Shown: piece after piece, positions 1 through 64,000 of the stretch | Position numbering within the stretch: position 1 is the stretch's first letter | How the letters are laid out: the number at the start of each line of letters is the position of its first letter | Origin: Rhodothermales bacterium | GTDB lineage: Bacteria > Bacteroidota > Rhodothermia > Rhodothermales > Bin80 | Length of the DNA: 64,000 bases | NCBI GenBank assembly: GCA_965208025.1 | Contig: OZ242302.1 | Coordinates: forward strand, 656,727-720,726 | Direction of reading: 5' to 3' | The notes under the pieces: generated by a model | Database searches by the model: none | What the model saw: only the letters and a program-made list of their open reading frames with translations | Told to the model about the DNA's origin: nothing | Translations under genes and position numbers: made by a program

Positions 1-552
1 ATTGAGTTTGTAAATTGTCTTGGGAGTGAACTTTGATTGTGTATATAGAACCGCATCCACAAACTTATCCGATCGCGGAATTGGTGAAAAGGATCGAGTG
101 CGAAAACTAACCAGATTCGGTTGCCCCGATAAATACACCTTGGCGGCTACCTTACCTCCGTGCATTTCTCTGGAGAACAGCACCTTATCACCAATCGCTT
201 GAAAGCCTGTACAGTCTTGTGCAAGTGGAGCGTTGAGAAGTTGAGCAAGCCGGCCCATCATGTCTTTGCCCGAGCTGGTTGCTGCCATCAATACATAATC
301 AAAGGTATCAATGATTTGGGATGCAATGAGCGCAATTTCTTCACTGCTCTGATGTGAGGAGTCAGCGGCAGATCCGAATGCGAAGACATGGGGCGCAATA
401 TTGCAGGCCTCATTATTGGCGCGATCATGCACCATGAGACTCCAACTTCCTCCGAGAGAATCTGAAAGCTCAGATGCAGCCTGACAGACTTCAAGAGTTG
501 GGATCGTCAATTGAGATCCATTCAATTCGGAAATGACAAGAAGGCTAGGCAT
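1..552 (-). CDS. etfA: Electron transfer flavoprotein alpha subunit, N-terminal 184 codons (3' end lies outside the window)
   Basis: Absent from the ORF track because it runs off the window edge. My reverse-strand translation from the ATG at 552-550 gives MPSLLVISELNGSQLTIPTLEVCQAASELS...LMAATSSGKDMMGRLAQLLNAPLAQDCTGF, which matches the ETF-alpha N-terminal domain pattern. It starts 10 nt after the etfB stop, as in etfBA operons. Confidence 0.8.
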   Translation of the reverse strand, partial: MPSLLVISELNGSQLTIPTLEVCQAASELSDSLGGSWSLMVHDRANNEACNIAPHVFAFGSAADSSHQSSEEIALIASQIIDTFDYVLMAATSSGKDMMGRLAQLLNAPLAQDCTGFQAIGDKVLFSREMHGGKVAAKVYLSGQPNLVSFRTRSFSPIPRSDKFVDAVLYTQSKFTPKTIYKLN

Positions 553-562
553 CTGTACTCCG

Positions 563-1324
563 TCAGATCACTTTGGCCTGCTCTCTCAGAAGTGTGACAA
601 CTTCGGCGGCAGTTCCATCTTGGTAATTAAAGATTTTCCCCTCTGACCGTGATTTAGTAAGCTCCAACAGTTCTATGTGAAGTTGCGCAGGCTGCAAATT
701 AATTTGAACTTTTTCAACTGGCTTCCGCTTAGCCTTCATGATGCCTTTGAAAGAGGGATAGCGAGGTTCCTTGATCCGACGATTAATCCCAATCACAGCT
801 GGAAGCTGGCAGGTATGAATTTCGTCACCTTGATCAATGGGATGCTTGGCAGTAAGTTGGCCAGATTCAATCTTCAACTCTTCCACTCCCGTGATACATG
901 GCCAATCAAGCAACACGCCCAAACGTTGAGGAACCTGAGCCCCTGCCCCATCAATCGCAAGCTCACCTGTCAATACTAAATCAAAATCATGGGATTGAAT
1001 TTGGGTCGCAAGTGCCTCTGCAACAATACTTGAATCATCGGGCATCTCATTACAACAAAGGTGAACCGCACGGTCTGCCCCCATGGCTAAACCTTGACGC
1101 AGAGCACTTTCAACGCGATGAGGGCCAAGAGAGAGCAATGTAACTGTACCTTGCACATTCTCACACAGCATTACTGCCACCTCAATTGCTGACTCATCAT
1201 GCGGATTGATGATCCAAACTAACCCGTCGTCAATGATGTGTGTTTGATCTGAGCTCAAGACGGGTTTTGACTCAGTATCGGCAGTTTGTATTACACAAAC
1301 AGCAATATTCATATGCTTACCCAA
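563..1324 (-). CDS. etfB: Electron transfer flavoprotein beta subunit
   Basis: 253-aa ORF. MNIAVCVIQTADTE...INPHDESAIEVAV...LSLGP...ALRQGLAMGADRAVHL is the typical ETF-beta layout. The true start may be the internal MNIAV (1312). Confidence 0.9.
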   Translation of the reverse strand: MGKHMNIAVCVIQTADTESKPVLSSDQTHIIDDGLVWIINPHDESAIEVAVMLCENVQGTVTLLSLGPHRVESALRQGLAMGADRAVHLCCNEMPDDSSIVAEALATQIQSHDFDLVLTGELAIDGAGAQVPQRLGVLLDWPCITGVEELKIESGQLTAKHPIDQGDEIHTCQLPAVIGINRRIKEPRYPSFKGIMKAKRKPVEKVQINLQPAQLHIELLELTKSRSEGKIFNYQDGTAAEVVTLLREQAKVI

Positions 1325-2079
1325 AAATGGATGCTATTTTAGTTCTATTAGGATTGATGGGGATAGAGTAACATTACAAAAAGTCATAGTGAACCCGTCT
1401 CTGATCAGTATGAAATGAGCGTAAGGAAAGATCAAATTATTGAGTGAATCATGATATGGAAAGTATCGGTCATGATCTTAAAAGTGTGTATTTATCGTCA
1501 TAGAGAATGAGTGAACGATTGAGCTGAGGAAATCAAATTATGCAGATGGCTGTTCGGATTTATAGTCCATTTGGTTGAAAAATTTCCTGGTGTACTTCTA
1601 CACGGCAGTCCCTTAGAGGCTCACTCAATAAGAAGAGATTGGATTTGTATTTGGAAAGAATAGACATCTGTGACCGATGAGATATGTTGCTTGTCCAATT
1701 CCTGTATTCATTTCATTAAGAATGATCCGAGCAAAGCAACTGAGCAAACAGGTCAAGTCTATTCACCTGATAAATGAGTGTTGAACGATTAAGTCTATTC
1801 CTTAACTGCTTTGCCGAGAGCTGAAAAGTACCATCACTTTTACGTAATTGTAATCGGAAACTGAATAACATAATCGATCTGCTCGCCGCGATGGATCGGT
1901 GAGGAATCGTTAAATTATCCCTGAATACAGTCATATGGAAAAATTTTGGATATCCCTCGGAGTATCCATTAAATCTCTATATTTGTACGGTTCACTCTTC
2001 ATTTCTGATTATAATTGTGTATTGCACTTTAACTTTGGATCTTGCATCCTGTATCCAGACTTCATGACCTAATAATTCC

Positions 2080-2550
2080 ATGACTCGTACCATTTTATCA
2101 GTTTTACTCATTGCATTTTTTGGCTTATCTCATGCTATTGCACAGCATTCGGAGATTGATTCGGTACTAAGTGACTTCCACCTTGCCGCATCCGAAGCTG
2201 ATTATGATCGGTACTTTGGGCATCTTGCCGAAGAGAGTATATTTATGGGAACGGATATGTCCGAACGATGGACCAAAAACGAGTTCCAGGACTACGCAAA
2301 ACCTCATTTTGATTCGGGGCGCGGGTGGACTTATGTTCACACCGATCGGAATATCTATCTTGCCGAAGATGCGAAAACCGCATGGTTTGATGAGATCCTC
2401 GTGAATGAAAAATTAGGGAATGTGCGTGGGACTGGCGCGCTTTCTCTTGATGATGATTCATGGAAAATTGTTCAATATCATCTCACTCTCCCAGTCCCCA
2501 ATGATTTAATTTACTCCTTAGTTGAAATGATTCGTGAACAGTCCCCTTAA
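2080..2550 (+). CDS. Secreted NTF2/SnoaL-like fold protein (DUF4440-like)
   Basis: 156 aa with a signal peptide (LLIAFFGLSHAIAQ). The size and the pattern FHLAASEADYDRYFGHLAEESIFMGTD...W resemble the nuclear-transport-factor-2 family. Confidence 0.55.
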   Translation: MTRTILSVLLIAFFGLSHAIAQHSEIDSVLSDFHLAASEADYDRYFGHLAEESIFMGTDMSERWTKNEFQDYAKPHFDSGRGWTYVHTDRNIYLAEDAKTAWFDEILVNEKLGNVRGTGALSLDDDSWKIVQYHLTLPVPNDLIYSLVEMIREQSP

Positions 2551-2871
2551 AGACCTATCCTCTATTGCCTTATTCTCCTTATCCAAGTAAAGCATAGTCA
2601 AGCCAGTTTTAACCCATCAAGTAGAATCCTACCAAATAAGTTGTTCCGTGCGGTTCAGCCACTGATCCTTTATTCCCACATTCTAATGTGTTGATGACAC
2701 TCCAAATGAAGGGAATCCACTGATCACTATAGATCTGAGATATTGGACTTCTAGCAAACGACTTGATTTCCCAATAAATACGATGGCAATATGCAACCAT
2801 ACGTACGAATGGACCAGCACCAAGTATCTTATATGAAGCATCATTCTTGTTGGTGCAATTGAATGTGCGCG

Positions 2872-3978
2872 CTATGAAATTACGTAGGCAACTAGTATAT
2901 CTGAACCATCCTTTGCACTCAAAATCCCATAAGCTTTTCCATTACGAATCGCTTTGAGACGTAGATGAAGTGGTAACTCTACGGAGGAAATTAGATGTCC
3001 GCTTAGGTCCAGAACCAAACACAATGCCGTAGTTTCTCCCTCTGCTGCACTCAGATGTACCCAAACTTGTTCTTGACCGTCAACCACAAGATTCTGCACT
3101 GCGGGCTTAAACTTTGGTCTTCCAAGATCCTCAAGCACACGACGCCACCTTCGACTCAGTTTTCTGCGCTCGGTTCGTAACTCACGTGAAGTGATGGGGA
3201 CCAAGTCCCTATTCCACCGTAAACTATCTTCCAGAACCCCATTTTCAGAATAAACTGAAACCGCGTTGATATCCCCCTGTGAAAAGTACATCCTGCCCTG
3301 ACCACTGACACGCATATGAGGGGTAACCCGAAAAGGGTGGGAGATCATAGCGTACCCCCCATCACGAGATTCATGAACCATTACCCCAAGGTTCTGCATA
3401 CTCACGATAGGATCGGACAGAATTTTCTCGCCCTTGCGATCTATCAAGTATGCGTCTCGGAATTGATTCGCCTGATTATCAGTACCGTCCTGAAAACCGC
3501 TCGTGAATGAGAGGAGAAATCCATTAGATACCACCCCAACCAACGAAAGTGGATACAAGTTTTCCATTGAACTAATCCTAAGCGATTCAACAAAATCATA
3601 GCTCTCAGGAGAAAACAAACTTATCCTGCCATTATCATGGTCAAAGACAAACAAGCTGTCTCCTTTCCCAATAAACACACTTCCTACTTGGGTGAATTCA
3701 TCCGGACCTTTTCCCTTTTTTCCAACTTCTTGAAGAAGAGTACCATCGTTGCCAGAAAAAACATAAACAGCAGGATGAGACCAGTCCACAACGTGAACGC
3801 TCCCCTTGGAATCCACGGCAAGGTCTAATATGCTATCGAATAATATATCATCACCAGGGGCTCCAACTCGCCAGAGCTCCTGGAGTCCCTGGGGGATTTT
3901 TGCACTCGGTGCGTCCTGCCCATAGGATAGGTGGTTGGGTAGTCCTATATAAAAAAGTAAAATAAGGGAACTGGCCAA
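2872..3978 (-). CDS. 6-bladed beta-propeller (TolB/NHL-like) exported protein
   Basis: 368 aa with a hydrophobic N-terminus. Repeated strand-rich blades (VDSKGSVHVVD, GDSLFVFDHDNGRISLF, GRMYFSQGD) are typical of the FCB-group 6-bladed beta-propeller family. Confidence 0.5.
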   Translation of the reverse strand: MASSLILLFYIGLPNHLSYGQDAPSAKIPQGLQELWRVGAPGDDILFDSILDLAVDSKGSVHVVDWSHPAVYVFSGNDGTLLQEVGKKGKGPDEFTQVGSVFIGKGDSLFVFDHDNGRISLFSPESYDFVESLRISSMENLYPLSLVGVVSNGFLLSFTSGFQDGTDNQANQFRDAYLIDRKGEKILSDPIVSMQNLGVMVHESRDGGYAMISHPFRVTPHMRVSGQGRMYFSQGDINAVSVYSENGVLEDSLRWNRDLVPITSRELRTERRKLSRRWRRVLEDLGRPKFKPAVQNLVVDGQEQVWVHLSAAEGETTALCLVLDLSGHLISSVELPLHLRLKAIRNGKAYGILSAKDGSDILVAYVIS

Positions 3979-4168
3979 ACCCAGACCGACCCGAATGTGT
4001 GTAGATTATTCCCAAGTTTTGAACAAAGATCATCAGGTTGGTGGTAAGGTTCTAAAAATTTTGAGAAGGGTATAGAGAGTTGATCTACGAGTTAGTCCAA
4101 TATTCTGTGGTTATACGTCGCATATTAGAAGAAATTTAGTGATGCAGTAATATTCCGATCTGAGTCGC

Positions 4169-7100
4169 CTAAGATTTCATACGGGAGACAATACTATAGA
4201 GTACTGGAACAATAAATAGGGTCAGAACAGATGCACTTGTTAAACCTCCTACAATTGCGATTGCCAGAGGAGCTCGGAGTTCAGCTCCTTGGCCAAATCC
4301 CATTGCTAAGGGCAATAATCCCAGAACGGTCGTGATGGTCGTCATCAATATTGGACGGACCCGATCATGGCCCGCCGCAAGGATTGCCTCCCGAATCGGC
4401 ATGCCCGCCGCACGACGCTGATTAATAAAATCCGTTTTGATTATAGCATCATTTACCACAATCCCTACTAATACGACCGTACCCATCAGACTCATTAGAT
4501 TAATTGACTGACCGGTAAGACCAAGCACAAAGGAAACGCCTGCCACCGCCAATGGGACGGAGATGAGGATGATCAAGGGTTGCACTAAATTCTCAAACTG
4601 CGCTGCTAAAATCAGGTACACAAGAACTAAACTCAATAGTAGGCTCAGAGCAACACCATGCAAGCTCTGTTGAAATACTTCAACAGATCCCCCCACTTGA
4701 CTGCGCACCGTCAACGGTAGAGATTTACTCGTGACATCATTCACAGCATTGATTGCATCTGTAAGATCATATCCTAATTGGATATCGGCCGTCAACCGGA
4801 GGACAGAGGCCTGCTCTACTCGAACAAGTGCGGCGGGGAGTGGGATGGACTGAATTGAGACAAATTCAGCAATGGGCATCAACCCATCATGGGTAGGAAT
4901 CTGTTCCGCTAATAACCGTTCAACAGAATCAATGTGACGCGATCGCAATATGATCGGGACTTCTTCATTCACTGTATTGAGAGTCGTAGCCTCAGCCCCT
5001 CGAGCACCAGACTCAAGATAGGAGGTAAGCGTTGGAACAGACACTCCATAACGATTCATCACATCTCGCTTAAATGTCAGTTGATAGGTAGGGACAGAGG
5101 CAGCATCCATGCGGCGGACATTGACCAATTCGGAGCGAGCCTCCAACAACTCTTGGACTTGCCAAACTACTGCCTCCGCATTCCGACGATCCTCACTCAC
5201 TAAATCAATCAATAGATCCGCATCACTTACTGTCAATAATTGCTCCAGTTGTGTTTCTACTCGCTGTGCCTTGATCGCAACGTCATTCGGCAACGTCATT
5301 GACTGCAAGGCAGACAGAATTTCATCTGCCTTCATGTTGGAGGGTAAGATCAACGTAATATCCCCTTCGTAAGGTGGTCGCGGATCCAGATCAAGACGCG
5401 CCTGATCACGCTCACCCAAATCGGCGAGGACTCTATCTGCCCAACCTCTGGCCTTGGCTTGTGATTCAATCTCAGATGCACGAGCGGCAACCATAGTAAT
5501 GTCGGCATCCGTCGGGAGAGTAATCCGAATATCTACTCGTCCTTGTTCCGTTTTAGGAATGACCTCACGAGGGAGATTCAAAATGAGCACTCCAGCCCCG
5601 ATCAGTAATATCATAGAGAACATCATGACAGACCAGCGATGATCCAAGCTCCATGAAAGTGTATGCCCATAACGAGTCAACAACCGTGATCCAATTGCGG
5701 AGCAAGGCTTGAATTGGTTCTCAGTGTCTCGCCCGCGGGAGATGATGAGCGGAACAACTGTTAAAGCGACCAACAACGAGGCCAGAAGTGAACAGACAAC
5801 CGCCAGTGACTGATCTCGAAAGAGTCGACCCGCCAATCCCTCTACTAATGTGATTGGTAAAAAAACCGCAATCGTTGTAAGTGTGCTAGCCGTGATCGCA
5901 CCTGCGACCTCCGAAGCACCATTACGAGCTGCCTCAAAGGTTGACTGCCCCTGCTCTTTCAACCTAGTCACATTCTCAATGACAACAATTGCATTATCTA
6001 CCAGCATGCCTGCACCTAATGCCAACCCACTCAATGAAATTAGATTGAATGTCACATGAAGAGGCTCAAAGAAAACCAGTGCGACACCAATGGAGAGTGG
6101 TACGGCAAGGGCGGCCGCCATCAGAGCTCTCAGTCGCCCAAGGAAGGCAAACAGTACAATGATTGCGAGGATTCCACCCAGTAGAATTGCCTGAGTCACA
6201 CCTCCAATCGCAGCTTTGATGAATTCGCTTTCATCAACGATCACATCCAACGCAATCTGTTCATATTCCTCTTCTAATGCGTCAAGGACTGCGCGAATTT
6301 CTTCAACAGCCTGAACAACATTTGCATCTGCTTTCCGCTCAACCAGAAGCAGAAGAGTCTCCGCTCCATCTAGACGAACCATACCTCGACGATCCGCCAC
6401 CGCGTCACGCACCTGAGCTACATCTCGCAGCCTGATTGGGATATTATTTCTCGTAGAAATTACTGTCTGAGCAATATCATCGGTTGTCTTGAACTCCCCA
6501 CTAATCTCAACAGGGTACCGAAATGGACCTCGACGGATCACACCTCCCTGAATGGCTACGTTTGAAACCTCAAGTTGCTGTTCAATCTGATTGAGATTGA
6601 TTCCATAGGTCAGCATTCGCTGGGGATCTACCTCCACCTCGATGCGACGTTCAAATCCCCCAGTTACCTGCACGCGTGCTACATCACTTAGCTGTTCAAT
6701 GCGACGCGCAATCAAATCTCTTCCCACTCGCTTCAACTCCATTAAATCCTCTGATTGGATATTCCCTTGGTCTCCATTCTGGTAACGAAGTGCAATGATC
6801 ATAATGGGACGATCACCCGGATCAAGGTGAAGGACCGCTGGCCTGGATGCCTCCCTTGGAAACAGATCCCCCAATCGGTCAAGGTTTTCTCGTACATCCA
6901 GCAGGGCTAAGTCTAAATCTGAATTCCAACCAAACTGCAAATGCACGAGACTGCCGCCCAGCAAAGTACGTGAGGTGACTCGCGAGAGTCCAGCCGTTCC
7001 AGCAACGGCTTGTTCGATCCGCTCCGTGACCGCTCGCTCAACCCGATCGGGAGGTACATCCGGGTAGCTGGTCCAAACGACCAATCCTGGATACTGCAAA

Positions 7101-7219
7101 TCAGGGAGCAGAGCAACTGGTAACCGTACCCATGCAACGGCAGCCAGAATAACAAGGAGAATAAAGAATGCTGAGACAGCAACGGGACGATTCAGGCAGA
7201 AAGAGATTAATGTTTTCAT
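4169..7219 (-). CDS. RND efflux transporter permease (AcrB/HAE1-like)
   Basis: 1016 aa with 12-TM/2-large-loop architecture. It starts MKTLISFCLNRPVAVSAFFILL and contains conserved VDNAIVVIENV and VVNDAII motifs. Confidence 0.92.
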   Translation of the reverse strand: MKTLISFCLNRPVAVSAFFILLVILAAVAWVRLPVALLPDLQYPGLVVWTSYPDVPPDRVERAVTERIEQAVAGTAGLSRVTSRTLLGGSLVHLQFGWNSDLDLALLDVRENLDRLGDLFPREASRPAVLHLDPGDRPIMIIALRYQNGDQGNIQSEDLMELKRVGRDLIARRIEQLSDVARVQVTGGFERRIEVEVDPQRMLTYGINLNQIEQQLEVSNVAIQGGVIRRGPFRYPVEISGEFKTTDDIAQTVISTRNNIPIRLRDVAQVRDAVADRRGMVRLDGAETLLLLVERKADANVVQAVEEIRAVLDALEEEYEQIALDVIVDESEFIKAAIGGVTQAILLGGILAIIVLFAFLGRLRALMAAALAVPLSIGVALVFFEPLHVTFNLISLSGLALGAGMLVDNAIVVIENVTRLKEQGQSTFEAARNGASEVAGAITASTLTTIAVFLPITLVEGLAGRLFRDQSLAVVCSLLASLLVALTVVPLIISRGRDTENQFKPCSAIGSRLLTRYGHTLSWSLDHRWSVMMFSMILLIGAGVLILNLPREVIPKTEQGRVDIRITLPTDADITMVAARASEIESQAKARGWADRVLADLGERDQARLDLDPRPPYEGDITLILPSNMKADEILSALQSMTLPNDVAIKAQRVETQLEQLLTVSDADLLIDLVSEDRRNAEAVVWQVQELLEARSELVNVRRMDAASVPTYQLTFKRDVMNRYGVSVPTLTSYLESGARGAEATTLNTVNEEVPIILRSRHIDSVERLLAEQIPTHDGLMPIAEFVSIQSIPLPAALVRVEQASVLRLTADIQLGYDLTDAINAVNDVTSKSLPLTVRSQVGGSVEVFQQSLHGVALSLLLSLVLVYLILAAQFENLVQPLIILISVPLAVAGVSFVLGLTGQSINLMSLMGTVVLVGIVVNDAIIKTDFINQRRAAGMPIREAILAAGHDRVRPILMTTITTVLGLLPLAMGFGQGAELRAPLAIAIVGGLTSASVLTLFIVPVLYSIVSRMKS

Positions 7220-7248
7220 ACCCGATCCGAAAGACCAGCAATAAGGGT

Positions 7249-8580
7249 TTATTGGAGCCCGAGGACGACGATATTTGTCACTTCCACGGGGACATCATGC
7301 GCTAAAGCATAGTTTCCCGATACAATCAGCGAGTCGCCTGGCTCCACCACACTTGGGGGATCTCCGCCAATGATTTCCGTAAAATCTTCCGAACGTTCAC
7401 CTACGTTCACATACATCCAGTAGGACCTTCCCCCTTTCACCAAAAAGACAACATCTCTTCCCTGCCGAACAACGACCGCATCCGATGGAGCAATCATCCG
7501 ATCCTCTAAACGATTCTTCTCCAGAGCCACATCTGCATATAAACCAGAGACTAATCGTCCACCCGGATTCGAAAGGGCTACGGTGACTCTTCCAGATCCA
7601 GTTTTTGGATCAACATATGGATTAACAGCATGAACATAGCCTTGAAAAACTTCATCACTGTAGCTGGGTACTACGACATTCGCAGTGACTCCGGGACGAA
7701 TGTGAACCAAATCTCCCTCAAGTACATCTACGGACACCTTCATTCGCTGATCCTGAAGAAGAGTAAGAAGATGAACTCCAGTTCCAACATGCTGTCCCTC
7801 CTCAACTTGAAGATCCGCAACTCGACCTGCGAACGGAGCAACGACTTGGGTACGCTCTAATTGCAGGCGTGCCTGCTCTACTTGTTGTTCACGCTGAGTC
7901 AAATTAGTATAGACAGCCGTGACGTTTTCGCGTTGATTTCCAGCCAGCACATCCATCGCCTCAAAGTGTCTACGAACATTGTTCAGTTCCGACTGTGTGA
8001 TGGAGCCATCATCAAATGCGACCTTTGCGCGCGTCAGGCGAGACCTTGCCTCAGAAAGTTTCGTTGTATCCCCAGCGACGGGATCCCCTGCACTACTGAG
8101 TTTGACTGCATATTCCGCGCGTGCCTGCAGAAGAGCTGCTTCAGCCTCGGCGAGACGGATTCTGAGTTCCCGATCATCCAGGCGCATTAGAACCTGTCCT
8201 GATTCGACACGCTGTCCCTCTTCTACGGGGCGTTCAAGAATCAACCCTCCTACCTGCGCACTTATTTTGGATTCTCGCCAAGGGGCCAAATGTCCAGTAG
8301 CCTTGGCACGAAGTGGAAATTCTCTCCGTTCCAATACTAATACTTCAACAGGTGCCCGAGAGAGTTCCGGCTCCTCGAGAATCTGCCGATCACCATCAAC
8401 ATCTTCACCCACCACCGCTGGCCAAACTCCATAGAGAACCAAACCAATTGTGGAGAGGAGCAGAAGAATACCAAATATGTGCCAGAGGCGAACCCTGCGA
8501 AAAAAAGAGGATTGAATCGCCATGCGTGCCCTGAATGGTGCCTGAGAATCCAGATTCACTTCGTCCACAGACCAAAGCAT
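7249..8580 (-). CDS. RND efflux membrane fusion protein (HlyD/AcrA family periplasmic adaptor)
   Basis: 443-aa ORF ending 30 nt upstream of the permease start. It has an N-terminal TM (WHIFGILLLLSTIGLVLYGV), a coiled-coil hairpin (LRIRLAEAEAALLQARAEY...LERTQVVAPFAGRV) and a beta-barrel domain. The start may be the internal M at 8523. Confidence 0.88.
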   Translation of the reverse strand: MLWSVDEVNLDSQAPFRARMAIQSSFFRRVRLWHIFGILLLLSTIGLVLYGVWPAVVGEDVDGDRQILEEPELSRAPVEVLVLERREFPLRAKATGHLAPWRESKISAQVGGLILERPVEEGQRVESGQVLMRLDDRELRIRLAEAEAALLQARAEYAVKLSSAGDPVAGDTTKLSEARSRLTRAKVAFDDGSITQSELNNVRRHFEAMDVLAGNQRENVTAVYTNLTQREQQVEQARLQLERTQVVAPFAGRVADLQVEEGQHVGTGVHLLTLLQDQRMKVSVDVLEGDLVHIRPGVTANVVVPSYSDEVFQGYVHAVNPYVDPKTGSGRVTVALSNPGGRLVSGLYADVALEKNRLEDRMIAPSDAVVVRQGRDVVFLVKGGRSYWMYVNVGERSEDFTEIIGGDPPSVVEPGDSLIVSGNYALAHDVPVEVTNIVVLGLQ

Positions 8581-8654
8581 AGCCTGAGACTACACAAGAA
8601 TTAGGAACGTACGATCATCTATAAAGTTGGTTCAACCGATTTGACGCTACTCTA

Positions 8655-11600
8655 ATGCTCAATAAAGGAGTCTCTGGACTTCTTAAACGACCGATTGCCG
8701 TACTCTCTTGGTCCATCGCCATTCTATTGGCTGGAATCTGGGCGGCACTTGACATTCCAATTGAGTATTCACCGAACACGGAACTCCCCCGAGTTCGTAT
8801 TTCTGCATCATGGCCGGGGGCCTCTCCCAGACAGGTTGAGCGCTATGTCACCGCCCCGATTGAGCGTGAGATCCAAATCGTTCCCGGCATTTCTGAGATC
8901 AACAGCCTGTCCTCAGAGGGACATTCCCATATCCAAATCCAAGTTGACCCAGAGATTGACCTGAGTACCTTCAGCACTCAGATCGGAGAAAACCTGACCC
9001 TCCTTCGTGACCGGCTGCCAGAGAATGTTTCGCCCCGTTTGACAAAAGAAATTCCAGAAGTTTTTCGGGATGTTCAAGGATTTATGACGCTTCGGCTGAT
9101 TGGCCCCTACAAGCCCGACTCACTTCGGAAAATTGCAGATGAACTACTGAAACCCAAGTTTGAAAGTCTGCCTGGAATTGATTTAGTTGAAGTGACTGGT
9201 GGCAGTGAGCGTGAACTGCTGATTGCATTAGAGCCAGACCGGTTGGATGCTTATGGAATAGAGTATGGTGATGTGATCTGGAAAATTGGCTCAGCGCTAC
9301 GCGATCATGTCTTTGGTCGATTGGATGCACATGGTAGAGGGCATCTAATGATCAATAAGCCAGAACTTGACCTAAATCGACTTTCATCCATCATTGTCAG
9401 TCAAAGCACATCAGGGGAACTTCCCATCCGTCTTGACGATGTTGCCAGCCTAAAATTAGGTCAAGCTCCTCAACAAAGTATCCGCCGGATTGATGGACAT
9501 AATGCCGTTGCTCTTGATCTGGAACGCACTCGCGGATCCCATATTCTAGACGTTGCAGAAGCCACCTATGATCGGATCCATGAGATCCAGTCCTCTCTTC
9601 CAGAGAATACAAGACTTCTAGTTGTTCTGGATCGTACGGAGGATGTCCGCGAATTGCTGGATGATCTGACCTTGCGCGGGGGAATTGGACTCCTCTTGGT
9701 GATTCTGGTTTTAGTATTTATGCTCAAAAGCGTTCGTGCCACGATCATTGTGCTGTTCAGTGTTAGCGTAGCCCTTGCGCCCGCACTTGCACTCTTTCGG
9801 TTCTTTGACCTTTCGCTGAATATCATCACACTTGCAGGACTGGTGCTGGTGTTTGGACTTCTTGTAGATAATAGCGTGGTAGTTGTGGAGCAACTCCTTA
9901 TGCAACAAAACAAACTCCGCGGCCGGGGAATGAGCCAACTTGAATTATATACCGCTCGCACCCTTGAAGCCATGCGAGCGGTCTGGCTACCTCTGTTGGG
10001 CGGTACATTAAGCACCATGGCGGTCATGCTTCCACTTGTATATCTGAGTGGAGATCTGCGCGATTTATTTTTACCCTTTGGGGTTCTGGTCAGTCTTACC
10101 CTATTGATTTCATTGATCAGCGCAGTGACCTTTGTACCCGTCGTTGTACGTTTTCTGCCTTCAAAAATTGAAAAACCCCAATGGACATGGCTCCGACGTT
10201 CCATTGCTGTCCCCTATGCTCTGGTTGTTCGTTTCCCGAAAATAGCACTACTGGTGCTAATACTCATTCTTGGCACCCCGCTCTGGAAACTTCCTGCGGA
10301 GATAAATCAGCCTCGAGAGGGATGGTCTGGTGAGATTCAGGAACGCTTTGCACATATGTACAACGTTTCTGTGGGATCTATTTTTGTTCAAGATGTTAGA
10401 GAATATCTTGATCCTCTAACGGGTGGAGTACTAAGACCATTCTTCCGAAATGTATCATTCTACAAGCCCTGGAGCTATCCCGAACGACAAAGCATTTATG
10501 TTCGCTTGGGGTTCCCCAAGGGAAATACGATTGAACGCAGTGATTCACTTATTGCGACATTTGAGCAAACTGCATTGGCAGAGGAGAGCGTCTATCAAAC
10601 CGATGTACGGATCAGCGAGGGAGTTGCGCTACTAAACATTGAATTCAAGAAAGGCTCCTTAAAGACTCCAGGTCCTCACATTCTTCAACGAAAACTGGTT
10701 GGACAGGCAATTTTACTTGGGGGAATGTCTGTATCTGTGGGAGAGATTATCCCGCAAACAGGTTATTACAGCGGTGGTGGTAGTGGAATGAGTGGTGCGA
10801 GTGTACGCTTTTACGGACCTAATTACGAGGACCTGGATGCTTTGGTTCACCGATTTGGTGAGTCTATCTCTCGTCAAAGTCGACGAGTTCATAGTATTGA
10901 TTACAACGCTACACGAAATACCTGGATACAAAATCAGGCTCGCCAGATATTACAGTTTGACTGGACGGCAGATGCGACGGCCCGAACCGGCGTTCAGGCT
11001 TACTGGCTGAATCATCGCTTACGTCCCTACTTTAATACAACTCATCCTCGCTGGCGGGCGGACATCGCTGGAGACTCACGAGTTCCGATCCGCTTGATCA
11101 TTAACGAAGCATCAACCCTTGATATTGATCGAATTATCCAACGTCCTCTCATCGTCAATGACAGTTCGATGTTTCGGCTTGCCGGTCTGGCAGACTATAA
11201 AATTGTTGAGATGGCGGCCGAGATTGAACGGGAGAATCAACAATATGTCCGGCGGATCAATGTGGACTATCGTGGCCCATTTAAAATGAGAACAGAGTTC
11301 ATGGAGCGTGCAGTTGACTCATTCTCGATCCCCCCTGGGTATCAAGTGGAAACTGGATATTCATTCTTTTTTACTGAGGAGACAAAGCGTGCCTTCGGCT
11401 GGGTATTTGGGGCAACCATCCTACTGGTATTTCTGGTCACTGCTTCCATATTTGAGTCTTGGCGCCTCCCTTTGGTCGTCATGCTTAGCGTTCCACTCGC
11501 GGCAGTAGGTGTCTGCATCGGCTTCCTATTTACTGGTGTTAGCTTCGTAGAGGGTGCATTTATTGGGATGGTTCTATTAATTGGAATTGCGGTAAACGAT

Positions 11601-11888
11601 AGTATTCTCTTGACGGATCGCTTTAGGCAATTACAGGTTGCACGGCCTTATGGCAAGCCATCTCTTCTTGCGCGTCTGGCAGTTCGAGAGCGATTGCGGC
11701 CGATGTGGACCACAACATTGACAAGTAGCGTGGCAATGCTACCCCTGATGGTCTTCCCGAATCATGATGATTTCTGGGTTGGGCTGGCTGTCACGGTTAC
11801 CGCGGGACTTCTATCTTCTACTCTGTTAGCACCTCTGGCATCAGTTGCCATGCTATCACTCTTCAAGCCCAAGAGCGCCTTGAAATAG
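8655..11888 (+). CDS. Second, divergently transcribed RND-family permease
   Basis: 1077 aa. It starts LLKRPIAVLSWSIAILLAG and has VDNSVVVVEQL and AVNDSILLTDRF motifs in the positions expected for AcrB-superfamily TM4/TM10. Confidence 0.88.
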   Translation: MLNKGVSGLLKRPIAVLSWSIAILLAGIWAALDIPIEYSPNTELPRVRISASWPGASPRQVERYVTAPIEREIQIVPGISEINSLSSEGHSHIQIQVDPEIDLSTFSTQIGENLTLLRDRLPENVSPRLTKEIPEVFRDVQGFMTLRLIGPYKPDSLRKIADELLKPKFESLPGIDLVEVTGGSERELLIALEPDRLDAYGIEYGDVIWKIGSALRDHVFGRLDAHGRGHLMINKPELDLNRLSSIIVSQSTSGELPIRLDDVASLKLGQAPQQSIRRIDGHNAVALDLERTRGSHILDVAEATYDRIHEIQSSLPENTRLLVVLDRTEDVRELLDDLTLRGGIGLLLVILVLVFMLKSVRATIIVLFSVSVALAPALALFRFFDLSLNIITLAGLVLVFGLLVDNSVVVVEQLLMQQNKLRGRGMSQLELYTARTLEAMRAVWLPLLGGTLSTMAVMLPLVYLSGDLRDLFLPFGVLVSLTLLISLISAVTFVPVVVRFLPSKIEKPQWTWLRRSIAVPYALVVRFPKIALLVLILILGTPLWKLPAEINQPREGWSGEIQERFAHMYNVSVGSIFVQDVREYLDPLTGGVLRPFFRNVSFYKPWSYPERQSIYVRLGFPKGNTIERSDSLIATFEQTALAEESVYQTDVRISEGVALLNIEFKKGSLKTPGPHILQRKLVGQAILLGGMSVSVGEIIPQTGYYSGGGSGMSGASVRFYGPNYEDLDALVHRFGESISRQSRRVHSIDYNATRNTWIQNQARQILQFDWTADATARTGVQAYWLNHRLRPYFNTTHPRWRADIAGDSRVPIRLIINEASTLDIDRIIQRPLIVNDSSMFRLAGLADYKIVEMAAEIERENQQYVRRINVDYRGPFKMRTEFMERAVDSFSIPPGYQVETGYSFFFTEETKRAFGWVFGATILLVFLVTASIFESWRLPLVVMLSVPLAAVGVCIGFLFTGVSFVEGAFIGMVLLIGIAVNDSILLTDRFRQLQVARPYGKPSLLARLAVRERLRPMWTTTLTSSVAMLPLMVFPNHDDFWVGLAVTVTAGLLSSTLLAPLASVAMLSLFKPKSALK

Positions 11889-12097
11889 CTGATCTGATAT
11901 GGATGTCTCAAGGAGCCCTCTCCTTTGCGGGTTAATGGAGTTGTAAGTCAATAAGCACTCAGGAGAAAATGGGACCTTCGTTCAAATATAGAAAAAGTAT
12001 CTTTCCAATCAAAAACTCTACTGATGAACTTTGATCATCCCCAACGCTCAAACAAGGGAGATCATGAGAACCCGCAAGATGACTGAATCCTATCTAA

Positions 12098-13477
12098 TCA
12101 ACTAGTATAGATTGAACGATCGGAATTTTCCATTTTATGATATTTCTGAGCAATCTTCAGTGCCATTTCAAGAGATTGGCTCACGTTTAAGCGAGGATCA
12201 ACCGTAGAGTGGTAGCGCAAATTAAGGTCTTCTTCCCCTACCCCACTGACACCTCCGATACATTCAGTTACATCTTCACCTGTCAATTCAAAATGAACCC
12301 CGCCTAAAATGGTCTTCATCCGTAGATGTATGTCAATGACCGCTTCCAACTCAGCCAAAATACTGGAGAATTTCCGCGTCTTTATCCCATTGGATGAAGT
12401 TTCTGTATTCCCATGCATCGGATCACAGCACCATAACACATTGATTCCCCCCCGTTGGATTGCTTCAATCAGGGGAGGCAAGAAATTTTCAACCTTATCA
12501 ATTCCCATTCGAGTAATGATGGTCAGTCGTCCAGAATCGTTGAGGGGATTCAGAATGCGAACGAGCGGCAACAAGTCACTTGGAGCGATGTCAGAACTGA
12601 CTTTTATCCCAATAGGATTACGGATCCCGCGCATATACTCAATATGAGCACTATCGTCAAAAAGTGTTCGTTTCCCGATCCATGGTAAATGAGTGGAAGA
12701 GTTATACATTGCATTGGAATGGACAACCTCTCTGGTGAATGCTTCCTCATAGGGTAGATGGAGCGCTTCGTGGCTCGTATAGAAGGTCACTCTCCCAAGT
12801 TCACCAATTGGATGATCCGTCACGGTTTTAGCGAAATCAAGCGCCTCTCGAATTTTATGAATTATTTCCTGATACCTTTTCACCGATGAACTTTGTTGCG
12901 CAAAGCCGAGGCTCCAGTTTGCCGCATTATGCAGATCTGAAAACCCGGCATCTGCCAATGCACGGACTAAATTGAGTTGAGCAGTAGAACAATAATAGGA
13001 CTGTATGAGACGCTGCGGATCAGGAATTCGAGACTCGGCAGTAAATTCGGGCGCATTGATACTATCTCCACGATAGGAAGGAAGAGATACTCCATCTCGA
13101 GATTCAAATGGATCACTTCTCGGTTTTGCATATTGTCCAGCAAAGCGTCCGACTCGTACAACTGGCATTTGGAGTCCATAAATCAAAACGACGCTCATCT
13201 GAAGTAAGATCTTCAGCCGGTTCTTGATGAAAACCACGTTACAATCATCAAAGCTCTCTGCACAATCTCCACCTTGTAAGAGAAATCTACGTCCGGCCGC
13301 GGCTTCCGCGAGTTGCGTTCGTAAAGCTTCAATCTCCCAAGAAGTAACCAGAGGGGGAAGTGTTTTGAGTTGGTTGAGGATTGATTCAAGATGTGCTTTA
13401 TCCTCGTAAGAGACCTGCTGAACTGCTTTTTTCTTACGCCAAGACCCAGGAGTCCAATCGGAAACTGAGTTTCCCAT
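12098..13477 (-). CDS. 3-deoxy-7-phosphoheptulonate (DAHP) synthase, class II
   Basis: 459 aa. WTPGSWRKKKAVQQVSYED...LPPLVTSWEIEALRTQLAEAAAGRRFLLQGGDCAESF is the hallmark N-terminus of the plant-type class II enzymes. Confidence 0.9.
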   Translation of the reverse strand: MGNSVSDWTPGSWRKKKAVQQVSYEDKAHLESILNQLKTLPPLVTSWEIEALRTQLAEAAAGRRFLLQGGDCAESFDDCNVVFIKNRLKILLQMSVVLIYGLQMPVVRVGRFAGQYAKPRSDPFESRDGVSLPSYRGDSINAPEFTAESRIPDPQRLIQSYYCSTAQLNLVRALADAGFSDLHNAANWSLGFAQQSSSVKRYQEIIHKIREALDFAKTVTDHPIGELGRVTFYTSHEALHLPYEEAFTREVVHSNAMYNSSTHLPWIGKRTLFDDSAHIEYMRGIRNPIGIKVSSDIAPSDLLPLVRILNPLNDSGRLTIITRMGIDKVENFLPPLIEAIQRGGINVLWCCDPMHGNTETSSNGIKTRKFSSILAELEAVIDIHLRMKTILGGVHFELTGEDVTECIGGVSGVGEEDLNLRYHSTVDPRLNVSQSLEMALKIAQKYHKMENSDRSIYTS

Positions 13478-13600
13478 TTCTAAATTGATTATTTAAGAAT
13501 ACCATCCAACGAATACGCCTCTATCAACGTTTCTGTGAGCGAATTCATTATGTATTTTGAACAGTGGGTATTCAGAGCATTGTCTGGTTTGGGAACTCCA

Positions 13601-13963
13601 TTACTGAATGCGAACGTTACGGTGTCGCGCGCGCATTCGCTCACGTTGCTCACGGATTTGTCGCTCAACCGCTTCCAGAGCTTCACTCACCGCAGAACGG
13701 ACAGAATCCTGAGTGCAGGTGGCTGCAATATTTGCTGGCTTACAATATACGACCATGCGCGCTCGGTACTCAGCCCGCTTGTTGGCACCACTCACACACT
13801 CCAAAGCAACCGAGGCCCCAGATATATCTCGATGACCTTGAGCTAATTTATGTAGTCTAGCTTCAATGGTTTTTTTTTCGCGCTGAGCAAGTGTTGCATT
13901 CTCAACATAGTATTCAATAGCGAACTTGGGCGATTGGGAGTGATTGTCTGTAAAGGAAGCCAT
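13601..13963 (-). CDS. Ribosome hibernation factor HPF/RaiA-family protein
   Basis: I trimmed the 151-aa track ORF to the internal MASFTDN start, because the longer form overlaps the upstream carboxypeptidase. The trimmed sequence has a beta-alpha-beta-beta-beta-alpha-like pattern (IEYYVENATL...IEARLHKL...ASVALE...YRARMVVY...DSVRSAVSEALEAVERQIREQRE). Confidence 0.55.
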   Translation of the reverse strand: MASFTDNHSQSPKFAIEYYVENATLAQREKKTIEARLHKLAQGHRDISGASVALECVSGANKRAEYRARMVVYCKPANIAATCTQDSVRSAVSEALEAVERQIREQRERMRARHRNVRIQ

Positions 13964-13991
13964 GTAATTGGTTTGATGATTTAAGTATAAT

Positions 13992-15506
13992 CTAAGGTAA
14001 ATCTCCATAAATTGGACAATATTTTTCACGTACATAATCCAGCCAAGGACCTGCACTCACCGAACCCATTGTCAGCCATTCAATGATTTCATTTGCGGAC
14101 AGCCTGCGTCCCCAGTGATAGATATTCGTCTGTAACCATTCACGGAGGAGGGTAAACTCTCCTCTTGCAATCTGCCCGTCTAGATCCTTGAGTGTAGACT
14201 TTGCACATGCAAAAATTTGGGCAGACATCAGGTTCCCAAGTGTGTAGGTGGGAAAATATCCAATTGCACCAAGGGCCCAATGGATGTCCTGAAGAGCTCC
14301 GTCGGTATCACTCTTTGGCTGTATACCCAGAAACTCTTCCATCTTATCGTTCCACAGCTCAGGCAGCTCCCGAACTGTTATTTTTTCCTCAATGAGCATG
14401 AGTTCCAACTCAAATCTTAGCATAATATGCAAATTGTACGTCACTTCATCTGCCTCAACCCGAATCGCGGATGGTCTGACACGATTGATTGCACGGTAGA
14501 ATGCTTGTAATGAAACCCCTCCTAACTGCCTCTGGAATTGCCGTTGCAGATCACCATAGTAACGCGTCCAAAATGCTTCACTTCGCCCGACCTGATTTTC
14601 CCAGAGTCTGGACTGTGATTCATGGATTCCCAGTGATGTGCCTTGGGCTAAAAAAGTCCCCTCAAGTTTTGAATCAATTCCTTGTTCATACATGCCATGC
14701 CCTGCTTCATGGAGAGAACTGAAGAGACCGGAAATCACGTTATGTTCATGAATTCTGGTCGTTAAACGTACGTCATTTGTAGAGAATGCGGTACTAAATG
14801 GGTGAGCAGATCTATCTTGGCGTCCACGTTGAAAATCAAATCCAATCTCATGGAGAATCTGCATGCCAAACTCCCACTGATCATTCTTATCATAGGACTG
14901 GTTAAGAAAGGAATCATCAGGTTGGCGAGATCCTTTGATCATCCGTACGATCTGCTTCAATGCCTGACGTAAATCCCCGAAGATTGACCTCACCTGAGCC
15001 GTGGTAAACTCTGGTTCATATTCATCCAGTAGTGCATCATATGGATGTTCTTCGTACCCAATTGCTTCTGCTTTCTCAATACAGAGTCCCACAATTCGTT
15101 CAAGATCATCCGCAAAGTGGCTAAAATTATTTTCACTGTATGCCCTTAGCCAAGAGCCTTTAGCCATGGATGTCGTTTGGGCAATCTTACCCACTAACTC
15201 GGGAGACAATTTGCGGGCACGTGAATAATCTCGTTTGGTGACTCGTACCAAACTTGTCTGGAATCGCATGGGATCCCCCACCGCTTCTTGCAGATTTTCT
15301 AATAACTCCCCCGTGCGATCGCGAATAAAGATCTCATGTGACGTTGCATAAAGTGTTGCAACTTGGCGAGCCCTTGACTCCATTGCCTTTTCAGGCATAT
15401 AGGTCTCTTGATCCCATTCCAACAATGAAGCAGCCGCACGAAGATCACATACCGTGTGTACAATTTTTAGTAATTCCTCAAATTCAGATCCGCACTTTGA
15501 ATTCAT
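13992..15506 (-). CDS. Carboxypeptidase Taq-type M32 metallopeptidase
   Basis: 504 aa with the HEAGHGMYEQG zinc motif and the HPF..........DVRLTTR, HESQSRLWEN and IRVEADEVTYNLHI blocks. Confidence 0.9.
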   Translation of the reverse strand: MNSKCGSEFEELLKIVHTVCDLRAAASLLEWDQETYMPEKAMESRARQVATLYATSHEIFIRDRTGELLENLQEAVGDPMRFQTSLVRVTKRDYSRARKLSPELVGKIAQTTSMAKGSWLRAYSENNFSHFADDLERIVGLCIEKAEAIGYEEHPYDALLDEYEPEFTTAQVRSIFGDLRQALKQIVRMIKGSRQPDDSFLNQSYDKNDQWEFGMQILHEIGFDFQRGRQDRSAHPFSTAFSTNDVRLTTRIHEHNVISGLFSSLHEAGHGMYEQGIDSKLEGTFLAQGTSLGIHESQSRLWENQVGRSEAFWTRYYGDLQRQFQRQLGGVSLQAFYRAINRVRPSAIRVEADEVTYNLHIMLRFELELMLIEEKITVRELPELWNDKMEEFLGIQPKSDTDGALQDIHWALGAIGYFPTYTLGNLMSAQIFACAKSTLKDLDGQIARGEFTLLREWLQTNIYHWGRRLSANEIIEWLTMGSVSAGPWLDYVREKYCPIYGDLP

Positions 15507-15733
15507 AAAAATAATATTTACAAGATCACAGAATATTCAATGATGATACAATCTGAATGGATCCCAACGACTGCAAATGTTCTTGCTTCAGTGGAAAGAT
15601 TCAAATTAACCTGGAACCAATAGGTCTGGGGACACCTACCAAAACTTGAGTTAACGTACTTAGGCAAGATTAGGTGAGAGGCATTCTGAAATTCAGAAAC
15701 CACTACACTTACTACGCGTGAAATGAGCATTTC

Positions 15734-15809
15734 GCCAACGTAGCTCAGTTGGTAGAGCAGCTCACTCGTAATGAGCAGGTCGCCGGTTCAAGTCCGGCCG
15801 TTGGCTCCA
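15734..15809 (+). tRNA. tRNA-Thr (anticodon CGT), CCA encoded
   Basis: Folded by hand as a cloverleaf: acceptor GCCAACG/CGTTGGC, D arm GCTC-AGTTGGTA-GAGC, anticodon arm GCTCA-CTCGTAA-TGAGC, T arm GCCGG-TTCAAGT-CCGGC, then T-CCA. Confidence 0.9.
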
Positions 15810-16093
15810 TTTCCGTGAAAAATTTGCAAACACATCTGACAATAGGGTGTGACATACAAATCGTATTGTAATATCTTCGCTTTTTATTGGGAGTTTTCAT
15901 CTATAGCTCTACGAACATCTCTATTGCCTTGCGCTGCTCTGGGGAGAGGGTTGATAATCTTACTGACATTTTTTTGATTCTACTCTCGGAAGTGGAAGCC
16001 ATAGCCTTTTAGGTACTTTTCCCTTTACATGATCACTGAACCACTTCTTTTGATTTAAATTGATCATAAAACGTTCACTTCTGGGATTGCACT

Positions 16094-17131
16094 ATGATAG
16101 AACTTCCTGCAGTTAATAAATGGAATCCTGAGGGGCTAACGATCCGCTGTATAGATGCGCATACGGAGGGAGAGCCCCTGCGAGTGATTATTGGAGGATT
16201 TCCTCAACTTTCTGGCTCGACTATCTTAACTCAACGACGCGAGCTGGAAACTTATCACGATGCGCTTCGGACTGCCCTCATGTGGGAGCCGCGAGGGCAT
16301 GGTGATATGTATGGTTGTCTCATCACTGAACCAGTAACCGAGAACGCCGATTTTGGGGTGCTCTTCATGCACAATGATGGGTACAGCACGATGTGCGGTC
16401 ATGGAATTATAGCTGTGACCAAGGTGGCAATTGAAGTTGGCATGATTCCAATGACTGAGCCATGTACTAAAGTTTCTATTGATACGCCGGCAGGACTCGT
16501 TACCGCAATGGCACGGATTGAAAATAGTTGCGTACAGTCGGTTAAGTTTCGTAACGTTCCATCCTACGCATACGCGCTAGATCAATTGATCCACATTCCC
16601 GAGATAGGGCATGTGAACTATGATATTGGCTTTGGAGGTGCATACTATGCGTACGTTCAGGCCAGTGAAGTCGGAGTTGAAACTAAGCCCTCTCACTATT
16701 CAGAATTAATTCGTTTGGGTAAAAGGATAAAGCAGTCAATTGCGGAGAATACGACCATTACCCATCCAGATCAATCGGATCTGGGATTTCTTTATGGTAC
16801 AATATTTATTGGGCCTTCTGAATCACCAGACGCTCATAGTCGTCATGTCTGTGTGTTTGCAGATGGACAGGTTGACCGAAGCCCTACGGGAACCGGTGTG
16901 AGTGGTAGGCTTGCCTTGTTGCATGCCAAGGGGTTGCTCGGGTGCGGGGAGCCAATACGAATTGAAAGCATCATTGGAAGCGCTTTCAAGGGAATCGTTA
17001 TAGATGAAATAAATTTTAGCCCTTACGATGCCATTGTTCCCGAAATTGAAGGCACCGCATTTATCACAGGCCAGCATACATTTATTCTGGATCCGAATGA
17101 TCCGTTACGAGATGGATTTCTCCTTCGCTAA
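16094..17131 (+). CDS. Proline-racemase-superfamily enzyme, predicted trans-3-hydroxy-L-proline dehydratase (Cys/Thr type)
   Basis: 345 aa. The first catalytic site is STMCGHG (Cys retained) and the second is DRSPTGTG (Thr in place of the racemase/epimerase Cys). Confidence 0.8.
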   Translation: MIELPAVNKWNPEGLTIRCIDAHTEGEPLRVIIGGFPQLSGSTILTQRRELETYHDALRTALMWEPRGHGDMYGCLITEPVTENADFGVLFMHNDGYSTMCGHGIIAVTKVAIEVGMIPMTEPCTKVSIDTPAGLVTAMARIENSCVQSVKFRNVPSYAYALDQLIHIPEIGHVNYDIGFGGAYYAYVQASEVGVETKPSHYSELIRLGKRIKQSIAENTTITHPDQSDLGFLYGTIFIGPSESPDAHSRHVCVFADGQVDRSPTGTGVSGRLALLHAKGLLGCGEPIRIESIIGSAFKGIVIDEINFSPYDAIVPEIEGTAFITGQHTFILDPNDPLRDGFLLR

Positions 17132-17137
17132 TTTTCC

Positions 17138-18124
17138 ATGAGCCACATACGAATCATCTCTGGTTTAGAAATTTCCCGGATCATCAAAATGTCCGATGCA
17201 ATTCAACTGATGCGGGAGGCATTCATTGCTATTTCTTCTGGACGAGCCAGTATTCCCATTCGGATGCACCTGCCTCACGGAGATGAAGGCGGAAGTTCTA
17301 CACTATTGATGCCTGTTTATTCAGAAGATCATGCTCAGATTGTCGTAAAACTTGTCAATCTCAACCCAAACAACTCAGAACATGGGCTCCCCTTAATTCA
17401 TTCCCTCGTTGTGTTGAGCGATGCGAAAACAGGTGCTCCTCTGGCGGTCATGAATGGTGAATCAATTACATCTCTTCGGACTGGTGCAGGAGCTGGGCTG
17501 GCTACCGAATTTCTTTCGCGACCTGATTCATCCGTCCTTGCAATCTTCGGAGCTGGAACTCAGGCATACACACAAGTTGATGCGATCTGTGCAATCCGTC
17601 CCATCACTCAAATTATCGTCTTTGGACGTTCATCAGATTCTTCGGATACCTTTGCCAAAAAAGTATCGGATCATCGTAATATTCCTGCGGTTAAGGCGAA
17701 GAGACCTGAGGAACTGGCGGAAGCAGATATCGTATGTACCGCCACAACATCTATGACCCCTGTCTTTTCCGCCAGACATCTTGCACCTGGGACACATATT
17801 AATGGAATCGGCTCTTATCGCCCTGAAATGGTCGAAATCCCTCCCGATGTGGTTGCAACTGCAAAGGTCGTCGTTGACCAAAGAGAAGCGTGTCTGAAAG
17901 AAACTGGAGATCTTGTTCAGCCGATTCGGCGAGGGGATTTTGACGAATCACATATTCATGCTGAACTCGGTGAAATCCTCTTGGGGAGCACTTCAGGTCG
18001 TACCAGTGATTCGGAAATTACTTTTTTTAAGTCGGTCGGCAATGCGATTCAGGATCTGGTGGTCGCTCACTTCATTGAGAAGCTTGCTAAGGAGATGGGC
18101 GTTGGCAAAAATATAACCATATAA
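17138..18124 (+). CDS. Ornithine cyclodeaminase/mu-crystallin family oxidoreductase, likely Delta1-pyrroline-2-carboxylate reductase
   Basis: 328 aa with a Rossmann motif (LAIFGAGTQAYTQV). It starts 6 nt after the upstream dehydratase. Confidence 0.8.
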   Translation: MSHIRIISGLEISRIIKMSDAIQLMREAFIAISSGRASIPIRMHLPHGDEGGSSTLLMPVYSEDHAQIVVKLVNLNPNNSEHGLPLIHSLVVLSDAKTGAPLAVMNGESITSLRTGAGAGLATEFLSRPDSSVLAIFGAGTQAYTQVDAICAIRPITQIIVFGRSSDSSDTFAKKVSDHRNIPAVKAKRPEELAEADIVCTATTSMTPVFSARHLAPGTHINGIGSYRPEMVEIPPDVVATAKVVVDQREACLKETGDLVQPIRRGDFDESHIHAELGEILLGSTSGRTSDSEITFFKSVGNAIQDLVVAHFIEKLAKEMGVGKNITI

Positions 18125-18277
18125 CCGTACATGATCTTTTGATCAAGCCGCGGTGACATAATCAATCCAGGAAAAGGCTCATGCATATTCACGCGGCAAC
18201 AGGGACGAGTGGACGCCAAGCAGAAGCTTGAGCAATCCCGTGGAGATAATACTTCCAATAGAGCTTTCACCTGCAGG

Positions 18278-18625
18278 TTAAGATCCTAACTTATTGATGC
18301 GTATGACCGACACAGGTGTACCCCACATCACCGTCGTGATCACATTTGACTCCTGTTTGAGAACAAACTCCACACGGATTCCATCGGATTGCAACTCTCG
18401 GTCAAGCGGATTCAATGGATAATATTTGGCACCTGACAGTGCTTGAATACCAAAAAATCCGCCCTCAAAATCATTCCAAATAATCGTCCCCTCCCCTCGA
18501 ATCTCATCTGTGTTCATGATTTCGTTATGATTAACAATTTCTGGTTCATGATCTTCATGCGATTGCATCGTTTGACAGGATATTCCTACCAAGGTGACCA
18601 CAATGAATAACAAGCGTCTCATCAA
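18278..18625 (-). CDS. Small lipoprotein of unknown function
   Basis: 115 aa with a lipobox (LVGISC). Its start overlaps the mnmA stop by 4 nt. Confidence 0.55.
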   Translation of the reverse strand: MMRRLLFIVVTLVGISCQTMQSHEDHEPEIVNHNEIMNTDEIRGEGTIIWNDFEGGFFGIQALSGAKYYPLNPLDRELQSDGIRVEFVLKQESNVITTVMWGTPVSVIRINKLGS

Positions 18626-19752
18626 GGCAAGTGTTGAGAAGGCTTGCTCTTTCCTGAATACACATGCTGAATCCAGCCACCAGCCAAAATATCCTCTCCT
18701 TCATAGACCACAACAGACTGACCTGGAGTAATTGCACTTCGTTGATCGATGAAGGATACTTGAAGTTCTCCCTCATCAGTCTGATGTACCATACATGGAG
18801 CCCCTGGATCCTTGTAACGTATCTTTGCAGTTGCGAGTTGTTCATTAAATAAATTTGGGTACTTAACCAGATTGATCTTATCTGCGACCAATGTCTGTTT
18901 AAGAAGCTCTTCGCGCGGGCCTACTGTAATCGTATTCGTTTCCGGGTTGATTTCTGATACATATGCAGGATATCCAAGTGCGAGATTCAAACCATGTCGC
19001 TGTCCAATTGTATAGAAAGGATATCCATTATGTTGTCCAACTTTGGTCCCATCCTTGAGAATGATTGGACCATTTCCGACCTCCTCATTTAATTGAGGAA
19101 CTTGATCACGCAGGAATCTACGATAATCGTTATCTGGAATGAAACAGATCTCGTAGGAATCTGGCTTCTGTGCAACCGAAGTGAGGCCGAACTTGGATGC
19201 CATGTCTCGAATCTGAGGCTTTTCGTAGTGACCAAGAGGAAAGATTGTGCGAGCGAGGTGCTCTTGGGGAAGCCCCCAAAGGGCATAGCTCTGATCTTTA
19301 TTCAGATCCAGTCCCTGAGAGATGATGAATCGTCCATTCTCGTTACGAACCTGGGCATAATGTCCCGTTGCTATGTACGGACAATCAAGGTCATCTGCAC
19401 GGCGCAGGAGGGCATTCCATTTGATGTGGGTATTGCATAGTACACAGGGATTTGGGGTCCTGCCCGCCATGTACTCATCGGTAAACCGCTCAATCACCCA
19501 GTCCCCAAACTCCTTCCTGATGTCTACGATGAAATGCGTAAAATCATGCGCTAACGCAACCTGTCGAGCATCATTCATGGATTCCAATGTACAGCAACCT
19601 ACTTCTTTGCCAGCTTTTTTGGGTGCACTTTGACTGTAATCCCATGTTTTCATGGTAATACCAATTACCTCATACCCCTGCCGATGAAGAAGAACGGCGG
19701 CAACAGAGGAGTCAACCCCACCGCTCATGGCAACAAGTACTTTGGGTTTCAT
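18622..19752 (-). CDS. mnmA: tRNA 2-thiouridine(34) synthase MnmA
   Basis: PP-loop VLVAMSGGVDSSVAA, plus the CCTLESMNDARQVA and PNPCVLCN motifs. I trimmed the track ORF to MKPKV (19752), because the longer form overlaps the upstream SDR gene. Confidence 0.92.
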   Translation of the reverse strand: MKPKVLVAMSGGVDSSVAAVLLHRQGYEVIGITMKTWDYSQSAPKKAGKEVGCCTLESMNDARQVALAHDFTHFIVDIRKEFGDWVIERFTDEYMAGRTPNPCVLCNTHIKWNALLRRADDLDCPYIATGHYAQVRNENGRFIISQGLDLNKDQSYALWGLPQEHLARTIFPLGHYEKPQIRDMASKFGLTSVAQKPDSYEICFIPDNDYRRFLRDQVPQLNEEVGNGPIILKDGTKVGQHNGYPFYTIGQRHGLNLALGYPAYVSEINPETNTITVGPREELLKQTLVADKINLVKYPNLFNEQLATAKIRYKDPGAPCMVHQTDEGELQVSFIDQRSAITPGQSVVVYEGEDILAGGWIQHVYSGKSKPSQHLP

Positions 19753-19753
19753 T

Positions 19754-20626
19754 TCACAAGATATGCTTGGAGTAACCGCCATCAATCGGGAATGCGATCC
19801 CCGTGATAAAACCAGCCTGTTTGCTTGCGAGAAAAGTAGCAGCAGAAGCAAATTCCCAAGGTTCGGCCAAACGGTTTAAAGAAGCCTGCGAACCCCATCC
19901 AGACTCAACTTCCTCTTTCGTCTTGCCTTCCTGCTTCATGAGATATTCAACTAAATGCTGCAGACGCTCGGTTCTTGTAAAGCCTGGCAAAAGTGTATTC
20001 ACCGTAATCCCTTCTTTTCCTACTTCGTCGGACAGCGTCTTCGCAAATCCCTGAACTCCGGCCCTTGAAGTATTTGAGAGATAAAGAGAACCAATTGGCT
20101 GCTTTGCAGCAATGGAAGTGAGGATTAGAATTCGAGCATGTTGATCTTTCTGAGCAGCTTCGCGAAGGAATGGTAGTGCATAGCGGCAGAGATTGATGGT
20201 GCTAATTAAATTCAACTCTAACCCCTCTCGCCAATCCTCTTCACTGAAATCATCAATGAGCCCCGTCTTCGGCCCCCCTGCATTGGCAAATAAGATATGT
20301 AGGTGACCAAACTTTTCAACACTTTTCTGGATGGCATGACGAACGTCAGATTTCTTGGTTACATCACATACAATGGGATATATTTTTGCAGGATCGGCCC
20401 AATCCTGTTTCAAGATTGATTCCGCAGCCTGAGTGATCCTCTCCTGATCACGGGAGCAAATGGTGAGACTGCATCCCTCACGGGCCAAAGCAGTCGCAGT
20501 AGCCAACCCCAAGCCACTACTTGCGCCTGCAACGAATGCCGACTTTCCATCAAGTTCAAAGTCCATAACTTCAACGTTATAAGGGAGATTAACCTTATTA
20601 AACGCATAGGTACTGGTATGGCTCAA
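19754..20626 (-). CDS. Short-chain dehydrogenase/reductase (SDR) family oxidoreductase
   Basis: 290 aa with cofactor motif VAGASSGLGLATA, NAGG, and a catalytic S...Y...K-type region. Confidence 0.85.
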   Translation of the reverse strand: MSHTSTYAFNKVNLPYNVEVMDFELDGKSAFVAGASSGLGLATATALAREGCSLTICSRDQERITQAAESILKQDWADPAKIYPIVCDVTKKSDVRHAIQKSVEKFGHLHILFANAGGPKTGLIDDFSEEDWREGLELNLISTINLCRYALPFLREAAQKDQHARILILTSIAAKQPIGSLYLSNTSRAGVQGFAKTLSDEVGKEGITVNTLLPGFTRTERLQHLVEYLMKQEGKTKEEVESGWGSQASLNRLAEPWEFASAATFLASKQAGFITGIAFPIDGGYSKHIL

Positions 20627-20715
20627 TTATGATTGATTTGCAATTCGTTCGGATGATCAGTATTTTTAGAATGTCTATACCTAAACGCAAGGAGTAGAAA
20701 CCTGTACTCAAAATC

Positions 20716-21117
20716 ATGACCAAGCGTGCTTATGTGCAACACCGCACAGCGATCACTACCCCATTAGCTCCAGAGTCTATTGGGCCATACAATCAGGCTA
20801 TTCTCGTGGGTGACACACTTTACTGCTCTGGACAAATTGCGCTTGATCCAGATACCGAGCGAGTAGTTGAGGGGGGTATAGCTGAACAAACTGAACGCGC
20901 ATTGGAGAATCTTGGGATGGTCTTACGGGGGGCAGGAATGGGGTATGAAAACATTGTGCGGTGTACGATTTTCCTGCGTGATATGAATGATTACCCCCAC
21001 ATGAATGAAGTTTATTCTCGCTACTTCACTAAAATGCCACCGAGTCGAGAAGCTGCCGCAGTGAAAGGCCTTCCCCGCGGAGCATTGATTGAGATCTCCT
21101 GCATCGCAATTCGTTAG
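20716..21117 (+). CDS. ridA: RidA/YjgF-family reactive enamine-imine deaminase
   Basis: 133 aa. APESIGPYNQAILVGDTLYCSGQIALDP...VRCTIFLRDMNDY...PSREAAAVKGLPRGALIEI is the classic YjgF/RidA pattern. Confidence 0.9.
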   Translation: MTKRAYVQHRTAITTPLAPESIGPYNQAILVGDTLYCSGQIALDPDTERVVEGGIAEQTERALENLGMVLRGAGMGYENIVRCTIFLRDMNDYPHMNEVYSRYFTKMPPSREAAAVKGLPRGALIEISCIAIR

Positions 21118-21163
21118 TCAATCTCAGTTCCTATTGAGCCTGGGGCCCACGGATGTCAACGAT

Positions 21164-21691
21164 CTATGTCTGGATGACAGAGTGCACCCTCTGTCCATAC
21201 CGCAGTTTTGCCCTCCCACTGAGTTCAATTAACTCAATCAAGAAGGATAGACCTACGATCTCTGCTCCACTACGTTCAACCAGATCCTCCACAGCGGAAG
21301 CAGTGCCACCCGTAGCAAGAACATCATCGTGGATCAATACCTGATCACTGGGGATCACAGAATCTATGTGCATTTCCACTTTATCTGAACCGTATTCCAA
21401 GTTATAGGAAACACTATACGTCTGGCGCGGCAGTTTTCCCTCTTTACGAACAGGTACAAAGCTGGCCCCCAGTTCAAGAGCAATCAGGGGCGCCATGATG
21501 AAACCCCTTGATTCAACACCAATTACTTTATTAATCTTTTTCCCCTTGAACGGGAAGGCCAATTGCTCCACAGCCAACTTTAGTAGAGAGATGTCAGATA
21601 AGATTGGCGTGATGTCCTTGAAATTAATTCCGGGCTTGGGAAAATCTGGAACTGTGCGTATAGCATTCTTAAGTTCTTCAGTGGGGATCAT
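21164..21691 (-). CDS. apt: Adenine phosphoribosyltransferase
   Basis: 175 aa. It has IRTVPDFPKPGINFKDITP and the PRPP-binding loop VLIHDDVLATGGTASA. Confidence 0.93.
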   Translation of the reverse strand: MIPTEELKNAIRTVPDFPKPGINFKDITPILSDISLLKLAVEQLAFPFKGKKINKVIGVESRGFIMAPLIALELGASFVPVRKEGKLPRQTYSVSYNLEYGSDKVEMHIDSVIPSDQVLIHDDVLATGGTASAVEDLVERSGAEIVGLSFLIELIELSGRAKLRYGQRVHSVIQT

Positions 21692-21826
21692 TGGAGTTAA
21701 TGTATGACAGGATGTGAATATAGGAAATTTCTACCTTGATCAACAATTCGCTGAGCCTGAGTATCATTCCTGATGTTGCTAAAGATACTTATTGCTTAGA
21801 CCGAGACCGTGACAACTCCCCGCCCA

Positions 21827-22141
21827 GGTTCTATCACGAATCTAGTGGGAAAAGGTCTAACCATCCGCGGATGAGCAAAACCATGCTTCCCATGTGTTCA
21901 AACCTTTTTCTGTCTGTACCAATCATTTTGAGTTCTTGGATTTTGCCGTTTACTGGTTCTGTGATGGTGTTCAATCGTATAGGCTAGAACGCATTACAGG
22001 CTCTTCAAGATGTAACTGATATATTTCGGCAACCGTGATGACTGTTTTGATGTCCCTCTTTCCAACACGAATTATGTACATTTATACAGATTCCGCTAGT
22101 TCATAAAATGGTTCTCATCCCACACAAATTGTGGTAGAACC
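21827..22141 (+). mobile_element. MITE-like non-autonomous element (about 315 bp) with imperfect terminal inverted repeats
   Basis: The left end ggttctatcacgaatctagtggg matches the reverse complement of the right end (cccacacaaattgtggtagaacc) at 17 of 23 positions by hand alignment. There is no credible internal ORF, and I saw no target-site duplication. Confidence 0.3.
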
Positions 22142-22987
22142 GTTCCTATTCGTGGGAGATAGTCCTCAGCCTATATTCTTCATGAGCTTGTCTTTATTCG
22201 AGGTTAATCCGTCACCAAAAAATTAAGTTTATCTGGTGAATTTGGGATTCTGAGGTCTATCCTTGATCCCAAGATGGTCAAGTAGTATCATTTTCATATC
22301 CAGATAGGATGCGTTGAACGAAATGAGTCGCACTATCTTATGTCGTTGATCAGTATCGTCTAGCTTGACCTGCCATGATCGAGGTCTATCAATGTAGTTC
22401 CAGATACAAAAACCTGTGATTCCCACGCTTAGGATCCAAAATATTCAGAAGGTTTTTTGCATATAACTTACATATATGCTGGGAGTTGATGCAATTCTAT
22501 CATCAAGTGCGGATGGTTCCGCCAGAAATCCTCAATATACCCTTGGATGCGTTTTGAGAACTTCATTGGTATTCAAGACCTGTTCTGATGCCAATGAATC
22601 TCTTCGGTTTTGATTTGGACTGACATTACTCCCCCAGTACTGGTCATAATACACCATGGTATATCTCTATAAATTTTCTCGTACTAGCGTGCACAATGCA
22701 CCGTTTTTGAAAAATAGCCCGGTGTTAGACCATGAAAGAAAAAATGTCCCGCTATATACTTACAGTCATTAAGGATTTTCACTGTCGCAGGAAAGAGTAT
22801 ATTGAACTTGTCACTCACACTTCGTCAATCCAGCCTATCCAGACGCCAACATAATCAGATTCAGAAAAACATGGCCCCCCGACAGGCTTCAGGGAGGAAT
22901 GGGCAAAGTTCCGAAGAGGAAAAATTTTGACAATCCAGATATTTTATAACGGAATGGATGATCAACAAATACTTCAAAGAGGCACTC

Positions 22988-23527
22988 CTATGGAAATAAT
23001 TGCAGGTATACCAAGGTAAGACCGAAAGTAGTAAGTATCGTCGCTACAACCCAACGAATAACTCGGACTTCTGAAGAACTGATCTTACCTTCCACTTGAC
23101 TGACCTTACCTTCCACTTGACTGACCTTACCTTCCACTTGACTGACCTTACCTTCCACTTGACTGATCTTACTATCCAATTGATTGATCTTGTCACTCAG
23201 TTCGCCGTTTAGAGTATGAACTTCAACTTGAGCCTCGCTGATTTTGGTAATCATTTCACCGTGTAAGGTATGAACTTCAACTTGGACCTCGTTGATCTTG
23301 TTATTTAGTTCTCTATTTGCGGTATGAACTTCAGTTTGAATATCACTGATCTTGTCACCTAATTCACAGCGTAATTCGTTAATTTCACTCCGCACAAATT
23401 CTTTCGTTGCAACATCACCATGTTGTTTGTGCAACGTATCAGTTAATACAGATAGGAGCACCTCAGCCTGTTTTGGCTTGAATCCAACCTCCGTAAGATG
23501 ATTAGTTATTGACTGTGGATTAATCAT
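22988..23527 (-). CDS. Tail-anchored coiled-coil protein, DUF1640-like, with heptad tandem repeats
   Basis: 179 aa. The N-terminus (LTEVGFKPKQAEVLLSVL...DVATKEFV) resembles DUF1640. Repeated EVHT-x-coil units are followed by QVEGKVS x4 and a C-terminal TM (WVVATILTTFGLTLVYLQLF). Confidence 0.6.
   Translation of the reverse strand: MINPQSITNHLTEVGFKPKQAEVLLSVLTDTLHKQHGDVATKEFVRSEINELRCELGDKISDIQTEVHTANRELNNKINEVQVEVHTLHGEMITKISEAQVEVHTLNGELSDKINQLDSKISQVEGKVSQVEGKVSQVEGKVSQVEGKISSSEVRVIRWVVATILTTFGLTLVYLQLFP
23081..23185. repeat. 21-bp tandem repeat, 5 units (3 identical, 1 with one mismatch, 1 degenerate), in-frame inside the coiled-coil gene
   Basis: The unit gaccttaccttccacttgact occurs at 23102, 23123 and 23144. 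Flanking variant units are at 23081 and 23165. Confidence 0.9.
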
Positions 23528-23960
23528 TTTAGAGTTTTGTTACGTGAGGTGATACACCTCGGTAATTTTGATATCAGAAATTTCTCTCACTAAGGAGTCT
23601 TCATTGTTAGAGTGAATATCCATTCAGCAGGATTCACTTGCTTATGTTCCCAAATCTCCTCTCCTTTGGTCAAATGGCAAATCTTTTCTCGTAATCAATA
23701 TACTCTGAGTCTTATCGACCTATTTCAGAGCGCATTATAGAATGCCTATCCATGAGATTTAGCATTCAGATTATAGCATCCTCAACATTCAACCAAACTG
23801 GAATCAATGTTATTCTTTCGGTTGATCAACAGTTGTAGGAATAGATTGATCCAATGAGAATAATTGTAGCAAAGGAAGGAAAGGAGTGATACCAGAGAGT
23901 AGCGCATAAATAGATCTATGAAATTTGACATGAAATTGAGTAGGTTTCGTTTGCCGACTA

Positions 23961-23991
23961 ATACTCATTCCCTACTAATTGTGGTAGAACC
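23961..23991 (+). repeat. Solo IS right-end-like repeat (...aattgtggtagaacc)
   Basis: atactcattccctactaattgtggtagaacc shares its terminal roughly 20 nt with the copies at 22110-22141 and 55989-56017. Confidence 0.5.
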
Positions 23992-24658
23992 CCCGTCCAA
24001 AAGTATGGGGACTCCCGATTCTCAGACAGATGCTCTTGATTTCAGTGTCTTACGCTGGTTTCCTCAGGTTTACGGGTTGCCCTACCCCCTGTTCTTAGTC
24101 CGAAAGCAAAATTGCTTTTGGTCTTAACGTCTTCGGTGAACTGCTAGGTTATCGTCAGCCACTACAAAGAAAGATGATTGGGACAATTAGGTTAATATCC
24201 AAGAGTATCGTGAACTCTATTCAATTTACTTATCTGCACCTTATATCCCGCTATAAAGAACAGGGTTTTACGGCGCGTTTGAGAAGATCAGCGATAACCT
24301 GATGTCGAAGATTTTCCCACAGGACCCCACGAACATGGATCATATGGAACGAATGTAATGGATCAGGCTATGTATTAGGGATTATTGATATCCGCCTGCC
24401 GGCTACCTCTGATTAAACTTCGGATATTGTCTGACTTATATTTTCTCTTGTGGATTGCTTATTTCGTAGACTATATGCCGATCCTCGGAAAACTATGGCT
24501 CATATTCTTTGAAATTTATCAACAGAATGACATAAGTTATCCATGCACTGAGCGAATTTGGAGTGCGTTTGACGCTCCCTAAGGAATTCGTAATATCCAA
24601 ATCGGTTTAGTTGTTCGTAGAATTATATTTCTGAGTCACCCTATTTGCATGAGAAAAA

Positions 24659-25534
24659 ATGAATCAACGTAAACCTTTCAAAATTGAAATCTTTTTGTCT
24701 GAGGGAATTCCAAATGGTCTTCGCTTGGTTGAAAAGTCCAGCCGGGATGTCCTTTGCATTGTTTGTCCCCAGGGAAGATACCCTCATGTGAAGAGTAGAG
24801 ACGAATTTTCGAAAAGTGGTGTTTATCTATTAGTTGGACAAGATGGGGATTCGTTACCCAAGCTATATGTTGGAGAGTCAGAAAAGGTTAGGGATCGCCT
24901 CAACTCGCATTATGCTGACAAAGACTTCTGGCAACAGGCGATCATTTTTACGACGAGGGACACTCCACTGAATAAAGCGGAGATCAAGTTTTTAGAGTCA
25001 CGCCTTTTAGAATTGGCAAAGGAATCTGGCCGTTCAAAGCTTGAAAATTCAGGTGAGTCGAAACGGCCGAAACTATCAGAATCGGACGAGGCTGTAATGG
25101 AGGAGTTACTTGATGAATTACTATTACTCCTACCTGTCTTGGGTTTGACTCTATTCCAGCGACCCGAGACACCATCTGATGATAGTAATGTCTATCATCT
25201 AAGTGAAAAGGGATTAGATGCAAGAGGAATTGAGACGGACTCTGGGTTTCTGGTCTTAAAGGGATCGCTTGCACACATAAATGAAAAAGAATCAATGAAA
25301 AAGCATATTCCTAGCTACTATCGTCTGCGTCGGGAATTAATTGATCATCAGACACTTCGTAAAATACCCAACGGATATGAATTTGCCACAGACTGGCTCT
25401 TTGACTCACCCTCGGCCGTAGCAGCAGTCTGCTACGGTGGAAATACTCGTGCCTTCTCCGCTTGGAAAGATTCTACTGGCACATCTCTAAAAGATAATCG
25501 GACACGAGAGGCAGGAAGTAGCGACTCGGATTAG
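24659..25534 (+). CDS. GIY-YIG nuclease domain protein with DUF4357-like C-terminal domain
   Basis: 291 aa. GVYLLVG...LYVGESEKVRDRLNSH matches the GIY-(x)-YIG core. The C-terminal region (GIETDSGFLVLKGS...FDSPSAVAAVCYGGNTRAFSAWK) resembles DUF4357. Confidence 0.65.
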   Translation: MNQRKPFKIEIFLSEGIPNGLRLVEKSSRDVLCIVCPQGRYPHVKSRDEFSKSGVYLLVGQDGDSLPKLYVGESEKVRDRLNSHYADKDFWQQAIIFTTRDTPLNKAEIKFLESRLLELAKESGRSKLENSGESKRPKLSESDEAVMEELLDELLLLLPVLGLTLFQRPETPSDDSNVYHLSEKGLDARGIETDSGFLVLKGSLAHINEKESMKKHIPSYYRLRRELIDHQTLRKIPNGYEFATDWLFDSPSAVAAVCYGGNTRAFSAWKDSTGTSLKDNRTREAGSSDSD

Positions 25535-25622
25535 ACAAAATGAGTTACATTTTCGCACCTATCTCCTACTATGCAAACCATAATACCTAATGAGGGTTTT
25601 TCCGTTATTCGTATATGAAACC

Positions 25623-26291
25623 CTACCATTGGTATGAGGAGCCACGGCCAAGAAGCTGGTTCATTCGGTCTTGAATAATCTCGTCCCTGTTGTTGAGACG
25701 CTCTTCCAAGGTTGAATGTTGATCATCTAAACTGCTCCGATTACGGTTTAGTGCCTCCGTATCTTGTACCTGTTTATAGTCAAAGATTTTCTCCAACTGC
25801 TCTCTTAACATCTGCTCCGTCTCATCACGAGCGTCCTCATCAGCCCGACGGAGTTCTCGTGCAAGACGGTGCGCTTCGGCTTCCATATTGCGCAATTCAC
25901 TGGTGTGCGAATGGTCGTGACGCCTTCGCCGATCTCTAATGAAGCGTTTCCGTCTGGAGATTTCAGGTCTCTGACGGAACCCTCGGTGCCAATGATCTCT
26001 TCCATTTGAAATATGGATTTGAACCTTTGGATCTCTGACGAAGGAATCTACAATGGTGGTATCCCCTTCCGAATCAATCGTGATTTCGCGTTCTATTTGA
26101 AAATTCCGCCTGCGATGATCCCGAATATGCATACGACGCGAAGACGAATCCATTACGATCAACGTATCTCTATCCGAAGTAATGATCACATCACGCTCCG
26201 TATAGACAGAATCCTTCTGAGCATTTGCACTTTGAAATGAAAACATTCCAAAAACAAAGCAAAAAGTGGCGACCAAAGTAATATGTTTCAT
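25623..26291 (-). CDS. Secreted, highly charged helical protein; last gene of the ECF sigma operon
   Basis: 222 aa with a signal peptide (FCFVFGMFSFQSANAQ). It has Arg/His-rich segments, and its C-terminal helix LREQLEKIFDYKQ...RDEIIQDRMNQLLG is paralogous to the C-terminus of the upstream gene. Confidence 0.6.
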   Translation of the reverse strand: MKHITLVATFCFVFGMFSFQSANAQKDSVYTERDVIITSDRDTLIVMDSSSRRMHIRDHRRRNFQIEREITIDSEGDTTIVDSFVRDPKVQIHISNGRDHWHRGFRQRPEISRRKRFIRDRRRRHDHSHTSELRNMEAEAHRLARELRRADEDARDETEQMLREQLEKIFDYKQVQDTEALNRNRSSLDDQHSTLEERLNNRDEIIQDRMNQLLGRGSSYQW

Positions 26292-26348
26292 GAATTTGAG
26301 AATTTATGTGCTTGAAGCACAATGAATTGATTTGCCTGAACCCCCTTG

Positions 26349-27254
26349 TTAGTGCACTTTTCCCAGCAACTCATCCAGACGCGCATCAATTAGACGATCC
26401 TTAGCACGAGATCTTTCCCTGAGCCGATCTTCCATTCGTTTGAGTTCCATTCTCAAATGTTTAATTTCAATACGTCGATTTTCCTGTTTCATGTCAAAGA
26501 CTTCTTTCAACTTTGCTTCTAGTTCATCAATAGCGCGGTCACGTTCCACTCCATCCTCAAGCTTTCGAATGCTCTGTGCCATTTTTACCGCTTCCAATTC
26601 TTCCCTCCACTCATGCCGTAGTAGCTCAAATAACTCTCCGCCAGCATCCCGAACACTTGACATATAATTTGAGAGCTCTATCATCTTTGTCGCATCATGA
26701 TGCGTGGACGCCATCCCATACGGGATTGATTCGGTTTGAGTTGCCGCGAAATCGGATGGATCGGCAACCACATCAGCACTATTCATAATTAACTGCTGCC
26801 AGTGTCCATCAGGACTGATCAATGAGTCTATCATTTCTGGCCAGGGTAAAGAGGAAACCATATCCACCATGTTCCCAACTAATGCACCCCCAAACCCATA
26901 TAGATCATTCGGGGTAGAAAATGATTCGATCTCAATAGAGGGTTCATCCAGAGTAACCAATACTCTGAAATCAATCGCTCCATCCTCTTTTGCCTCCGTA
27001 ATTCGGTTTTTCCAGATTTCGTACTGATTCCCATTGATTTCTACACGCATTGGGAATGGTCCCATAGAATGTAAACTGAAACTCAAATCTCCAACGCTAA
27101 GTCGATCGGGGATTTGAGATGAGTCAATGATTTTATTGTTCACCATTAACTCACCTGCCTTACTTTCAAATTGAATGGATTGGGAATGGACACTGACGAC
27201 AGTGAATGCAGTCGCAAGGATCAGAATGTTACAAGCAGATAGGACTTGTTTCAT
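26349..27254 (-). CDS. Secreted protein of unknown function; third gene of the ECF sigma operon
   Basis: 301 aa with a signal peptide (ILILATAFTVVSVHSQ). The C-terminal helix is LKEVFDMKQENRRIEIKHLRMELKRMEDRLRERSRAKDRLIDARLDELLG. Confidence 0.6.
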   Translation of the reverse strand: MKQVLSACNILILATAFTVVSVHSQSIQFESKAGELMVNNKIIDSSQIPDRLSVGDLSFSLHSMGPFPMRVEINGNQYEIWKNRITEAKEDGAIDFRVLVTLDEPSIEIESFSTPNDLYGFGGALVGNMVDMVSSLPWPEMIDSLISPDGHWQQLIMNSADVVADPSDFAATQTESIPYGMASTHHDATKMIELSNYMSSVRDAGGELFELLRHEWREELEAVKMAQSIRKLEDGVERDRAIDELEAKLKEVFDMKQENRRIEIKHLRMELKRMEDRLRERSRAKDRLIDARLDELLGKVH

Positions 27255-27262
27255 AAGAATAC

Positions 27263-27841
27263 CTAGTCGTTATTGAGGGGAACACTTACAGCTTCGACAC
27301 CAGGTCTTGCAGCATTAGAAATATCTGGAAGCGAGTCCAACTTCATGACCTCAGACTCATCCCATAGATCTGGACTGGTCCGCTGACGCACGACACTGAG
27401 CGCCTGTTGCATCACAACCCGATCACGCGTATCATCCCACTGCAACTCCACAGAACTTGATGTCTGAGGATCTTCAAGAATAGGACTCTCTGGCTGTTCA
27501 GTTGGCAAGAGGAAAATGAATAGCAGGCAGGCAGTCACTGCACCAACTCCGCCGATAAGAATCAAGGGTCTAGGGCGGCGAACCATTCCACTCCATAAGC
27601 GAGGCGACTTGGATCTGGCAGCTATAAAAATTTGGCTCAGCGTCTGTTCAGGTACAGCAATTGACCTTCGCAGAGATGGGCTCTCCATCTGTTGCTTGAC
27701 GTGTAGCAGACGCTTGAATTTCTCTTGATTCTTTGGATCTTCTAGAATTTCGTCCAGTATCTCCGAACTATCCCCCTCACCATAGAGGTGCTGGATAAGA
27801 AGAAGCTTTTCGTCAATTTCAGTAGTTCGTTTTTTAGGCAT
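27263..27841 (-). CDS. Putative single-pass anti-sigma factor
   Basis: It lies directly downstream of the ECF sigma gene, overlapping it by 8 nt if the MPKKRT start is used. It has one central TM (PLILIGGVGAVTACLLFIFLL), a short cytoplasmic N-terminal region and a periplasmic C-terminal region. Confidence 0.5.
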   Translation of the reverse strand: MPKKRTTEIDEKLLLIQHLYGEGDSSEILDEILEDPKNQEKFKRLLHVKQQMESPSLRRSIAVPEQTLSQIFIAARSKSPRLWSGMVRRPRPLILIGGVGAVTACLLFIFLLPTEQPESPILEDPQTSSSVELQWDDTRDRVVMQQALSVVRQRTSPDLWDESEVMKLDSLPDISNAARPGVEAVSVPLNND

Positions 27842-28484
27842 GCATCGTTTTGGGCAATTGCCCATTCTCTGTCTGATCTATGGGAGCATAACGCTGTGAT
27901 TGACGCTCAATCATCGCGCGAAGATTAATCAAGGCATATCTCATGCGTCCTAATGCAGTATTGATAGAAACCCCAGTGATTTCGGAAATTTCCCGAAATG
28001 TTAGCCCTGCATCTTGGCGTAGCAACACCACTTCACGCTGTGAAGGGGGTAAAGATTCAATACAAGCATCTAGCCATTGACTTCGTTCTTTAAGATACAA
28101 CAGGTCGTCGGGGGATTCTCCGTCATCAGGGATACGATCCCAGTAGTCTTCATCCCCGTTGGCTACATCCTTCCACTTATTCCGTCCGCGCTTATAGTCA
28201 AACACTACATTACGAGCAATCATGAGGACCCACCCCAAGAATCGCCCTTTGGGAGTATACCCGCCCCGCCGCTGGTGCACAACGTCAATCACCTTTAGAA
28301 AGGTATCCTGAAATAAATCACTCGCAAGCTCGGCATCATGAACCATTCCTAAAATAAAACCATAAACACGGTCTTTGTGGCGATTGACAAGCTGCTGGAA
28401 CGCAAGTTGATCTCCCTTTTCCGCATAAGCGGCCAACAATTCATCGTCAGACAAGGATGTGTACATGTTTCTGTTGTGACTCAA
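27834..28484 (-). CDS. ECF (group IV) RNA polymerase sigma-70 factor
   Basis: 216 aa. Region 2 is FQQLVNRHKDRVYGFILGMV...DLFQDTFLKV. The region 4 HTH is REVVLLRQDAGLTFREISEITGVSINTALGRMRYAL. Confidence 0.9.
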   Translation of the reverse strand: MSHNRNMYTSLSDDELLAAYAEKGDQLAFQQLVNRHKDRVYGFILGMVHDAELASDLFQDTFLKVIDVVHQRRGGYTPKGRFLGWVLMIARNVVFDYKRGRNKWKDVANGDEDYWDRIPDDGESPDDLLYLKERSQWLDACIESLPPSQREVVLLRQDAGLTFREISEITGVSINTALGRMRYALINLRAMIERQSQRYAPIDQTENGQLPKTMHA

Positions 28485-28523
28485 GCAAAAGAACGGCCCG
28501 GACTCTCTCTTTATTGCTTCCCG

Positions 28524-29867
28524 TCAAGCCAGGAGCAATTCAATGACCTCGGTCACAGTCTGGACCCCAATCGTATGAATCCCTTTCAGAGCTGGAAAGC
28601 CTTGGAGGCTTCGGGAAGGCACGACGGCAGTTTCAAATCCTAACTTTGCACATTCATGGAGACGCATTTCAAGTCGGCTCACCCCCCTCACCTCGCCTCC
28701 CAACCCAACCTCACCGATCAGGACTCCACAGTGATCGGCGGAGATGTCATGCAAGGAAGACGTAATTGCAACCGCAATCCCTAAATCCGCTGCGGGCTCC
28801 TCGGCCCTCACCCCTCCTGCCACATTCAAAAACACATCATATCCACCAAGAGCAAGCCCTTCCCGTTTTTCAAGAACTGCAAGTAATAACTGTAATCGCT
28901 TCGGATCAAACCCCGTAGAGGTCCGCTGAGGTGTGCCATAGGAGGTCTCAGTAACAAGTGCTTGCGCTTCAATAAGAAGAGGTCGTGTTCCCTCCATCGC
29001 ACAGATGACGCAGGATCCTGTGGCTCCACTCTGACGCTCTGACAGGAAAATTTCGCTCGGATTCAACACCTCTTTTAATCCACCGCTTGTCATTTCAAAT
29101 ACACCAATTTCGTTCGTGGATCCAAAACGATTCTTGACTGCACGAAGGATTCGATACCCGTGGTTCCTGTCCCCTTCAAAATAAAGTACGGTATCAACAA
29201 GGTGCTCCAGTACTCTGGGGCCAGCAATCGATCCAGTTCGGGTGACATGTCCAATCAAAAATGTCGCGGCATTCATTCTCTTGGTGAGCCGCATGAGCGC
29301 AGCAGCACTCTCTCGGATTTGAGTAATACTACCCGGAGCACTTGAAACATCGGGATCATAGAGAGTTTGGATTGAATCAATCACGATTACATCTGGCATT
29401 GAATCTTCAATCGCTCCGAGGATTGCTTCTGTATTGGTCTCCGCCAATAAAAGTACGTTACTCGTTGCGGCATCCAGACGCTGGGCTCTTAGCTTTACCT
29501 GCTTAGCAGATTCTTCCCCCGAAACATAAAGAACCGTAAGCGGATCCAAATAGCGCCCCAATTCCGTCATTAGGGTAGACTTCCCAATCCCGGGATCCCC
29601 TGCAACCAGTACAATTGACCCCCGCATAATTCCTCCACCCATGAGACGATCCAACTCCTGTGAACCGGTCACAATGCGAGGCATCTCGCCAATCTCAACC
29701 TCATCAATGGGCTGAGGAATGGCGACTCTGGTAGGAATAGGGCCTCGATCAGATACCTTCTCCTCCACCATGGTATCCCAAAAATTGCATCCAGGACACT
29801 TCCCCAGCCATTTAGGTGAAGAGTATCCGCATTCCTGACAGCAGAAACGTGTTTTAGCTTTTGCCAT
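28524..29867 (-). CDS. radA: DNA repair protein RadA/Sms
   Basis: 447 aa with zinc finger CQECGYSSPKWLGKCPGCNFW, Walker A GDPGIGKST, the KNRFG motif (AVKNRFGSTNE) and a Lon-like C-terminal domain. Confidence 0.93.
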   Translation of the reverse strand: MAKAKTRFCCQECGYSSPKWLGKCPGCNFWDTMVEEKVSDRGPIPTRVAIPQPIDEVEIGEMPRIVTGSQELDRLMGGGIMRGSIVLVAGDPGIGKSTLMTELGRYLDPLTVLYVSGEESAKQVKLRAQRLDAATSNVLLLAETNTEAILGAIEDSMPDVIVIDSIQTLYDPDVSSAPGSITQIRESAAALMRLTKRMNAATFLIGHVTRTGSIAGPRVLEHLVDTVLYFEGDRNHGYRILRAVKNRFGSTNEIGVFEMTSGGLKEVLNPSEIFLSERQSGATGSCVICAMEGTRPLLIEAQALVTETSYGTPQRTSTGFDPKRLQLLLAVLEKREGLALGGYDVFLNVAGGVRAEEPAADLGIAVAITSSLHDISADHCGVLIGEVGLGGEVRGVSRLEMRLHECAKLGFETAVVPSRSLQGFPALKGIHTIGVQTVTEVIELLLA

Positions 29868-29963
29868 TTATTTGATTCATTCTTCCTCAAGATAGCCCTT
29901 AAATGTGGCGATTAGAAACATCAACTGCTAAAATTGATTAACCCCAAAGATTTCTGATATTTA

Positions 29964-30725
29964 ATGTCTCCTTTTACTTTACGTCTTACACAGCCGTTCT
30001 TGAATATTGGGCGTTTTGCATTGCTGATGTCATCGGCATTCACATCGCTGCGTGAAATGGCATCGTACTGGCAAAACTTCCAGATCCAGCTCGTACGAAT
30101 TGGAATTGATTCAATTCCAATTGTAGCTTTAGCCGCAGCATTCTCTGGTGCAGTCACGACCGTTCAAACTGCCTATCAGTTGGTCTCCCCCTTCATTCCG
30201 CCCAAAATCATTGGCTCCGTTGTGGTCCCATCACTTACCATGGAGTTGGCCGCCGTGGTAACCGGATTCATTCTTTCTGGGAGGGTTGGTGCACGAATTG
30301 CAGCTGAGCTTGGGACCATGCGCGTCACCGAACAAATTGATGCACTTGAAGCCATGGGGCTTAATTCGGTTGGCTACCTGATCGTTCCACGTATCCTGGC
30401 TGGAATCGTGATGCTTCCCGTCTTGTATATTGCTGCATGCGTGGTTGGGGTTGTGGGAGGGGTGATCGCCGGTGAATTGACTGGTGTTGTATCCGCTGGC
30501 GAGTTTATTCAGGGAGCACGGGAATTTCATGATCCCTTTGGTCCATATTTTGGTCTGATCAAGGCAGTCGTTTTTGGCTTCTTGATCACCGCCGTGTCTT
30601 GCTACATTGGATATTTTACGAAAGATGGTGCTGATGGGGTTGGCAGGAGTACAACACGGGCCGCCGTGATGAGTTGTGTCTTGATCTTATTTGCTGACCT
30701 TATTTTAGCTGTACTTCTCTTATAG
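29964..30725 (+). CDS. mlaE: MlaE-family ABC transporter permease
   Basis: 253 aa multi-TM protein. GARIAAELGTMRVTEQIDALEAMG is the conserved MlaE/Ttg2B block. Confidence 0.88.
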   Translation: MSPFTLRLTQPFLNIGRFALLMSSAFTSLREMASYWQNFQIQLVRIGIDSIPIVALAAAFSGAVTTVQTAYQLVSPFIPPKIIGSVVVPSLTMELAAVVTGFILSGRVGARIAAELGTMRVTEQIDALEAMGLNSVGYLIVPRILAGIVMLPVLYIAACVVGVVGGVIAGELTGVVSAGEFIQGAREFHDPFGPYFGLIKAVVFGFLITAVSCYIGYFTKDGADGVGRSTTRAAVMSCVLILFADLILAVLLL

Positions 30726-30759
30726 TATACGCTTCAATGGTGATGATTGATTTTGTGCA

Positions 30760-31521
30760 ATGATTCAGGTAGAGAATGTATATAAGTCGTTTGCGGGGCG
30801 TACGGTTCTTCATGATGTCTCTTTGGATATTCATGAGGGGAGTACGCAAGCCATCATTGGTCAGAGTGGCTCCGGCAAGAGTGTCTTAATGAAACAACTC
30901 ATTGGCTTATTACGTCCAGATCAAGGGAGAATTTTGGTAGATCAAGTTGACATCGGAAAAATTAGTTACAGTCAACTTCAAAAAGTCCGAAGACAATTTG
31001 GGGTTCTATTTCAAGGGGGTGCTCTTTTTGACTCTATGGATGCATTTGAGAATGTAGCGTTCCCACTTCGTACATTTACCAATAAAACTGAGGAAGAAGT
31101 TCGTTATGAAGTACAGAAATGTCTCGATCTGGTAGAACTCTCAAATATCGGTTCAAAGACTACGGATGCACTTTCTGGAGGGATGCGAAAACGCGTCGCA
31201 CTCGCACGTGCGATCGCTCTTCGACCAAGGTATGTGATCTATGATGAACCTACCAGTGGTCTTGATCCTGAAACATCCAATACGATTGATGACCTCATTA
31301 AGGGACTAGCCGACCAGCTTGAGATCACCAGCATCGTCGTCAGTCACGATATGCATTCTGTTCTGAAAATTGCTGATAGTGTTGCATTTATCCATGATGC
31401 GCGAATTCATTGGAGGGGATCGACTGAAGAATTGCACGAGAGTACCGATGAAACGCTTCGTTCATTTGTCAAAGCCAATGAATATGTGATTGGTCCAACT
31501 TATTCATCACTAATTGAATAA
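30760..31521 (+). CDS. mlaF: MlaF-like ABC transporter ATP-binding protein
   Basis: Walker A GQSGSGKS, signature LSGGMRKRVALARA, Walker B VIYDEPTSGLD. Confidence 0.9.
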   Translation: MIQVENVYKSFAGRTVLHDVSLDIHEGSTQAIIGQSGSGKSVLMKQLIGLLRPDQGRILVDQVDIGKISYSQLQKVRRQFGVLFQGGALFDSMDAFENVAFPLRTFTNKTEEEVRYEVQKCLDLVELSNIGSKTTDALSGGMRKRVALARAIALRPRYVIYDEPTSGLDPETSNTIDDLIKGLADQLEITSIVVSHDMHSVLKIADSVAFIHDARIHWRGSTEELHESTDETLRSFVKANEYVIGPTYSSLIE

Positions 31522-32443
31522 TCCAGTGAATACCCCGAATGAATTAAAAGTGGGAGTCGTTGTGGTTCTGGCCGCAATGGTTTTCTATTTTGGAATACGA
31601 TTCCTTAGAGATCTGCCAATTTTTGGACAGGCTTCTATTTACCAGACCGAACTTGCGAATTCGAATGGACTCGTTTCTGGCAATATTGTAGCTGTGAACG
31701 GGGTAAGTGTTGGTTCCATTGAGGATGTAGAACCTATACCCACAGGCGCACTCATCTCATTTTCCATTGATAATGAACTTGAACTCACTGAAGGAACTAC
31801 GACGTCTACTGGAGGATTTGGCTTTGTCAGCAGCGTACAGCTAAATCTAGATCTTGGTCCTCCCGATGCCCCCGTATATCCACCAGGCTCCAAGATTCCC
31901 TCCTCCGCTCAGCCAGATATTTTATCTGATCTTATGAACCGCGCACCTGATGTACTCAGTCGTGTTGATACCGTCCTAACAGGTTCCAGCCTTGCACTCA
32001 ATTCAGCACGAGAAATTTTGGCAGAGCCTGGAGGTCAAATACAACGGACTCTGATAGAGATCCAAAATTCAGCGCAGGCATTCCAGTCCGTTCTACTGGC
32101 GGAGGGGGGAAGTGTACAGTCAGTTCTGAGGGATATAGAGGAATTGTCTCGCGCCATTGAAGCCTTTACCGAAGATTCTCTTAGTGGTACAGCAATGAAC
32201 CTTCAACAGGTTTTGGAGAACTTAAACACTAACCTAACTCAACTACAAACCACCACCGATGAGCTTAATACTTTGCTATCATCAATCAACCGCGGACAGG
32301 GTACTCTCGGTAAACTTGCCACGGATGACTCGCTTTATCTGGAATTGAAAGGTGCTTCGGCTTCACTCAAACGTATTCTGGAAACGTTCGAGACTGACCC
32401 ACAAGAATATTTACAGCACCTCAAGCTCATTGAAATTTTTTAA
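31514..32443 (+). CDS. mlaD: MlaD/MCE-domain substrate-binding protein
   Basis: 309 aa with an N-terminal TM, an MCE core (VSGNIVAVNGVSVGSIEDVEP) and a long helical C-terminus. It overlaps mlaF by 8 nt. Confidence 0.8.
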   Translation: MNNPVNTPNELKVGVVVVLAAMVFYFGIRFLRDLPIFGQASIYQTELANSNGLVSGNIVAVNGVSVGSIEDVEPIPTGALISFSIDNELELTEGTTTSTGGFGFVSSVQLNLDLGPPDAPVYPPGSKIPSSAQPDILSDLMNRAPDVLSRVDTVLTGSSLALNSAREILAEPGGQIQRTLIEIQNSAQAFQSVLLAEGGSVQSVLRDIEELSRAIEAFTEDSLSGTAMNLQQVLENLNTNLTQLQTTTDELNTLLSSINRGQGTLGKLATDDSLYLELKGASASLKRILETFETDPQEYLQHLKLIEIF

Positions 32444-32447
32444 TCTT

Positions 32448-33017
32448 ATGCCTACCTACCAAGAAGCACTGAATCTTTTTCATGAATGGACAAAATCCGA
32501 AAGCCTACGAAGGCATGCGTATGCGGTTGAGGCTGCAATGGAAGCCTATGCGGAGATTTTTAACGAAGATGTAACACTGTGGCGAATCACTGGGCTCCTG
32601 CATGATCTTGATTATGAACTCCACCCAACCGTGGAGGAGCATCCTTATGTAGGTACGAACTTGCTTCGTGAACAAGGATATCCTGATGTGATCATTGATG
32701 CCATTCTGGGGCATGCCCCCTACACTGGAACACCAAGGAAAACTTTACTGGCCAAATCTCTTTTTGCGGTTGATGAACTCGCTGGATTCATTACGGCAGT
32801 TGCCTATGTTCGCCCTACCCGTCTTGAGGGGATGACTCCAAAAAGCGTTCGGAAGAAACTCAAGGACAAAGCATTCGCCGCAGCGGTAAGTCGCTCTGAT
32901 ATTTATCAAGGAGCAGAGGAGCTGGAGGTTGAATTGTCGCAACACATTACCAATGTGATCTCTGGAATGCAGAAACGTTCTGACCGATTGGGATTCAATG
33001 TACCCTCCCAATCCTGA
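32448..33017 (+). CDS. HD-domain phosphohydrolase
   Basis: I trimmed the ORF to MPTYQEAL (ATG at 32448), because the longer ORF overlaps mlaD. HD motif: RHAYAVE...GLLHDLDYE. Confidence 0.75.
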   Translation: MPTYQEALNLFHEWTKSESLRRHAYAVEAAMEAYAEIFNEDVTLWRITGLLHDLDYELHPTVEEHPYVGTNLLREQGYPDVIIDAILGHAPYTGTPRKTLLAKSLFAVDELAGFITAVAYVRPTRLEGMTPKSVRKKLKDKAFAAAVSRSDIYQGAEELEVELSQHITNVISGMQKRSDRLGFNVPSQS

Positions 33018-34219
33018 TGACGATTCCAAGTGGCAAATCAAATTCGAATCTGCGGGAAGTTATAACGGACTATTTGGGGCGCCACTTGTCCGTCAATACA
33101 TCTTCCCAGACTTCTACTCCATCTGGCCAAAGCAATACCCACCGCTCGGAACTCGGGTTAAAACTGATCCGAATTATTCCATGGTTCTTGTTTGCTCTCT
33201 TCATCTTATCATTCATATGGGACTTTGACCAATTAAGCCTTCGGATTGATCAATCAGGTATTTTTATTTACTCCCAGGATTTAATGTCCTTTACGATAAG
33301 TAACTATACTGGACTCCGACTTCCCCCGTTTGATCGACTCCTTCCTTTGGAGGGACTGATTGTCACCGTCTCTGCTGCTGGATTAATTGGGTTCTTTACC
33401 AACTGGTTGGCAATCACGATGCTGTTTCACCCTCGTAAGCGCAGGCCCATACTTGGGCAGGGAATCATCCCTGCCTCTCGGGACCGCGTTGCCGATCTTA
33501 TTGCGCTTGCAATCAGTAGGGACCTGATCAATGAAGAGGTAATTTTGGAGCGCATTCACATTAGCGGAGTCGTTCCAAAATACAGGGAGATTGCTATGAA
33601 CATTACCGAGGGGCTTCTCCTTGATCAAAATTTTCAGCGTGAGATCAAATCTTCCATTCAACAATTTATTACCGAAAAACTTGAGAGTCCCGAATTGAAA
33701 GAAAAAATTGTCACTGCTGTCATGAGCATGATTGACTCTGCCGCAAACAAAGGGTTTGCTGGGGTGGCTGTCAAGGTTTATCGAGTGTTGAATCGTGATG
33801 GGTTACGTCGCCAGATTGAAGAAGCGATTGAGGAGTTGCCTCAGAATTTAGATCTGATTGCGGATGAAGTGACACCTGTATTACAGACATTGCCCCAGAA
33901 AATCGCACAGCGTTCGGATGAAATAGAGGTCTGGCTGAGCAAGGCGATCATGTCTTTTGTAAGCACGCTGAATTTTTTTGAAATGGTTTCTCGAAATTTG
34001 CGTGATTACGACGATCGTCGGTTTGAAGATCTGATCAAGCGAACTTCAAGTCAACAGTTAATTTATATCAAGTACCTTGGAGGAGCGCTTGGGGCGATCG
34101 GGGGGTTGGTAATTTTTGATCAATGGCTTGCCCTGCCCTTCTTGGCGCTGGTTCTTGGAGCGGTCGTGGCCCTGGATTACTTTGTCATATGGATCATGAA
34201 ACGTCGTGGAGTGACTTAG
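33017..34219 (+). CDS. DUF445-family membrane protein
   Basis: 400 aa. GFFTNWLAITMLFHPRKRRPILGQGIIPASRDRVADLIA and the C-terminal IKYLGGALGAIGG block are typical of DUF445. Confidence 0.7.
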   Translation: MTIPSGKSNSNLREVITDYLGRHLSVNTSSQTSTPSGQSNTHRSELGLKLIRIIPWFLFALFILSFIWDFDQLSLRIDQSGIFIYSQDLMSFTISNYTGLRLPPFDRLLPLEGLIVTVSAAGLIGFFTNWLAITMLFHPRKRRPILGQGIIPASRDRVADLIALAISRDLINEEVILERIHISGVVPKYREIAMNITEGLLLDQNFQREIKSSIQQFITEKLESPELKEKIVTAVMSMIDSAANKGFAGVAVKVYRVLNRDGLRRQIEEAIEELPQNLDLIADEVTPVLQTLPQKIAQRSDEIEVWLSKAIMSFVSTLNFFEMVSRNLRDYDDRRFEDLIKRTSSQQLIYIKYLGGALGAIGGLVIFDQWLALPFLALVLGAVVALDYFVIWIMKRRGVT

Positions 34220-35212
34220 TGGGGGCAGGTGAATCACATCGGGTTCAATTTCTTCTGTACTGAATAACAGGGAAAGTACTTCTTCTTTGGTGTTTGCTTT
34301 CATCAGTAGCATGCGCAACTTACTCGCGTTCCTGAATCCCTTGAAGTAACCGCTATACATTCGACGCATTTCCTTGACCCCTCTGCGTTCACCAAGCCAG
34401 TTGCACTTCAGCGTCAAATGCTCGGCAACCACATGGATCCGTTCGTCCCACTGGGGAGAGGGCAATTCTATTCCCTCTTCTATGAATGACTTCGCACGTT
34501 GAAAAACCCAAGGATTTCCAATCGCACCGCGTCCAATCATAACACCATCTACTCCAGTCTCTTCAAACATTTGCAGTACGGATTCAGGCGCCAGCGCATC
34601 TCCATTCCCAATCAGTGGAATCTCTTGGAGTCCATCTTCACGAATTGCCCGTAGATATTCCCACCGTGCACTCCCGCTGTACATCTGTTTTCTGGTTCTT
34701 GCATGTACAGCCAGTGCCTGAATTCCACACTTCTCCAGCATCTTTGCAACATTGACGATATCAATGCTACTGTCATCCCAACCGAGACGTGTTTTCACGG
34801 TCACAGGGAGATTCGTCGCGTCAACAACCGTACGCGTAATTTTTTCCATCTTGGGAATATTGCGTAAGATCCCGGCCCCAGCCTCTTTGCAAACTACTTT
34901 TCGTACGGGACATCCAAAATTAATATCAATTAGATCGGGCTTAACTCGGTCTACGATCTCCGTCGCTGACCTGACTTGATCTACATCGCCACCAAATATT
35001 TGGATCCCTACTGGGCGTTCATGGTCGTGAATATCCAGTTTCATCAATGAATCTTCCGCATCGTGGACTAACCCACCAGAGGAAATAAACTCGGTATAGA
35101 CCATGTCTGCACCATACCGTTTACATAGTGCTCTGAATGGAGGATCAGAGACATCTTCCATAGGGGCGAGAAGAAGCGGGAATTTCCCAAGTTGGATTGA
35201 ACCAATACGCAT
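34058..35212 (-). CDS. dusB: tRNA-dihydrouridine synthase (DusB-like)
   Basis: LAPMEDVSDPPFRALC, INFGCPVRKV and VHARTRKQMYSG motifs. The C-terminal tail of about 55 aa overlaps the convergent DUF445 gene and may not be real. Confidence 0.88.
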   Translation of the reverse strand: MRIGSIQLGKFPLLLAPMEDVSDPPFRALCKRYGADMVYTEFISSGGLVHDAEDSLMKLDIHDHERPVGIQIFGGDVDQVRSATEIVDRVKPDLIDINFGCPVRKVVCKEAGAGILRNIPKMEKITRTVVDATNLPVTVKTRLGWDDSSIDIVNVAKMLEKCGIQALAVHARTRKQMYSGSARWEYLRAIREDGLQEIPLIGNGDALAPESVLQMFEETGVDGVMIGRGAIGNPWVFQRAKSFIEEGIELPSPQWDERIHVVAEHLTLKCNWLGERRGVKEMRRMYSGYFKGFRNASKLRMLLMKANTKEEVLSLLFSTEEIEPDVIHLPPLSHSTTFHDPYDKVIQGHDRSKNQRQEGQGKPLIKNYQPPDRPKRSSKVLDIN

Positions 35213-35323
35213 TGATGATATGCAAAGTCTTTCATTAATCTATTTAAAACGATTGAGAACCTCATTCGTGCATCAGACGACTCTTTTTTGCCGTAAAGTA
35301 GATTAGACTGAATACTCAAACCA

Positions 35324-35590
35324 ATGAAACCCCGACGAATCTCCCCCTACTTACTTGCATTGTGTGCTATATTGTTTGCCGGGTGTGGGCCATCGCTCCT
35401 ATCCATGGCAGACTCTTGGAAAGGACTGTCGTGTTGTGGACTCATAATTCTAGTTTTGGACATAATTGCGATTATAGAGATTGCAGGCAGTTCCCGCGAA
35501 ACCGCTTCAAAGCTTATTTGGATCCTGTTTATTATTTTTGCACCAACAATAGGACTCATCGTTTATTACATTTTTGCCAATCGTTCATGA
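35324..35590 (+). CDS. Small PLDc_N-type (cardiolipin synthase N-terminal-like) membrane protein
   Basis: 88 aa with a lipobox-like N-terminus (AILFAGC). ILVLDIIAIIEI...KLIWILFIIFAPTIGLIVYYIF is the PLDc_N two-TM signature. Confidence 0.65.
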   Translation: MKPRRISPYLLALCAILFAGCGPSLLSMADSWKGLSCCGLIILVLDIIAIIEIAGSSRETASKLIWILFIIFAPTIGLIVYYIFANRS

Positions 35591-36828
35591 TGTCTGGAAT
35601 TTCAGTCAGGTGTATGGCACTTGGGATTATCCTCAGATTTACACTTGGTATACCGCCTTGTTATGCGAGTGACGATGAGCCACGCACCGTGATTTTGATC
35701 TCCATTGATGGACTTCGGGCTGATTATTTGACTTCGGAGAACACTCCCAACCTTGTTGAACTGGCTAATCAAGGCGTACGGGCTGAGTATCTCGAGCCAG
35801 TCTTCCCCTCGAAAACTTTCCCAAACCATTACAGCATCATTACAGGACTCTACCCGGCCAACCATGGGATCATAAATAACTCAATGTATGATCCAGATCT
35901 CGGCTTTTTTCGTCTCAGTGACCGAGAGGTACTTTCAAAGACCGCATGGTGGGGAGGAGAACCACTTTGGATTACCGTCCAGAAACATGGTCATACCAGT
36001 GCCACCTATTTTTGGCCTGGCTCCGATGCAGATTCAATCCAGGGATTCCAACCTACTTACTGGATGGAGTATAACCATAGTCTTCCTCATCCGGCCCGGA
36101 TTGATTCAACCGTGGCAGCAATAACTCGTACCCCCCGCCCTGCACTGATCACCACTTATTTTAGCATCGTTGACACCCAAGGACATCGATATGGTCCCGA
36201 TTCTGATGAGATCCGTACTGCTTTGAGAGATGTTGATGCTCAGATTGGTGACTTAATTGCCCGCCTTAAAGAAGCTGGACTCTATGAACACATCAACCTT
36301 GTTGTGCTTGGAGATCATGGAATGGCTGCTACCTCTAAGGATCGGGTCACAATTCTGGACGACTATATTGATCCTGAGGATGTGTGGGTTGTTAGTCTGG
36401 ATGCCATGGGATTTTTGAATGTGAAAGATTCAACCCAGTCAGAGACCTTACTGGATCAACTGAATGAAATGCCCCATGCACGCTGGTTCACCTCTGATTC
36501 AGTTCCAGAGGAGTGGCACTATCGCAATAATGACCGAATCCCCGATTTCGTAGGAATTGCAGATGTGGGATGGCAGATGGCGACACAGTGGAATTATGAT
36601 CGGAATCCCGATTTTTACTCTGGTGGAAACCATGGGTATGATCCTGAACATCCATCCATGCATTCTGCCTTCATTGCTCGCGGACCGCAATTCAAACAGA
36701 ATCTTGTCGTTGAGGGGTTCTCACTCATCCATGTCTATGAACTGTTGTGTGCTGTTCTTCATCTTACCCCCGCAGAAAATGATGGGAACCTTGATGAAAT
36801 TCCCCACCTTCTCCAATTGGCTCCTTAA
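35587..36828 (+). CDS. Ectonucleotide pyrophosphatase/phosphodiesterase (NPP, alkaline-phosphatase superfamily)
   Basis: I trimmed the ORF to MMSGIS (ATGA overlap with the upstream stop). Motifs: ISIDGLRADYL, FPSKTFPNHYSIITGLYP, GDHGM, GNHGYDP. Confidence 0.88.
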   Translation: MMSGISVRCMALGIILRFTLGIPPCYASDDEPRTVILISIDGLRADYLTSENTPNLVELANQGVRAEYLEPVFPSKTFPNHYSIITGLYPANHGIINNSMYDPDLGFFRLSDREVLSKTAWWGGEPLWITVQKHGHTSATYFWPGSDADSIQGFQPTYWMEYNHSLPHPARIDSTVAAITRTPRPALITTYFSIVDTQGHRYGPDSDEIRTALRDVDAQIGDLIARLKEAGLYEHINLVVLGDHGMAATSKDRVTILDDYIDPEDVWVVSLDAMGFLNVKDSTQSETLLDQLNEMPHARWFTSDSVPEEWHYRNNDRIPDFVGIADVGWQMATQWNYDRNPDFYSGGNHGYDPEHPSMHSAFIARGPQFKQNLVVEGFSLIHVYELLCAVLHLTPAENDGNLDEIPHLLQLAP

Positions 36829-37046
36829 AAAACGAATTCATTGAATCCTTGCACCTCATTCAGCCCTGCTTAGGATACCTCCTAAAATAAGTTTGATCTC
36901 TCGCATCTTAATTGTTTTGTAGGCATAGGTACTCCTCAAAATTTGTAAAATGACATGCGACGAATAGGACGATCAGAGAGTTTTGAAAAATACGCCGCGT
37001 ATATTCCCAAACTATGAACTCAAAAAGTCCAATCCTGCTACGGATT

Positions 37047-37092
37047 GGGTGGCTCACATCCCTCGTAATGGGTGGCTCACCTACGTCGTAAT
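37047..37092. repeat. Two tandem 23-bp direct repeats in the island-proximal intergenic region
   Basis: gggtggctcacatccctcgtaat is followed immediately by gggtggctcacctacgtcgtaat, matching at 19 of 23 positions. Confidence 0.8.
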
Positions 37093-37791
37093 ACTCAAAT
37101 TGAGCAAAAACAGTACGTTACCCAATTTTCAGAGAGGCAAAATCTAATTGCGTTTTTATGTCGTGCCGTTGGTTCCCTTGACTCCTTTTCGGCAATACTT
37201 GATAATACGGTCTCATACGTGCTAATTGTTTAGTGAACGGAATTAGCCCAATATGAAATTGCTTTTCCCGTTACACAACATCCGCCTCTATGTCCCTGTC
37301 TGTAGGCTTGGAGCAGGAGTACCAACTGACATTTTCAACAATACCCAAATCTCTATTCTGATCTCTCTCAGAACCCTAATCCAACTTATCCATAACCATG
37401 AGAAAGTCCACTCCAATTATTCCCACCCCCTTTTGTTAGTCACAGGTGTTGAGGGACATTTGGCGAACTTCGAAAGTAATCACTGAGTTTAAGAAAGTCA
37501 AACCCATGATCGTAAAGGGTTTATTGCGTTCGAAGTCACTAAACACGAAAATAGTAGCTCTAAGGAAAAAGCCTCCTGCTTGGACTTACCTGAAAGTGAT
37601 TTTTCGGATCAATTCAAGAAAACATCTTACAACTGTTTTTGTTTTACTAGTGTACTCAGATAACTAACAGCCGAGTCATCGGTGCAGGTGTTGATCTCTA
37701 ACTTTTATATTTTGAGCGACTTCGCCGTCGGGATCGGCGACTCATATGTTCGGAATATGCAATTCTGGTGTGTTTCGGCACCTTTTCCAGA

Positions 37792-38328
37792 TTATTCAGG
37801 AACATCCAAGTTCATTATTTCCAATACCTTGTCCCTCAACTCTATTCCAAATACGCTCTGAACTTTCTCTTTGGTGATCCCATTGTTATAAGCATAACCA
37901 ATGATTGATCTAAGTTCTTCATCGGCGTAGTGCTGATCGTCAATTGCGTACATAAAACAAAATTCTTGAATATTGTAGGCTTCTTTATTTTCAATTTCAA
38001 CTATTTTAGCGGTTTTTTCTGCCCAAGTAGCAGCATTCAGTTCTTTGGATACTTTTTCACCTTTTTCAGTGAGGCGGAGCGGGCTCTCCCCGTCTATGAA
38101 GTCAGGATCTGATCCAGAAAAAATTAAAAAAATGTGTCTGTTGATTTGTCGTATATCCTTTCTTATCTCTTGCATAAATTCTTTGAACGAGTTTCGGTCT
38201 GCATCTACAGCACCCTCCCATCTAGATCTATCTGATATTTTTCTTCCAATGCTACGATGTAGTGTGATCGCACTAATGATTACAGAAGCAATAACTGCTA
38301 TTGCAGTAATCCATTCAGGTGTCATCAT
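37792..38328 (-). CDS. Membrane-anchored protein of unknown function
   Basis: 178 aa, visibly AT-rich gene. It has an N-terminal TM (WITAIAVIASVIISAITL) and a soluble C-terminal domain containing SPLRLTEKGEKVSKEL, a helix-turn-helix-like stretch. I recognise no family. Confidence 0.5.
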   Translation of the reverse strand: MMTPEWITAIAVIASVIISAITLHRSIGRKISDRSRWEGAVDADRNSFKEFMQEIRKDIRQINRHIFLIFSGSDPDFIDGESPLRLTEKGEKVSKELNAATWAEKTAKIVEIENKEAYNIQEFCFMYAIDDQHYADEELRSIIGYAYNNGITKEKVQSVFGIELRDKVLEIMNLDVPE

Positions 38329-38711
38329 AGTTACCAGTTAGTTCAAGTTGATAAAATTGGCTATACTCCTACTATGAATCTACTTTTGACTAAGTAGGAA
38401 ATCTAATCTAGTCATGGATTGGAACTACCGCACAAGGAAAAACGGTTGAATAGCCCGGTTATTTATTGGTATCGTCATTGGTTATGGTCCACAATAGGTA
38501 ACATACTTGCTAACGGGTTAGCTAGTTCCCTCGGCAAGTTTTTCTATTAACATCTTTGCAAAAAGTGTTATCCTTGTAAAGCGTGAACGATAATCCCGCT
38601 AGTAGAGTGGCGGAGATTGGACTCTTTGCCTGCCCCTCCAAGTGATTCAGGAAAAATATGATTAATCCCCCATCCAAAGGCTTGAACACATGGGAGGAAT
38701 TATTCAGATAC

Positions 38712-38756
38712 TTTGAGGATGGTTAGACATTTACCCACAAGGTTCGAGGTAGAACC
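38712..38756 (+). mobile_element. Degenerate ISL3-like right-end remnant
   Basis: ctttgaggatggttagacatttacccacaaggttcgaggtagaacc aligns by eye to 56136-56180 (tctgtggaggtttagacctctatccacaaggttcgtggtagaacc), which is the end of an ISL3-type transposase ORF plus its terminal repeat. Confidence 0.45.
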
Positions 38757-38763
38757 TTATTTT

Positions 38764-39597
38764 TTACGGTGAAGAGTTCACGGAGGCTTTCCTCCGCCTG
38801 TTCAATCTGTGCACGCCCCGAAGAACCAGCACAATGATCTGTCCAATCAATGGAGTTGTGGCCAGGATTTCATTTTCCTCACAGGATAATCCATTTTTCA
38901 GATCATCTACGTTCCATTGCTCAAATTTCTTTCGCCCTGGCCACCCATTACGTGATTTGTGCCAAGGCGTTGTTAAATTCATTGATTCGGAAATATCACA
39001 TGTGCAACCACCAAATCCGCCGATCAGAAACAGAGGCTGCTTAGAGCGAAGGGCCAATAGTGCCTCCTCCGCAATGCCAGGCATGCGCCCTCTATAATCA
39101 GCAACCTGACCGCCTAAGAGTATCCGCGCATCCGTACAAGAATTTTGGAACTCACGCATTGCAGTAAGCCCCGTAATCCATTCGTGTTGATCTGGAAAAC
39201 GCGTCTGAAGTTTTTGACGAGCACCCATGGTCATTGGAGTCCCATCACACTCAAGAAGCTTGATTTCAGCTACATCTTGAAGATCTGTAGCAAGTTCATT
39301 CAGTTGATCAACAGGTGTCCTAATGTGAACAGGCCAAGCCAAATGATTCGTGACTCTTATTAGCTTTCCCAAATCTGCAGAAGATGTGTATCGCAGAACC
39401 AGTTGAAAAAGAATCTGAGTGAATCCATGAGTACGCAGGTCGCCTCCGTAAGCAAGATTCACGTCAGCAGCCAATAGTTGAAGTGCCAGCTCAGCCTTGG
39501 CTTCTTTGAGATGTCCCTCACCAAGACCAAGTGCTGCCATGTCTGGGCTAGAAGATGTTGAAACTGCAACAGTTAGTGGTTTTGAAGAGCTACTCAT
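38764..39597 (-). CDS. LOG/SLOG-like Rossmann-fold protein (putative nucleotide or nucleotide-derived ligand binder)
   Basis: 277 aa from MSSSSKPL. The N-terminal strand-loop-helix VAVSTSSSPD...AKAELALQLLAADVNLAYGGDLRTHGFTQ and the distal GRMPGIAEEALLALRSKQPLFLIGGFGG mirror the two glycine-rich motifs of LOG/SLOG proteins (xYGGGxxG and PGGxGTxEE). This was recognised by eye only. Confidence 0.45.
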   Translation of the reverse strand: MSSSSKPLTVAVSTSSSPDMAALGLGEGHLKEAKAELALQLLAADVNLAYGGDLRTHGFTQILFQLVLRYTSSADLGKLIRVTNHLAWPVHIRTPVDQLNELATDLQDVAEIKLLECDGTPMTMGARQKLQTRFPDQHEWITGLTAMREFQNSCTDARILLGGQVADYRGRMPGIAEEALLALRSKQPLFLIGGFGGCTCDISESMNLTTPWHKSRNGWPGRKKFEQWNVDDLKNGLSCEENEILATTPLIGQIIVLVLRGVHRLNRRRKASVNSSP

Positions 39598-39803
39598 GAA
39601 ACTTCCTCCGCAAGCCACTGGCTCAAACTACGAATTTGCAGATCTTCCCACAGTGTTGCAAAAAGATTGATTTCTTCCTTGCCAAGAGGTGGGTCAGGAT
39701 GTAACAAAACCAAAGGTTTCATAATTTTCCCCAACAGAGTCGCCAACGAAATTAACTCTGGAGAGCGAGACATAAATACTATTTCTGTTGCAGCAATTCC
39801 CAC
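39594..39803 (-). CDS. 69-aa ORF translationally coupled to the SLOG-like gene (GTG start)
   Basis: Its TGA stop overlaps the ATG of the downstream gene (ATGA at 39594-39597). An in-frame stop at 39819-39821 caps the maximum length. I recognise no family. Confidence 0.3.
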   Translation of the reverse strand: MGIAATEIVFMSRSPELISLATLLGKIMKPLVLLHPDPPLGKEEINLFATLWEDLQIRSLSQWLAEEVS

Positions 39804-39825
39804 TAAGTCATTAATTTCTTAAAAT

Positions 39826-41480
39826 TGGGGAATTTCTTTTTTGTTTTCGCAAACGTTTGGCTTATTTTTCGGTCAGACTGTTTTGCTTTAGCCTTGTTTT
39901 GTTGAGAACTTCTCCTGATTGGAGCGTCCATCTTCTTCCTGCCCAGAGATTTGTCTGTGTTTTTCCATAAAACTTGCTGATCAACCATGAAAAAGAAGTC
40001 ACTTCATCAAGCCCCCAAGCGTTTGAGAAAACCGTTTCTGCTTGAAGCTGTCCGGGAGTGTTTTGCCTCCATTGCGGACCCGATTGCGGGGCGGGGCTTC
40101 GTGCTTACGGATTCCCTCATGTCGGGGCTTGCCATCTTTTCGCTCAAGGATTCTTCGTTGCTTCAATTTGATCAAGCGGTGAGGGATGAAGCCCTCCCTG
40201 TCCATCGTAATCTACAAACTCTGTTCGGTGTCGCGCGGGTTCCTTCGGACTCTGGATTGCGGAAGCGTCTGGATGGGTTGGATCCACGAAGTTTGCGGGA
40301 TGCGTTCAAGAGACTGTTTTCCTTGGTGCAACGGGGGAAAGTTCTTGAGGACTACAAGCATATGGACGGGCATCTTCTTCTATCGTTGGACGGAACGGGT
40401 TATTTTTCTTCCAAGACGGTCCATTGTGTACACTGTTGCGAGAAGCATCATCGGGATGGGAGCACGACGTATTATCATCAGATGCTCTGTGGAGCGATTG
40501 TGAGTCCAGATCAAAAGGAAGTGATTCCATTGGCACCGGAGCCGATCTTGAACACGGATGGGGCCAAGAAAAACGATTGTGAGCGAAACGCATCCAAGCG
40601 GTTTATTGAGGATTTCAGGCGGGAGCCCCCGCACTTGAAGGTGATCTTTCTTGAAGATGGGATTGCATCGAATGCCCCGCATATCCGAGAGTTAGAGGCA
40701 AAGAATCTTCGGCGAGGGGCAAAGCCGGGCGATCATAAGTTTTTGTTTCAGGAACTGGAGAGCAAGGCCCAGACATGGGAGACGAAGGAAGACGACGGCA
40801 CCGTTCACCAATTCAGCTATCTCAACCATGTTCCGCTGAACGCATCCAATCCAGATGTAAAGGTGAATCTGCTTGCGTATCATGAGATCAAACCTGGAAC
40901 AAAGAAGCGTCCAACTCCCAAGATGAAACGGTTTTCATGGGTAACGGATTTAGCGCTAACCAAAGACACGCTCATGAAGATAATGCGAGCAGGACGGGCA
41001 AGATGGAGGATTGAGAACGAGACGTTTCACACATTAAAGAACCAAGGCGATCACTTTGAGCATAACTTTGGACATGGTCATCAGTATCTATCCAGCGTGC
41101 TCGGATCCCTGATGCTCCTTGCATTTTTGGTGGATCAGATTGAGATGCGGTGCGATGAATACTTCAGGATCGCTCTGGCGAAGATGACGCGACTCCTGTA
41201 CGTCCGAGAGAGAGTACGGGGAATACTTCGGGAGTTTGTGGTAGAGAGTTGGGATTTTTTGTACAAAGGGATTGCAGAGGGATTCAAGATTACCGTACAA
41301 ATTGATTCATCGTAGCCAAATCAGACCTGAGGGCGGCGAGGCAGCAAAAGTGATTTTAGGTGCCATGGGATAGCTGTCTCCACGCGTGAGCAGATGGGCG
41401 AAACTAGGGACAGCTTGAACCTTAATTGAAGAAAAAACCTGTTTGAGAAAAAGGGAAATGCAATCACGTTACAGAAAACT
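39826..41480 (+). mobile_element. Insertion sequence carrying the 39987-41315 transposase (ends approximate)
   Basis: There is imperfect inverted similarity between about 39833-39885 and about 41420-41475 (atttc..ttttt..caaac..ggt(t)ca(a)g(a)ctg), judged by hand. This segment looks more GC-rich than its flanks. Confidence 0.35.
39987..41315 (+). CDS. DDE transposase (IS4-like superfamily)
   Basis: 442 aa. LLLSLDGTGYFSS, a Cys/His cluster (VHCVHCCEKHHRDG), IFLEDGIASN and RWRIENETFHTLKNQGDHFEHNFGHG form a DDE triad context typical of this transposase group. Confidence 0.85.
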   Translation: MKKKSLHQAPKRLRKPFLLEAVRECFASIADPIAGRGFVLTDSLMSGLAIFSLKDSSLLQFDQAVRDEALPVHRNLQTLFGVARVPSDSGLRKRLDGLDPRSLRDAFKRLFSLVQRGKVLEDYKHMDGHLLLSLDGTGYFSSKTVHCVHCCEKHHRDGSTTYYHQMLCGAIVSPDQKEVIPLAPEPILNTDGAKKNDCERNASKRFIEDFRREPPHLKVIFLEDGIASNAPHIRELEAKNLRRGAKPGDHKFLFQELESKAQTWETKEDDGTVHQFSYLNHVPLNASNPDVKVNLLAYHEIKPGTKKRPTPKMKRFSWVTDLALTKDTLMKIMRAGRARWRIENETFHTLKNQGDHFEHNFGHGHQYLSSVLGSLMLLAFLVDQIEMRCDEYFRIALAKMTRLLYVRERVRGILREFVVESWDFLYKGIAEGFKITVQIDSS

Positions 41481-41571
41481 ACTTCATAAAACCAAATTTG
41501 GTGATTTGAACAGAGTTAGTGGGAGCATCTGTAAAATGAACGGATTTGTGAAATGTTAATATTATGATCTA

Positions 41572-43305
41572 TTGTGTACTTATGTCTACTTTCTGATGAC
41601 TATTTATGCCGAATTCTTCACGTCTCCCACCTACAAAGCCCAAATCTACTATGAAGCCCTCCGTGCCTACTATGTGGAGGGAATCTCTGGAACCGAAGTC
41701 GCCAAGCGGTTTGACATCCCTTATGGCACCTTCAAGAATCTTTGCTATGAGTTTCGCAAATCGCCCAATGCTTTGTTCTTTTGGACTCCTCCCAAATCTG
41801 CTTCCAAGCCCGCTCCTGATTCACTGCGTGCGCGCATCGTGGAGCTCCGAAAAACACACAACGTTTCGATCCATCAAATTCCCTCTCTGCTACGGAAAGA
41901 AGGGCTTGATGCAACCCCGTCTTATATCAGTAAGGTGATCCGTGCGGCAGGGCTTCCACGCCTGCCCACTCGGCCCCCTTCACCTAAACCCGCACAGGCC
42001 ACGCGTGCTGATTGTCGCGCGCTCAACTTATCACCACATAAGTTCTCTACCAGTTTTGGCGGACTTTTTCTCTTCCTGCCAGACTTGGTTAAGATGGAGA
42101 TGGAGTCCTTAGTCCAACATTTGCCAGGATCCAAGTTCATTCCTGCTCCCTGTATGATCCGTTCCTTGTTAGCTCTCAAGCTCTGGGGGATTGGACGACA
42201 TACTCATGTGATGGCAAACACCATGGACGAGGGACTCGCACTCTTTGCCGGACTCAATGGCATTCCAAAACGGTCCACATTAAGCGAATACAGCTCCCGA
42301 TGTGATCCCCACTTCACGCAACCGTTTACCCATGGATGGCTGGATGCCGCTGCGCATCTTGGCGCAGGGCTGGGCCGTGGCACTTCGTTTGATCTAGATT
42401 TTCACACCATCCCCTATCATGGAGACAAAGCACTCTTGGAAAAACACTATATCAGTAAGCGGAGTCGGCGACAATTAGGGGTTTTGACCTTTCTGGCGCG
42501 GGATGCCAACCATCGCGTCTTTTCCTATGCCGATACGACGGTGCACAAAGAGAACCATTCTCTGGCAATCCAGAACTTTGTGGATGACTATGCGCAGCGC
42601 ACGGGTACGAAACCCTCTGAGTTAGTATTTGATAGTGGTGTGACCACCTATGAGCAGTTGGGACGCTTAACGCAGCAGAAGATTCACTTTATTACCTTGC
42701 GCCGCCGTCACAAATCGGTCATGGATGAGATCCAGAATCTCCCCCAAACGCAATGGCGCGCTATCAAGCTGACCAACATAGGACGCAACTATCGGAACCC
42801 AAGTGTCCTGGAGCAGACTGTGAAGCTGAAAGGGTATCCCGACGAGTTACGACAAATTGCCATTCAAGGGCTTGGACACGACCGCATGATTCTCTTGATC
42901 ACCAATCAAATGGAACGGTCCGCTTCCCATTTGATTGATCGCTATGCACGGCGGATGGTCATTGAGAATGTCATCAGCGATACGATTGACTTCTTTCATA
43001 TGGATGCCCTCAGCGCGGCTATTCCGATGAATATTCATGTGGACGTTCAACTCACGGTGATCGCCAGTCTGCTCTACCGAATCCTTGGCCTCCGAGCGAA
43101 TGAGCAGTGGAGCGTAGCTGAAAATCGTACCCTCTATGAATACATAGTTCCCAAACGTGCAACGATCCGATTGACCAAGGATGAGATCATCGTCAAGTAT
43201 CCCCGTCGATCCCACAACCCGTTGCTCATGGGGGCCAATTATCATAAAACAGAGCAACCGATTCCTTGGCTTGATAACAAAATTCTGAAAATTCAGTTCA
43301 CGTGA
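41572..43305 (+). CDS. Second, unrelated DDE-type transposase with N-terminal HTH
   Basis: 577-aa ORF; the start is likely the internal MTIYAEFF. Motifs: HTH GISGTEVAKRFDIPYGTF, FDLDFHTIPYHGD, LVFDSGVTTYEQL, YARRMVIENVISD. Confidence 0.75.
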   Translation: MCTYVYFLMTIYAEFFTSPTYKAQIYYEALRAYYVEGISGTEVAKRFDIPYGTFKNLCYEFRKSPNALFFWTPPKSASKPAPDSLRARIVELRKTHNVSIHQIPSLLRKEGLDATPSYISKVIRAAGLPRLPTRPPSPKPAQATRADCRALNLSPHKFSTSFGGLFLFLPDLVKMEMESLVQHLPGSKFIPAPCMIRSLLALKLWGIGRHTHVMANTMDEGLALFAGLNGIPKRSTLSEYSSRCDPHFTQPFTHGWLDAAAHLGAGLGRGTSFDLDFHTIPYHGDKALLEKHYISKRSRRQLGVLTFLARDANHRVFSYADTTVHKENHSLAIQNFVDDYAQRTGTKPSELVFDSGVTTYEQLGRLTQQKIHFITLRRRHKSVMDEIQNLPQTQWRAIKLTNIGRNYRNPSVLEQTVKLKGYPDELRQIAIQGLGHDRMILLITNQMERSASHLIDRYARRMVIENVISDTIDFFHMDALSAAIPMNIHVDVQLTVIASLLYRILGLRANEQWSVAENRTLYEYIVPKRATIRLTKDEIIVKYPRRSHNPLLMGANYHKTEQPIPWLDNKILKIQFT

Positions 43306-43477
43306 AAAGTCACAGCCATTTTTTCAATGGAAATTCAGGGTAGCCCATTCTTCTGGGTTCGTATCCAGAGCCTCAAACCTACTCCCATCTGTTTTCCTGG
43401 GAGTGTTATACTTGAACAGTCTTTCTCTCTTCACTAACATCTAAATCTGTCTGGCATGTTTCCAAAAACAATTCATT

Positions 43478-45364
43478 TCAAAGCGTTTGGTTAATCATCG
43501 AAAAGCATGTCTCAAAATTATTGAGTGTGTGATCCGAGAATGTGGGTAGGAACTCATTTCGGTGGCGGAGTAACATATCAGCAGGTTTACCATGATGAAA
43601 ATCTCCCCCTTTCTTACGCGCAATACGCTTCACAATCGGATCGTTTCCTTTTAGATTTGATGCCTTCAGTTCCTTTTCAAAAGCTTTATTGTACAGCGCC
43701 AGATAATCTTCCACATCAAATACATCCTCAATATCGCCGAATTGACCATTTAGCACTCGATCAATAGTTATGATCCGCCTTTCCTTTATATGATTTTGTT
43801 TCATAAGTAATTGTAGCTTCTGGTGTCCTTCAGTACGTGAATCTAACAATACTGTAAAATCAAGATTCTTACCTCCGAGTAATGCCACAAAAGTCGGAAC
43901 GAGATCCGCACCACCTACGGGAATTATTGTCCACCGCGAGTTGAGACCTTCTCTATTTATTTCAATCAAATAATCAGACAAGACAGAGAGGTAAGCGTGG
44001 TCCGAGGTGCCCTCCACCACGAGATTGTCTGGACCAATGAACAGGTTTTGGGCCAGGTCGTAGCCGAGTGCTCCCTGTAGCGGAAACAATGTATCACGAT
44101 CTGTGGCCAATATATCCTGTGAAATTATGGCACCTTTGTCTGGACCACAATCCTCAATCACTCGTGCGCGTTCAAGTTTGCCGGGTTGAATCATAAATGG
44201 AGAGTGCGTTGTGTAGATTACTTGGCAACGATTTGCCAATCGGTCATCTATGAATTTCAAGAAGTCAGACTGCGCCCTCGCATGTAATCCAATTCCTGGC
44301 TCATCCAATAGGATAACCACTGGCTTATCACTAGTTTCATACTCCGAGAATGCAGCAAGAAATGAAAAGAACCACTGAAAACCAGAGGAACGTTCTTCAA
44401 ATGGTAATGACAGCATATGCCTATCATCTCGCATCCTAAAGCGCAGTTCTTTGAGACCCTGTTCCTTTGTGATATCAATCTCAACACGAAGTTCGGGATT
44501 GGTTGTCCAATACTTAAGCACCTCTCGGGTGATGCTATTTGCTACATTCTCAAGCTCTCTCTTTCGCTCCTCGTAATCTTCCGCGAGAAGATATTCATTT
44601 TCCGCACCTGCCTGCATTAGCAGTGATTTCGCAGTTCTCTGACTCTCATCAAGTTGATCATCATTTGAATTGAAAAGTTCTTGAATTTTTACCACACCTG
44701 GTAGTTTATTGAACTCAGAGAAATAGAAGAACGCTGGAATTATCTGCTCTAAATTGGACTGGACCAACTGCGAGAAATCTTGATGCTCATTGAGGTAGTC
44801 TTTAATTCTTGAGTTTAACTGCTCAACAACGGATGCCATTGTGGGATCATCTTCTGATCTTTCTGACAAACCATCAACTATTCCTTGCAGGTCCTCAATT
44901 GAATTTGCTCTGCGAACAGCATCATCAATCGAATTGGATATTGACTCCTGATCTATCAGATTGCTTACTACTTTTGACTCTGACACATCATAGCGATAGT
45001 CAATTGTACCATCATACTTTCTACAAACAGTGATTTCGTTGGAAGCAATCACACCATCACCCAGTGTAGAGTGTAGGATGTCTATATCTGAGCCGTCAAG
45101 TGTGAACCATGCGGTTACTGCCTCAACATCATTGATATTAATGTCCTCTCTACGATGTTTTTTTTGAAGCCACGCTGGATAATGTCTAATCGCTTTAAAT
45201 TCTTTGTTACCTTGAGCGGGGTTGAGTCGGTACAGGGCTTTCAGGAAGGCAGTTTTGCCAGACTCATTCTTCCCAACAAGGCAGGTGACGTCGTCTTGAA
45301 TGTCAACTTCGGAAGAATCCAATATATTGCGAAACATTTGAACCTTTACTCGTGTCAGTTTCAT
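43478..45364 (-). CDS. OLD-family nuclease (ABC-type ATPase fused to Toprim)
   Basis: 628 aa. It starts MKLTRVKVQMFRNI, with Walker A VGKNESGKTAFLKAL, Walker B VILLDEPGIGLH, H-loop TTHSPF, and Toprim LVVEGTSDHAYL plus IIPVGGA. Confidence 0.85.
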   Translation of the reverse strand: MKLTRVKVQMFRNILDSSEVDIQDDVTCLVGKNESGKTAFLKALYRLNPAQGNKEFKAIRHYPAWLQKKHRREDININDVEAVTAWFTLDGSDIDILHSTLGDGVIASNEITVCRKYDGTIDYRYDVSESKVVSNLIDQESISNSIDDAVRRANSIEDLQGIVDGLSERSEDDPTMASVVEQLNSRIKDYLNEHQDFSQLVQSNLEQIIPAFFYFSEFNKLPGVVKIQELFNSNDDQLDESQRTAKSLLMQAGAENEYLLAEDYEERKRELENVANSITREVLKYWTTNPELRVEIDITKEQGLKELRFRMRDDRHMLSLPFEERSSGFQWFFSFLAAFSEYETSDKPVVILLDEPGIGLHARAQSDFLKFIDDRLANRCQVIYTTHSPFMIQPGKLERARVIEDCGPDKGAIISQDILATDRDTLFPLQGALGYDLAQNLFIGPDNLVVEGTSDHAYLSVLSDYLIEINREGLNSRWTIIPVGGADLVPTFVALLGGKNLDFTVLLDSRTEGHQKLQLLMKQNHIKERRIITIDRVLNGQFGDIEDVFDVEDYLALYNKAFEKELKASNLKGNDPIVKRIARKKGGDFHHGKPADMLLRHRNEFLPTFSDHTLNNFETCFSMINQTL

Positions 45365-45581
45365 TATGGTGTTTGTTTCTGGAGAGATATGAAGTCTACA
45401 GTTTATTTCACAAGAGTTGAAGTTCTATAACTTGACATTACGCATCCACAGTGAGAGCACTCGCATACATCCGTACCGCTTTTCAAGAAACCATTCTCCG
45501 TGGTTTAATTATCAAGTTGCATTAACAAGTGGATTAAAGTGAAGAAAGCGTTCATCCGATCACATTCATAGTTCAGGATAG

Positions 45582-45620
45582 AAAAAAGGGTATCCCCTAG
45601 GTAAAGGGATACCCTTTTTC
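45582..45620. terminator. Bidirectional rho-independent terminator
   Basis: 9-bp GC-rich stem gggtatccc/gggataccc (45588-45596 / 45606-45614) with a 9-nt loop, flanked by an A-run on the left and a T-run on the right. It lies 22 nt downstream of the 45642 stop. Confidence 0.75.
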
Positions 45621-45641
45621 ATTAAACATTGACGAATGTCT

Positions 45642-47051
45642 CTACTTCATTAGCATCATTTTGCCACTAAGACGATGACCAGCAACATCTAACTGGTAGA
45701 CGTAAGTACCAGAAGAGAGATCCGTAGCATTAAAGGTGGCGGTGTATTTACCGGCAACTAAATGCTCATCAACAAGCGTGGCGACCTCCCTGCCAAGCAC
45801 ATCATAGACTTTGAGGGTAGCCAGACCCGCGTCCTTCATTTCAAACTCAATATTGGTTTGAGGATTGAATGGATTTGGATAGTTTTGAGACAGAGTAAAT
45901 CCTTGAGGGATTTCCGATGGATCACGCTGAATGCTCGTAGGGCTTTGGTACTTGAATTTTTGGAGCGATGGTACTCCACCAGTATCCCACAAACCTACAT
46001 ATACATACATTCCATCAGGTGAGAATCCCATGGCACGCGTCTTCTGTTTATCATACTCACCTTCAGATAAGTTATATGTGAGACTGTCCACAAATTCGTC
46101 CGTCGCAGGATCAAGAGCGTACCAAGTCAGAAGAGTGTAAGCTCTTGAATCTCCTCCAATTCCAGAATGCTCTGTTGAATTACCAAACCAGAGATAATCA
46201 GTTCTGGGATCTCGTGAACTTGACTCGGCAAGTAGTCCTGGACGAACAAGTCCAGTTGTGTCAGCAAAATTTGCTTGGGTAGTGTAGGGAGAAAACTCAT
46301 CGGAGCGAGTATACTTGACTAAACCAGGTTTCGAGGTTCCTACTGCATCAGGCCAATAAACAGAATTACCATCAGCAGTTACCTCTAAATTACGCGCAAT
46401 ACCAATCGCAGAATCAGTTACAAGTCCTTCAAATCCAAATTCTGAATCAAATATACCGACGGGGTGTCCTCGTGAGACTACTTGCCCCAAATAAATGTTG
46501 CCATTTTCGTCTATCCCTGGTGAAACAGGTTGCGAGTAATTGCTAGCCGCAGATTCACCAAGAGTTACGGAGTTCATTACTTCACCAGTCGCATGATCAA
46601 ACCTAACAATTCTGCCGCCGAGATCACTCCAGGTTCGTCTTAGCGTGACAATGATGTCCCCATTATGATCTGATTTGACACCAGTAACGAAAGCAGGCCC
46701 GCCAAATCCCCCGAGAGTATCTCCTTCAACCACGCGAATTGGATCCCATGGTCTTGTACCGTCAGGATTAAATACGTGAAGAGGAGCGGACAAATATAAA
46801 GTATCACCATTCTCTCCAATCACTGGGCTGTTACTGGCTTGATCAAGCCAAATTTTTCCCGCGGCATCCACGGCAACCCCATGTGTTGCAAGTGTAAACG
46901 AAGAGTCTGGGGGGAAAACGCTCACAAATTCCCAATTCTGAGCACTGACAGAGCTACTCAAAACCAGAACTGAGGCAAAGAATAGAATCGTTTTGCGAAT
47001 CATGGTAAAAAGAGTTTTGTTAAAAGTATTGAATAAAGAAAAAGCTAACAT
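45642..47051 (-). CDS. T9SS-secreted beta-propeller-like protein (C-terminal sorting domain)
   Basis: 469-aa ORF; the likely start is MIRKTILFF at 47003, with a signal peptide. The CTD is LSQNYPNPFNPQTNIEFEM...LKVYDVLGREVATLV...SGTYVYQL...KMMLMK. Confidence 0.8.
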   Translation of the reverse strand: MLAFSLFNTFNKTLFTMIRKTILFFASVLVLSSSVSAQNWEFVSVFPPDSSFTLATHGVAVDAAGKIWLDQASNSPVIGENGDTLYLSAPLHVFNPDGTRPWDPIRVVEGDTLGGFGGPAFVTGVKSDHNGDIIVTLRRTWSDLGGRIVRFDHATGEVMNSVTLGESAASNYSQPVSPGIDENGNIYLGQVVSRGHPVGIFDSEFGFEGLVTDSAIGIARNLEVTADGNSVYWPDAVGTSKPGLVKYTRSDEFSPYTTQANFADTTGLVRPGLLAESSSRDPRTDYLWFGNSTEHSGIGGDSRAYTLLTWYALDPATDEFVDSLTYNLSEGEYDKQKTRAMGFSPDGMYVYVGLWDTGGVPSLQKFKYQSPTSIQRDPSEIPQGFTLSQNYPNPFNPQTNIEFEMKDAGLATLKVYDVLGREVATLVDEHLVAGKYTATFNATDLSSGTYVYQLDVAGHRLSGKMMLMK

Positions 47052-47080
47052 AAAAACCTATATCTGATAAAGATAGTGAA

Positions 47081-48334
47081 TTATCGATATCCCAATCGGC
47101 GTGATATAATTTGAACAATCCCCGAAGGATTTAGGCCAGTAGAATTCGTGGCACCATAAAGCAAACCCTCAGGACCCCATGCAAACCACCTTATGGGCTG
47201 GGTTAGCACGCCCGGATACAATGCCTCTCCAACTTGATCAGGATCAAGTACGATAATAGGATTAACACCATCGGTCCCAATATACAGGTGTCCGCTTGTG
47301 GCAATTGCAAGGGCATGTGGTGTCGCACTATTGAAAGATGTAAGATCAAATATCTCCTGAACTGCACCCAAATCTCCATTAGAATCAATTGAGAAACGCC
47401 ATACCTTACTGGTCTGATCCTGAATACCCGTGACATACAGAACATCACCAAAAAGGATGAGATCACGAATGTCAGCTTCAAAAGAATAGGTGGTAATAGT
47501 CATATCAGAATCAATTCTGTATATGTCAGTGTTGTCTCCAGCAGCCCATATACGATTATTTGAATCTACGGCAATAGAACTTATTTTAGTATTGCGGTCT
47601 GGAATTACTGCAAATACTTCAAAATTAGTCCCACCATCAGGAAACTGGAAGAGTGCTCGTACATTCCGGACAGCATAAAGTGCATTATCCGATCCAAATT
47701 CTAAGTCAAGCCAGGGGAATGAAGTATTGATATATTCACTGCGCTCACCCTCAGGAGTAATACGAATGATGCCAACTGGCAGACCAAATGCGAAAAGAGA
47801 AGCATAGAGATTCCCAGATGCATCCGTCGTAATGCCAAAGACATCCTCAAAATCTTTTATATCTCCGAATTCAATGAATGGAGCATCTAACGCGTAGGGG
47901 ATGCTGTTGCTGAAGTTTTCGGCGCCCACTACGGACATACGGAGTTGTAGCTCGGGTTGAGGCACATTTGGGACAAAGACACGGAGCTGGTTGGCCGAAG
48001 CCTCTAAGACATCTCCCCGGTCCGTTCCGAAATATACAAGATTGTCGGTGGGCTGAATGGAAAAGTTACTGCCCGTAATCGTTACCACATCCACGCCTGC
48101 AAGGGCCCTGCCCTCCGGCGTAATGTTCTCAATGACTGGATCAGGTAAGCTGGAACGGGTGGGATCGTATATACTGACCGCCGTCCCCGAGTCACAACCC
48201 GCCACCAGCGCGAAACAGAACACGCTGGTGATCAAAGCAAGTTGCCCCTGCCTATAAAGAGAATCGAATGGATAGTCGGTGAACATTCGATAGAATACCA
48301 AAATCAGTATACGAATAATCTGCCCCGAAACCAA
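47081..48334 (-). CDS. Lipoprotein with IPT/TIG domain and NHL/beta-propeller-like repeats
   Basis: It has a lipobox (FCFALVAGC), an IPT/TIG-like segment (ITPEGRALAGVDVVTITGSNFS...LVYFG...LRVFVP) and then blade-like repeats. The ATG-based 5' end overlaps the PorV-like gene, so a TTG start near 48235 is more likely. Confidence 0.65.
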   Translation of the reverse strand: MVSGQIIRILILVFYRMFTDYPFDSLYRQGQLALITSVFCFALVAGCDSGTAVSIYDPTRSSLPDPVIENITPEGRALAGVDVVTITGSNFSIQPTDNLVYFGTDRGDVLEASANQLRVFVPNVPQPELQLRMSVVGAENFSNSIPYALDAPFIEFGDIKDFEDVFGITTDASGNLYASLFAFGLPVGIIRITPEGERSEYINTSFPWLDLEFGSDNALYAVRNVRALFQFPDGGTNFEVFAVIPDRNTKISSIAVDSNNRIWAAGDNTDIYRIDSDMTITTYSFEADIRDLILFGDVLYVTGIQDQTSKVWRFSIDSNGDLGAVQEIFDLTSFNSATPHALAIATSGHLYIGTDGVNPIIVLDPDQVGEALYPGVLTQPIRWFAWGPEGLLYGATNSTGLNPSGIVQIISRRLGYR

Positions 48335-49256
48335 ATCCGCGGAGCGATTGCGTCAAACCAAAACCAAAACTCAGGCCCTGCTCATCGGCTGGGAATGAAT
48401 AACCCGCACGAAGGATAAATGTTTGAAGGAACGTATATTCCGTTCCAAGTTTGATCTGCTCAGAAAAGTCTCGAGGGTTCGACGCATCCACAGATAGCAT
48501 CAATTGATGCATGCTTGATCCATAATCAATTAAATCCATCATGTTCATGGATACACCGATGTTGAGGGTCAACGGCAGAGCAACACTCTCTTCACTGAAG
48601 GTAATCTCGGGTGCAAAATTCCGAGCACTGACAGCAAAGTTAAGACTCTGAAAACCCGTTTTGTACAAAACACCAAAATCATAAGCTAAAACCCTCTCTT
48701 CAACGTTATCCCGCTCATACTCGTCCTCCGAGGCAATACCCGTGACGGAATCGGCCAGATACTGGTTCGCAAGTTTGAACTGCGCACCCACGGAAAAACG
48801 ATCCGATAACTTTCGAGCATAACCGACTCCAAAACTCCATGCCGAAGGAGAGAAAGTACCAATATCTAAAAATCCTTGATCATTGTCAAATCGGATGGTC
48901 TCCTCCAATTCGCCATAGTCCACCATCAAGAAAGAAAACCCAATCACACCAAAGCGTCCACTCCCCGGCCGAAATGACACACTCCCAGTCGAATAGTTGA
49001 TTTCAGCAATCCATTGCGTCTGCCCAAGAGCAAGATCAAAATTGCTCTCTTGCCATGCCATGCCGCTGGGGTTATAGAATAACGAAGCGGATCCATGATC
49101 AATCGCGGTCAATGCATCCCCCAAGGCAGCAGCACGTGGATCAACCGAAACAGATAAGAACTTCATCGCCGTCTGAGCAAGCTTTTTCTGCTGAGCAGAT
49201 GCAGGAACTGCCAAAAGAAGCAGGAGCAGCAAGATATACTGAAATCGTCGGTGCAT
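48252..49256 (-). CDS. PorV/PorQ-family outer-membrane beta-barrel (T9SS shuttle paralog)
   Basis: I trimmed the ORF to MHRRFQYILLLL (signal peptide ...VPASAQ). TAMKFLSVSVDPRAAALGDALTAI...ASLFYNPSGMAW is the PorV/PorQ N-terminal signature, and it has an alternating beta-strand C-terminus ending in F-S-L. Confidence 0.75.
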   Translation of the reverse strand: MHRRFQYILLLLLLLAVPASAQQKKLAQTAMKFLSVSVDPRAAALGDALTAIDHGSASLFYNPSGMAWQESNFDLALGQTQWIAEINYSTGSVSFRPGSGRFGVIGFSFLMVDYGELEETIRFDNDQGFLDIGTFSPSAWSFGVGYARKLSDRFSVGAQFKLANQYLADSVTGIASEDEYERDNVEERVLAYDFGVLYKTGFQSLNFAVSARNFAPEITFSEESVALPLTLNIGVSMNMMDLIDYGSSMHQLMLSVDASNPRDFSEQIKLGTEYTFLQTFILRAGYSFPADEQGLSFGFGLTQSLRGFGFGADYSYTDFGILSNVHRLSIRFSL

Positions 49257-49264
49257 GGATAACG

Positions 49265-51388
49265 TCAACGAATAATTACGAATTTCTTGATGATCCTCTC
49301 TCCTGTATCCAGATCCGTGATCACTGCAATATACAAACCACTGGAAACAATCTGTCGAGATGATGTGGTATGATCCCAAAACTCATCCCCGCTACCGTCT
49401 AAGTGCTCAATCTCATCAACAAGCTCCCCGAGATCTGTGTAAATGGCAATCGTACACCGACCTGGGATATTGAAGAATGCAAGCTTATCCGTCTGATCTG
49501 GGAATCGCACCGTCGGACTAGACCCAATATTAAACGGATTGGGTACGATCCGTACATCGGCGAGCGCTTCGCCAGCAGGCCGCTTCAGGCGGGTTGGTGT
49601 ATAGGTCTGCGTGGAATAACGAGAACTCCGTAGAGCGCGCCCCGCAGGAGTAAGACCTGTTCCGTCGTTCATGCTTGCATTCTGTACGGCAACAATGTAA
49701 TAGTAATAATCTATGCCACGAATGGGAGTTGTATCATCAAAGGTGGTGTCTCCTGCTGATGCAGTGTGGACAAGCGTGTAAGTGCTGTCAAATCGGCCTT
49801 GGGCACGATAGATCTCCCAACTGTCAGGTAAAGGTTCAGTGGTATAAGGTGTCCAAGTGAGTAGAATGCGGTCCCCCCCTCCATCTACTTCAAAGACGCT
49901 GGGCGGCGCCGGGCCGCGAGGAATCGCATAGCCCGATTCATAGTTGGCAATCGCCCTCCGAAACGTCTGAAATAATGAATCCCGCCCCGTGAACACCCAC
50001 TCGTTTTTCGTCATGGAATGCGTCTGACCATGCACTTCCAAGGTAATGGGAGAACTGTCATTCGCATTGGACACTTTGTATGCTCTGCCAATCAGGGAAT
50101 TCGCCTCACGGCTTAATCCTGATGCGCCCTCGGCAAGAACAATTCGTATGCTCTCCCCAGGCGCCAGCGTGTAAGGTCCGTATCCGTTTGCATTGGAAAA
50201 TCCTCCAGGAGTGCCCAAACTTGGATCGCCAACTGGACTCAAGAAGCCTGGAAAACCAGAGGGCTCAACAACATCTGCGTGGCGAGGGGATTTATGCCCC
50301 GCAGACATCACACCGTATTCAATCTCCATCTTGGTTGGATTGAATGCATCATTCTGGGATGTATAAGGATCATCAGATCCTACCCATGAAGTGGTAGTTG
50401 GCTGGTTCCGATCATCCGCACGATCGACGGGAGATGTATCAGCATGGAGAGTGACCACGCCGACAAATTGCGAAGCACCTAATCGACCTGTTGTATCAGT
50501 CGGTGCTACATTCACGGCTGGGAGCGCTTGGGGTAAGATAGGCCCTCCAAGATTGTCATAGGCATTGAACGGTGGAAACTTCCCATGCCAAACGTACTGA
50601 GCCCTAAAATCTTCATCTGGTGGATCCACTTTCACTCCATCCCCCCTGGTATCTAACATTGCGTTGAGTCCCCAACTGGTACCGTTTCCAATCACATAAC
50701 GTGTTTCTTTTGCAACAGAGAGTCGCCACTGGAAAAAGAAATAAACTCCTTCCAACGTCTGATTCGGGAGTTCAATTTCAGGATCGTCGTCCGTATTTCC
50801 AGTGTTTGTAAATGTATATTCAAAAACATGATAGTTATCGTGGTATTCTTGGGTGAACTGAAGAATCTTGCGCTCCATGGTGACCCCGAGAAGTGTGTTG
50901 GCTTCGTTCACAATCATGACATCTGCCTCAATGGACGGATCGGCAAAATCCGTAATCATGGCCGCCTCAGGCTCAGAAATCGCCCCATCAACCAACACTG
51001 CCGTTGGAGACAGCCGACTGATAAGATCAAAGCGGGTTGGAAAAAATTCTCCACCACCTGAGACTCGCGGTCCCGCATGTACCACTCGATGAGGGTAGCT
51101 CGTTCCAAGTTCATCCGTCACATTGATTGCACCGATCCACAAAGCTTTGGCAGCCTGCATATCTGTAAAGCGATAGATACCTGGCCACCGAAGCCCATCC
51201 TGTTGGGTACCAACAAAACCACATACTTCACATTCGCTCCCCACTTCGGAATACCAATTGTGCATAGAGCCAGCCGAGAGCCACTTTTTGACAAACTGTG
51301 CATGAACGTCGGTACTGGTACTGAACAATGCAATCAGCACTCCGATAGAGAGGAAATAAAACAAATGCTTGGTAAGGAATTTAATCAT
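49265..51388 (-). CDS. Large secreted protein of unknown function with FN3-like domain and T9SS-type CTD
   Basis: 707 aa with a signal peptide (LIALFSTSTDVHAQ) and an FN3-like segment (ILLTWTPY...WEIYRAQ...YYYYIVAV). The C-terminus is IVPNPFNIGSS...IAIYTDLGELVDEI...SSGLYIAVI...KKFVIIR. Confidence 0.65.
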   Translation of the reverse strand: MIKFLTKHLFYFLSIGVLIALFSTSTDVHAQFVKKWLSAGSMHNWYSEVGSECEVCGFVGTQQDGLRWPGIYRFTDMQAAKALWIGAINVTDELGTSYPHRVVHAGPRVSGGGEFFPTRFDLISRLSPTAVLVDGAISEPEAAMITDFADPSIEADVMIVNEANTLLGVTMERKILQFTQEYHDNYHVFEYTFTNTGNTDDDPEIELPNQTLEGVYFFFQWRLSVAKETRYVIGNGTSWGLNAMLDTRGDGVKVDPPDEDFRAQYVWHGKFPPFNAYDNLGGPILPQALPAVNVAPTDTTGRLGASQFVGVVTLHADTSPVDRADDRNQPTTTSWVGSDDPYTSQNDAFNPTKMEIEYGVMSAGHKSPRHADVVEPSGFPGFLSPVGDPSLGTPGGFSNANGYGPYTLAPGESIRIVLAEGASGLSREANSLIGRAYKVSNANDSSPITLEVHGQTHSMTKNEWVFTGRDSLFQTFRRAIANYESGYAIPRGPAPPSVFEVDGGGDRILLTWTPYTTEPLPDSWEIYRAQGRFDSTYTLVHTASAGDTTFDDTTPIRGIDYYYYIVAVQNASMNDGTGLTPAGRALRSSRYSTQTYTPTRLKRPAGEALADVRIVPNPFNIGSSPTVRFPDQTDKLAFFNIPGRCTIAIYTDLGELVDEIEHLDGSGDEFWDHTTSSRQIVSSGLYIAVITDLDTGERIIKKFVIIR

Positions 51389-51391
51389 GAA

Positions 51392-54300
51392 CTAAAATGA
51401 CAAGCGGATTCCCCAATAGATATCTCGTGGATCAAGGAACGTCAGAAAACTCTGATTGGGCATATCAATATACGCTTTGTCTTCTAATACCTGATCAACA
51501 AGCTGCTCATCCGCTGCCCCCCATGAACCATCCTGATACACCAAATACTGTCTGGAATCAAATTCCCAATAAATGACTCCTTCTTTCGGAGCAGTAATAC
51601 TCTCACGTTCTGCAATTCTCAACATTGGTTGATAAGCAACATCATTAGACCGATACGCCCCGATTTTATCATTCCCGGGAATATTGGTCTGGTAGTCATC
51701 TGATTCAGGGAGATGAAGTGATCTCAAATAGGATAGCTGATCGTTCCCGTCAATAAACCCGTTAAACGACAGTCTACGCGTATTCAGCGTGTTAAAGACA
51801 TCTACAAAGAGTTGCGCACGCCGTCCTGCAATCATCAGATTTTTGGTAAAACGTAGATCAATATTCCAGTAATCCAAATAGGAAACATTATTGATCACCC
51901 CAGGGATCGCTCCTCCACCCGTCCAAGTGAACTTGGATCCTTTCCGCCAGCTACCAATCACGCTGATCCGCCAATCTCCGAGAATGGAAAATGCACCAGC
52001 CTGAGGTCCAAAATCTGTGGGAGTCAGAAAATCTACGTTCAAACGGGCATAAGGCCTGGGGACTGGTCGCGATGAAGCTCGACGTCGCTCCGCATCACTT
52101 TCCGAAAACTCACGCTGTGCCGTGGGGTTTTCAAAGTTCTGTCGCAAACTAAAGTATCCAGAGGTAAATACCATATAGGTGTAATTGACAAAGCCCTGAA
52201 TCCAACGCCCCTTGTCTCGGGACAATGTAAACTCAAATCCGCGAATATCTTCAAAGGAATTCGGTTCATTCACCGTATAATTGACCTGTCCATCACGGCT
52301 GATGTACTGGGTGAGATACGGCTGCAGAGATACATCCTTGTAGTATCCCGCCATTCGGATTAACAATTGGTCAAAGAGAGATTGTTCATAGCCGAGTTCG
52401 TACGCAACGGTCTTCGGTAATGGATTATTTGGATTTGCGACTCGACTGATCTGACCCGTTTCGGTGAACTCGCGAAGTAAAAATAAATTATTGGGATCTG
52501 GCAGGGATCGAAAATGACCATAGTTGAAATACAACTTGCTAAATTCCGTAATTGGAAACGAAACGCCCATCCTCGGACTCAACGAAAAGATATGATTCGT
52601 CGGCTCTTGAGTGAGCAGTGTATCAATTCCAGGGGCGAACCGAGCACTGAATGCTGGACTGAATGGTTCAATGCCGTACCAGTCCCCACCAGCATTGAAA
52701 TAATCCATCCGCAGACCAAGATTCGCAATCATCCCCTCAAACTCAAGCTTGTTTTGTACATAGGCAGCTCCACGTACTGGAGAACGATCCCACTGAGAGT
52801 GGGAGTTGCTGCTCGGTAAAAATTCGTCGAATCGTCCGTAGTTGACCTGCGAATCGGAAAGGTTATACTCCACCCCTGTTTTGACTTGTAGAAACCGATT
52901 GAGCTGACTCGTGAGATCCGCTTTGAAATTAAATGCCGTAACTTGGCTGGTGTCACGGGCGTTACTCATCCCGACCCCCGTACGCATACCATCCACGCCA
53001 AAGGTGGGTTTGGGTTGAAATCCAAATGGAGCCTCATCAAATCCTACGCCACCAAAAAAGGCGACAGGTGTCTCGTCACGAAGCTCGCCCGGGTTGGTAT
53101 CATACGCCGAACGAAATGCGTTCAGACGTATCTCATAAAAGGTAGTAGAACTCAGTGAGTGGGTTAGCTTGATTCCACCCATGAAGTTATTGACCTCAGA
53201 CGGTGTCCAGTAGTCCGTAGAAAAAATCCGAGAATCAATAAAGCTGACACGGCTGAGTTCACCTGCAATGCTTGAAGCAGAGCGGAAAATACCAGGTTGC
53301 CCTACCCTGCTAAATGAAGTTCCTTCCACCCGACCTCTTAGGCCTTCCAGTGTCAATTTAATGCCAGGTCGGAGATCGGCAGTTAACTTCAAATGACCTG
53401 ACCATTCACGGTAACGATCCGAATTCAGTGGAATTAAATACATGCTTTGGTCGGAACGGACCGATGCATAAAACCGAAGATCACCCAAAAATTGACTCAC
53501 GAAGGGAACTGGACCACCGAAACCCACATCAATATTGTAATCTGGATCAACAACCTCCATTGCCTTGCGGTGTTGCCACAGGAATGCTTTTTGAAGTGCT
53601 TCGGGAGTCATATCATTTGAGGGATCATCATCCTTGGATCTCTCTTCGGAGATCGCAATCCATCCCTCAAAGCGCGGGTATTGCGCTTGGGTAAATTCAT
53701 CCCATCCTCCAGCTTCGGTACCTGTCCAAGCGACATCGGGGTCAATGAATGGACGAATCCAATAAGCATTGTTGTCGTCGGCACGAAAACCAAAATGCTT
53801 CTGAGCGGGTGTACTGTAGCGAACGATGGCATTCCCCGAATATCGTCGACGATCCCCTTCTTTGGTTACAACATTTACCACACCTGACCGTACGTTTCCA
53901 TATTCGGCGTTAAATCCACCAGTTTGAACCTGTACCTCCTCAACCGAAGAAAGACTAATGCTTGTATACGGTGCATTATCACGCTCGTCTCGGAGTGTGA
54001 GACCATTCACCATAAAGGATAATTCATCGGATCCACTTCCACGAACAGAAAGCCCCTGGATTCCTGCTTGCAATCCAACTACACTGTTAATGCTAGCAAC
54101 GGGCAGAGCTTCAATCTGATCAGAAGTAACATTTAACTGACTGTTGGACACATCTGCCTGCACAACGGGCAACTCTGCAGTTACAACGATTTCATCAAGT
54201 CCGACGGTATCCTCAGAGAGTTGAAAATTAACCGTAGTCGTCTGATCAATATTGACCCGAACGCCTTCTACGACTTGTGTCCCAAATCCGATAAACGAGG

Positions 54301-54517
54301 ACCGAAGTCTGTAGGTACCCGGAGATACATTCAAGATCGTGTAGTATCCATCCACATCTGAGGTAGCTCCCTGCAGGGTTGAGGGAATGAACAGATTAAC
54401 CCCAGGCAGACCTTCCCCTGAATTATCAGTCACGCGCCCAGTGATCTTACCCGTCTGGGCAAACGCTCCTGCAGAAAACAAAACCGAAACAAACAAAATA
54501 GTACTAACTACTCTCAT
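51392..54517 (-). CDS. TonB-dependent receptor with N-terminal carboxypeptidase-regulatory-like domain (SusC-like architecture)
   Basis: 1041 aa with a signal peptide, GKITGRVTDNSGEGLPGVNLFI...GYYTILNVSPGTYRL, a plug, a long barrel and a terminal IRLSF. Confidence 0.9.
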   Translation of the reverse strand: MRVVSTILFVSVLFSAGAFAQTGKITGRVTDNSGEGLPGVNLFIPSTLQGATSDVDGYYTILNVSPGTYRLRSSFIGFGTQVVEGVRVNIDQTTTVNFQLSEDTVGLDEIVVTAELPVVQADVSNSQLNVTSDQIEALPVASINSVVGLQAGIQGLSVRGSGSDELSFMVNGLTLRDERDNAPYTSISLSSVEEVQVQTGGFNAEYGNVRSGVVNVVTKEGDRRRYSGNAIVRYSTPAQKHFGFRADDNNAYWIRPFIDPDVAWTGTEAGGWDEFTQAQYPRFEGWIAISEERSKDDDPSNDMTPEALQKAFLWQHRKAMEVVDPDYNIDVGFGGPVPFVSQFLGDLRFYASVRSDQSMYLIPLNSDRYREWSGHLKLTADLRPGIKLTLEGLRGRVEGTSFSRVGQPGIFRSASSIAGELSRVSFIDSRIFSTDYWTPSEVNNFMGGIKLTHSLSSTTFYEIRLNAFRSAYDTNPGELRDETPVAFFGGVGFDEAPFGFQPKPTFGVDGMRTGVGMSNARDTSQVTAFNFKADLTSQLNRFLQVKTGVEYNLSDSQVNYGRFDEFLPSSNSHSQWDRSPVRGAAYVQNKLEFEGMIANLGLRMDYFNAGGDWYGIEPFSPAFSARFAPGIDTLLTQEPTNHIFSLSPRMGVSFPITEFSKLYFNYGHFRSLPDPNNLFLLREFTETGQISRVANPNNPLPKTVAYELGYEQSLFDQLLIRMAGYYKDVSLQPYLTQYISRDGQVNYTVNEPNSFEDIRGFEFTLSRDKGRWIQGFVNYTYMVFTSGYFSLRQNFENPTAQREFSESDAERRRASSRPVPRPYARLNVDFLTPTDFGPQAGAFSILGDWRISVIGSWRKGSKFTWTGGGAIPGVINNVSYLDYWNIDLRFTKNLMIAGRRAQLFVDVFNTLNTRRLSFNGFIDGNDQLSYLRSLHLPESDDYQTNIPGNDKIGAYRSNDVAYQPMLRIAERESITAPKEGVIYWEFDSRQYLVYQDGSWGAADEQLVDQVLEDKAYIDMPNQSFLTFLDPRDIYWGIRLSF

Positions 54518-55292
54518 ACATTAATGCAAACAACGAACAATAAAATCAATACAGTCAAATCTTGTGAATAACTGACCTCCACTTCGGCTTCTGCCCAACT
54601 TTCAGTCTAATTTACTGAAAGTTGTTGAATTTGTAACACGAACATAATAATTTATTGTGAGATAATGAAGAATTCTGCTAGAATTCTCGCCTGAGAGGCC
54701 AATTCATGCAGATGATTTCAGAAATTCACTGAAATTTCACAGTTATTAAAAGAGGTTCACGTTAACAAGGTACTATTTTCCATTCATGGACATGAATGGT
54801 TCATGAGTTTTGACCGCAATAATCGGTCCCATCAGTGATTTTGTTGATGGATAAAACATCGTTCATTTCTTCACTACCCTTTACAAAAATTTACCAAACA
54901 TAGTTCCAGCATACCCCAACTTTGCCACTTGTAGTGCCTGAGGTACGGAATTCTTCCATTTCGGCTTTTGATTCCATTATTCATGACCAGCCGATCCTGA
55001 TTCTTTGCCCGATCCGATTTCGGTGATTTGATGTCTCTGTCTGACCTAATTTTGTAGGAATATTTTCTCTACTTAGGGCTCTGGCGTATCAATTGGACAC
55101 AACTGGGCACTCCATTTGGAGTGTTGCGTCTCAATCTTTCCGAACGACTATCCACAGCTATGGACCCTGCGGCTTGGCGGGGCCTTCACTTTCAGGCTTT
55201 ACTTCGTGTTGCTGTATCGTTTTGGTTGCCCTCGGATCATACTTCAATCCCAGACAAGCGAAGAGTTCAATAAAAATAAGGTCAAATTCTGA

Positions 55293-55766
55293 TCACACAC
55301 ATGGATCAGAAAACGGTAATTGTTTTGGGGGAACCGTGTCGTGATTCGTTTGATTCAATTTAATTCCGTCCGAAGCGTGTCCCATCTCGCATTGATCCCC
55401 TCTTGTTTGAACTTCGTACGCGCCAGATTCCACAAAATAAATCAGCACCATGATGAATAGATGTCCATCAGTGCGTTCGACTTTTCAGTGATAGATCAAT
55501 CGTAATCCCAAATCTGACTTCATGACTCTAAACGCATTCGCAATCTCGGTAAGATGCCAGTAAGTCTGTGCAATCTGGCCAAGGGGTAAGTACGTACGAC
55601 TCGTCGGCAGGATACACCCACCAGTCACGTTTCTCCTATTCTCTGAGGAAGGGCTTCGGGTAAAGGCGGCCGAAGGCACATTCTTGTACCCCGCAGAGGC
55701 GGCTCTACCTTCACTTCGTATGAATGGATACCTGCTTGAACTCTTCCCGCAGACATCCCACCCCAT
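55293..55766 (-). pseudogene. C-terminal remnant of an IS4/IS1634-superfamily DDE transposase with an in-frame stop
   Basis: The translation reads ...QTYWHLTEIANAFRVMKSDLGLRLIYH-stop-KVERTDGHLFIMVLIYFVE..., matching the Y..LW.IE.AFR..KSDL..RPIYH(R/K)..E...H.FI motif block. The TGA interrupts this conserved block and no N-terminal part is present. Confidence 0.5.
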
Positions 55767-55988
55767 ACCATCACTTTATCGTTTCGTTTCAGACACTTTT
55801 TTTGGAAGGCCCGTCATCTACCGGAGATTGGCGAAAAAATAACATATCCACGAATCAATCTTGATTGTTTCCAAGATGGGTTCTGATTGTGGTTCTATAG
55901 CATAGTTCTATTACGGCATACTGATCCTGCACCATCAAACCACGGTCAATAATTAGATCCCTGTACCCGAAATCATTATCATTAAAAA

Positions 55989-56017
55989 GGTTCTACCACA
56001 CAAATTGTGATAGAACC
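55989..56017. repeat. 29-bp near-perfect palindrome made of IS-end sequence
   Basis: In ggttctaccacacaaattgtgatagaacc, the arms ggttctaccac and gtgatagaacc are complementary except for one position. Confidence 0.7.
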
Positions 56018-56029
56018 CTTTGCCACTCA

Positions 56030-56180
56030 CAATCCAACGCCAAGGCAGAACGCATTAACGGCAAAATTCAAGAAATCAAAACGGCCGGGAGAGGATACCG
56101 AACGTTTGAAAAATTCAGCAGTGCGATTCTATTCTTCTGTGGAGGTTTAGACCTCTATCCACAAGGTTCGTGGTAGAACC
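56030..56180 (+). pseudogene. ISL3-family transposase C-terminal fragment plus right terminal repeat
   Basis: The translation ...SNAKAERINGKIQEIKTAGRGYRTFEKFSSAILFFCGGLDLYPQGSW-stop is the characteristic ISL3 transposase tail. The stop lies inside the gtggtagaacc end motif (56170-56180). Confidence 0.6.
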
Positions 56181-56284
56181 GTATTTATTATTGGATGCTC
56201 CTCAGAGAAAAGTTAGACAGAATTACAAGTATACCTGCTCCAGATTAGCGGAAGGAAGGAGAACCTTCCTTCCGCTGATCGTCG

Positions 56285-58234
56285 TCACCTGACGAGCACC
56301 ATGGAGCGGGAATGTCTGAATTGTCCCCATTCCAGGGTATAGACATACTGTCCACTGGAAACCGCCATTCCAGAATCAGAGAATCCATCCCAAGTGACAG
56401 AATGCGTACCTTCCGCGAACTGTTCATCATTGATTAGAGTGCGGACAAGGCGTCCAGTTACATCATACACCTTAACGCTCACGCGCTTATCTAATGGCAG
56501 TTCAAAAGAAAATGTAGTGGAAGGATTAAATGGGTTAGGATAATTAGAATGCAACTCAAAATCCGACGGAACAATCACCTTATCCCCAGTAATGAATGTT
56601 GGAGTGAGTCCCTCCCCTGAAAGTACCAACATAAAGCTACGGAAAGGGTGGGGGACCGCAGACTCAGTAGTACGGGTATAAGAACTATCAGCAGGGTTAA
56701 AGACCTCGTTGTAAACGTAAACGCTATCTGGAACCCCAGAGATGGAGACTGCTACCTCATTGTGCCCATCTTCGTCTGTATCACCCAAATATGCAAACTT
56801 CCCAAAAAGTAATCCTCCCGCACCCAATTCGTCATCTTCGTAGGTCGTCGTGAGATACGTCGATTGGACACCTGCACTATCTCGATTCACAGTATCAAAA
56901 ATCATTCCCTCTGGCATTTCAAATTCAATGTGACTTACTTTGTAGCTACTCGGATCTTCAACATTGCCCATACCATCATAGTCAACGATTGTAACCGGTC
57001 TTGGAGGATTTCCAGCCGCAAATTCTGCAGGAGTATAGGGGCGACCAGTTCCTATCAGTTCTGGAATACCATCTTTATCAATGTCTCCATGCGTAAGCCC
57101 CCAATCAGAAACATCATTCAACAGAGGATAGATCACATTTTCTTCGGTAATCATTAGCGGATCTTCCCCCGATTCGTAGTTGATGATGGCAAGACTACGG
57201 TCTTCAAAGGAGGGGCAGTACACCTCATCATCTCCATTCTCATCCATATCCACGACCGTACATCCAAAATATGGGACATCATCAATTTCCGAAGCGTAAT
57301 AGTTAATATTCTCTCCCTCGGAACTAACGTATGTGTCAGGTCCTGTTACATCTATGTTGGTGAAGTTCAGAAAATTCCAGCTGGACAGGGCAATCTCGTA
57401 GGTGCCATCTCCATCCAAATCCGCAGGAACAATTCCAAAAGCACTTCCACCTCCACGATCAACGGGATCGTAATCTTCTGTTGCTCTACTACTAAACCTT
57501 GCTTCAAGTGTAATGGTAGTTAAAGGCGTTCCAAGATCATTTGCCGTCACGATATACCAGCTATCATATCGGTTGTCAGCACCGTTATTTCCAAATAGGA
57601 GCTCATCTATCCCATCTCCATCTACATCAGCAACCGTAATCTGTTCAGTCCTGAACCGATCTGGAACATCCATATCAAAATCCCACAAGTCAGGTAAAAA
57701 ACTGAATGTATTGTCACCTGTAGCTTCAAGGATTCCAAGGCGAGGTCCTTCCAAAACGGCATTTATTCCACTGTCTTCTGGAATGTCGTGCCCTATGAAA
57801 ACATAGATTTCCCCAAAACCATCACCATCCAAGTCCCCGACTCCAACACCTCTGGCATTCTCTGTAGAGTTAGATTCCAGATTCATTGAAAGGGAGGAGT
57901 AAATAAGTTCCCAAGTACCATCTCCAAGATTTTCAAGCACATGAGCTCGGCCACCACCAGAATAATCAGTCAGAACAACCTCAATTTTTCCATCACCATC
58001 TAAATCAAATGGTCTAGAAATACTTGGTGCACTGCGGTGAAGGCCGGGAGCATAAGGGGGGAGATCTGGAACTTGAAAAAGCGGATGAATTGGTCCAACA
58101 TCCGATTGGCCTGGCACCCACTCGAACACTTGTTCCTGAGCAATCGCAGGCGAAATGAAAAAGAGAAGAGACGTAAATGAAAGCAGTACAAATCTATGCA
58201 TCTGACAATTGATCTGGTTAGAAAGTGAAATCAT
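56285..58234 (-). CDS. T9SS-secreted FG-GAP/VCBS repeat protein
   Basis: 649-aa ORF; the likely start is MHRFVLL at 58201. It has at least six Ca-binding-like repeats (DLDGDGKIE, DLDGDGFGE, DVDGDGIDE, DLDGDGTYE, DIDKDGIPE, DTDEDGHNE). CTD: LHSNYPNPFNPSTTFSFELP...VKVYDVTGRLV...SGQYVYTL. Confidence 0.85.
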   Translation of the reverse strand: MISLSNQINCQMHRFVLLSFTSLLFFISPAIAQEQVFEWVPGQSDVGPIHPLFQVPDLPPYAPGLHRSAPSISRPFDLDGDGKIEVVLTDYSGGGRAHVLENLGDGTWELIYSSLSMNLESNSTENARGVGVGDLDGDGFGEIYVFIGHDIPEDSGINAVLEGPRLGILEATGDNTFSFLPDLWDFDMDVPDRFRTEQITVADVDGDGIDELLFGNNGADNRYDSWYIVTANDLGTPLTTITLEARFSSRATEDYDPVDRGGGSAFGIVPADLDGDGTYEIALSSWNFLNFTNIDVTGPDTYVSSEGENINYYASEIDDVPYFGCTVVDMDENGDDEVYCPSFEDRSLAIINYESGEDPLMITEENVIYPLLNDVSDWGLTHGDIDKDGIPELIGTGRPYTPAEFAAGNPPRPVTIVDYDGMGNVEDPSSYKVSHIEFEMPEGMIFDTVNRDSAGVQSTYLTTTYEDDELGAGGLLFGKFAYLGDTDEDGHNEVAVSISGVPDSVYVYNEVFNPADSSYTRTTESAVPHPFRSFMLVLSGEGLTPTFITGDKVIVPSDFELHSNYPNPFNPSTTFSFELPLDKRVSVKVYDVTGRLVRTLINDEQFAEGTHSVTWDGFSDSGMAVSSGQYVYTLEWGQFRHSRSMVLVR

Positions 58235-59175
58235 TTTACATCATGAATATAAAGAAATCTACGCAATTATTATAATCTTCCGCACATTACCCCCAGGGTG
58301 CTCCAGAAGAAGGGGAATTTTGTTTCCAGGCCCTCTCCCCCACTTAATGCGAATCAGCGTCCCTCCCCTATATTTCCTTTATCTTCAACACTCTTAAAAA
58401 CCACCCCGCCAAACGCTCTATATTCTCATTTGCCACTACTCTCGTTAAATTACTCTAATCAGTTCACGCTCCTATGGTTTTATATTCCTTCCTATCAAAC
58501 CGAATCCGAAATTGTCTTATATCATTCTATGTTCTTATTTCCACTCTATGTTCTTCACTGGCAGTTTCCAGTCATCGTTAAGGTCTAGTGAACAGAAAAT
58601 CCAGTTCATTCTCATTGACCAAGGATTCATTGAAACCGCGCCCAAGGCTATCCAAAGATTCATACCATATAGTCATGTATCTGGTCAGTGAAAGATGAAT
58701 GGCCCAATCAAATTGTAGCTATATGTTGGTAGTTGATATGATTAGATGATTGACTTTCATAGTAGGCTACACATCAGGTGTGATCCCAAAAGCCCCATGG
58801 AAATTCATGTTCAAAGCTTTCGTTGATCAACGGTATGCGCCTCTTCAAAGTCAGGTCTTGTTCGCTACAATCCAGTCTACATCCCTAATTGCTGAGAAAT
58901 CTGAATGATTTGAGCAGAAGTATGAGGTACATGAGAGAAGTTACCCTTGGCGTGGTCCGTGATTTTATGATCCAAGCATAATACAATTATCAATCTGCCG
59001 AGCATTATTTTGATAATCAGCCAAAAATTTATTGAGAATCTGCCGAAGTGTTTTGTGATACATGATTTTATCATAACTTCCATAATAATTGTTTATTTGA
59101 CGCAATTTAAGTTAGAACCATCTTAACATATTCATGCTTTTTCTGTTATGAACTGATGATCTATTGAATCATTTA

Positions 59176-59205
59176 TTGACAATCTGCCGAATTATTTTGT
59201 ATAAT
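59176..59205 (+). promoter_or_regulatory. Sigma-70-like promoter candidate for the AAA/DUF4143 ATPase gene
   Basis: TTGACA (59176-59181), 18 nt, then TATAAT (59200-59205), ending 80 nt upstream of the ATG at 59285. It lies within copy C of a triplicated motif. Confidence 0.3.
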
Positions 59206-59284
59206 TCGCCGATATTGTGATCTACGAAATGACATCAATTTTTCGTCCGACACCTGTGGGATGATCCTCTGAAATATTGTACAG

Positions 59285-60553
59285 ATGATAATACCAAAGC
59301 TCATTCCTCGTCGCTCAGAACAGCAGCTCGTGGAGTTAATTCCACACTCTCCTGCGATAATGATTCATGGCCCCAGACAATCTGGTAAGACAACCTTGGC
59401 AAAGCTAATTGGAGACCGACTCGGTTACTCCTACTATACCTTTGATGACTCAAAAACTCTTGCCTCGGTGCAAAGGGATCCCACAGGGTTTATGAACGCG
59501 CTACCAGACCGAGTCATCCTTGATGAGATCCAACTTGTCCCTGAACTATTTCGGCTACTGAAGTTGTCCATAGACCGTCATCGTAGAAATGGCCAATTTA
59601 TCCTCACGGGCTCAACGAATGTCTTATTTCTTCCAGAGTTGATGGATGCGCTCACTGGTCGCATGATGATTGTTCGTTTACATCCGCTATCACAACTGGA
59701 GATTGAGCAAACGAATTCAACGCCTTTCCTCAAACGACTCTTTAGTGGAGATTTTGGAATGAGTCAAACCGAGCCCCTGAGAAGTAATCTTGCAGAGCGA
59801 ATCGTGGCTGGTGGCTATCCCCCTGCGCTGGCTATCCCAATAGATAGCATACGCTCCGCTTGGTACAACAGCTATGTCATCAGCTTAGTTCAGAATGACA
59901 TTTCTGGGCAGGAAAGTGTTCACTCTCTTGAATCACTTCCTGATTTACTCACCGCCACAGCTAATTTGTCTGCACAGTTGTTTAACGTGTCTTCAATCGC
60001 GGCCACACTGCAAATGAATCGCAATACAGTACGGAACTATCTGATCTTGTTGGAGCGCCAATTCTTGATTAAGAGGCTTCCACCTTGGCACAGCAACAAG
60101 ATGAAAAGGATGATTAAAACACCTAAAATTCATCTTGGCGATACTGGTCTCGCATGTTCGCTTTTAAATATTGATGAAGATGATTTGCTCAGTGATCGTA
60201 ACCTAATGGGCCAACTCGTAGAATCATTTGTGTTTCAGGAATTGAGGCGACAAGTAAGTACGTCTGGTAAGCCTTACAGGTTCTACCATTACCGGGATCG
60301 TGACGGGATTGAAGCAGATCTGATTATTGAGTTCGGAGGCTCCAAATTAGCCGGTATTGAAATCAAAGCAGGTGCATCAATCACTCGTTCCGATTTTAGG
60401 GCGTTACGAAAGATCAAGGCAGCTCATGAAGATAGATTCACGTTTGGTGCACTGCTCTACGACGGAGAACTGTGTGCGAGTTTTGGGGATGGGATGTTTG
60501 CAGTTCCAATCCGCATGCTCTGGGAGACTAATCCGAAACCCTACTCGCCGTAA
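59285..60553 (+). CDS. AAA+ ATPase with DUF4143-like C-terminal domain
   Basis: 422 aa with Walker A IHGPRQSGKTTLAK and Walker B VILDEIQ. The C-terminal region (GDTGLACSLL...GQLVESFVFQELRRQ) is typical of the AAA_14/DUF4143 family. Confidence 0.85.
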   Translation: MIIPKLIPRRSEQQLVELIPHSPAIMIHGPRQSGKTTLAKLIGDRLGYSYYTFDDSKTLASVQRDPTGFMNALPDRVILDEIQLVPELFRLLKLSIDRHRRNGQFILTGSTNVLFLPELMDALTGRMMIVRLHPLSQLEIEQTNSTPFLKRLFSGDFGMSQTEPLRSNLAERIVAGGYPPALAIPIDSIRSAWYNSYVISLVQNDISGQESVHSLESLPDLLTATANLSAQLFNVSSIAATLQMNRNTVRNYLILLERQFLIKRLPPWHSNKMKRMIKTPKIHLGDTGLACSLLNIDEDDLLSDRNLMGQLVESFVFQELRRQVSTSGKPYRFYHYRDRDGIEADLIIEFGGSKLAGIEIKAGASITRSDFRALRKIKAAHEDRFTFGALLYDGELCASFGDGMFAVPIRMLWETNPKPYSP

Positions 60554-60812
60554 AGTGAAGATTCAACCGACCTGGAAGATTCATATCAACTCATCGGTAC
60601 TGCCGCATAGCTATACAAAACCCGTTGCAGGGGATGTGCCATTCTTCATGGAAGTTCATCATATAGTCTAGTGGGCTTAGGATTGCTCACTATAACTCCA
60701 TCAATCACGACACACCCCCATAAAAGTAGGGAACTTAGTTCTCCAAAGAATACTTACGTAATTGTCTATCTTTAGAATCTCACCAGTGTGGTGATGAATT
60801 CCAGAGGATGAT

Positions 60813-62171
60813 TTAATTCGTCAGCACTAACGCCCGGGTCGCTATCTGTCCTGCAACAGTAAGCCGACTGAAATAGGTCCCCGCTGGCAACTGGTCCGCT
60901 TTCCATACCACGCGGTGCTCACCGACCGACCTCAAACCTGATACTGGATGGGCAACCTCACGTCCTAATGCATCATAAATGACCAAAGATACCTGCCGAG
61001 CTTGTTCAAGTACATAAGTGAGTGTTGTAGAATCATTGAAGGGATTCGGATAAGCTGGTGACAAACTAACAATCTGGGGGACACCAATCTCTTCCACGGC
61101 TGTGATTTGGGGAGACTTATGCAAGACTACATGTGCAGGACCGATCCCCGCAGTAAATCGACCAACCTCTGACAGATCATCTCGATTTGCAATCTGAACA
61201 AATCCTGGCTCTGTAAAGGCGACCATAAAGTTACTGTCAAACCGACCAATGTAGAATAGACGCTCCGTAGCATCATATGCCAAACCACCTACCCTCTCGG
61301 TCCCCGAGAAGGTGATGGACTCCTTATACATGTTTGTATTGGTATCAAAAACTAAGACCATCAAGCTGTCACTACGAATCAGAAAAATTTCTTCGCTCGC
61401 GGGACTATAGTAAGAATCTTGACCTGAGGCACTGGCACCGACTTGATGGCTTAACTCAATGCGATTCAGGATTTCACCAGTTTGGGAATTCAATACAACA
61501 GCTTCTCCATTGGTGGTTTCAATAATCTCGGTGAAGTCCGAGTTATAGATCGTGTCTCCTGTACAAAACGCCCAGAGATCACCCTGCTGATCAACTTCAA
61601 GATGCCGGGGCCCATCACATCCTAAATTGATCGTTTCAATTACCCGATCGGTCTGGGTATCAATCACAGTCAGCGTGGAATCTTTACCCCATCCTGAGTT
61701 TGCCACGAACGCACGATTACCTACCACGGCAATATCTTCTGGACTGGAGCCTGTGTCCACAGAGTCGGACACAGTCCCCGTCTGCAGATTCAGCACTTTT
61801 ACTTTGCCTGGATCCAGTAACTCGGATACGTAAGCTTTGTCTTGGTTAACCACGCTGATATATCGCGGACTGGCCACCTTAGGAATCTGCCCGACACGCA
61901 TGTTGGTGGATAAATCCAGTATATCTACATTGTTTGATGTGTTTGACGCAATATAGCCGAAATTACCGTGCAGTGTAATGCTTTGGGCAAGAGTGCCAAA
62001 GTTGGATAGAACCTGCTCTGCCTGTCCGGTTGCATGATCGTACCATGTAATTGAACCATTACGATCAGAAAAATTACCCTGATTAGCGACATACACGCCC
62101 AGAATTTCCTGTGCGGAAACAGGCACAGAGAAAAACATAATGAAGATGCAAAACCGTGAATATATTGTCAT
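60813..62171 (-). CDS. T9SS-secreted YncE/DUF5074-like beta-propeller surface protein
   Basis: 452 aa with a signal peptide (FFSVPVSAQ) and repeated blades (GVYVANQGNFS...ITWYD, AFVANSGWGKDSTLTVID). CTD: LSPAYPNPFNDSTTLTYVL...LVIYDALGREV...AGTYFSRL. Confidence 0.8.
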   Translation of the reverse strand: MTIYSRFCIFIMFFSVPVSAQEILGVYVANQGNFSDRNGSITWYDHATGQAEQVLSNFGTLAQSITLHGNFGYIASNTSNNVDILDLSTNMRVGQIPKVASPRYISVVNQDKAYVSELLDPGKVKVLNLQTGTVSDSVDTGSSPEDIAVVGNRAFVANSGWGKDSTLTVIDTQTDRVIETINLGCDGPRHLEVDQQGDLWAFCTGDTIYNSDFTEIIETTNGEAVVLNSQTGEILNRIELSHQVGASASGQDSYYSPASEEIFLIRSDSLMVLVFDTNTNMYKESITFSGTERVGGLAYDATERLFYIGRFDSNFMVAFTEPGFVQIANRDDLSEVGRFTAGIGPAHVVLHKSPQITAVEEIGVPQIVSLSPAYPNPFNDSTTLTYVLEQARQVSLVIYDALGREVAHPVSGLRSVGEHRVVWKADQLPAGTYFSRLTVAGQIATRALVLTN

Positions 62172-62183
62172 TATTGAAAATAA

Positions 62184-64000
62184 TTAGTGAAATGTGATAG
62201 TGAGGACTAACCGAACCTGCCTCGGAGGCATTGGATTGGCTGGTAGATATTCGTAGCGGATATCCAAAAGATTTTCACCATGGACCCCTACTGCAATTGG
62301 ACCTGCATAGATCTTTAATTGACCATCTAAAAGGAAAAACGGATCTGATTCACTGACCGACGTTATCGCAAGTGCACCAGTATAGTTAGCGGTAATTCTT
62401 GCTGCAATAAATCTCCATCGGAGGTACAAGTGACCTTTGGCAGCGTTGCGCGGAGTAAGCCGTAGGAAAGAGTCGCTTTTCTGTGTCACATGCGTCCACA
62501 CCAAACCTGCTTGACCTTTTGTCATTGGACTCAGATCCCGCTGATAATCAACGGAAGTTTCCAAGCCATAATTCGTCACTTGAGTGAGGTTACGAGGTGA
62601 CCAATATCCAGCTGATGTTGGTTGCCATACGATTTGATCATATAGCTGGATTATAAAGGTGGTCATTTCAACCTGTAGCCCACCCCGCAGCCAGATCATA
62701 CCCGCATCAAATGACGCACCCACTTCTGGCTTCAATTCTGGATTCCCCCCTGGCAGCCAAAATCGGTCATTGAAGGTGGGCATCCTAAATGCCGATGCTG
62801 CGCTTCCCTTCAAATGAAGATTACGTTTCAGACGAACATTCACTCCTAAGCTAGGAATGAGGGGGCTAACTCTTTTTGGACGGACATAATGATCAAGGCG
62901 AAGGGCTGGGTAAATGGTAAGTGATCCCCAACTCCCAATCGCTTGGGCATAGATAGCATAGCGACTCTCCTTATTTCCCTGCTGCAGACTTGGATGGTTT
63001 GCCCGACCTGCCCCTGCTTCTACGCCTCCACTGAATTGCCATGCACGGATTGGCAAGAGTTGAATATTGGCTTGAACAGATGATAATACCGTCCGCCCAG
63101 TGTTATCAATTTCATTACTTGGATTGATATAACGGAGCGACCCAGCCTGCAAAAGACCACCAGCCTTCAATGTACCCCATGCTCGCTTTCGATGAACCTG
63201 CGTCCATCCACGCAAGTGCTCATCCCACTGGCGTTCCCCTGATGCCAATGAAGAATTAATGTTTGGTAGCCCCCGTTCGGCATCGTTATACCACAGGCTA
63301 ACCCGCCATTCGTCTTTGGGACGTGTCCATGTCATTGACCCAAAGATTGAATGTTTTTGTTGATCACCACCTTCACGTGGGGATTCTCGAGGAGGGAACA
63401 GTGCACGATTCAAATAAGGATAATTCCCTTTATATTGGTCAATCTGAGCGGCAAATGTGCCAGATAACCGTCCTATGCGCCTGGTGCTGTAAACAGAACC
63501 GTGGCGTTTCCCCCAAATCCCCGTTTCAGCGTGTGCAATGGTGAGGTTGTCGGCGGCTGTTGTTTGAAGGTTTACCACTCCGCCAATCGCATCAGTACCG
63601 TACAGAACCCCACCTGCCCCAGAGGTGACCTCAACTGAATTCAACAGAATTGTTGGAAGTAGGGACAGATCCAGTTGTCCAGCCTGAGGGCTTGCAATTC
63701 GGTGGCCATCCAGCAGAACAAGTGTTTGAGATGCGGTTCCGCCGCGCTGAGATAATGTAGATAATCCCCCAACGTACTGCCTCACATACAATGCCGAACG
63801 CTGGCGAAGAAGATCCGCCACAATCAATGAGCCAGACGCTATGATGGCACTCCGATCAAGAATCTGCGTCCGTATAGGAGCGCGAACCACTGAAACGGGC
63901 GTCCGCAAAGCAGTGACCGTAATCGGAGGCAAAGACAAAGTACTATCGGCTACCTGTCTGGCAGAGACCAGAAGTGGCTGAAGTACACAAATAAGAAGAA
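62184..64000 (-). CDS. TonB-dependent receptor, BtuB-sized (5' end outside the window)
   Basis: The reading frame stays open to the window edge, and upstream codons read ...LLICVLQPLLVSARQVADST, a signal-peptide-like stretch. Plug motifs are TLVLLDGHRIASPQ and LYGTDAIGGVVNLQT. The roughly 600-aa barrel is smaller than SusC-type receptors. Confidence 0.85.
   Translation of the reverse strand, partial: LLICVLQPLLVSARQVADSTLSLPPITVTALRTPVSVVRAPIRTQILDRSAIIASGSLIVADLLRQRSALYVRQYVGGLSTLSQRGGTASQTLVLLDGHRIASPQAGQLDLSLLPTILLNSVEVTSGAGGVLYGTDAIGGVVNLQTTAADNLTIAHAETGIWGKRHGSVYSTRRIGRLSGTFAAQIDQYKGNYPYLNRALFPPRESPREGGDQQKHSIFGSMTWTRPKDEWRVSLWYNDAERGLPNINSSLASGERQWDEHLRGWTQVHRKRAWGTLKAGGLLQAGSLRYINPSNEIDNTGRTVLSSVQANIQLLPIRAWQFSGGVEAGAGRANHPSLQQGNKESRYAIYAQAIGSWGSLTIYPALRLDHYVRPKRVSPLIPSLGVNVRLKRNLHLKGSAASAFRMPTFNDRFWLPGGNPELKPEVGASFDAGMIWLRGGLQVEMTTFIIQLYDQIVWQPTSAGYWSPRNLTQVTNYGLETSVDYQRDLSPMTKGQAGLVWTHVTQKSDSFLRLTPRNAAKGHLYLRWRFIAARITANYTGALAITSVSESDPFFLLDGQLKIYAGPIAVGVHGENLLDIRYEYLPANPMPPRQVRLVLTITFH

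Follow-up and report, generated by a model that had tools for sequence, protein, structure and literature searches.

Positions 36829–45641 of the 64,000-nucleotide stretch of Rhodothermales DNA analysed here (the window) carry genes for a small membrane protein, a SLOG-domain protein, two transposases and an OLD-family nuclease. Is this 8.8-kb region the wreckage of one defence operon, or an assembly of pieces with separate histories? The initial annotation saw an accessory patch with defence-type genes, which holds up, and the patch is non-syntenic. We consider it likely, taking the explanation as a whole, that four accessory pieces, each independent of the others, make up the region as a mosaic, which begins where the NPP gene ends and synteny breaks off. 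The first would be a solitary small membrane-anchored protein from a widespread, uncharacterised family. The second would be a beheaded remnant of an anti-phage signalling module of the TIR-SLOG(-TIR) kind, an arrangement that the literature names type III Thoeris. The third would consist of two DDE transposase genes, unrelated to each other and to all appearances intact, that stand where the TIR gene should run on. The fourth would be an intact, stand-alone OLD-family ATPase-TOPRIM gene, with a strong terminator insulating its upstream side.

The SLOG gene and its missing partner

The gene at 38764–39597 (minus strand) is an intact, stand-alone SLOG cluster-2 gene. Its 277-aa product matches PF18163 (LD_cluster2) over residues 14–233 (E 7.7e-64; 216 bits against a cut-off of 25.3), in agreement with its earlier description as SLOG-like. 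The protein is a 100% match to the 277-aa protein P0001, has 1610 homologues, and retains 55 of the 55 residues that are invariant in the family. The AF2 model (pLDDT 85.5) contains only the SLOG domain and a C-terminal helical extension. The model has the Rossmann-like SLOG fold related to the nucleotide-binding domains of LOG, ThsA and TRPM; Foldseek aligned it, with a probability of ~1.0, to MHR1/2 of TRPM2 (an ADPR-binding SLOG), to the SLOG of BcThsA with 3'cADPR (7uxs) and to LOG (5its, 5zbl). Neither Pfam nor Foldseek revealed a recognisable effector domain in the protein itself.

Next to this gene lies an ORF (39594–39803, minus strand) that had been described as small and coupled. The ORF and its overlap with SLOG are real, its TGA and the SLOG ATG being shared as ATGA, but it is actually the C-terminal remnant of a TIR_2 gene. 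Both tblastn and a profile match identify 39594–39809 (minus strand) as the last ~64 codons of that gene: it corresponds to positions 328–391 of the 392-position profile of the TIR_2 partner (E 7.5e-17), and it matches the C-termini of TIR proteins at loci L001 (E 6e-15) and L002 (E 2e-20). Homology ends at ~39810, and an in-frame stop occupies 39819–39821. The TIR domain sits at about profile positions 182–270, i.e., outside the remnant. Between 36.5 and 46 kb, there is no other part of the partner profile and no ThsB-like match; nor is there a TIR gene in the 64-kb window, the only part of the ~3.7-Mb genome that was searched. Judged by these alignments, the first 83% of the TIR gene is gone, and with it the TIR domain as well as the native promoter region.

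The nature of the intact locus emerges from a survey of 82 SLOG loci from many phyla, in which neighbours within 8 kb of the SLOG gene were examined. By sequence, the conserved partner of the SLOG gene is a TIR_2 protein of ~390 aa encoded immediately upstream. The remnant has a tblastn match directly upstream of SLOG in 69 of the 82 loci, and the profile detects the ~390-aa partner as complete in 57 (50 complete and 7 complete but frame-split). Further, 50 of 51 upstream ORFs of ~390 aa carry a Pfam TIR_2 match. A ThsB-like TIR gene is found downstream of SLOG in about one-third of the 82 loci; a ThsB_TIR match was obtained for 25 of the 33 downstream ORFs tested, including those of the closest relatives of the window (L001, L004, L008 and L017). 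The Klebsiella pneumoniae plasmid pKpnB199 has the arrangement TIR (204 aa) / TIR (397 aa) + SLOG in an independent RefSeq annotation, and TIR-SLOG fusion proteins occur on plasmids of Gloeothece, Priestia and Aureispira.

From these loci, we would picture the intact module as a protein of ~390 aa with a central TIR_2 domain, encoded immediately upstream of a SLOG protein of ~275 aa, the stop codon of the first gene frequently overlapping the start codon of the second; in the closest relatives of the window, a ThsB-like TIR gene of ~200 aa would come next after SLOG. By analogy with Thoeris, we propose that a TIR protein makes an ADP-ribose-derived signal upon infection, and that the SLOG protein may bind that signal and set off a response. 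The putative signal-producing half (the TIR domain and the ThsB-like gene) is missing from the window, and thus the module here, if the analogy holds, has probably lost signalling.

A different reading is that the lone SLOG protein is still functional, either sensing the signal of TIR proteins whose genes lie in other parts of the genome or acting independently of TIR proteins. The full-length ORF and its undiminished set of invariant residues are consistent with this, as are the 9 of 82 loci in which SLOG has no detectable TIR partner; several of these genes sit inside type I R-M operons, and there is one fusion with SLFN_AlbA_2/HATPase_c_4. However, a recent disruption would equally leave an intact ORF, the upstream gene and promoter region have been lost, the window offers no TIR gene, and the protein lacks a recognisable effector domain. 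We therefore regard continued function as unlikely, and a module that has probably fallen silent remains our preferred reading.

Relation to Thoeris systems

The founding type III Thoeris system, P. aeruginosa L0872 with its four TIRs, was reportedly described by van den Berg et al. in 2024, and Yirmiya et al. are said to have renamed the type III effector ThsD in 2025. Type III Thoeris comprises multiple TIR proteins and a SLOG effector, and its signalling is uncharacterised (bioRxiv 10.64898/2025.12.03.692087; PMC13276650). The architecture of the intact relatives of our locus matches that of type III Thoeris, the likeness being one of gene architecture. Those relatives encode a stand-alone SLOG protein with two or more TIR proteins, and the window likewise encodes a SLOG-domain protein. 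In contrast to type III Thoeris, the window has no TIR domain, just the 64-codon C-terminal remnant, and the four TIRs of the L0872 system compare with one to three in the relatives described here. The window SLOG protein is predicted to sense the ligand in a TIR-SLOG(-TIR) module, a role like that of ThsD.

The TIR proteins of the related loci were also compared with TIR1–4 of the L0872 system, for which the queries (TIR domains only) came from the supplement of 10.64898/2025.12.03.692087. TIR4 matches only the upstream TIR_2 family, weakly and in 29 of 51 ORFs (best E 4e-8, 30–37% identity). For TIR2 and TIR3, the matches are also weak (E ~1e-6) and confined to the ThsB-like family downstream, and TIR1 matches additional TIRs in some of the loci. 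The identities of the related-locus TIRs to those of L0872 are low, at 25–43%.

Type I Thoeris, which pairs the SIR2-SLOG protein ThsA with the TIR protein ThsB, also bears comparison. The window SLOG fold resembles that of the BcThsA SLOG with 3'cADPR (target-normalised TM 0.61–0.66 at a Foldseek probability of 1.0), and ThsB_TIR-family genes accompany SLOG in related loci. Unlike ThsA, the window protein has no SIR2 or other effector domain, and its SLOG domain is of another family (PF18163), whose profile finds no ThsA match in the PDB. Further, the main partner of SLOG is the 390-aa multidomain TIR_2 protein immediately upstream.

The transposases and the OLD-family gene

The TIR remnant abuts two transposase genes, which upholds the suggestion that an immune operon was broken at the point that these genes now hold. 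Both encode full-length DDE transposases on the plus strand and, as first proposed, they are unrelated, with no mutual similarity. The gene at 39987–41315 encodes 442 aa with a weak DDE_Tnp_1 match; its plasmid tblastn matches cover 96–99% of the protein, and several of them are annotated as ISNCY transposases. A diverged fragment of this gene lies at 22177–22846 of the window. The gene at 41572–43305 encodes 577 aa (DDE_Tnp_1, E 1.4e-9) and is distantly IS1380-like, its match to the NCBIfam IS1380 model (E 1.3e-11) falling below the cut-off. For neither gene did we find a terminal inverted repeat above the shuffle null, or other copies from which the ends could be defined. Because the element ends and target-site duplications are undefined, what is established is the adjacency of the transposases to the truncation, not that they caused it. 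The missing 5' part of the TIR gene is absent beyond the transposases; we thus infer that more than a simple insertion took place, namely an insertion together with a deletion or rearrangement.

Past the transposases, an intact, solitary gene at 43478–45364 (minus strand) encodes a 628-aa OLD-family protein with an ABC-ATPase and a probable TOPRIM region. Its assignment to the OLD family holds: the AAA_15 match is strong (E 2e-30; 107 bits against a cut-off of 32.1), and PF20469 points to a putative OLD-like TOPRIM region at 18.2–20.3 bits, below the cut-off of 23.2. The protein keeps the Walker A (G31-K-N-E-S-G-K-T38) and Walker B (D354-E355) motifs, which are invariant in its subfamily. In the putative TOPRIM region, the acidic residues E451, D455, D487, D508, D544, E546 and D547 are likewise invariant in the subfamily, some members of which carry a precomputed PF20469 match. 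Full-length homologues number in the thousands, and the protein falls in a large, uncharacterised subfamily of its own, of ~638 aa. At three unrelated loci (L083–L085), homologues with 54–74% identity have no neighbour in common, and nucleotide similarity to the first of these loci is limited to the coding sequence. No partner ORF lies between the stop codon of the OLD gene and the transposase.

Most likely, this is a single-gene, class-1-type OLD nuclease that is independent of SLOG, its class being assigned by context and its predicted function by family membership. Like the class 1 proteins (Old of phage P2; OLD of Thermus scotoductus, 6p74), it has an ABC-type ATPase (AAA_15) at its N-terminus and a TOPRIM-like region at its C-terminus, and its gene stands alone, without a conserved partner at the three homologous loci examined. 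Among PDB entries, 6p74 itself, an OLD-family endonuclease, is the closest relative, and the alignment reaches the TOPRIM region; yet the window protein is very distant from it (E 4e-9 to 7e-11 over ~150–165 residues only).

The gene might instead have outlived its partner in a two-gene system, being a GajA that lacks GajB (Gabija) or a component of PARIS (AriA/AriAB). Both the Old and GajA models of PADLOC match the protein, and its top PADLOC matches include AriA, GajA and AriAB; the GajA models extend over the ATPase and into a portion of the TOPRIM region. AriA structures appear as weak PDB matches, and the transposases lie directly downstream, where a partner could have gone. However, the matching AriA models are essentially a generic AAA_15 ATPase, the AriAB model matches residues 343–459 only (E 2e-11), and the closest structure is that of an OLD-family endonuclease. 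The protein already has a probable TOPRIM region of its own (its PF20469 score being below the cut-off), there is no AriB (DUF4435 TOPRIM) gene in the window, no UvrD-like helicase (GajB) stands beside the window gene, and the homologues in three unrelated contexts have neither neighbour. These observations make a two-gene origin very unlikely and favour the single-gene nuclease.

Borders, minor features and the history of the locus

The patch has a genuine border on its left: two relatives (L087 and L088) stay colinear with the window as far as the stop codon of the NPP gene and no further. From there, an ORF-free spacer runs from 36829 to 37791. The 23-bp tandem repeat noted earlier is present within it at 37046–37092 (2.0 copies and 87% matches by TRF) but is trivial. 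The spacer yielded no Pfam match in any stop-to-stop segment, no Rfam family and no plasmid match. The gene that follows, at 37792–38328 (minus strand), encodes a 178-aa protein whose N-terminal hydrophobic helix agrees with its description as membrane-anchored. It is not the orphan that it was taken for; it has 1182 representative relatives at E≤1e-3 (485 at ≤1e-10) in a widespread, uncharacterised family of ~165–190-aa proteins, in the alignment of which W37, S82-P83 and W102 are conserved. The protein has no Pfam, PADLOC, NCBIfam or PHROG match, and two independent contexts of the family (the near-duplicate contigs L089/L090, and L091) have no partner in common.

An ISL3-end scar had been placed between this gene and SLOG. 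An ISL3 remnant was not confirmed: 38329–38763 shows no remnant of a transposase and no similarity to the real ISL3 elements beside the SLOG genes of L014 and L043, and it has no match in the plasmid collection. What the region holds is a repeated element of ~85 nt (38676–38762, plus strand), directly after the SLOG stop, with a hairpin (AAGGTTCGAGGTAGAACCTT) followed by a T-run; it was detected by blastn self-matches, alignment and a terminator-like scan. The window contains three copies, the others at 21826–21907 (reverse complement) and 56138–56186. At the opposite end of the patch, the strong terminator is confirmed at 45583–45619 (minus strand), between the gene for a T9SS-sorted protein and the OLD gene: a perfect 14-nt inverted repeat that folds into a 17-bp stem (-25.6 kcal/mol, z -5.3) followed by U6. 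The reported shifts in base composition are real but modest. Relative to the window (mean GC 0.456, sd 0.035), the 178-aa gene stands at 0.376 (z -2.3) and both transposase genes at 0.50 (z +1.2 to +1.3).

The initial annotation held that the OLD, SLOG and membrane-protein genes once formed a single minus-strand conflict operon, later split by IS insertions. All of the non-IS genes (OLD, small ORF, SLOG, 178-aa) are indeed on the minus strand, with the transposases in between, and the OLD-subfamily profile did find a single OLD-family gene near SLOG, 292 nt downstream in L035. However, the latter gene shares 4 nt with a UvrD helicase gene and thus belongs to a Gabija-like pair; the pair lies inside a type I R-M locus, and its OLD protein is of a different subfamily, with DUF2813. 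The annotation had set as its own refutation that OLD and SLOG would never stand side by side in IS-free loci; apart from this Gabija-like case, that is essentially what the survey shows. The one-operon proposal is extremely improbable, given that none of the 82 SLOG genes has a relative of the window OLD protein, the 178-aa protein or either transposase within 8 kb, that TIR genes are the conserved partners of SLOG, that homologues of the window OLD subfamily are solitary at the three loci examined, and that the fragment abutting SLOG is the 3' end of a TIR gene and not that of an OLD gene.

IS elements have also disrupted the TIR partner in at least four other loci (L002/L011, L014, L025 and L050). 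These cases allow the speculation, which we hold to be distinctly unlikely, that losing TIR while keeping an intact SLOG gene is a recurrent, selected outcome and not random decay, and that the surviving SLOG retains a function. If this were true, IS elements would repeatedly inactivate the TIR gene, which makes the signal and is costly and self-toxic, both in the window and at these other loci. The surviving SLOG protein might then receive TIR signals made in trans, or bind ADPR-type signals, a parallel to the SLOG genes without TIR that lie inside type I R-M loci.

A SLOG gene beside the stump of a TIR gene

The region between 36829 and 45641 is an ordinary decaying defence patch. Among its contents are what is left of a system of a known kind and an OLD-family gene that is independent of it. 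The remnant includes the SLOG gene (38764-39597, minus strand), whose 277-aa product matches Pfam SLOG cluster 2 (PF18163, E 8e-64). The initial annotation coupled this gene to a small ORF, and both are present: the 69-aa ORF (39594-39803, minus strand) ends in a TGA that overlaps the SLOG ATG as ATGA. The small ORF is, however, the stump of a TIR_2 gene. Its product matches the C-terminal 64-67 residues of TIR_2 proteins (50% identity, E 6e-15 to 2e-20) and corresponds to positions 328-391 of A2, the 392-position profile of the ~390-aa TIR_2 partner family in which the TIR domain occupies ~182-270 (E 7.5e-17). Homology to TIR proteins ends at ~39810, and an in-frame stop comes next (39819-39821).

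In a profile search of every frame of 36.5-46 kb, the rest of the TIR profile had no match and no ThsB-like sequence appeared; tblastn likewise found no further TIR or ThsB-like sequence in the 64-kb window. Because these searches recover only the C-terminal remnant, we conclude that the TIR domain, the N-terminal domain, the native promoter region and the downstream TIR gene are gone. Two transposase genes abut the truncation, which does not prove that they caused it. Since the missing 5' part of the TIR gene is absent beyond them, we infer an event other than simple insertion.

The TIR–SLOG module in relatives

The SLOG protein has 1610 homologues in a protein search. We surveyed 82 loci with SLOG cluster-2 genes: two retrieved with gene calls, and 80 from a one-genome-per-species scan, distributed over Rhodothermales, Gemmatimonadota, Acidobacteriota, Latescibacterota, Binatia, Dehalococcoidia, Proteobacteria and Nitrosopumilaceae archaea. 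The two loci with gene calls display the operon TIR_2 (368 aa)–SLOG–ThsB_TIR (201 aa), and in a Rhodothermales MAG the upstream gene of the same operon is shortened to 126 aa beside a DDE transposase. By tblastn, the match to the window's 69-aa ORF adjoins SLOG on its upstream side in 69 of the 82 loci. Pfam TIR_2 lies in the middle third of 50 of 51 upstream ORFs of ~390 aa; A2 is fully covered in 50 of the 82 loci and complete but frameshift-split in seven more. Of 33 downstream ORFs of ~200 aa that were tested, 25 are ThsB_TIR, those of the window's closest relatives (L001, L004, L008, L017) among them. The RefSeq annotation of the K. pneumoniae plasmid pKpnB199 (TIR / TIR + SLOG) offers independent support. 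Among more distant homologues, single TIR–SLOG fusion proteins occur on Gloeothece, Priestia and Aureispira plasmids, which speaks for the two domains being functionally linked. The core module pairs a TIR_2 gene with the SLOG cluster-2 gene that follows it immediately and often overlaps it; to these are added ThsB-like TIR extras that vary in number. This core is found in at least ten bacterial phyla and in Nitrosopumilaceae archaea.

Several of these loci merit separate mention. The module's presence in two Nitrosopumilaceae archaeal MAGs (L032 and L061; SLOG 49-51% identical) implies transfer between domains of life. On pKpnB199, a conjugative IncFIB/IncHI1B clinical plasmid (L092; NZ_MK552108.1 104916-115686), the module is flanked on each side by a pair of ISNCY-family transposase and HTH genes, an arrangement that looks like a composite-transposon-style cassette. 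Further, the SLOG cluster-2 module is often nested within type I R-M loci, with or without a TIR partner: HsdM is upstream in L035 and L043, and HsdR downstream in L036 and L044; nesting in L067 is judged solely from a downstream ORF sized like the HsdR ORFs. L044 also encodes a 765-aa ORF in which SLFN_AlbA_2 and HATPase_c_4 are fused to SLOG cluster 2.

The window is not the sole case of a damaged TIR gene. The TIR partner is also cut or interrupted beside a transposase in L002/L011 (DDE_Tnp_1), L014 (ISL3), L025 (DUF772 + DDE_Tnp_1) and L050 (DUF4372 + DDE_Tnp_1). The L025 case is a single 659-aa ORF (L025:5579-7555) in which TIR_2 (aa 181-300) and an IS5-type transposase are joined in frame; here the IS is caught within the TIR gene, whose 3' remnant lies downstream together with an intact SLOG gene. 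Such repeated loss fits counter-selection of a costly gene, and it could equally reflect the richness of these islands in IS.

The OLD-family gene and the rest of the region

The OLD gene, the SLOG gene and a 178-aa membrane protein had been proposed to form one minus-strand operon split by IS insertions. The survey contradicts this proposal: none of the 82 SLOG genes has a relative (E<1e-4) of the window's OLD protein, 178-aa protein or either transposase less than 8 kb away, and their partners are TIR genes. A profile of the OLD subfamily detects a single OLD-family gene near SLOG, in L035 (AAA_15 + DUF2813 + OLD_TOPRIM), where it and a lone SLOG gene sit between hsdM and hsdS. Because that OLD gene overlaps a UvrD-helicase gene by 4 nt, we regard the two as a Gabija-like pair; its place beside SLOG is defence-island co-location, not partnership.

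The OLD-family identity of the 628-aa ORF (43478-45364, minus strand) was assigned correctly. Its product matches AAA_15 (E 2e-30), with OLD-like_TOPRIM below threshold, and its best solved relative is an OLD-family endonuclease (6p74). The Walker motifs and TOPRIM acidic residues are intact. The protein is one of a very large subfamily whose members have ~638 aa; homologues of 54-74% identity in three unrelated contexts have no neighbour in common, and nucleotide similarity to the closest is confined to the coding sequence. PADLOC models match the OLD-like protein only (generic AriA/AAA_15, Old, GajA). PARIS and Gabija readings of the gene were considered and rejected, because the partner genes are lacking.

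The 178-aa protein (37792-38328, minus strand), formerly considered an orphan, has 1182 representative relatives and conserved motifs. Neither it nor the 69-aa product has a match in Pfam, PADLOC, NCBIfam or PHROGs, and the former has none in phages or plasmids. A metagenome scan for its family gave three loci only; two of these are near-duplicates, and the contexts have no neighbour in common. The 435-bp gap between its ORF and the SLOG gene (38329-38763) does not appear to be the ISL3-end scar it was taken for: its six-frame pieces have no Pfam match, it is unlike the ISL3 elements in L014 and L043, and it has no plasmid match. The gap contains one of three copies of an ~85-nt element (38676-38762; 21826-21907, reverse complement; 56138-56186) with a conserved hairpin (AAGGTTCG.GGTAGAACC) and a T-run. 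All three copies are sited either at the border of an accessory-looking patch or beside a gene end. The element has no similarity to ISL3 elements and could be a REP/MITE-like or terminator element.

Both transposases, IS-A (39987-41315) and IS-B (41572-43305), are encoded on the plus strand and match DDE_Tnp_1 without mutual similarity; they are unrelated, as first described. Over 96-99% of its length, IS-A resembles plasmid proteins that carry an ISNCY-family transposase annotation. IS-B is weakly IS1380-like and has no plasmid match, and viral contigs scanned with both gave zero matches. Local alignments of left against right flanks in search of IS ends, for IS-A, IS-B and the two together, scored as the shuffle null. 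Kinship of IS-A to the Klebsiella "ISNCY" transposases flanking TIR-SLOG was considered and rejected, there being no Klebsiella among the organisms listed for its plasmid matches. A second accessory patch (21700-25550) holds a diverged IS-A-like fragment (22177-22846, 65% nucleotide identity to 40265-40980), a CCDC90-like coiled-coil protein (22988-23527) that has a hydrophobic stretch near its C-terminus, and a protein of GIY-YIG/DUF4357 type (24659-25534; phrog_12629, E 4e-60). A transposase remnant at 55428-55586 (minus strand) shares 44% identity with residues 417-470 of a DDE transposase from the Rhodothermales MAG locus L002, the one that truncates the TIR gene there.

ORF listing, composition and repeat scans uphold most of the original inventory. 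The left flank is the NPP gene, with its stop at 36828, and the right flank is the gene for a T9SS-sorted protein, with its stop at 45642. An ORF-free spacer of 963 bp (36829-37791) has the reported 23-bp tandem repeat in two copies (37046-37092, 87% matches), and Pfam, Rfam and plasmid searches with it gave zero matches. The strong terminator is likewise present (45583-45619; 17-bp stem, -25.6 kcal/mol, z -5.3 relative to shuffled sequence, then U6). The shift in base composition is visible but only modest, with GC rising from 0.376 in the 178-aa gene (z -2.3) to 0.50 in the transposases (z about +1.3); the mean over the window is 0.456 (sd 0.035). Two relatives, whose NPP proteins are 83% and 72% identical to the window's, are colinear with it from ~25.6 kb to the NPP stop; the next 10 kb of each has nothing in common with 36.85-64 kb of the window. 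Because colinearity ends there, the left border is real. The mechanically listed 488-aa NPP ORF within 35324-36828 probably has 412 aa, as does the database protein P0241. Upstream of NPP lies a separate gene for an 88-aa PLDc_N-type membrane protein (35324-35590), likewise in the relative L087.

Relation to Thoeris systems

Modelled with AF2 (pLDDT 85.5), the SLOG protein matches the ADP-ribose-binding SLOG of TRPM2, the ThsA SLOG bound to 3'cADPR, and LOG enzymes. By analogy, these matches and the TIR partners support a Thoeris-like scheme in which the TIR proteins would make an ADPR-derived signal and SLOG would sense it. In the literature (bioRxiv 10.64898/2025.12.03.692087; PMC13276650), type III Thoeris comprises several TIR proteins and a SLOG effector, with signalling uncharacterised. 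The TIR–SLOG relatives have the same architecture, and their module is a candidate member of type III Thoeris. Comparison with the founding system of P. aeruginosa L0872, whose SLOG effector is ThsD, covered its TIR-domain sequences (supplement, 10.64898/2025.12.03.692087); these match the two partner families in a position-specific but weak manner.

Because the window is without a TIR gene, loss of signalling is the most likely state of its module. Less probably, the lone intact SLOG gene may keep some role, given that a profile search detects no TIR partner in nine of the 82 SLOG loci.

The window reveals no new mechanism, and its value is mainly corrective: a SLOG gene with a coupled small ORF is what is left of a TIR–SLOG signalling module, and genes that share a strand within a defence island need not form an operon. 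Some context for type III-like Thoeris comes from the survey, and the recurrent interruption of the TIR gene by IS is consistent with a fitness cost of that gene, or merely with IS-rich islands.

Follow-up and report, generated by a model that had tools for sequence, protein, structure and literature searches.

Organisation of the locus

Within the window, that is, the whole stretch of 64,000 nucleotides that we analysed, a single full-length gene of SLOG cluster 2 (called SLOG2 here) lies on the minus strand between remains of insertion sequences (IS) and directly behind a short open reading frame (Table 1). SLOG2 is read from an ATG, with an alternative GTG start at 39618, and this ATG shares bases with the TGA of the frame before it, an overlap that the initial annotation had described correctly and that we place on the minus strand. 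The upstream frame, which had been taken for a co-translated 69-aa partner, is annotated in the source genome as a 59-aa gene with an ATG at 39773 (P0146).

Table 1 Features of the SLOG2 locus, in window coordinates
Feature	Position	Strand	Description and basis
ISL3-type relic, 3' end	38676..38756	(+)	77-83% identical copies elsewhere in the window
SLOG2 (SLOG cluster-2 gene), full-length, orphaned	38764..39597	(-)	277 aa, read 39597 to 38764; PF18163 match and AF2 model
ATGA stop/start overlap, bigTIR-to-SLOG2 junction	39594..39597	(-)	reverse complement is ATGA, read from the sequence
bigTIR 3' stump	39594..39797	(-)	about 64-67 codons from the 3' end of a gene for a ~390-aa TIR protein, TIR domain absent; BLASTP, tblastn, alignment A2
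'69-aa ORF', chimeric frame	39594..39803	(-)	GTG start at 39801-39803, inside the IS terminal repeat
IS-A, truncates bigTIR	39798..41524	(+)	~1.7 kb; 442-aa DDE transposase at 39987-41315; ends tentative
Second transposase gene, IS1380-like	41572..43305	(+)	577 aa; directly after IS-A; DDE_Tnp_1 1.4e-9
AAA_15 ATPase (AriA/OLD/GajA-like)	43478..45364	(-)	neighbour outside the SLOG system; Pfam AAA_15 2e-30

SLOG2 belongs to the SLOG family

SLOG2 is a genuine SLOG-family protein, and the similarity of its fold to the SLOG domain of ThsA suggests that it is a nucleotide sensor that would bind a ligand. A Pfam profile search, as proposed in the initial annotation, upheld the SLOG placement: PF18163 (LD_cluster2, SLOG cluster 2) was matched over residues 7-226 with an E-value of 6.9e-64 and 216.4 bits, well above the gathering cut-off of 25.3 and well outside chance, and no second Pfam family was found at E<=1, leaving PF18163 as the sole match. 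The protein carries two glycine-rich signatures, NLAYGGDLRTHGFTQ and GRMPGIAEEALLALRSKQPLFLIGGFGG. Modelling of the protein alone by AlphaFold (AF2), which had likewise been proposed, gave a confident SLOG/LOG-type fold (pLDDT 88.4, pTM 0.88) with a helical C-terminal extension. The best Foldseek matches of this model were 7uxs (the SLOG domain of BcThsA with 3'cADPR), ThsA, TRPM2 and LOG; the ThsA SLOG structures among them were 7uxs, 8bto and 6lhx, and the LOG structures ranked 18-41 as weaker matches. Model and matches together support a Rossmannoid fold of the SLOG/LOG type, so that both the fold and the analogy with the ThsA ligand sensor, first read from the letters of the sequence, hold in the light of PF18163, AF2 and Foldseek. 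A PDB sequence-profile search with SLOG2 returned nothing useful.

The protein had also been described as much longer than LOG enzymes, with an extra middle region. It is indeed about 80 aa longer, but both its length and its middle region are normal for the PF18163 family: a protein search found 1178 homologues, and most of those listed measure 260-285 aa, which makes the 277 aa of SLOG2 typical. All 51 columns that are invariant in the family (alignment A1) are retained in the window copy, which shows 5 deviations over 80 near-invariant columns (family median 2, 90th percentile 6.3), and Arg200, in the motif GGFGGCTRD, has become Cys at a position conserved to 99%. The polar residues that are invariant across phyla are H29, D19, D53, R55, H91, R148, R158, E177/E178, D201 and E204.

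The upstream frame aligns with the end of a TIR gene

From its pairwise and multiple alignments, on which the kinship rests, we conclude that the upstream ORF is the tail of a TIR gene severed by an insertion sequence and that the locus has no small partner gene. In BLASTP it aligns with the end (residues 305-368) of a TIR_2 protein of 368 aa from a related locus, L001 (50% identity, E 6e-20), and it shares the invariant C-terminal columns F309, R312, E315, P335, P337, L339, E343, L346 and W362 of these proteins, here called bigTIR (alignment A2, numbered by its first sequence). A tblastn search across the window with bigTIR gave one match only, at 39788-39597, and we found no TIR domain in the window, the only part of bigTIR left being its non-TIR C-terminal 64 residues; nor did tblastn detect a ThsB-like coding sequence anywhere in it. 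The earlier remark that no signal-generating enzyme is present in the window is borne out as regards the TIR domain, yet a remainder of a TIR gene is present in the form of the 69-aa ORF.

Intact operons in related genomes

Comparison of homologous neighbourhoods, also suggested at the outset, covered 80 loci from related species-representative genomes, and the gene upstream of SLOG2 proved in most of them to be an intact bigTIR: SLOG2 directly follows it in 58 loci and is fused with it in 2, and in the others bigTIR is fragmentary (11) or absent (9), the decay fragments measuring 97-328 aa. In 48 loci an intact ThsB-type TIR gene lies no more than 4.5 kb away, for the most part directly downstream; one further locus has it as a fusion and 10 have fragments. 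Counting intact and fused forms together, bigTIR is present in 60 of the 80 loci and ThsB in 49, and the neighbours are TIR genes or their fragments in 71. The intact order is bigTIR (~390 aa, with TIR_2 in mid-protein), SLOG2 (~275 aa, PF18163) and a ThsB-type TIR (~200 aa) belonging to PF08937, and an ATGA, GTGA or TTGA overlap joins the first two at 49 of 55 intact junctions in other genomes. L001, for example, has a 368-aa TIR_2 protein, SLOG2 and ThsB_TIR followed by a DRT4 reverse transcriptase, L063 and L076 read smallTIR-ThsB-ThsB-bigTIR-SLOG2, and several loci have 3-4 TIR genes. ThsB may be accessory, since seven loci with intact bigTIR and SLOG2 lack it in the surrounding 4.5 kb. 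The catalytic-Glu motif (W-x3-E in bigTIR, WE in ThsB) is retained in 59 of 63 bigTIR and 49 of 60 ThsB proteins. A PDB sequence-profile search with bigTIR gave only weak matches to plant TIRs.

Fusions recur in the family and serve as rosetta-stone evidence. Among the best 150 cluster representatives, about 28 are TIR_2-SLOG2 proteins (650-745 aa), and further combinations are SLOG2-ThsB (L049), SLOG2-Patatin, Patatin-TIR_2-SLOG2 and SLOG2-TPR; the AF2 model of one TIR_2-SLOG2 fusion, confident over its full length (pLDDT 85, pTM 0.88), matched TIR domains and ThsA structurally. The PF18163 set comprises 2427 clusters at 50% identity from many phyla, and the hosts of intact relatives include sponge- and soil-associated phyla, Pseudomonas, Rhizobium, Burkholderia, Klebsiella (on a plasmid) and Nitrosopumilaceae archaea. 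Interruption of bigTIR by an IS, or its truncation, is seen also in L002, L003/L015, L029 and others; such recurrent damage, with fragments only in 11 of the 80 loci, is in keeping with frequent inactivation of an effector whose abortive-infection activity is costly.

Insertion sequences around the remnant

The element upstream, IS-A, had been noticed before; it begins at about 39798 rather than 39826. Its candidate 12-bp inverted repeats, TCCCACTAAGTC (39798-39809) and, as reverse complement, TCCCACTAACTC (41513-41524), match at 11 of 12 positions, and a search for a target-site duplication around it found none. Its transposase matches Pfam DDE_Tnp_1 weakly and has plasmid relatives annotated as ISNCY family, and a degenerate copy, 65% identical, lies at 22177-22846. 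IS-A, an ISNCY/IS4-like element, supplies the GTG start of the '69-aa ORF'. The 577-aa transposase behind it matches the NCBIfam IS1380 profile at 1.3e-11, under the cut-off, and an end search revealed no terminal repeats for this IS1380-like element.

On the other side, the ISL3 end scar reported at 38756 is confirmed as a relic of a transposase C-terminus with a terminal piece, 7 bp from the SLOG2 stop codon, where homologous operons have the ThsB-type TIR gene. Two further stretches, 21826-21907 (-) and 56138-56190 (+), are related to it at 77-83% identity. The C-terminus encoded by the one at 56 kb (...GKIQEIKTAGRGYRTFEKFSSAILFFCGGLDLYP) is typical of ISL3 transposases, and the 38.7-kb copy holds the same end with a frameshift. 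No relatives of the window transposases were found among the homologous loci that we fetched.

Relation to Thoeris and other SLOG systems

Among characterised systems, type III Thoeris comes nearest; it was reportedly described by van den Berg et al. in 2024 from P. aeruginosa L0872. As far as the accessible parts of the sources go, it consists of several TIR proteins and a SLOG effector (10.64898/2025.12.03.692087; PMC13276650), named ThsD by Yirmiya et al. 2025, and its mode of signalling is still uncharacterised (both 10.64898/2025.12.03.692087). Its make-up was pieced together from secondary citations, the TIR1-4 sequences in the available part of Yirmiya 2025 Table S1, and loci L087 and L088; these two loci are closely related to the published system (TIR4 71-72%, TIR2 70% and TIR1 54% identity) and serve as proxy for the L0872 operon. 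Our intact relatives resemble it in having several TIR genes (TIR_2-type and ThsB-type) around a stand-alone SLOG protein without an effector domain, an arrangement that the window copy lacks, and L001 agrees with L087 and L088 in its TIR_2 gene directly upstream of, and overlapping, the SLOG gene and in its ThsB_TIR downstream. The SLOG protein itself is different, however: the close relatives of the published system have PF18180 (SLOG cluster 3, 187-194 aa) where ours have PF18163, and an hhalign profile-profile comparison of SLOG2 (A1) with the SLOG3 family gave 1.5% probability. The upstream TIR has ~390 aa with conserved N- and C-terminal regions here and ~200 aa there (~190-220 aa in TIR4 homologues), and the TIRs are only 25-43% identical to L0872 TIR1-4, in the TIR core alone, which does not amount to orthology. 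The bigTIR motif SSREWCR was not found in the available part of Yirmiya 2025 Table S1.

With type I Thoeris the intact operons share a ThsB-family TIR (PF08937), and the best structural match of SLOG2 is the BcThsA SLOG domain with 3'cADPR (7uxs); the coupling or fusion of SLOG2 to an NAD-processing domain is also comparable to the SIR2-SLOG fusion in ThsA. SLOG2, however, has no SIR2 domain and belongs to a different Pfam SLOG family, structural alignments with ThsA reach 12-17% identity (TMq 0.39-0.48, TMt up to 0.60), and PADLOC gave no ThsA match for it. Here the sensor is usually a protein of its own, translationally coupled to the putative effector, which is a TIR. Thoeris is recognised by a TIR-domain gene in its operon, and such a gene is present in most homologous loci and missing from the window copy.

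Burroughs, Aravind and colleagues are said to have predicted TIR-SLOG conflict systems computationally in 2015, and the Pfam 'SLOG cluster' families, PF18163 included, presumably derive from that work. The loci studied here agree with those predictions in family and in the co-occurrence of SLOG and TIR genes within defence islands; 'TIR-SLOG-based antiviral systems' are also cited in the accessible part of PMC9503650. Judged by its sequence and its relatives, the window holds a decayed member of this widespread and computationally known kind of system. With LOG phosphoribohydrolases SLOG2 shares a Rossmannoid fold and two glycine-rich loops, but it is ~80 aa longer, has the helical C-terminal extension and stands in a defence rather than a metabolic context, and no LOG profile from Pfam or NCBIfam matched it at E<=1.

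Probable decay of the operon and a proposed model of the intact system

The locus is very probably the remnant of a TIR-SLOG-TIR operon broken by insertion sequences, and its best explanation overall, which we consider likely, is that of a decayed three-gene Thoeris-like anti-phage operon. An ISNCY/IS4-like element would have inserted at about codon 300 of bigTIR, leaving the C-terminal ~64 codons, which still overlap SLOG2 in the ancestral ATGA, and IS debris (the ISL3 end) would have replaced the downstream thsB. The missing signal enzyme would once have been present, bigTIR having been destroyed and the ThsB-type TIR deleted. The initial annotation had left a choice between a new partner arrangement and an operon broken by the IS: the stump and the intact homologous operons uphold the second, and the first falls because what looked like a small partner is a pseudogene remnant, the 80 loci showing a full-length TIR gene or a 97-328-aa decay fragment in its place. 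SLOG2, with its Cys at a 99%-conserved Arg, is the sole full-length gene left of the operon, and the TIR-SLOG system is almost certainly non-functional in this genome. Since SLOG2 and the stump keep family-invariant residues, the break may be recent, and some residual expression or function would be possible. Orphan SLOG2 copies might persist by still binding, and hence buffering, the signal.

In the intact system, one or more ThsB-type TIRs would sense infection and turn NAD+ into an ADP-ribose-derived signal, which SLOG2 would bind much as the ThsA SLOG domain binds 3'cADPR; SLOG2 would then activate its coupled or fused partner, mainly the bigTIR NADase and, in some fusions, a patatin lipase, and the infection would be aborted. 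This division of labour, with ThsB as signaller, SLOG2 as sensor and bigTIR as effector, is drawn by analogy with Thoeris and put forward tentatively. The identity of the signal could not be taken from the ThsB clade (43-50% identical to type VI, 2'cADPR, TIRs), and we rejected this candidate because, according to the accessible parts of the sources, the same TIR cluster accompanies type VIII effectors, which are linked to canonical cADPR. The intact relatives may form a distinct Thoeris type, sister to type III, in which a stand-alone SLOG sensor would activate a TIR NADase in trans; such a type would be marked by a SLOG protein from another family and by a ~390-aa TIR dedicated to it, with ThsB-type TIRs present or not.

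Alternative readings

The same broken operon can be read with the intact SLOG2 as effector or enzyme, perhaps a LOG-like N-glycosidase with a nucleotide or the signal as its substrate, and with all TIR proteins, bigTIR included, as infection sensors or signal producers, a reading that we regard as rather unlikely. The many polar residues invariant across phyla could also be explained by an enzyme in place of a pure sensor, LOG enzymes are among the structural matches, the 3-4 TIR genes of several loci (L063, L076) are reminiscent of multi-sensor ThsB sets, and Yirmiya et al., in the accessible part of the text (10.64898/2025.12.03.692087), treat the stand-alone SLOG protein of type III as the effector. 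What speaks against this is the lack of any Pfam LOG-family match at E<=1 and the repeated fusion of SLOG2 to known effector domains (TIR_2, patatin), an arrangement that a sensor module would be expected to have and that the SIR2-SLOG protein ThsA shows.

That SLOG2 and a co-translated peptide of ~60-70 aa form a genuine and possibly new two-gene module, the peptide for instance binding or stabilising the SLOG protein, is very improbable. The ATGA coupling is intact, the stump retains all invariant residues of the bigTIR C-terminal segment, and a 59-aa gene is annotated in the source genome; yet across the 80 loci this segment occurs without exception as the C-terminus of bigTIR or in a 97-328-aa fragment, an independent small ORF precedes SLOG2 in none of them, a word-based search of 5.8 billion proteins with the 74-aa stump found no independent homologue but the stump itself, and the GTG start lies within IS sequence. 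No sigma-70-like promoter was found upstream on the minus strand in a scan whose consensus is uninformative for Bacteroidota-type promoters. By this comparison the homologous loci largely refute the module, and with it the small co-translated partner of the initial annotation, whose supposed gene aligns with the bigTIR C-terminus and starts in an IS end.

Capture of SLOG2 as passenger of a composite transposon, as the initial annotation had suggested, has equally little to commend it. IS DNA does come as close as 7 bp to the 3' end and ~200 bp to the 5' end of the gene, and two ISNCY transposases flank the K. pneumoniae plasmid copy, but the flanks in the window are unrelated (an ~80-bp frameshifted ISL3 relic against an ISNCY/IS4-like and then an IS1380-like element), neither matching inverted ends nor target duplications were found, and the cargo is a truncated operon, in which a cut gene points to destruction rather than capture. 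Least credible of all is a metabolic LOG-type enzyme (a cytokinin or nucleotide phosphoribohydrolase) lying by chance between IS elements, for which the LOG-like Rossmannoid fold, the two Gly-rich loops and the weaker Foldseek LOG matches could be cited, but PF18163 is the sole Pfam match at E<=1, TIR genes or fragments adjoin in 71 of the 80 genomes, and the homologues lie among TIR and defence genes, in the vicinity of R-M, Abi and DRT systems, metabolic operons being absent from the loci examined.

Defence context

For the window, the main result is a corrected annotation, with a real SLOG gene and, in place of a 'small partner', the pseudogene remnant of bigTIR. Of wider value is the PF18163 family, whose type III Thoeris-like operons have a different SLOG protein and fall outside the models of PADLOC 2.0.0, which has none covering SLOG2 or bigTIR; the searchable literature yielded nothing on PF18163 or LD_cluster2 and no published phage-defence assay for any PF18163 system. 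Intact copies occur in tractable hosts, such as K. pneumoniae (plasmid pKpnB199, NZ_MK552108.1, proteins WP_044715444/445/446), Pseudomonas baetica 25P2F9 and Burkholderia sp. USMB20, and make the role of a stand-alone SLOG protein in TIR signalling directly testable. Near the SLOG2 operons of relatives we found type I R-M, AbiE and DRT4, and in the window itself the AAA_15 ATPase beyond the transposase genes matches PADLOC AriA (1.5e-31) as well as Old and GajA.

A new PF18163 member: the SLOG gene

The initial annotation had recognised a LOG/SLOG-like fold from two glycine-rich segments, both of which are present in the 277-aa ORF (an alternative in-frame GTG at 39618 gives 284 aa). This fold assignment holds: the protein matches Pfam PF18163 (LD_cluster2, "SLOG cluster2"; E 6.9e-64, score 216 bits, cut-off 25) and no other family in Pfam, NCBIfam or PADLOC, while a confident AlphaFold2 model (pLDDT 88.4, pTM 0.88; built on 25 homologs) finds as its best PDB matches the SLOG domain of BcThsA with bound 3'cADPR (7uxs), which bears out the suggested analogy to the ThsA sensor, and full-length ThsA. 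TRPM2, through its ADPR-binding N-terminal region, and LOG enzymes are further top matches; these structures share 12-17% sequence identity with the protein. Judged by its sequence, the gene (SLOG2) adds a new member to the PF18163 family.

Among 5.8 billion proteins searched, 1178 homologs were recovered; among the matches listed, all carry PF18163 and most are 260-285 aa long, so the "extra" length remarked on earlier is usual for the family. When 1.84 billion cluster representatives were searched with a profile, 2427 clusters passed E<=1e-3 and 537 passed E<=1e-30, and the nearest named homologs are Rhodothermales and Bacteroidota MAGs. All 51 columns that are invariant in the family alignment are conserved in the window copy. 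At the 80 near-invariant columns it shows 5 deviations (median 2), one of them within the GGFGGCTRD motif, where Cys replaces an Arg that is 99% conserved.

The upstream ORF is the stump of a TIR gene

The overlap of the two ORFs is real and can be read directly from the minus strand: positions 39594-39597 read ATGA on this strand, and the SLOG2 start codon thereby overlaps the TGA of the upstream 69-aa ORF. What does not survive is the idea that this ORF encodes a co-translated small partner. It is 50% identical (E 6e-20) to the last 64 residues (305-368) of a TIR protein from the homologous locus L001, it shares the invariant C-terminal positions of bigTIR, the ~390-aa TIR_2-domain family encoded directly upstream of SLOG2 in relatives (F..R.PE, YPDPPL, EE..L and W; 21-sequence alignment), and its GTG start lies inside a candidate terminal repeat of IS-A, an ISNCY/IS4-like insertion sequence. 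The ORF is, on this homology, a gene stump, the C-terminal end of bigTIR. The homology stops at ~39797, and the end of IS-A begins at 39798. The earlier suggestion of an operon broken by the IS proved right. With tblastn against the 64-kb window, the whole L001 TIR protein matched solely at 39788-39597, and a ThsB query gave no match.

On the other side, an ISL3 relic ends 7 bp from the SLOG2 stop codon, the position at which relatives encode ThsB. We judge the proposal of a mobilised, IS-bracketed cassette to be wrong. Two more ISL3-type element ends occur at 21826-21907 (minus) and 56138-56190 (plus), and in the latter copy (about 56000-56190) the coding sequence for an ISL3 transposase C-terminus can still be recognised, which implies that the family has been active and has decayed at several window sites. 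Part of the IS-A transposase gene (40265-40980) also has a degenerate copy at 22177-22846 (minus; 65% nucleotide identity over ~700 bp).

Features of the window around SLOG2
Feature	Coordinates	Strand	Remarks
Type I phosphodiesterase / nucleotide pyrophosphatase	35362-36828	plus	PF01663, E 7e-99
178-aa ORF	37792-38328	minus	N-terminal transmembrane helix; only a weak PADLOC WH_III-A match, E 0.011
ISL3 relic	38676-38756		Transposase C-terminus and element end; ~80 bp, frameshifted
SLOG2 ORF, 277 aa	ATG 39597 to stop 38764-38766	minus	ORF read from sequence
69-aa ORF	39594-39803	minus	From GTG; frame open to 39818; source genome annotates a 59-aa version (protein P0146)
IS-A, 442-aa DDE transposase	39987-41315		Candidate 12-bp terminal repeats 39798-39809 / 41513-41524; relatives annotated ISNCY
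Second transposase gene, 577 aa	41572-43305		IS1380-like; after IS-A
AAA_15 ATPase, 628 aa	43478-45364	minus	Best PADLOC matches AriA (PARIS), Old, GajA
T9SS C-terminal sorting-domain (Por_Secre_tail) proteins	45642-47051, 56285-58234	both minus

Most relatives carry an intact TIR-SLOG2 operon

In L001 a TIR_2 protein (368 aa) is followed by SLOG2 (274 aa), with a 4-nt overlap of stop and start, and then by a ThsB_TIR (201 aa); the "new partner arrangement" once entertained for the window is judged wrong. We scanned relatives at one genome per species, which yielded 80 loci (L007-L086), and classed the ORFs called in them with HMMs trained on the first neighbours. Directly upstream of SLOG2, bigTIR was intact in 58 loci, fused to SLOG2 in 2, present as fragments only in 11 and absent from 9; a ThsB-type TIR within 4.5 kb was intact in 48, fused in 1, fragmentary in 10 and absent from 21. 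Of 55 intact junctions, 49 show a stop/start overlap between bigTIR and SLOG2 (ATGA, GTGA or TTGA), and the ATGA coupling in the window, by this comparison, represents the ancestral junction of the operon. Three or four TIR genes are present in some loci (e.g. L063 and L076, smallTIR-ThsB-ThsB-bigTIR-SLOG2), and the catalytic-glutamate TIR motif is kept in 59 of 63 bigTIR and 49 of 60 ThsB sequences.

Decay recurs elsewhere: L002 and L003/L015 have C-terminal bigTIR stubs of 126-134 aa, those of L003/L015 adjoining a DDE transposase, and in L029 bigTIR is interrupted by an IS. What the window preserves is almost certainly a non-functional copy of a system whose kind is known.

Relation to type III Thoeris and possible division of labour

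In its layout the SLOG2 operon resembles type III Thoeris, described as several TIR proteins with a non-ThsA-type SLOG effector and uncharacterised signalling (10.64898/2025.12.03.692087; PMC13276650). Using the four TIR domain sequences of P. aeruginosa L0872 (Table S1 of 10.64898/2025.12.03.692087), we found close relatives (TIR4 71-72%, TIR2 70% and TIR1 54% identity) in operons ordered TIR_2, TIR_2, SLOG, ThsB_TIR. Their SLOG, however, is PF18180 (cluster 3, 187-194 aa) rather than PF18163, with a profile-profile probability of 1.5% between SLOG2 and SLOG3, and their TIR4-type partner is ~200 aa, whereas bigTIR is ~390 aa. Membership of type III thus fails on SLOG family and TIR orthology. 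Neither SLOG2 nor bigTIR nor SLOG3 is covered by a model in PADLOC 2.0.0. The PF18163 family and its TIR association are already known computationally, and we found no experimental work on it in the searchable literature; the lasting interest lies in the operon family, with intact copies in tractable hosts.

About 28 of the best 150 cluster representatives measure 650-745 aa and have a C-terminal SLOG2 domain, and all four scanned are TIR_2-SLOG2 fusions, an arrangement also found in L012 and a Gloeothece plasmid protein; one such fusion gave an AlphaFold2 model that is confident overall (pLDDT 85, pTM 0.88), with structural matches to TIR domains and ThsA. Further combinations are SLOG2-ThsB (L049), SLOG2-patatin, patatin-TIR_2-SLOG2 and SLOG2-TPR. 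The representatives with patatin phospholipase, patatin plus TIR_2, or TPR repeats (P0149, P0281, P0171, P0222) widen the PF18163 effector repertoire beyond TIR alone. Such repeated attachment to effector-type domains (TIR NADase, patatin lipase) is, by analogy, the ThsA sensor pattern.

From these fusions we tentatively infer that ThsB is the signal maker, SLOG2 the sensor and bigTIR the activated partner: on infection, ThsB-type TIRs would make an ADPR-derived signal, SLOG2 would bind it, and signal-bound SLOG2 would activate the coupled bigTIR, or patatin in fusions. The main rival, only somewhat less likely, is that SLOG2 acts as effector or enzyme in its own right, with all TIRs as sensors. 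As to the signal in the ThsB-to-SLOG2 scheme, the operon ThsB shares 43-50% identity with type VI (2'cADPR) TIRs, but the same TIR cluster also accompanies type VIII effectors, linked to canonical cADPR signalling in 10.64898/2025.12.03.692087. Because the cluster is shared by both types, the ThsB clade does not reveal the signal, and we rejected the deduction of 2'cADPR from it.

Hosts and genomic context

Hosts of the 80 loci include Rhodothermales, Longimicrobiales and Gemmatimonadota, Acidobacteriota, Binatia, Latescibacterota, Dehalococcoidia, Alpha- and Gammaproteobacteria (among them Pseudomonas, Rhizobium and Burkholderia) and Nitrosopumilaceae archaea. Two MAGs of Nitrosopumilaceae, which are ammonia-oxidising archaea (L035, L060), carry complete bigTIR-SLOG2-ThsB operons; these are ~50% identical to bacterial ones, which implies recent inter-domain transfer, probably within sponge or sediment communities.

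Plasmid copies occur in P. veronii and on K. pneumoniae pKpnB199, a conjugative IncFIB/IncHI1B clinical plasmid. The latter (L089; NZ_MK552108.1 109904-112742) has an apparently intact TIR and bigTIR-SLOG2 set bracketed by two ISNCY transposase genes, possibly a mobile unit, and is a convenient exemplar for experiments.

Near the operons of relatives lie, among others, DRT4, type I R-M and AbiE; in the window, the AriA/OLD-like ATPase lies just past the two IS elements. In L026, L037, L043 and L002, SLOG2 stands without a TIR partner directly beside type I R-M hsdM/hsdS (L002 retains a 134-aa bigTIR stub), and in L044 Schlafen AlbA_2 and HATPase_c_4 share one open reading frame with SLOG2. Such neighbours may act as alternative partners, or their proximity may reflect no more than the packing of defence islands.

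Other features of the window

The PF01663 nucleotide-cleaving enzyme, ~2 kb from the SLOG remnant, a nucleotide-signalling relic, is probably unrelated housekeeping. The 178-aa ORF just beyond the ISL3 relic has no homolog in the fetched SLOG2 loci. The Por_Secre_tail proteins probably reflect a Bacteroidota/Rhodothermota-type host genome, as do the nearest named SLOG2 homologs. Finally, a 179-aa coiled-coil protein (Pfam CCDC90-like; 22988-23527, minus) contains in-frame tandem repeats at 23057-23346 (21 nt x 6 copies and 54 nt x 3 copies) and may be a variable repeat protein.

Follow-up and report, generated by a model that had tools for sequence, protein, structure and literature searches.

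Five minus-strand open reading frames in the window, i.e. the whole stretch of 64,000 nucleotides analysed here, form a genuine outer-membrane operon. What actually recurs is a triad of genes, encoding a TonB-dependent receptor, a protein designated X (p707) and a barrel of the PorV/PorQ family. [quoted passage not shown] The initial annotation had envisaged an uptake system built on T9SS cargo instead of SusD; the conserved unit, a protein X that is not SusD-like and a dedicated barrel agree with that idea, whereas SusC family membership and an ordinary C-terminal domain (CTD) do not stand and a PUL-like character is not established. Its impression that this type of locus had not been described is shared by our literature search, which found no paper describing it.

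The operon and its conserved triad

The operon begins with the receptor gene (51392-54517; 1041 aa), followed on the same minus strand by the genes of the secreted protein X (49265-51388; 707 aa), of the PorV/PorQ-family barrel (48252-49256 within an ORF spanning 48252-49379; 334 aa), of a TIG and propeller lipoprotein (47081-48286 within ORF 47081-48334; 401 aa) and of a propeller protein carrying a type-A CTD (45642-47051; 469 aa). The barrel likely starts at ATG 49256 with MHRRF and a signal peptide, and the lipoprotein likely at ATG 48286. In operon order, the genes are separated by 3 nt, 8 nt, a 35-nt overlap and 29 nt. An intrinsic terminator at 45582-45620 on the minus strand closes the operon with a 17-bp stem (dG -25.1 kcal/mol, z -5.25) and a U-run; terminator-like and promoter-like matches inside the operon do not exceed chance. 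Gene order, tight spacing, strong terminator and the absence of a SusD homolog (no gene of the locus matches SusD in Pfam) had all been read correctly from the sequence. Co-transcription of the five genes is suggested by their spacing and synteny.

The same arrangement was encountered far beyond this genome. Among 80 related loci fetched, the order receptor, X, barrel, TIG-propeller, CTD-propeller is kept in nearly all and in essentially every one that is long enough; these loci originate from Rhodothermales, Rubricoccaceae, Balneolales (Balneolaceae, Cyclonatronaceae), Ignavibacteriales, Melioribacteraceae, Calditrichota, Kryptoniota and Zhuqueibacter. The operon is also present in a cultured organism, Roseithermus sacchariphilus RA. 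Compared with the five proteins of the window, those of Ignavibacteria are about 50, 55, 47, 33 and 35% identical. Since synteny is conserved in several phyla, the objection that the grouping might be confined to a single genome fails.

Five copies of the triad are present in this genome. Whether receptor, X, X tail or barrel is compared, A-B and C-E come out as the nearest pairs, and the triads were thus duplicated as whole units. Between triad types X can be aligned in its tail only, which would fit a common anchor joined to a variable working end. Up to 16 triads with unrelated X bodies are found per genome, and 20 X-tail proteins, retrieved from 20 other genomes, reside in triads without exception. 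Paralogous triad E is located among T9SS cargo of the GH16+CBM6 and CBM9 types, beside a true SusC/SusD pair.

This organization bears on the possibility that X functions in surface adhesion or motility and has a barrel of its own, similar to SprB-SprF, its linkage to the receptor having no mechanistic meaning. Type-B CTD adhesins with PorP/SprF are indeed known for this layout, the cargo gene preceding that of a cognate PorV-like barrel (PMC10202324), and X contains an FN3 domain, frequent in adhesins. However, in 20/20 unrelated triads and in essentially every one of the 80 ortholog loci a receptor gene lies next door, mostly a few bases away or overlapping; the three proteins co-diverge; and the X tail, which has no CHU_C/PF13585 match, does not belong to the type-B CTDs. 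We regard this explanation as very improbable.

The two propeller genes, both recognized from the sequence, are accessories that belong to this ortholog group alone. The lipoprotein combines a TIG domain (39 bits) with Reg_prop and SGL repeats (Pfam) and a lipobox, LVAGC, whose cysteine is kept in 58 of 65 orthologs; position +2 is most often Asp and acidic residues follow, and the protein is probably surface-exposed. The last gene matches Por_Secre_tail (35.9 bits, cut-off 27) and TIGR04183 (35.2 bits), its tail being of type A; its signal peptide begins at an internal Met (47003) and its repeats match designed PQQ/NHL-type propellers. Upstream of the operon, an FG-GAP repeat protein with a type-A CTD (56285-58234, minus strand; Pfam) is a possible further accessory. 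The operon is now separated from this gene by 1.77 kb of mobile-element scars. A paralog of the FG-GAP protein with 58% identity directly precedes triad C, and in loci L029-L032 and L096 the operon likewise has FG-GAP/CTD genes at its flanks. A second receptor is paired with a propeller/CTD protein at 60813-64000 of the window.

Protein X and its C-terminal domain

Protein X matches no Pfam family and belongs to an uncharacterised family outside Pfam coverage, with at least 1599 homologs, every one of them annotated as hypothetical, and 318 representatives of 50%-identity clusters at E<1e-30. Its AlphaFold model (pLDDT 89.2, pTM 0.86) is all-beta, and a Foldseek search with this model matched neither a SusD nor a TPR fold, which answers the question raised by the annotation of a hidden SusD-like fold in the 707-aa protein. 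Three parts are distinguished, all on the minus strand: an N-terminal all-beta domain ending with a long helix in the model (aa 31-495; 49904-51298), an FN3 domain (aa 496-593; 49610-49903) and a seven-strand Ig-like tail, the X-type CTD (aa 603-707; 49268-49582). The FN3 domain, already suspected from the sequence, is supported by the model and by a PDB profile search retrieving the Fn3-like protein 3mpc (E 8.8e-7) and a pectate-lyase Fn3, 3b4n (E 1.1e-6); tandem-FN3 structures are among the Foldseek matches of the model.

The N-terminal domain is the putative ligand-capture part. Its resemblance to known structures is weak (TMq 0.23-0.31, E 1e-6 to 1e-4, rmsd 9-19 A), the relatives being the non-catalytic N-terminal beta-supersandwiches of GH94, GH116, GH63 and GH65-type enzymes, and modelled on its own it reaches a pLDDT of 73.6 only. 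Protein X could alternatively be an enzyme, e.g. a surface enzyme of a new family modifying or cleaving glycans, tethered to the barrel beside the receptor and producing oligomers for import, with the propellers acting in binding. The identity of 55-60% between phyla is unusually high for a mere binding protein and could reflect either an enzyme or several protein interfaces; in addition, invariant Asp, Glu, His and Trp residues are numerous in the N-terminal domain, whose fold resembles parts of glycoside hydrolases and phosphorylases, and the conserved unit encodes no other enzyme. On the other hand, the portion matched is the non-catalytic sandwich, p707 lacks the catalytic (alpha/alpha)6 barrel, and no enzyme-family sequence match was obtained in Pfam, NCBIfam or PDB. 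We consider an enzymatic X unlikely.

The annotation had assigned X a T9SS-type CTD; according to profile searches, this is no ordinary sorting domain and belongs to a separate PorZ-like class confined to triads. Alignment reveals the motifs VPNP(F/Y), NIPG, H.DGSGD.W and KF.(V/I)I(K/R), and the sole match of the C-terminal 100 aa of p707 is a weak one to the PorZ C-terminus (E 2.4e-5). An X-tail HMM trained on other genomes only retrieved from this genome exactly the five triad X proteins (58-179 bits), PorZ coming next at 14.9 bits. Conversely, a type-A CTD HMM matched 60 further proteins; among the X tails it reached that of triad A alone, weakly (20.7 bits), and not that of p707. The best matches of the PorZ model after PorZ itself are X tails. 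By these sequence criteria, the X-type tail is a class apart from the 60 ordinary type-A tails, with the PorZ tail as nearest relative. In a phylum sample of 301 genomes searched for X tails and SprA, X tails occur in 161, all 161 of which encode SprA, and in none of the 64 genomes lacking SprA, a co-occurrence that suggests dependence on T9SS and reflects few independent events because it is clustered by phylogeny, at least 20 of the SprA-less genomes belonging to one family.

Barrel, receptor and proposed uptake complex

The barrel belongs to the PorV/PorQ family (NF033709, 210 bits, cut-off 90) and remains below the cut-offs of both equivalog models (PorQ 102.5, cut-off 220; PorV 86.9, cut-off 250). 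In the triad barrels the PorQ score exceeds the PorV score; the nearest solved structure to the operon barrel is Flavobacterium johnsoniae PorV (6h3i, E 2e-7). Ten PorV/PorQ-family paralogs are encoded in the genome, including this barrel. The claim of a private PorV paralog thus holds as to a family paralog dedicated to neighbouring cargo, with the correction that it scores nearer to PorQ, an anchor, than to PorV, a shuttle. The CTD of PorZ is retained to bind PorQ, and cognate PorV-like barrels may shield CTDs from cleavage (PMC10202324). We propose that the X-type tail is a docking domain for the downstream barrel, and that this barrel is the private anchor of the p707 tail.

Barrel and X might also constitute an additional attachment-type sub-complex of T9SS, analogous to PorQ/PorZ, for cargo sorting or for the delivery of surface polymers or LPS; the receptor-like barrel would then be a structural platform, and the operon would be devoted to secretion or surface assembly rather than uptake. 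X and PorZ tails are mutually nearest, the barrels are PorQ-like, the operon encodes beta-propellers as found in PorZ, and high conservation across phyla with no catabolic genes would suit a housekeeping role in surface assembly. Nevertheless, canonical PorZ (384 bits), PorQ (228.7 bits), PorU and PorV are already encoded elsewhere in the genome, as is SprA; multiple triads with unrelated X bodies fit substrate diversity better than one assembly job; some paralogous triads lie among glycoside hydrolases and CBM proteins; and TonB box and plug are kept in all receptor orthologs. Such a role appears decidedly unlikely to us.

In the receptor, a signal peptide and a carboxypeptidase-regulatory-like N-terminal domain (aa 25-112) precede the plug and a large barrel, and the C-terminal residue is Phe; the corresponding Pfam domains are CarbopepD_reg_2 (71 bits), Plug and OMP_b-brl_3. 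A TonB-box-like DEIVVTA lies at aa 108-114, and the motif is present in 73/73 orthologs and in all five paralogs of this genome. Together with the N-terminal domain and the plug, it constitutes the predicted importer features of the protein. Membership in the SusC family is ruled out, as model TIGR04056 scores 72-74 bits against a cut-off of 368. The label SusC-like therefore applies to the N-terminal 220 aa, of SusC type, and not to the family: the PDB match to a SusC homolog is restricted to aa 9-222.

In the uptake complex that we favour, the 1041-aa receptor would import the substrate with energy delivered via its TonB box. X would be exported by the Sec pathway, cross the outer membrane through T9SS and remain bound by its uncleaved variant CTD to the co-encoded PorQ-like barrel, comparably to the tails of PorZ and PorU, which stay on PorQ and PorV, respectively. 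Its large beta-sandwich domain would be held beside or over the receptor as ligand-capturing partner, and the TIG-propeller lipoprotein and the type-A-tailed propeller may serve as accessory surface proteins binding or processing the substrate. As a weak guess, this substrate might be a glycan, possibly with amino sugars, because the N-terminal domain of X resembles glycosidase-associated beta-supersandwiches and triad E is found among GH16+CBM6/CBM9 cargo. The PUL-like character put forward in the annotation is not established, as neither the five conserved genes nor the variable flanks of this operon encode a carbohydrate-active enzyme.

Comparison with known systems

Among the closest known systems are the SusC/SusD (RagA/RagB) pairs and utilisomes of Bacteroidia, in which a large TonB-dependent transporter (about 1000 aa) that has a carboxypeptidase-regulatory-like N-domain is likewise encoded directly upstream of a surface partner. 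Both have further surface accessory proteins in the operon, and paralogous triads adjoin secreted glycoside hydrolases and CBM proteins. The systems differ in that the receptor described here fails the SusC model, and its partner is all-beta without lipobox, whereas SusD is helical, and has a CTD-like tail and a co-encoded dedicated PorV/PorQ-family barrel. Moreover, unlike in a PUL, neither an enzyme nor a regulator nor an inner-membrane transporter is linked to the five-gene unit of this ortholog group.

In the BtuB-BtuG system of Bacteroides, the surface beta-propeller lipoprotein BtuG is the ligand-capturing partner of a TonB-dependent transporter; it binds cobalamin and caps BtuB, a protein of about 650 aa. 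The two propeller proteins of the operon and the receptor with propeller/CTD protein at the end of the window recall this pair; however, the receptor of the operon has 1041 aa and its main partner is not a propeller. A cobalamin riboswitch was looked for and none is present.

The PorQ-PorZ and PorV-PorU pairs of the Porphyromonas gingivalis T9SS attachment complex illustrate how a retained CTD sits on a PorV-family barrel (PMC10202324), as proposed here; the tail nearest to that of X is the PorZ tail, and the triad barrel scores closest to PorQ. X is nevertheless unrelated to PorZ beyond the tail, the triad barrels score under both equivalog cut-offs, and the X-barrel pair is multi-copy and always accompanied by a TonB-dependent receptor, while the canonical PorQ, PorZ, PorU and PorV genes are separate.

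Finally, type-B CTD cargo with PorP/SprF barrels, exemplified by SprB-SprF of F. johnsoniae, shares with the triad the position of the cargo gene directly before the gene of its own PorV-like barrel, and also the proposed principle by which a special class of CTD is handled, and may be protected, by a cognate barrel (PMC10202324). The triad differs by a tail that is not type B, by a barrel of the PorV/PorQ family and by the TonB-dependent receptor as obligatory third member.

Operon layout and receptor

The minus-strand operon at window positions 45642-54517 is best read as encoding a TonB-dependent uptake complex in which the surface partner, a large secreted protein here called X, is T9SS cargo docked on a private PorQ-like barrel. 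Its five genes, described in the initial annotation as tightly spaced with one overlap, were recovered as open reading frames (ORFs) on that strand. They encode, in order, the receptor (51392-54517, 1041 aa), p707, the 707-aa protein X of this operon (49265-51388), the barrel (48252-49256 from the ATG that opens its signal peptide, the listed ORF reaching a TTG at 49379), a TIG-propeller lipoprotein with the lipobox LVAGC (47081-48286) and a propeller protein carrying a T9SS tail with a type-A sorting domain (45642-47051). Consecutive genes are set apart by 3 nt, 8 nt, a 35-nt overlap and 29 nt, and promoter-like or terminator-like matches inside the operon do not exceed the frequency seen in shuffled sequence. 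The strong terminator noticed earlier could be placed at 45582-45620 on the same strand, where a 17-bp hairpin is followed by a U-run (dG -25.1 kcal/mol, z -5.25). No riboswitch or other known RNA naming a substrate was found upstream, the sole match in 44000-59500 being a chance snoRNA (E 0.87).

TonB-dependent transporters are generally recognized by a signal peptide, a TonB box, a plug and a large C-terminal beta-barrel whose last residue is aromatic. The receptor passes as one of them: domain searches identified CarbopepD_reg, Plug and barrel domains (Plug PF07715 at 28.7 bits for a cut-off of 23.9; OMP_b-brl_3 at 38.1 bits) and its C-terminus reads ...IRLSF. The TonB-box-like motif DEIVVTA is kept in 73/73 receptor orthologs, all of which show the consensus (D/E)E(I/V/L/M)(V/I)V(T/V/I)A after the N-terminal domain. 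Membership of the SusC/RagA family is defined by a full-length match to TIGR04056 above the curated cut-off of 368 bits. Four other genes of the genome, the true SusC, score 547-624 bits, whereas the receptor reaches 71.8 bits over aa 24-160 only (74.1 bits in the genome scan). A SusC-family assignment is ruled out by a score of 72-74 bits confined to the first 160 residues; of the original label 'SusC-like', the TonB-dependent transporter stands and the SusC family does not.

SusD/RagB proteins are lipoproteins with a helical, TPR-like SusD fold that match Pfam SusD_RagB or SusD-like families. The operon had been said to lack a SusD homolog, and indeed none of its five proteins matches a SusD family in Pfam. 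The genome has at least one SusD, its one PF07980 (SusD_RagB) match lying at C1:3617217-3618074 (C1, chromosome coordinates). A SusD-like fold was considered for p707, whose identification would have made the locus a standard PUL, and was rejected: the model is almost entirely beta and Foldseek returned no SusD or TPR match. A PUL consists of a SusC/SusD pair with carbohydrate-active enzymes and usually a regulator. The five genes include no SusD, true SusC, CAZyme or regulator and no flanking gene is conserved across 80 related loci, so the operon is no PUL by this definition and the term 'PUL-like' is not established for it.

Triads, barrels and the X tail

Ten genes of the PorV/PorQ family are present in the genome, window barrel included. 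Five of the ten, the window barrel among them, are located directly downstream of a gene for a large secreted X, itself directly downstream of a TonB-dependent receptor gene. These receptor-X-barrel triads, designated A to E, start at C1:225960, 704978 (the window operon), 968505, 1003667 and 3607122. Their receptors share the N-terminal domain, the TonB-box-like motif and the plug. Their X proteins range from 707 to 1173 aa and, between triad types, can be aligned only over the last ~100 residues, the X tail. The nearest pairs, A-B and C-E, are alike for receptor, X, X tail and barrel, indicating that the triads duplicated and diverged as whole units.

The window barrel belongs to the PorV/PorQ family (NF033709, 210.2 bits over 1-325 of 326 positions, cut-off 90) and falls below the equivalog cut-offs for both PorV (NF033710, 86.9 bits against 250) and PorQ (NF033711, 102.5 against 220), with a higher score for PorQ. 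What had been called a private PorV paralog is therefore a family member, one of ten paralogs, but an equivalog of neither protein. Another cargo and private-barrel arrangement was observed outside the window at C1:1340692-1344195, where a 529-aa BNR/Ycf48-like protein with a type-A CTD (T9SS C-terminal domain) is followed by tandem PorV/PorQ barrels of 334 and 302 aa, but without a TonB receptor or an X-type tail.

No Pfam family covers p707, and its homologs, more than 1599 in number with 318 cluster representatives at E<1e-30, are all annotated as hypothetical. The full-length structural model is confident (pLDDT 89.2, pTM 0.86). In it the signal peptide precedes an all-beta domain, ~460 aa in length and closed by a long helix; an FN3 domain, a linker and the tail follow. 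The FN3 domain is supported by Foldseek matches against the PDB and by a sequence match against the same database. For the N-terminal domain, Foldseek gave weak but consistent PDB matches (TMq 0.23-0.31, E 1e-6 to 1e-4) to the beta-supersandwich that forms the non-catalytic N-terminal part of GH94, GH116, GH63, GH65 and GH161 enzymes and of cyclic glucan synthase; a model of this domain only was less confident than the full-length one (pLDDT 73.6 vs 89.2) and its fold matches were no sharper. A less likely rival reading, which could draw on this resemblance, makes X an enzyme rather than a lid; the catalytic barrel of the matched GH enzymes is absent from the p707 model.

The last 100 residues of p707 weakly match the PorZ C-terminus (E 2.4e-5). 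Searches of p707 with the type-A models TIGR04183 and PF18962 gave nothing at E<0.01, and the type-B sorting domain CHU_C (PF13585) gave no match. With 31 ordinary type-A tails of the genome as its source, a type-A HMM retrieved 60 proteins including PorU; it missed p707 too and, among X proteins, found only that of triad A, weakly (20.7 bits). An ordinary type-A or type-B CTD was rejected for p707, neither class giving a model match. A second HMM, trained solely on p707-relative tails from outside the window's genome, retrieved exactly the five triad X proteins of that genome (58-179 bits), PorZ coming next at 14.9 bits. When the PorZ family model was run on the same genome, the best matches after PorZ itself were the tails of X_D (the X of triad D), p707 and X_E. 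The X tail retains the seven-strand Ig-like layout of T9SS tails and, like them, starts with PNP(F/Y); it adds motifs of its own: NIPG, H.DGSGD.W and a terminal KF.(V/I)I(K/R). The CTD first ascribed to p707 is thus upheld in its T9SS-like Ig fold and start but not by the type-A and type-B models; judged by sequence, the X tail is a class of its own. The tail of PorZ is retained and binds PorQ, that of PorU stays on PorV, and a possible role of cognate PorV-like barrels in shielding special tails against cleavage has been suggested (PMC10202324).

The last operon gene does carry the type-A sorting domain attributed to it, above cut-off in both models (TIGR04183, 35.2 bits against 23; PF18962, 35.9 against 27), and the repeats of its product match designed PQQ/NHL-type propellers. 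In the TIG-propeller protein the lipobox Cys is kept in 58/65 orthologs, position +2 is most often Asp, and acidic residues come after it, a pattern which, judged by Bacteroidota lipoprotein export signals, suggests that the lipoprotein may be surface-exposed.

Genomic surroundings and distribution

Triad E has glycan-type surroundings (C1:3602000-3622000, locus L016): near it lie an enzyme of GH16+CBM6+CTD architecture, a CBM9+CTD protein, a SurA-like PPIase and, adjacent to these, a true SusC/SusD pair, which places both uptake designs side by side. After triad C comes an amidase that carries a CTD. Directly past the terminator of the window operon, at the edge of a transposase-rich island, lies a stand-alone OLD-family ATPase/nuclease gene with AAA_15 and Toprim domains (window 43478-45364). 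In the 1.77-kb gap upstream of the receptor, positions 54915-55350 are 83% identical to C1:1729567-1730007 and adjacent pieces match other loci; from its sequence, the region looks like mobile-element scars parting an FG-GAP gene from the operon. Just downstream of this FG-GAP/CTD gene, at 56018-56190, a ~163-bp interspersed repeat with at least 30 chromosomal copies of ~97% identity looks MITE- or REP-like; one copy adjoins the FG-GAP paralog of triad C (C1:977819-977959). A second receptor-partner pair occupies window 60813-63998, with a ~600-aa TonB-dependent-receptor-like ORF and, after it, a 452-aa protein that matches type-A CTDs at its C-terminus.

From the names of homologs, the window is assigned to Rhodothermales. 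Of 570 loci confirmed in a scan of species-representative genomes, 80 were kept. Synteny outside the genome was a test set for the initial annotation, and the order receptor, X, barrel, TIG lipoprotein, CTD propeller was found in essentially every long-enough locus of the 80, including those of Ignavibacteriales, Melioribacteraceae, Calditrichota, Kryptoniota, Zhuqueibacter, Balneolaceae and Cyclonatronaceae. Ignavibacteria proteins are ~50, 55, 47, 33 and 35% identical to those of the window, in operon order. The same five genes occur in the cultured Roseithermus sacchariphilus RA (CP020382), where a GHL10+CTD gene comes next, in the slot filled by the OLD-family gene in the window. Past the five genes, no flanking gene is conserved generally across the 80 loci: a glucosamine-6-P isomerase and PIG-L fusion lies upstream in 8/80, and MurB, GT2, Band_7 and PD40 each occur near a few. 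An amino-sugar or peptidoglycan substrate stays a weak lead because the flanks hold no generally conserved gene. Several Ignavibacteria, Calditrichota, Kryptoniota and Zhuqueibacter loci (L056, L059, L073, L085 and L096) carry a second, diverged module in the order barrel-receptor-X downstream of the five-gene or triad unit; its X is ~35% identical to p707 and its barrels group as a sister clade with strong support (100/99).

Twenty X-tail proteins sampled from 20 other genomes, of about ten families, all belong to triads. The standard order, barrel adjacent, holds for 18 of them; in another the barrel lies ~1 kb further downstream, and the remaining one is arranged barrel-receptor-X. The alternative that X and its barrel form an adhesin-barrel pair, the receptor linkage being coincidental, would account for a secreted protein beside its own barrel but is hard to reconcile with receptor adjacency in 20/20 sampled triads and ~80/80 loci.

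Functional T9SS cargo is defined by export that depends on the SprA translocon, in an organism encoding a T9SS. Of 301 genomes sampled from the phylum, 161 carry X tails, as many as 16 in a single genome, and 237 carry SprA. SprA is present in all 161 X-tail genomes, and X tails are absent from all 64 genomes that lack SprA; the co-occurrence is phylogenetically clustered (at least the 20 SprA-less genomes listed fall in one family) and amounts to few independent events. This co-occurrence, within that limit, is consistent with T9SS dependence of X tails. The 3.77-Mb genome of the window encodes these T9SS components, all of them away from the operon: SprA, PorU (972 bits) adjoining the canonical PorV (306 bits), PorQ (228.7 bits) and PorZ (384 bits). 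These separate genes speak against the less likely rival view of the operon as an extra T9SS attachment-type module, for which the PorZ-like tail and PorQ-like barrel could speak.

A proposed uptake complex built on T9SS cargo

TonB-dependent transporters with surface partners, such as SusCD, RagAB and BtuBG, are central to Bacteroidota feeding. To our knowledge, all surface partners described so far are lipoproteins. In the uptake complex that we favor, X would be exported as T9SS cargo and kept on the cell surface as the receptor's partner, its uncleaved PorZ-like tail docking onto the private PorQ-like barrel; both this contact and the retention of the tail are inferred. The two propeller proteins would be extra surface components, and transport would presumably be inward. 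The weak fold match of p707 and the neighbors of the paralogous triads hint weakly at a glycan as substrate.

The locus type had not been recognized as a described one, and full-text searches found no literature description of the receptor-cargo-barrel triad or of the five-gene operon; the Caldithrix genome paper does not mention the triad. Porphyromonas gingivalis IhtA/IhtB was considered as an earlier example of a receptor paired with T9SS cargo and dropped, a review calling IhtB a lipoprotein. We tentatively propose, while giving it slightly less credence than its negation, that in much of the FCB group outside classical Bacteroidia the receptor partner is T9SS cargo with a third, PorZ-like and never cleaved class of CTD, docked for life on an adjacently encoded private PorQ-like barrel, and that the five-gene version, ~50% identical from Rhodothermales to Ignavibacteria, Calditrichota and Kryptoniota, is a core housekeeping importer. 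If true, two major outer-membrane systems, the T9SS and TonB-dependent uptake, become linked and a third functional class of T9SS C-terminal domain is defined. Many unexplained extra PorV/PorQ paralogs, 5/10 in the window's genome, would acquire a role, and substrate capture would be explained for abundant environmental SusD-poor lineages (Rhodothermales, Balneolales, Ignavibacteria, Calditrichota).

Two known systems invite comparison. The operon would work like SusC/SusD, but its receptor fails the SusC model and its partner every SusD feature. From PorQ-PorZ it would borrow the docking principle, whereas the attachment complex itself is encoded separately in the genome.
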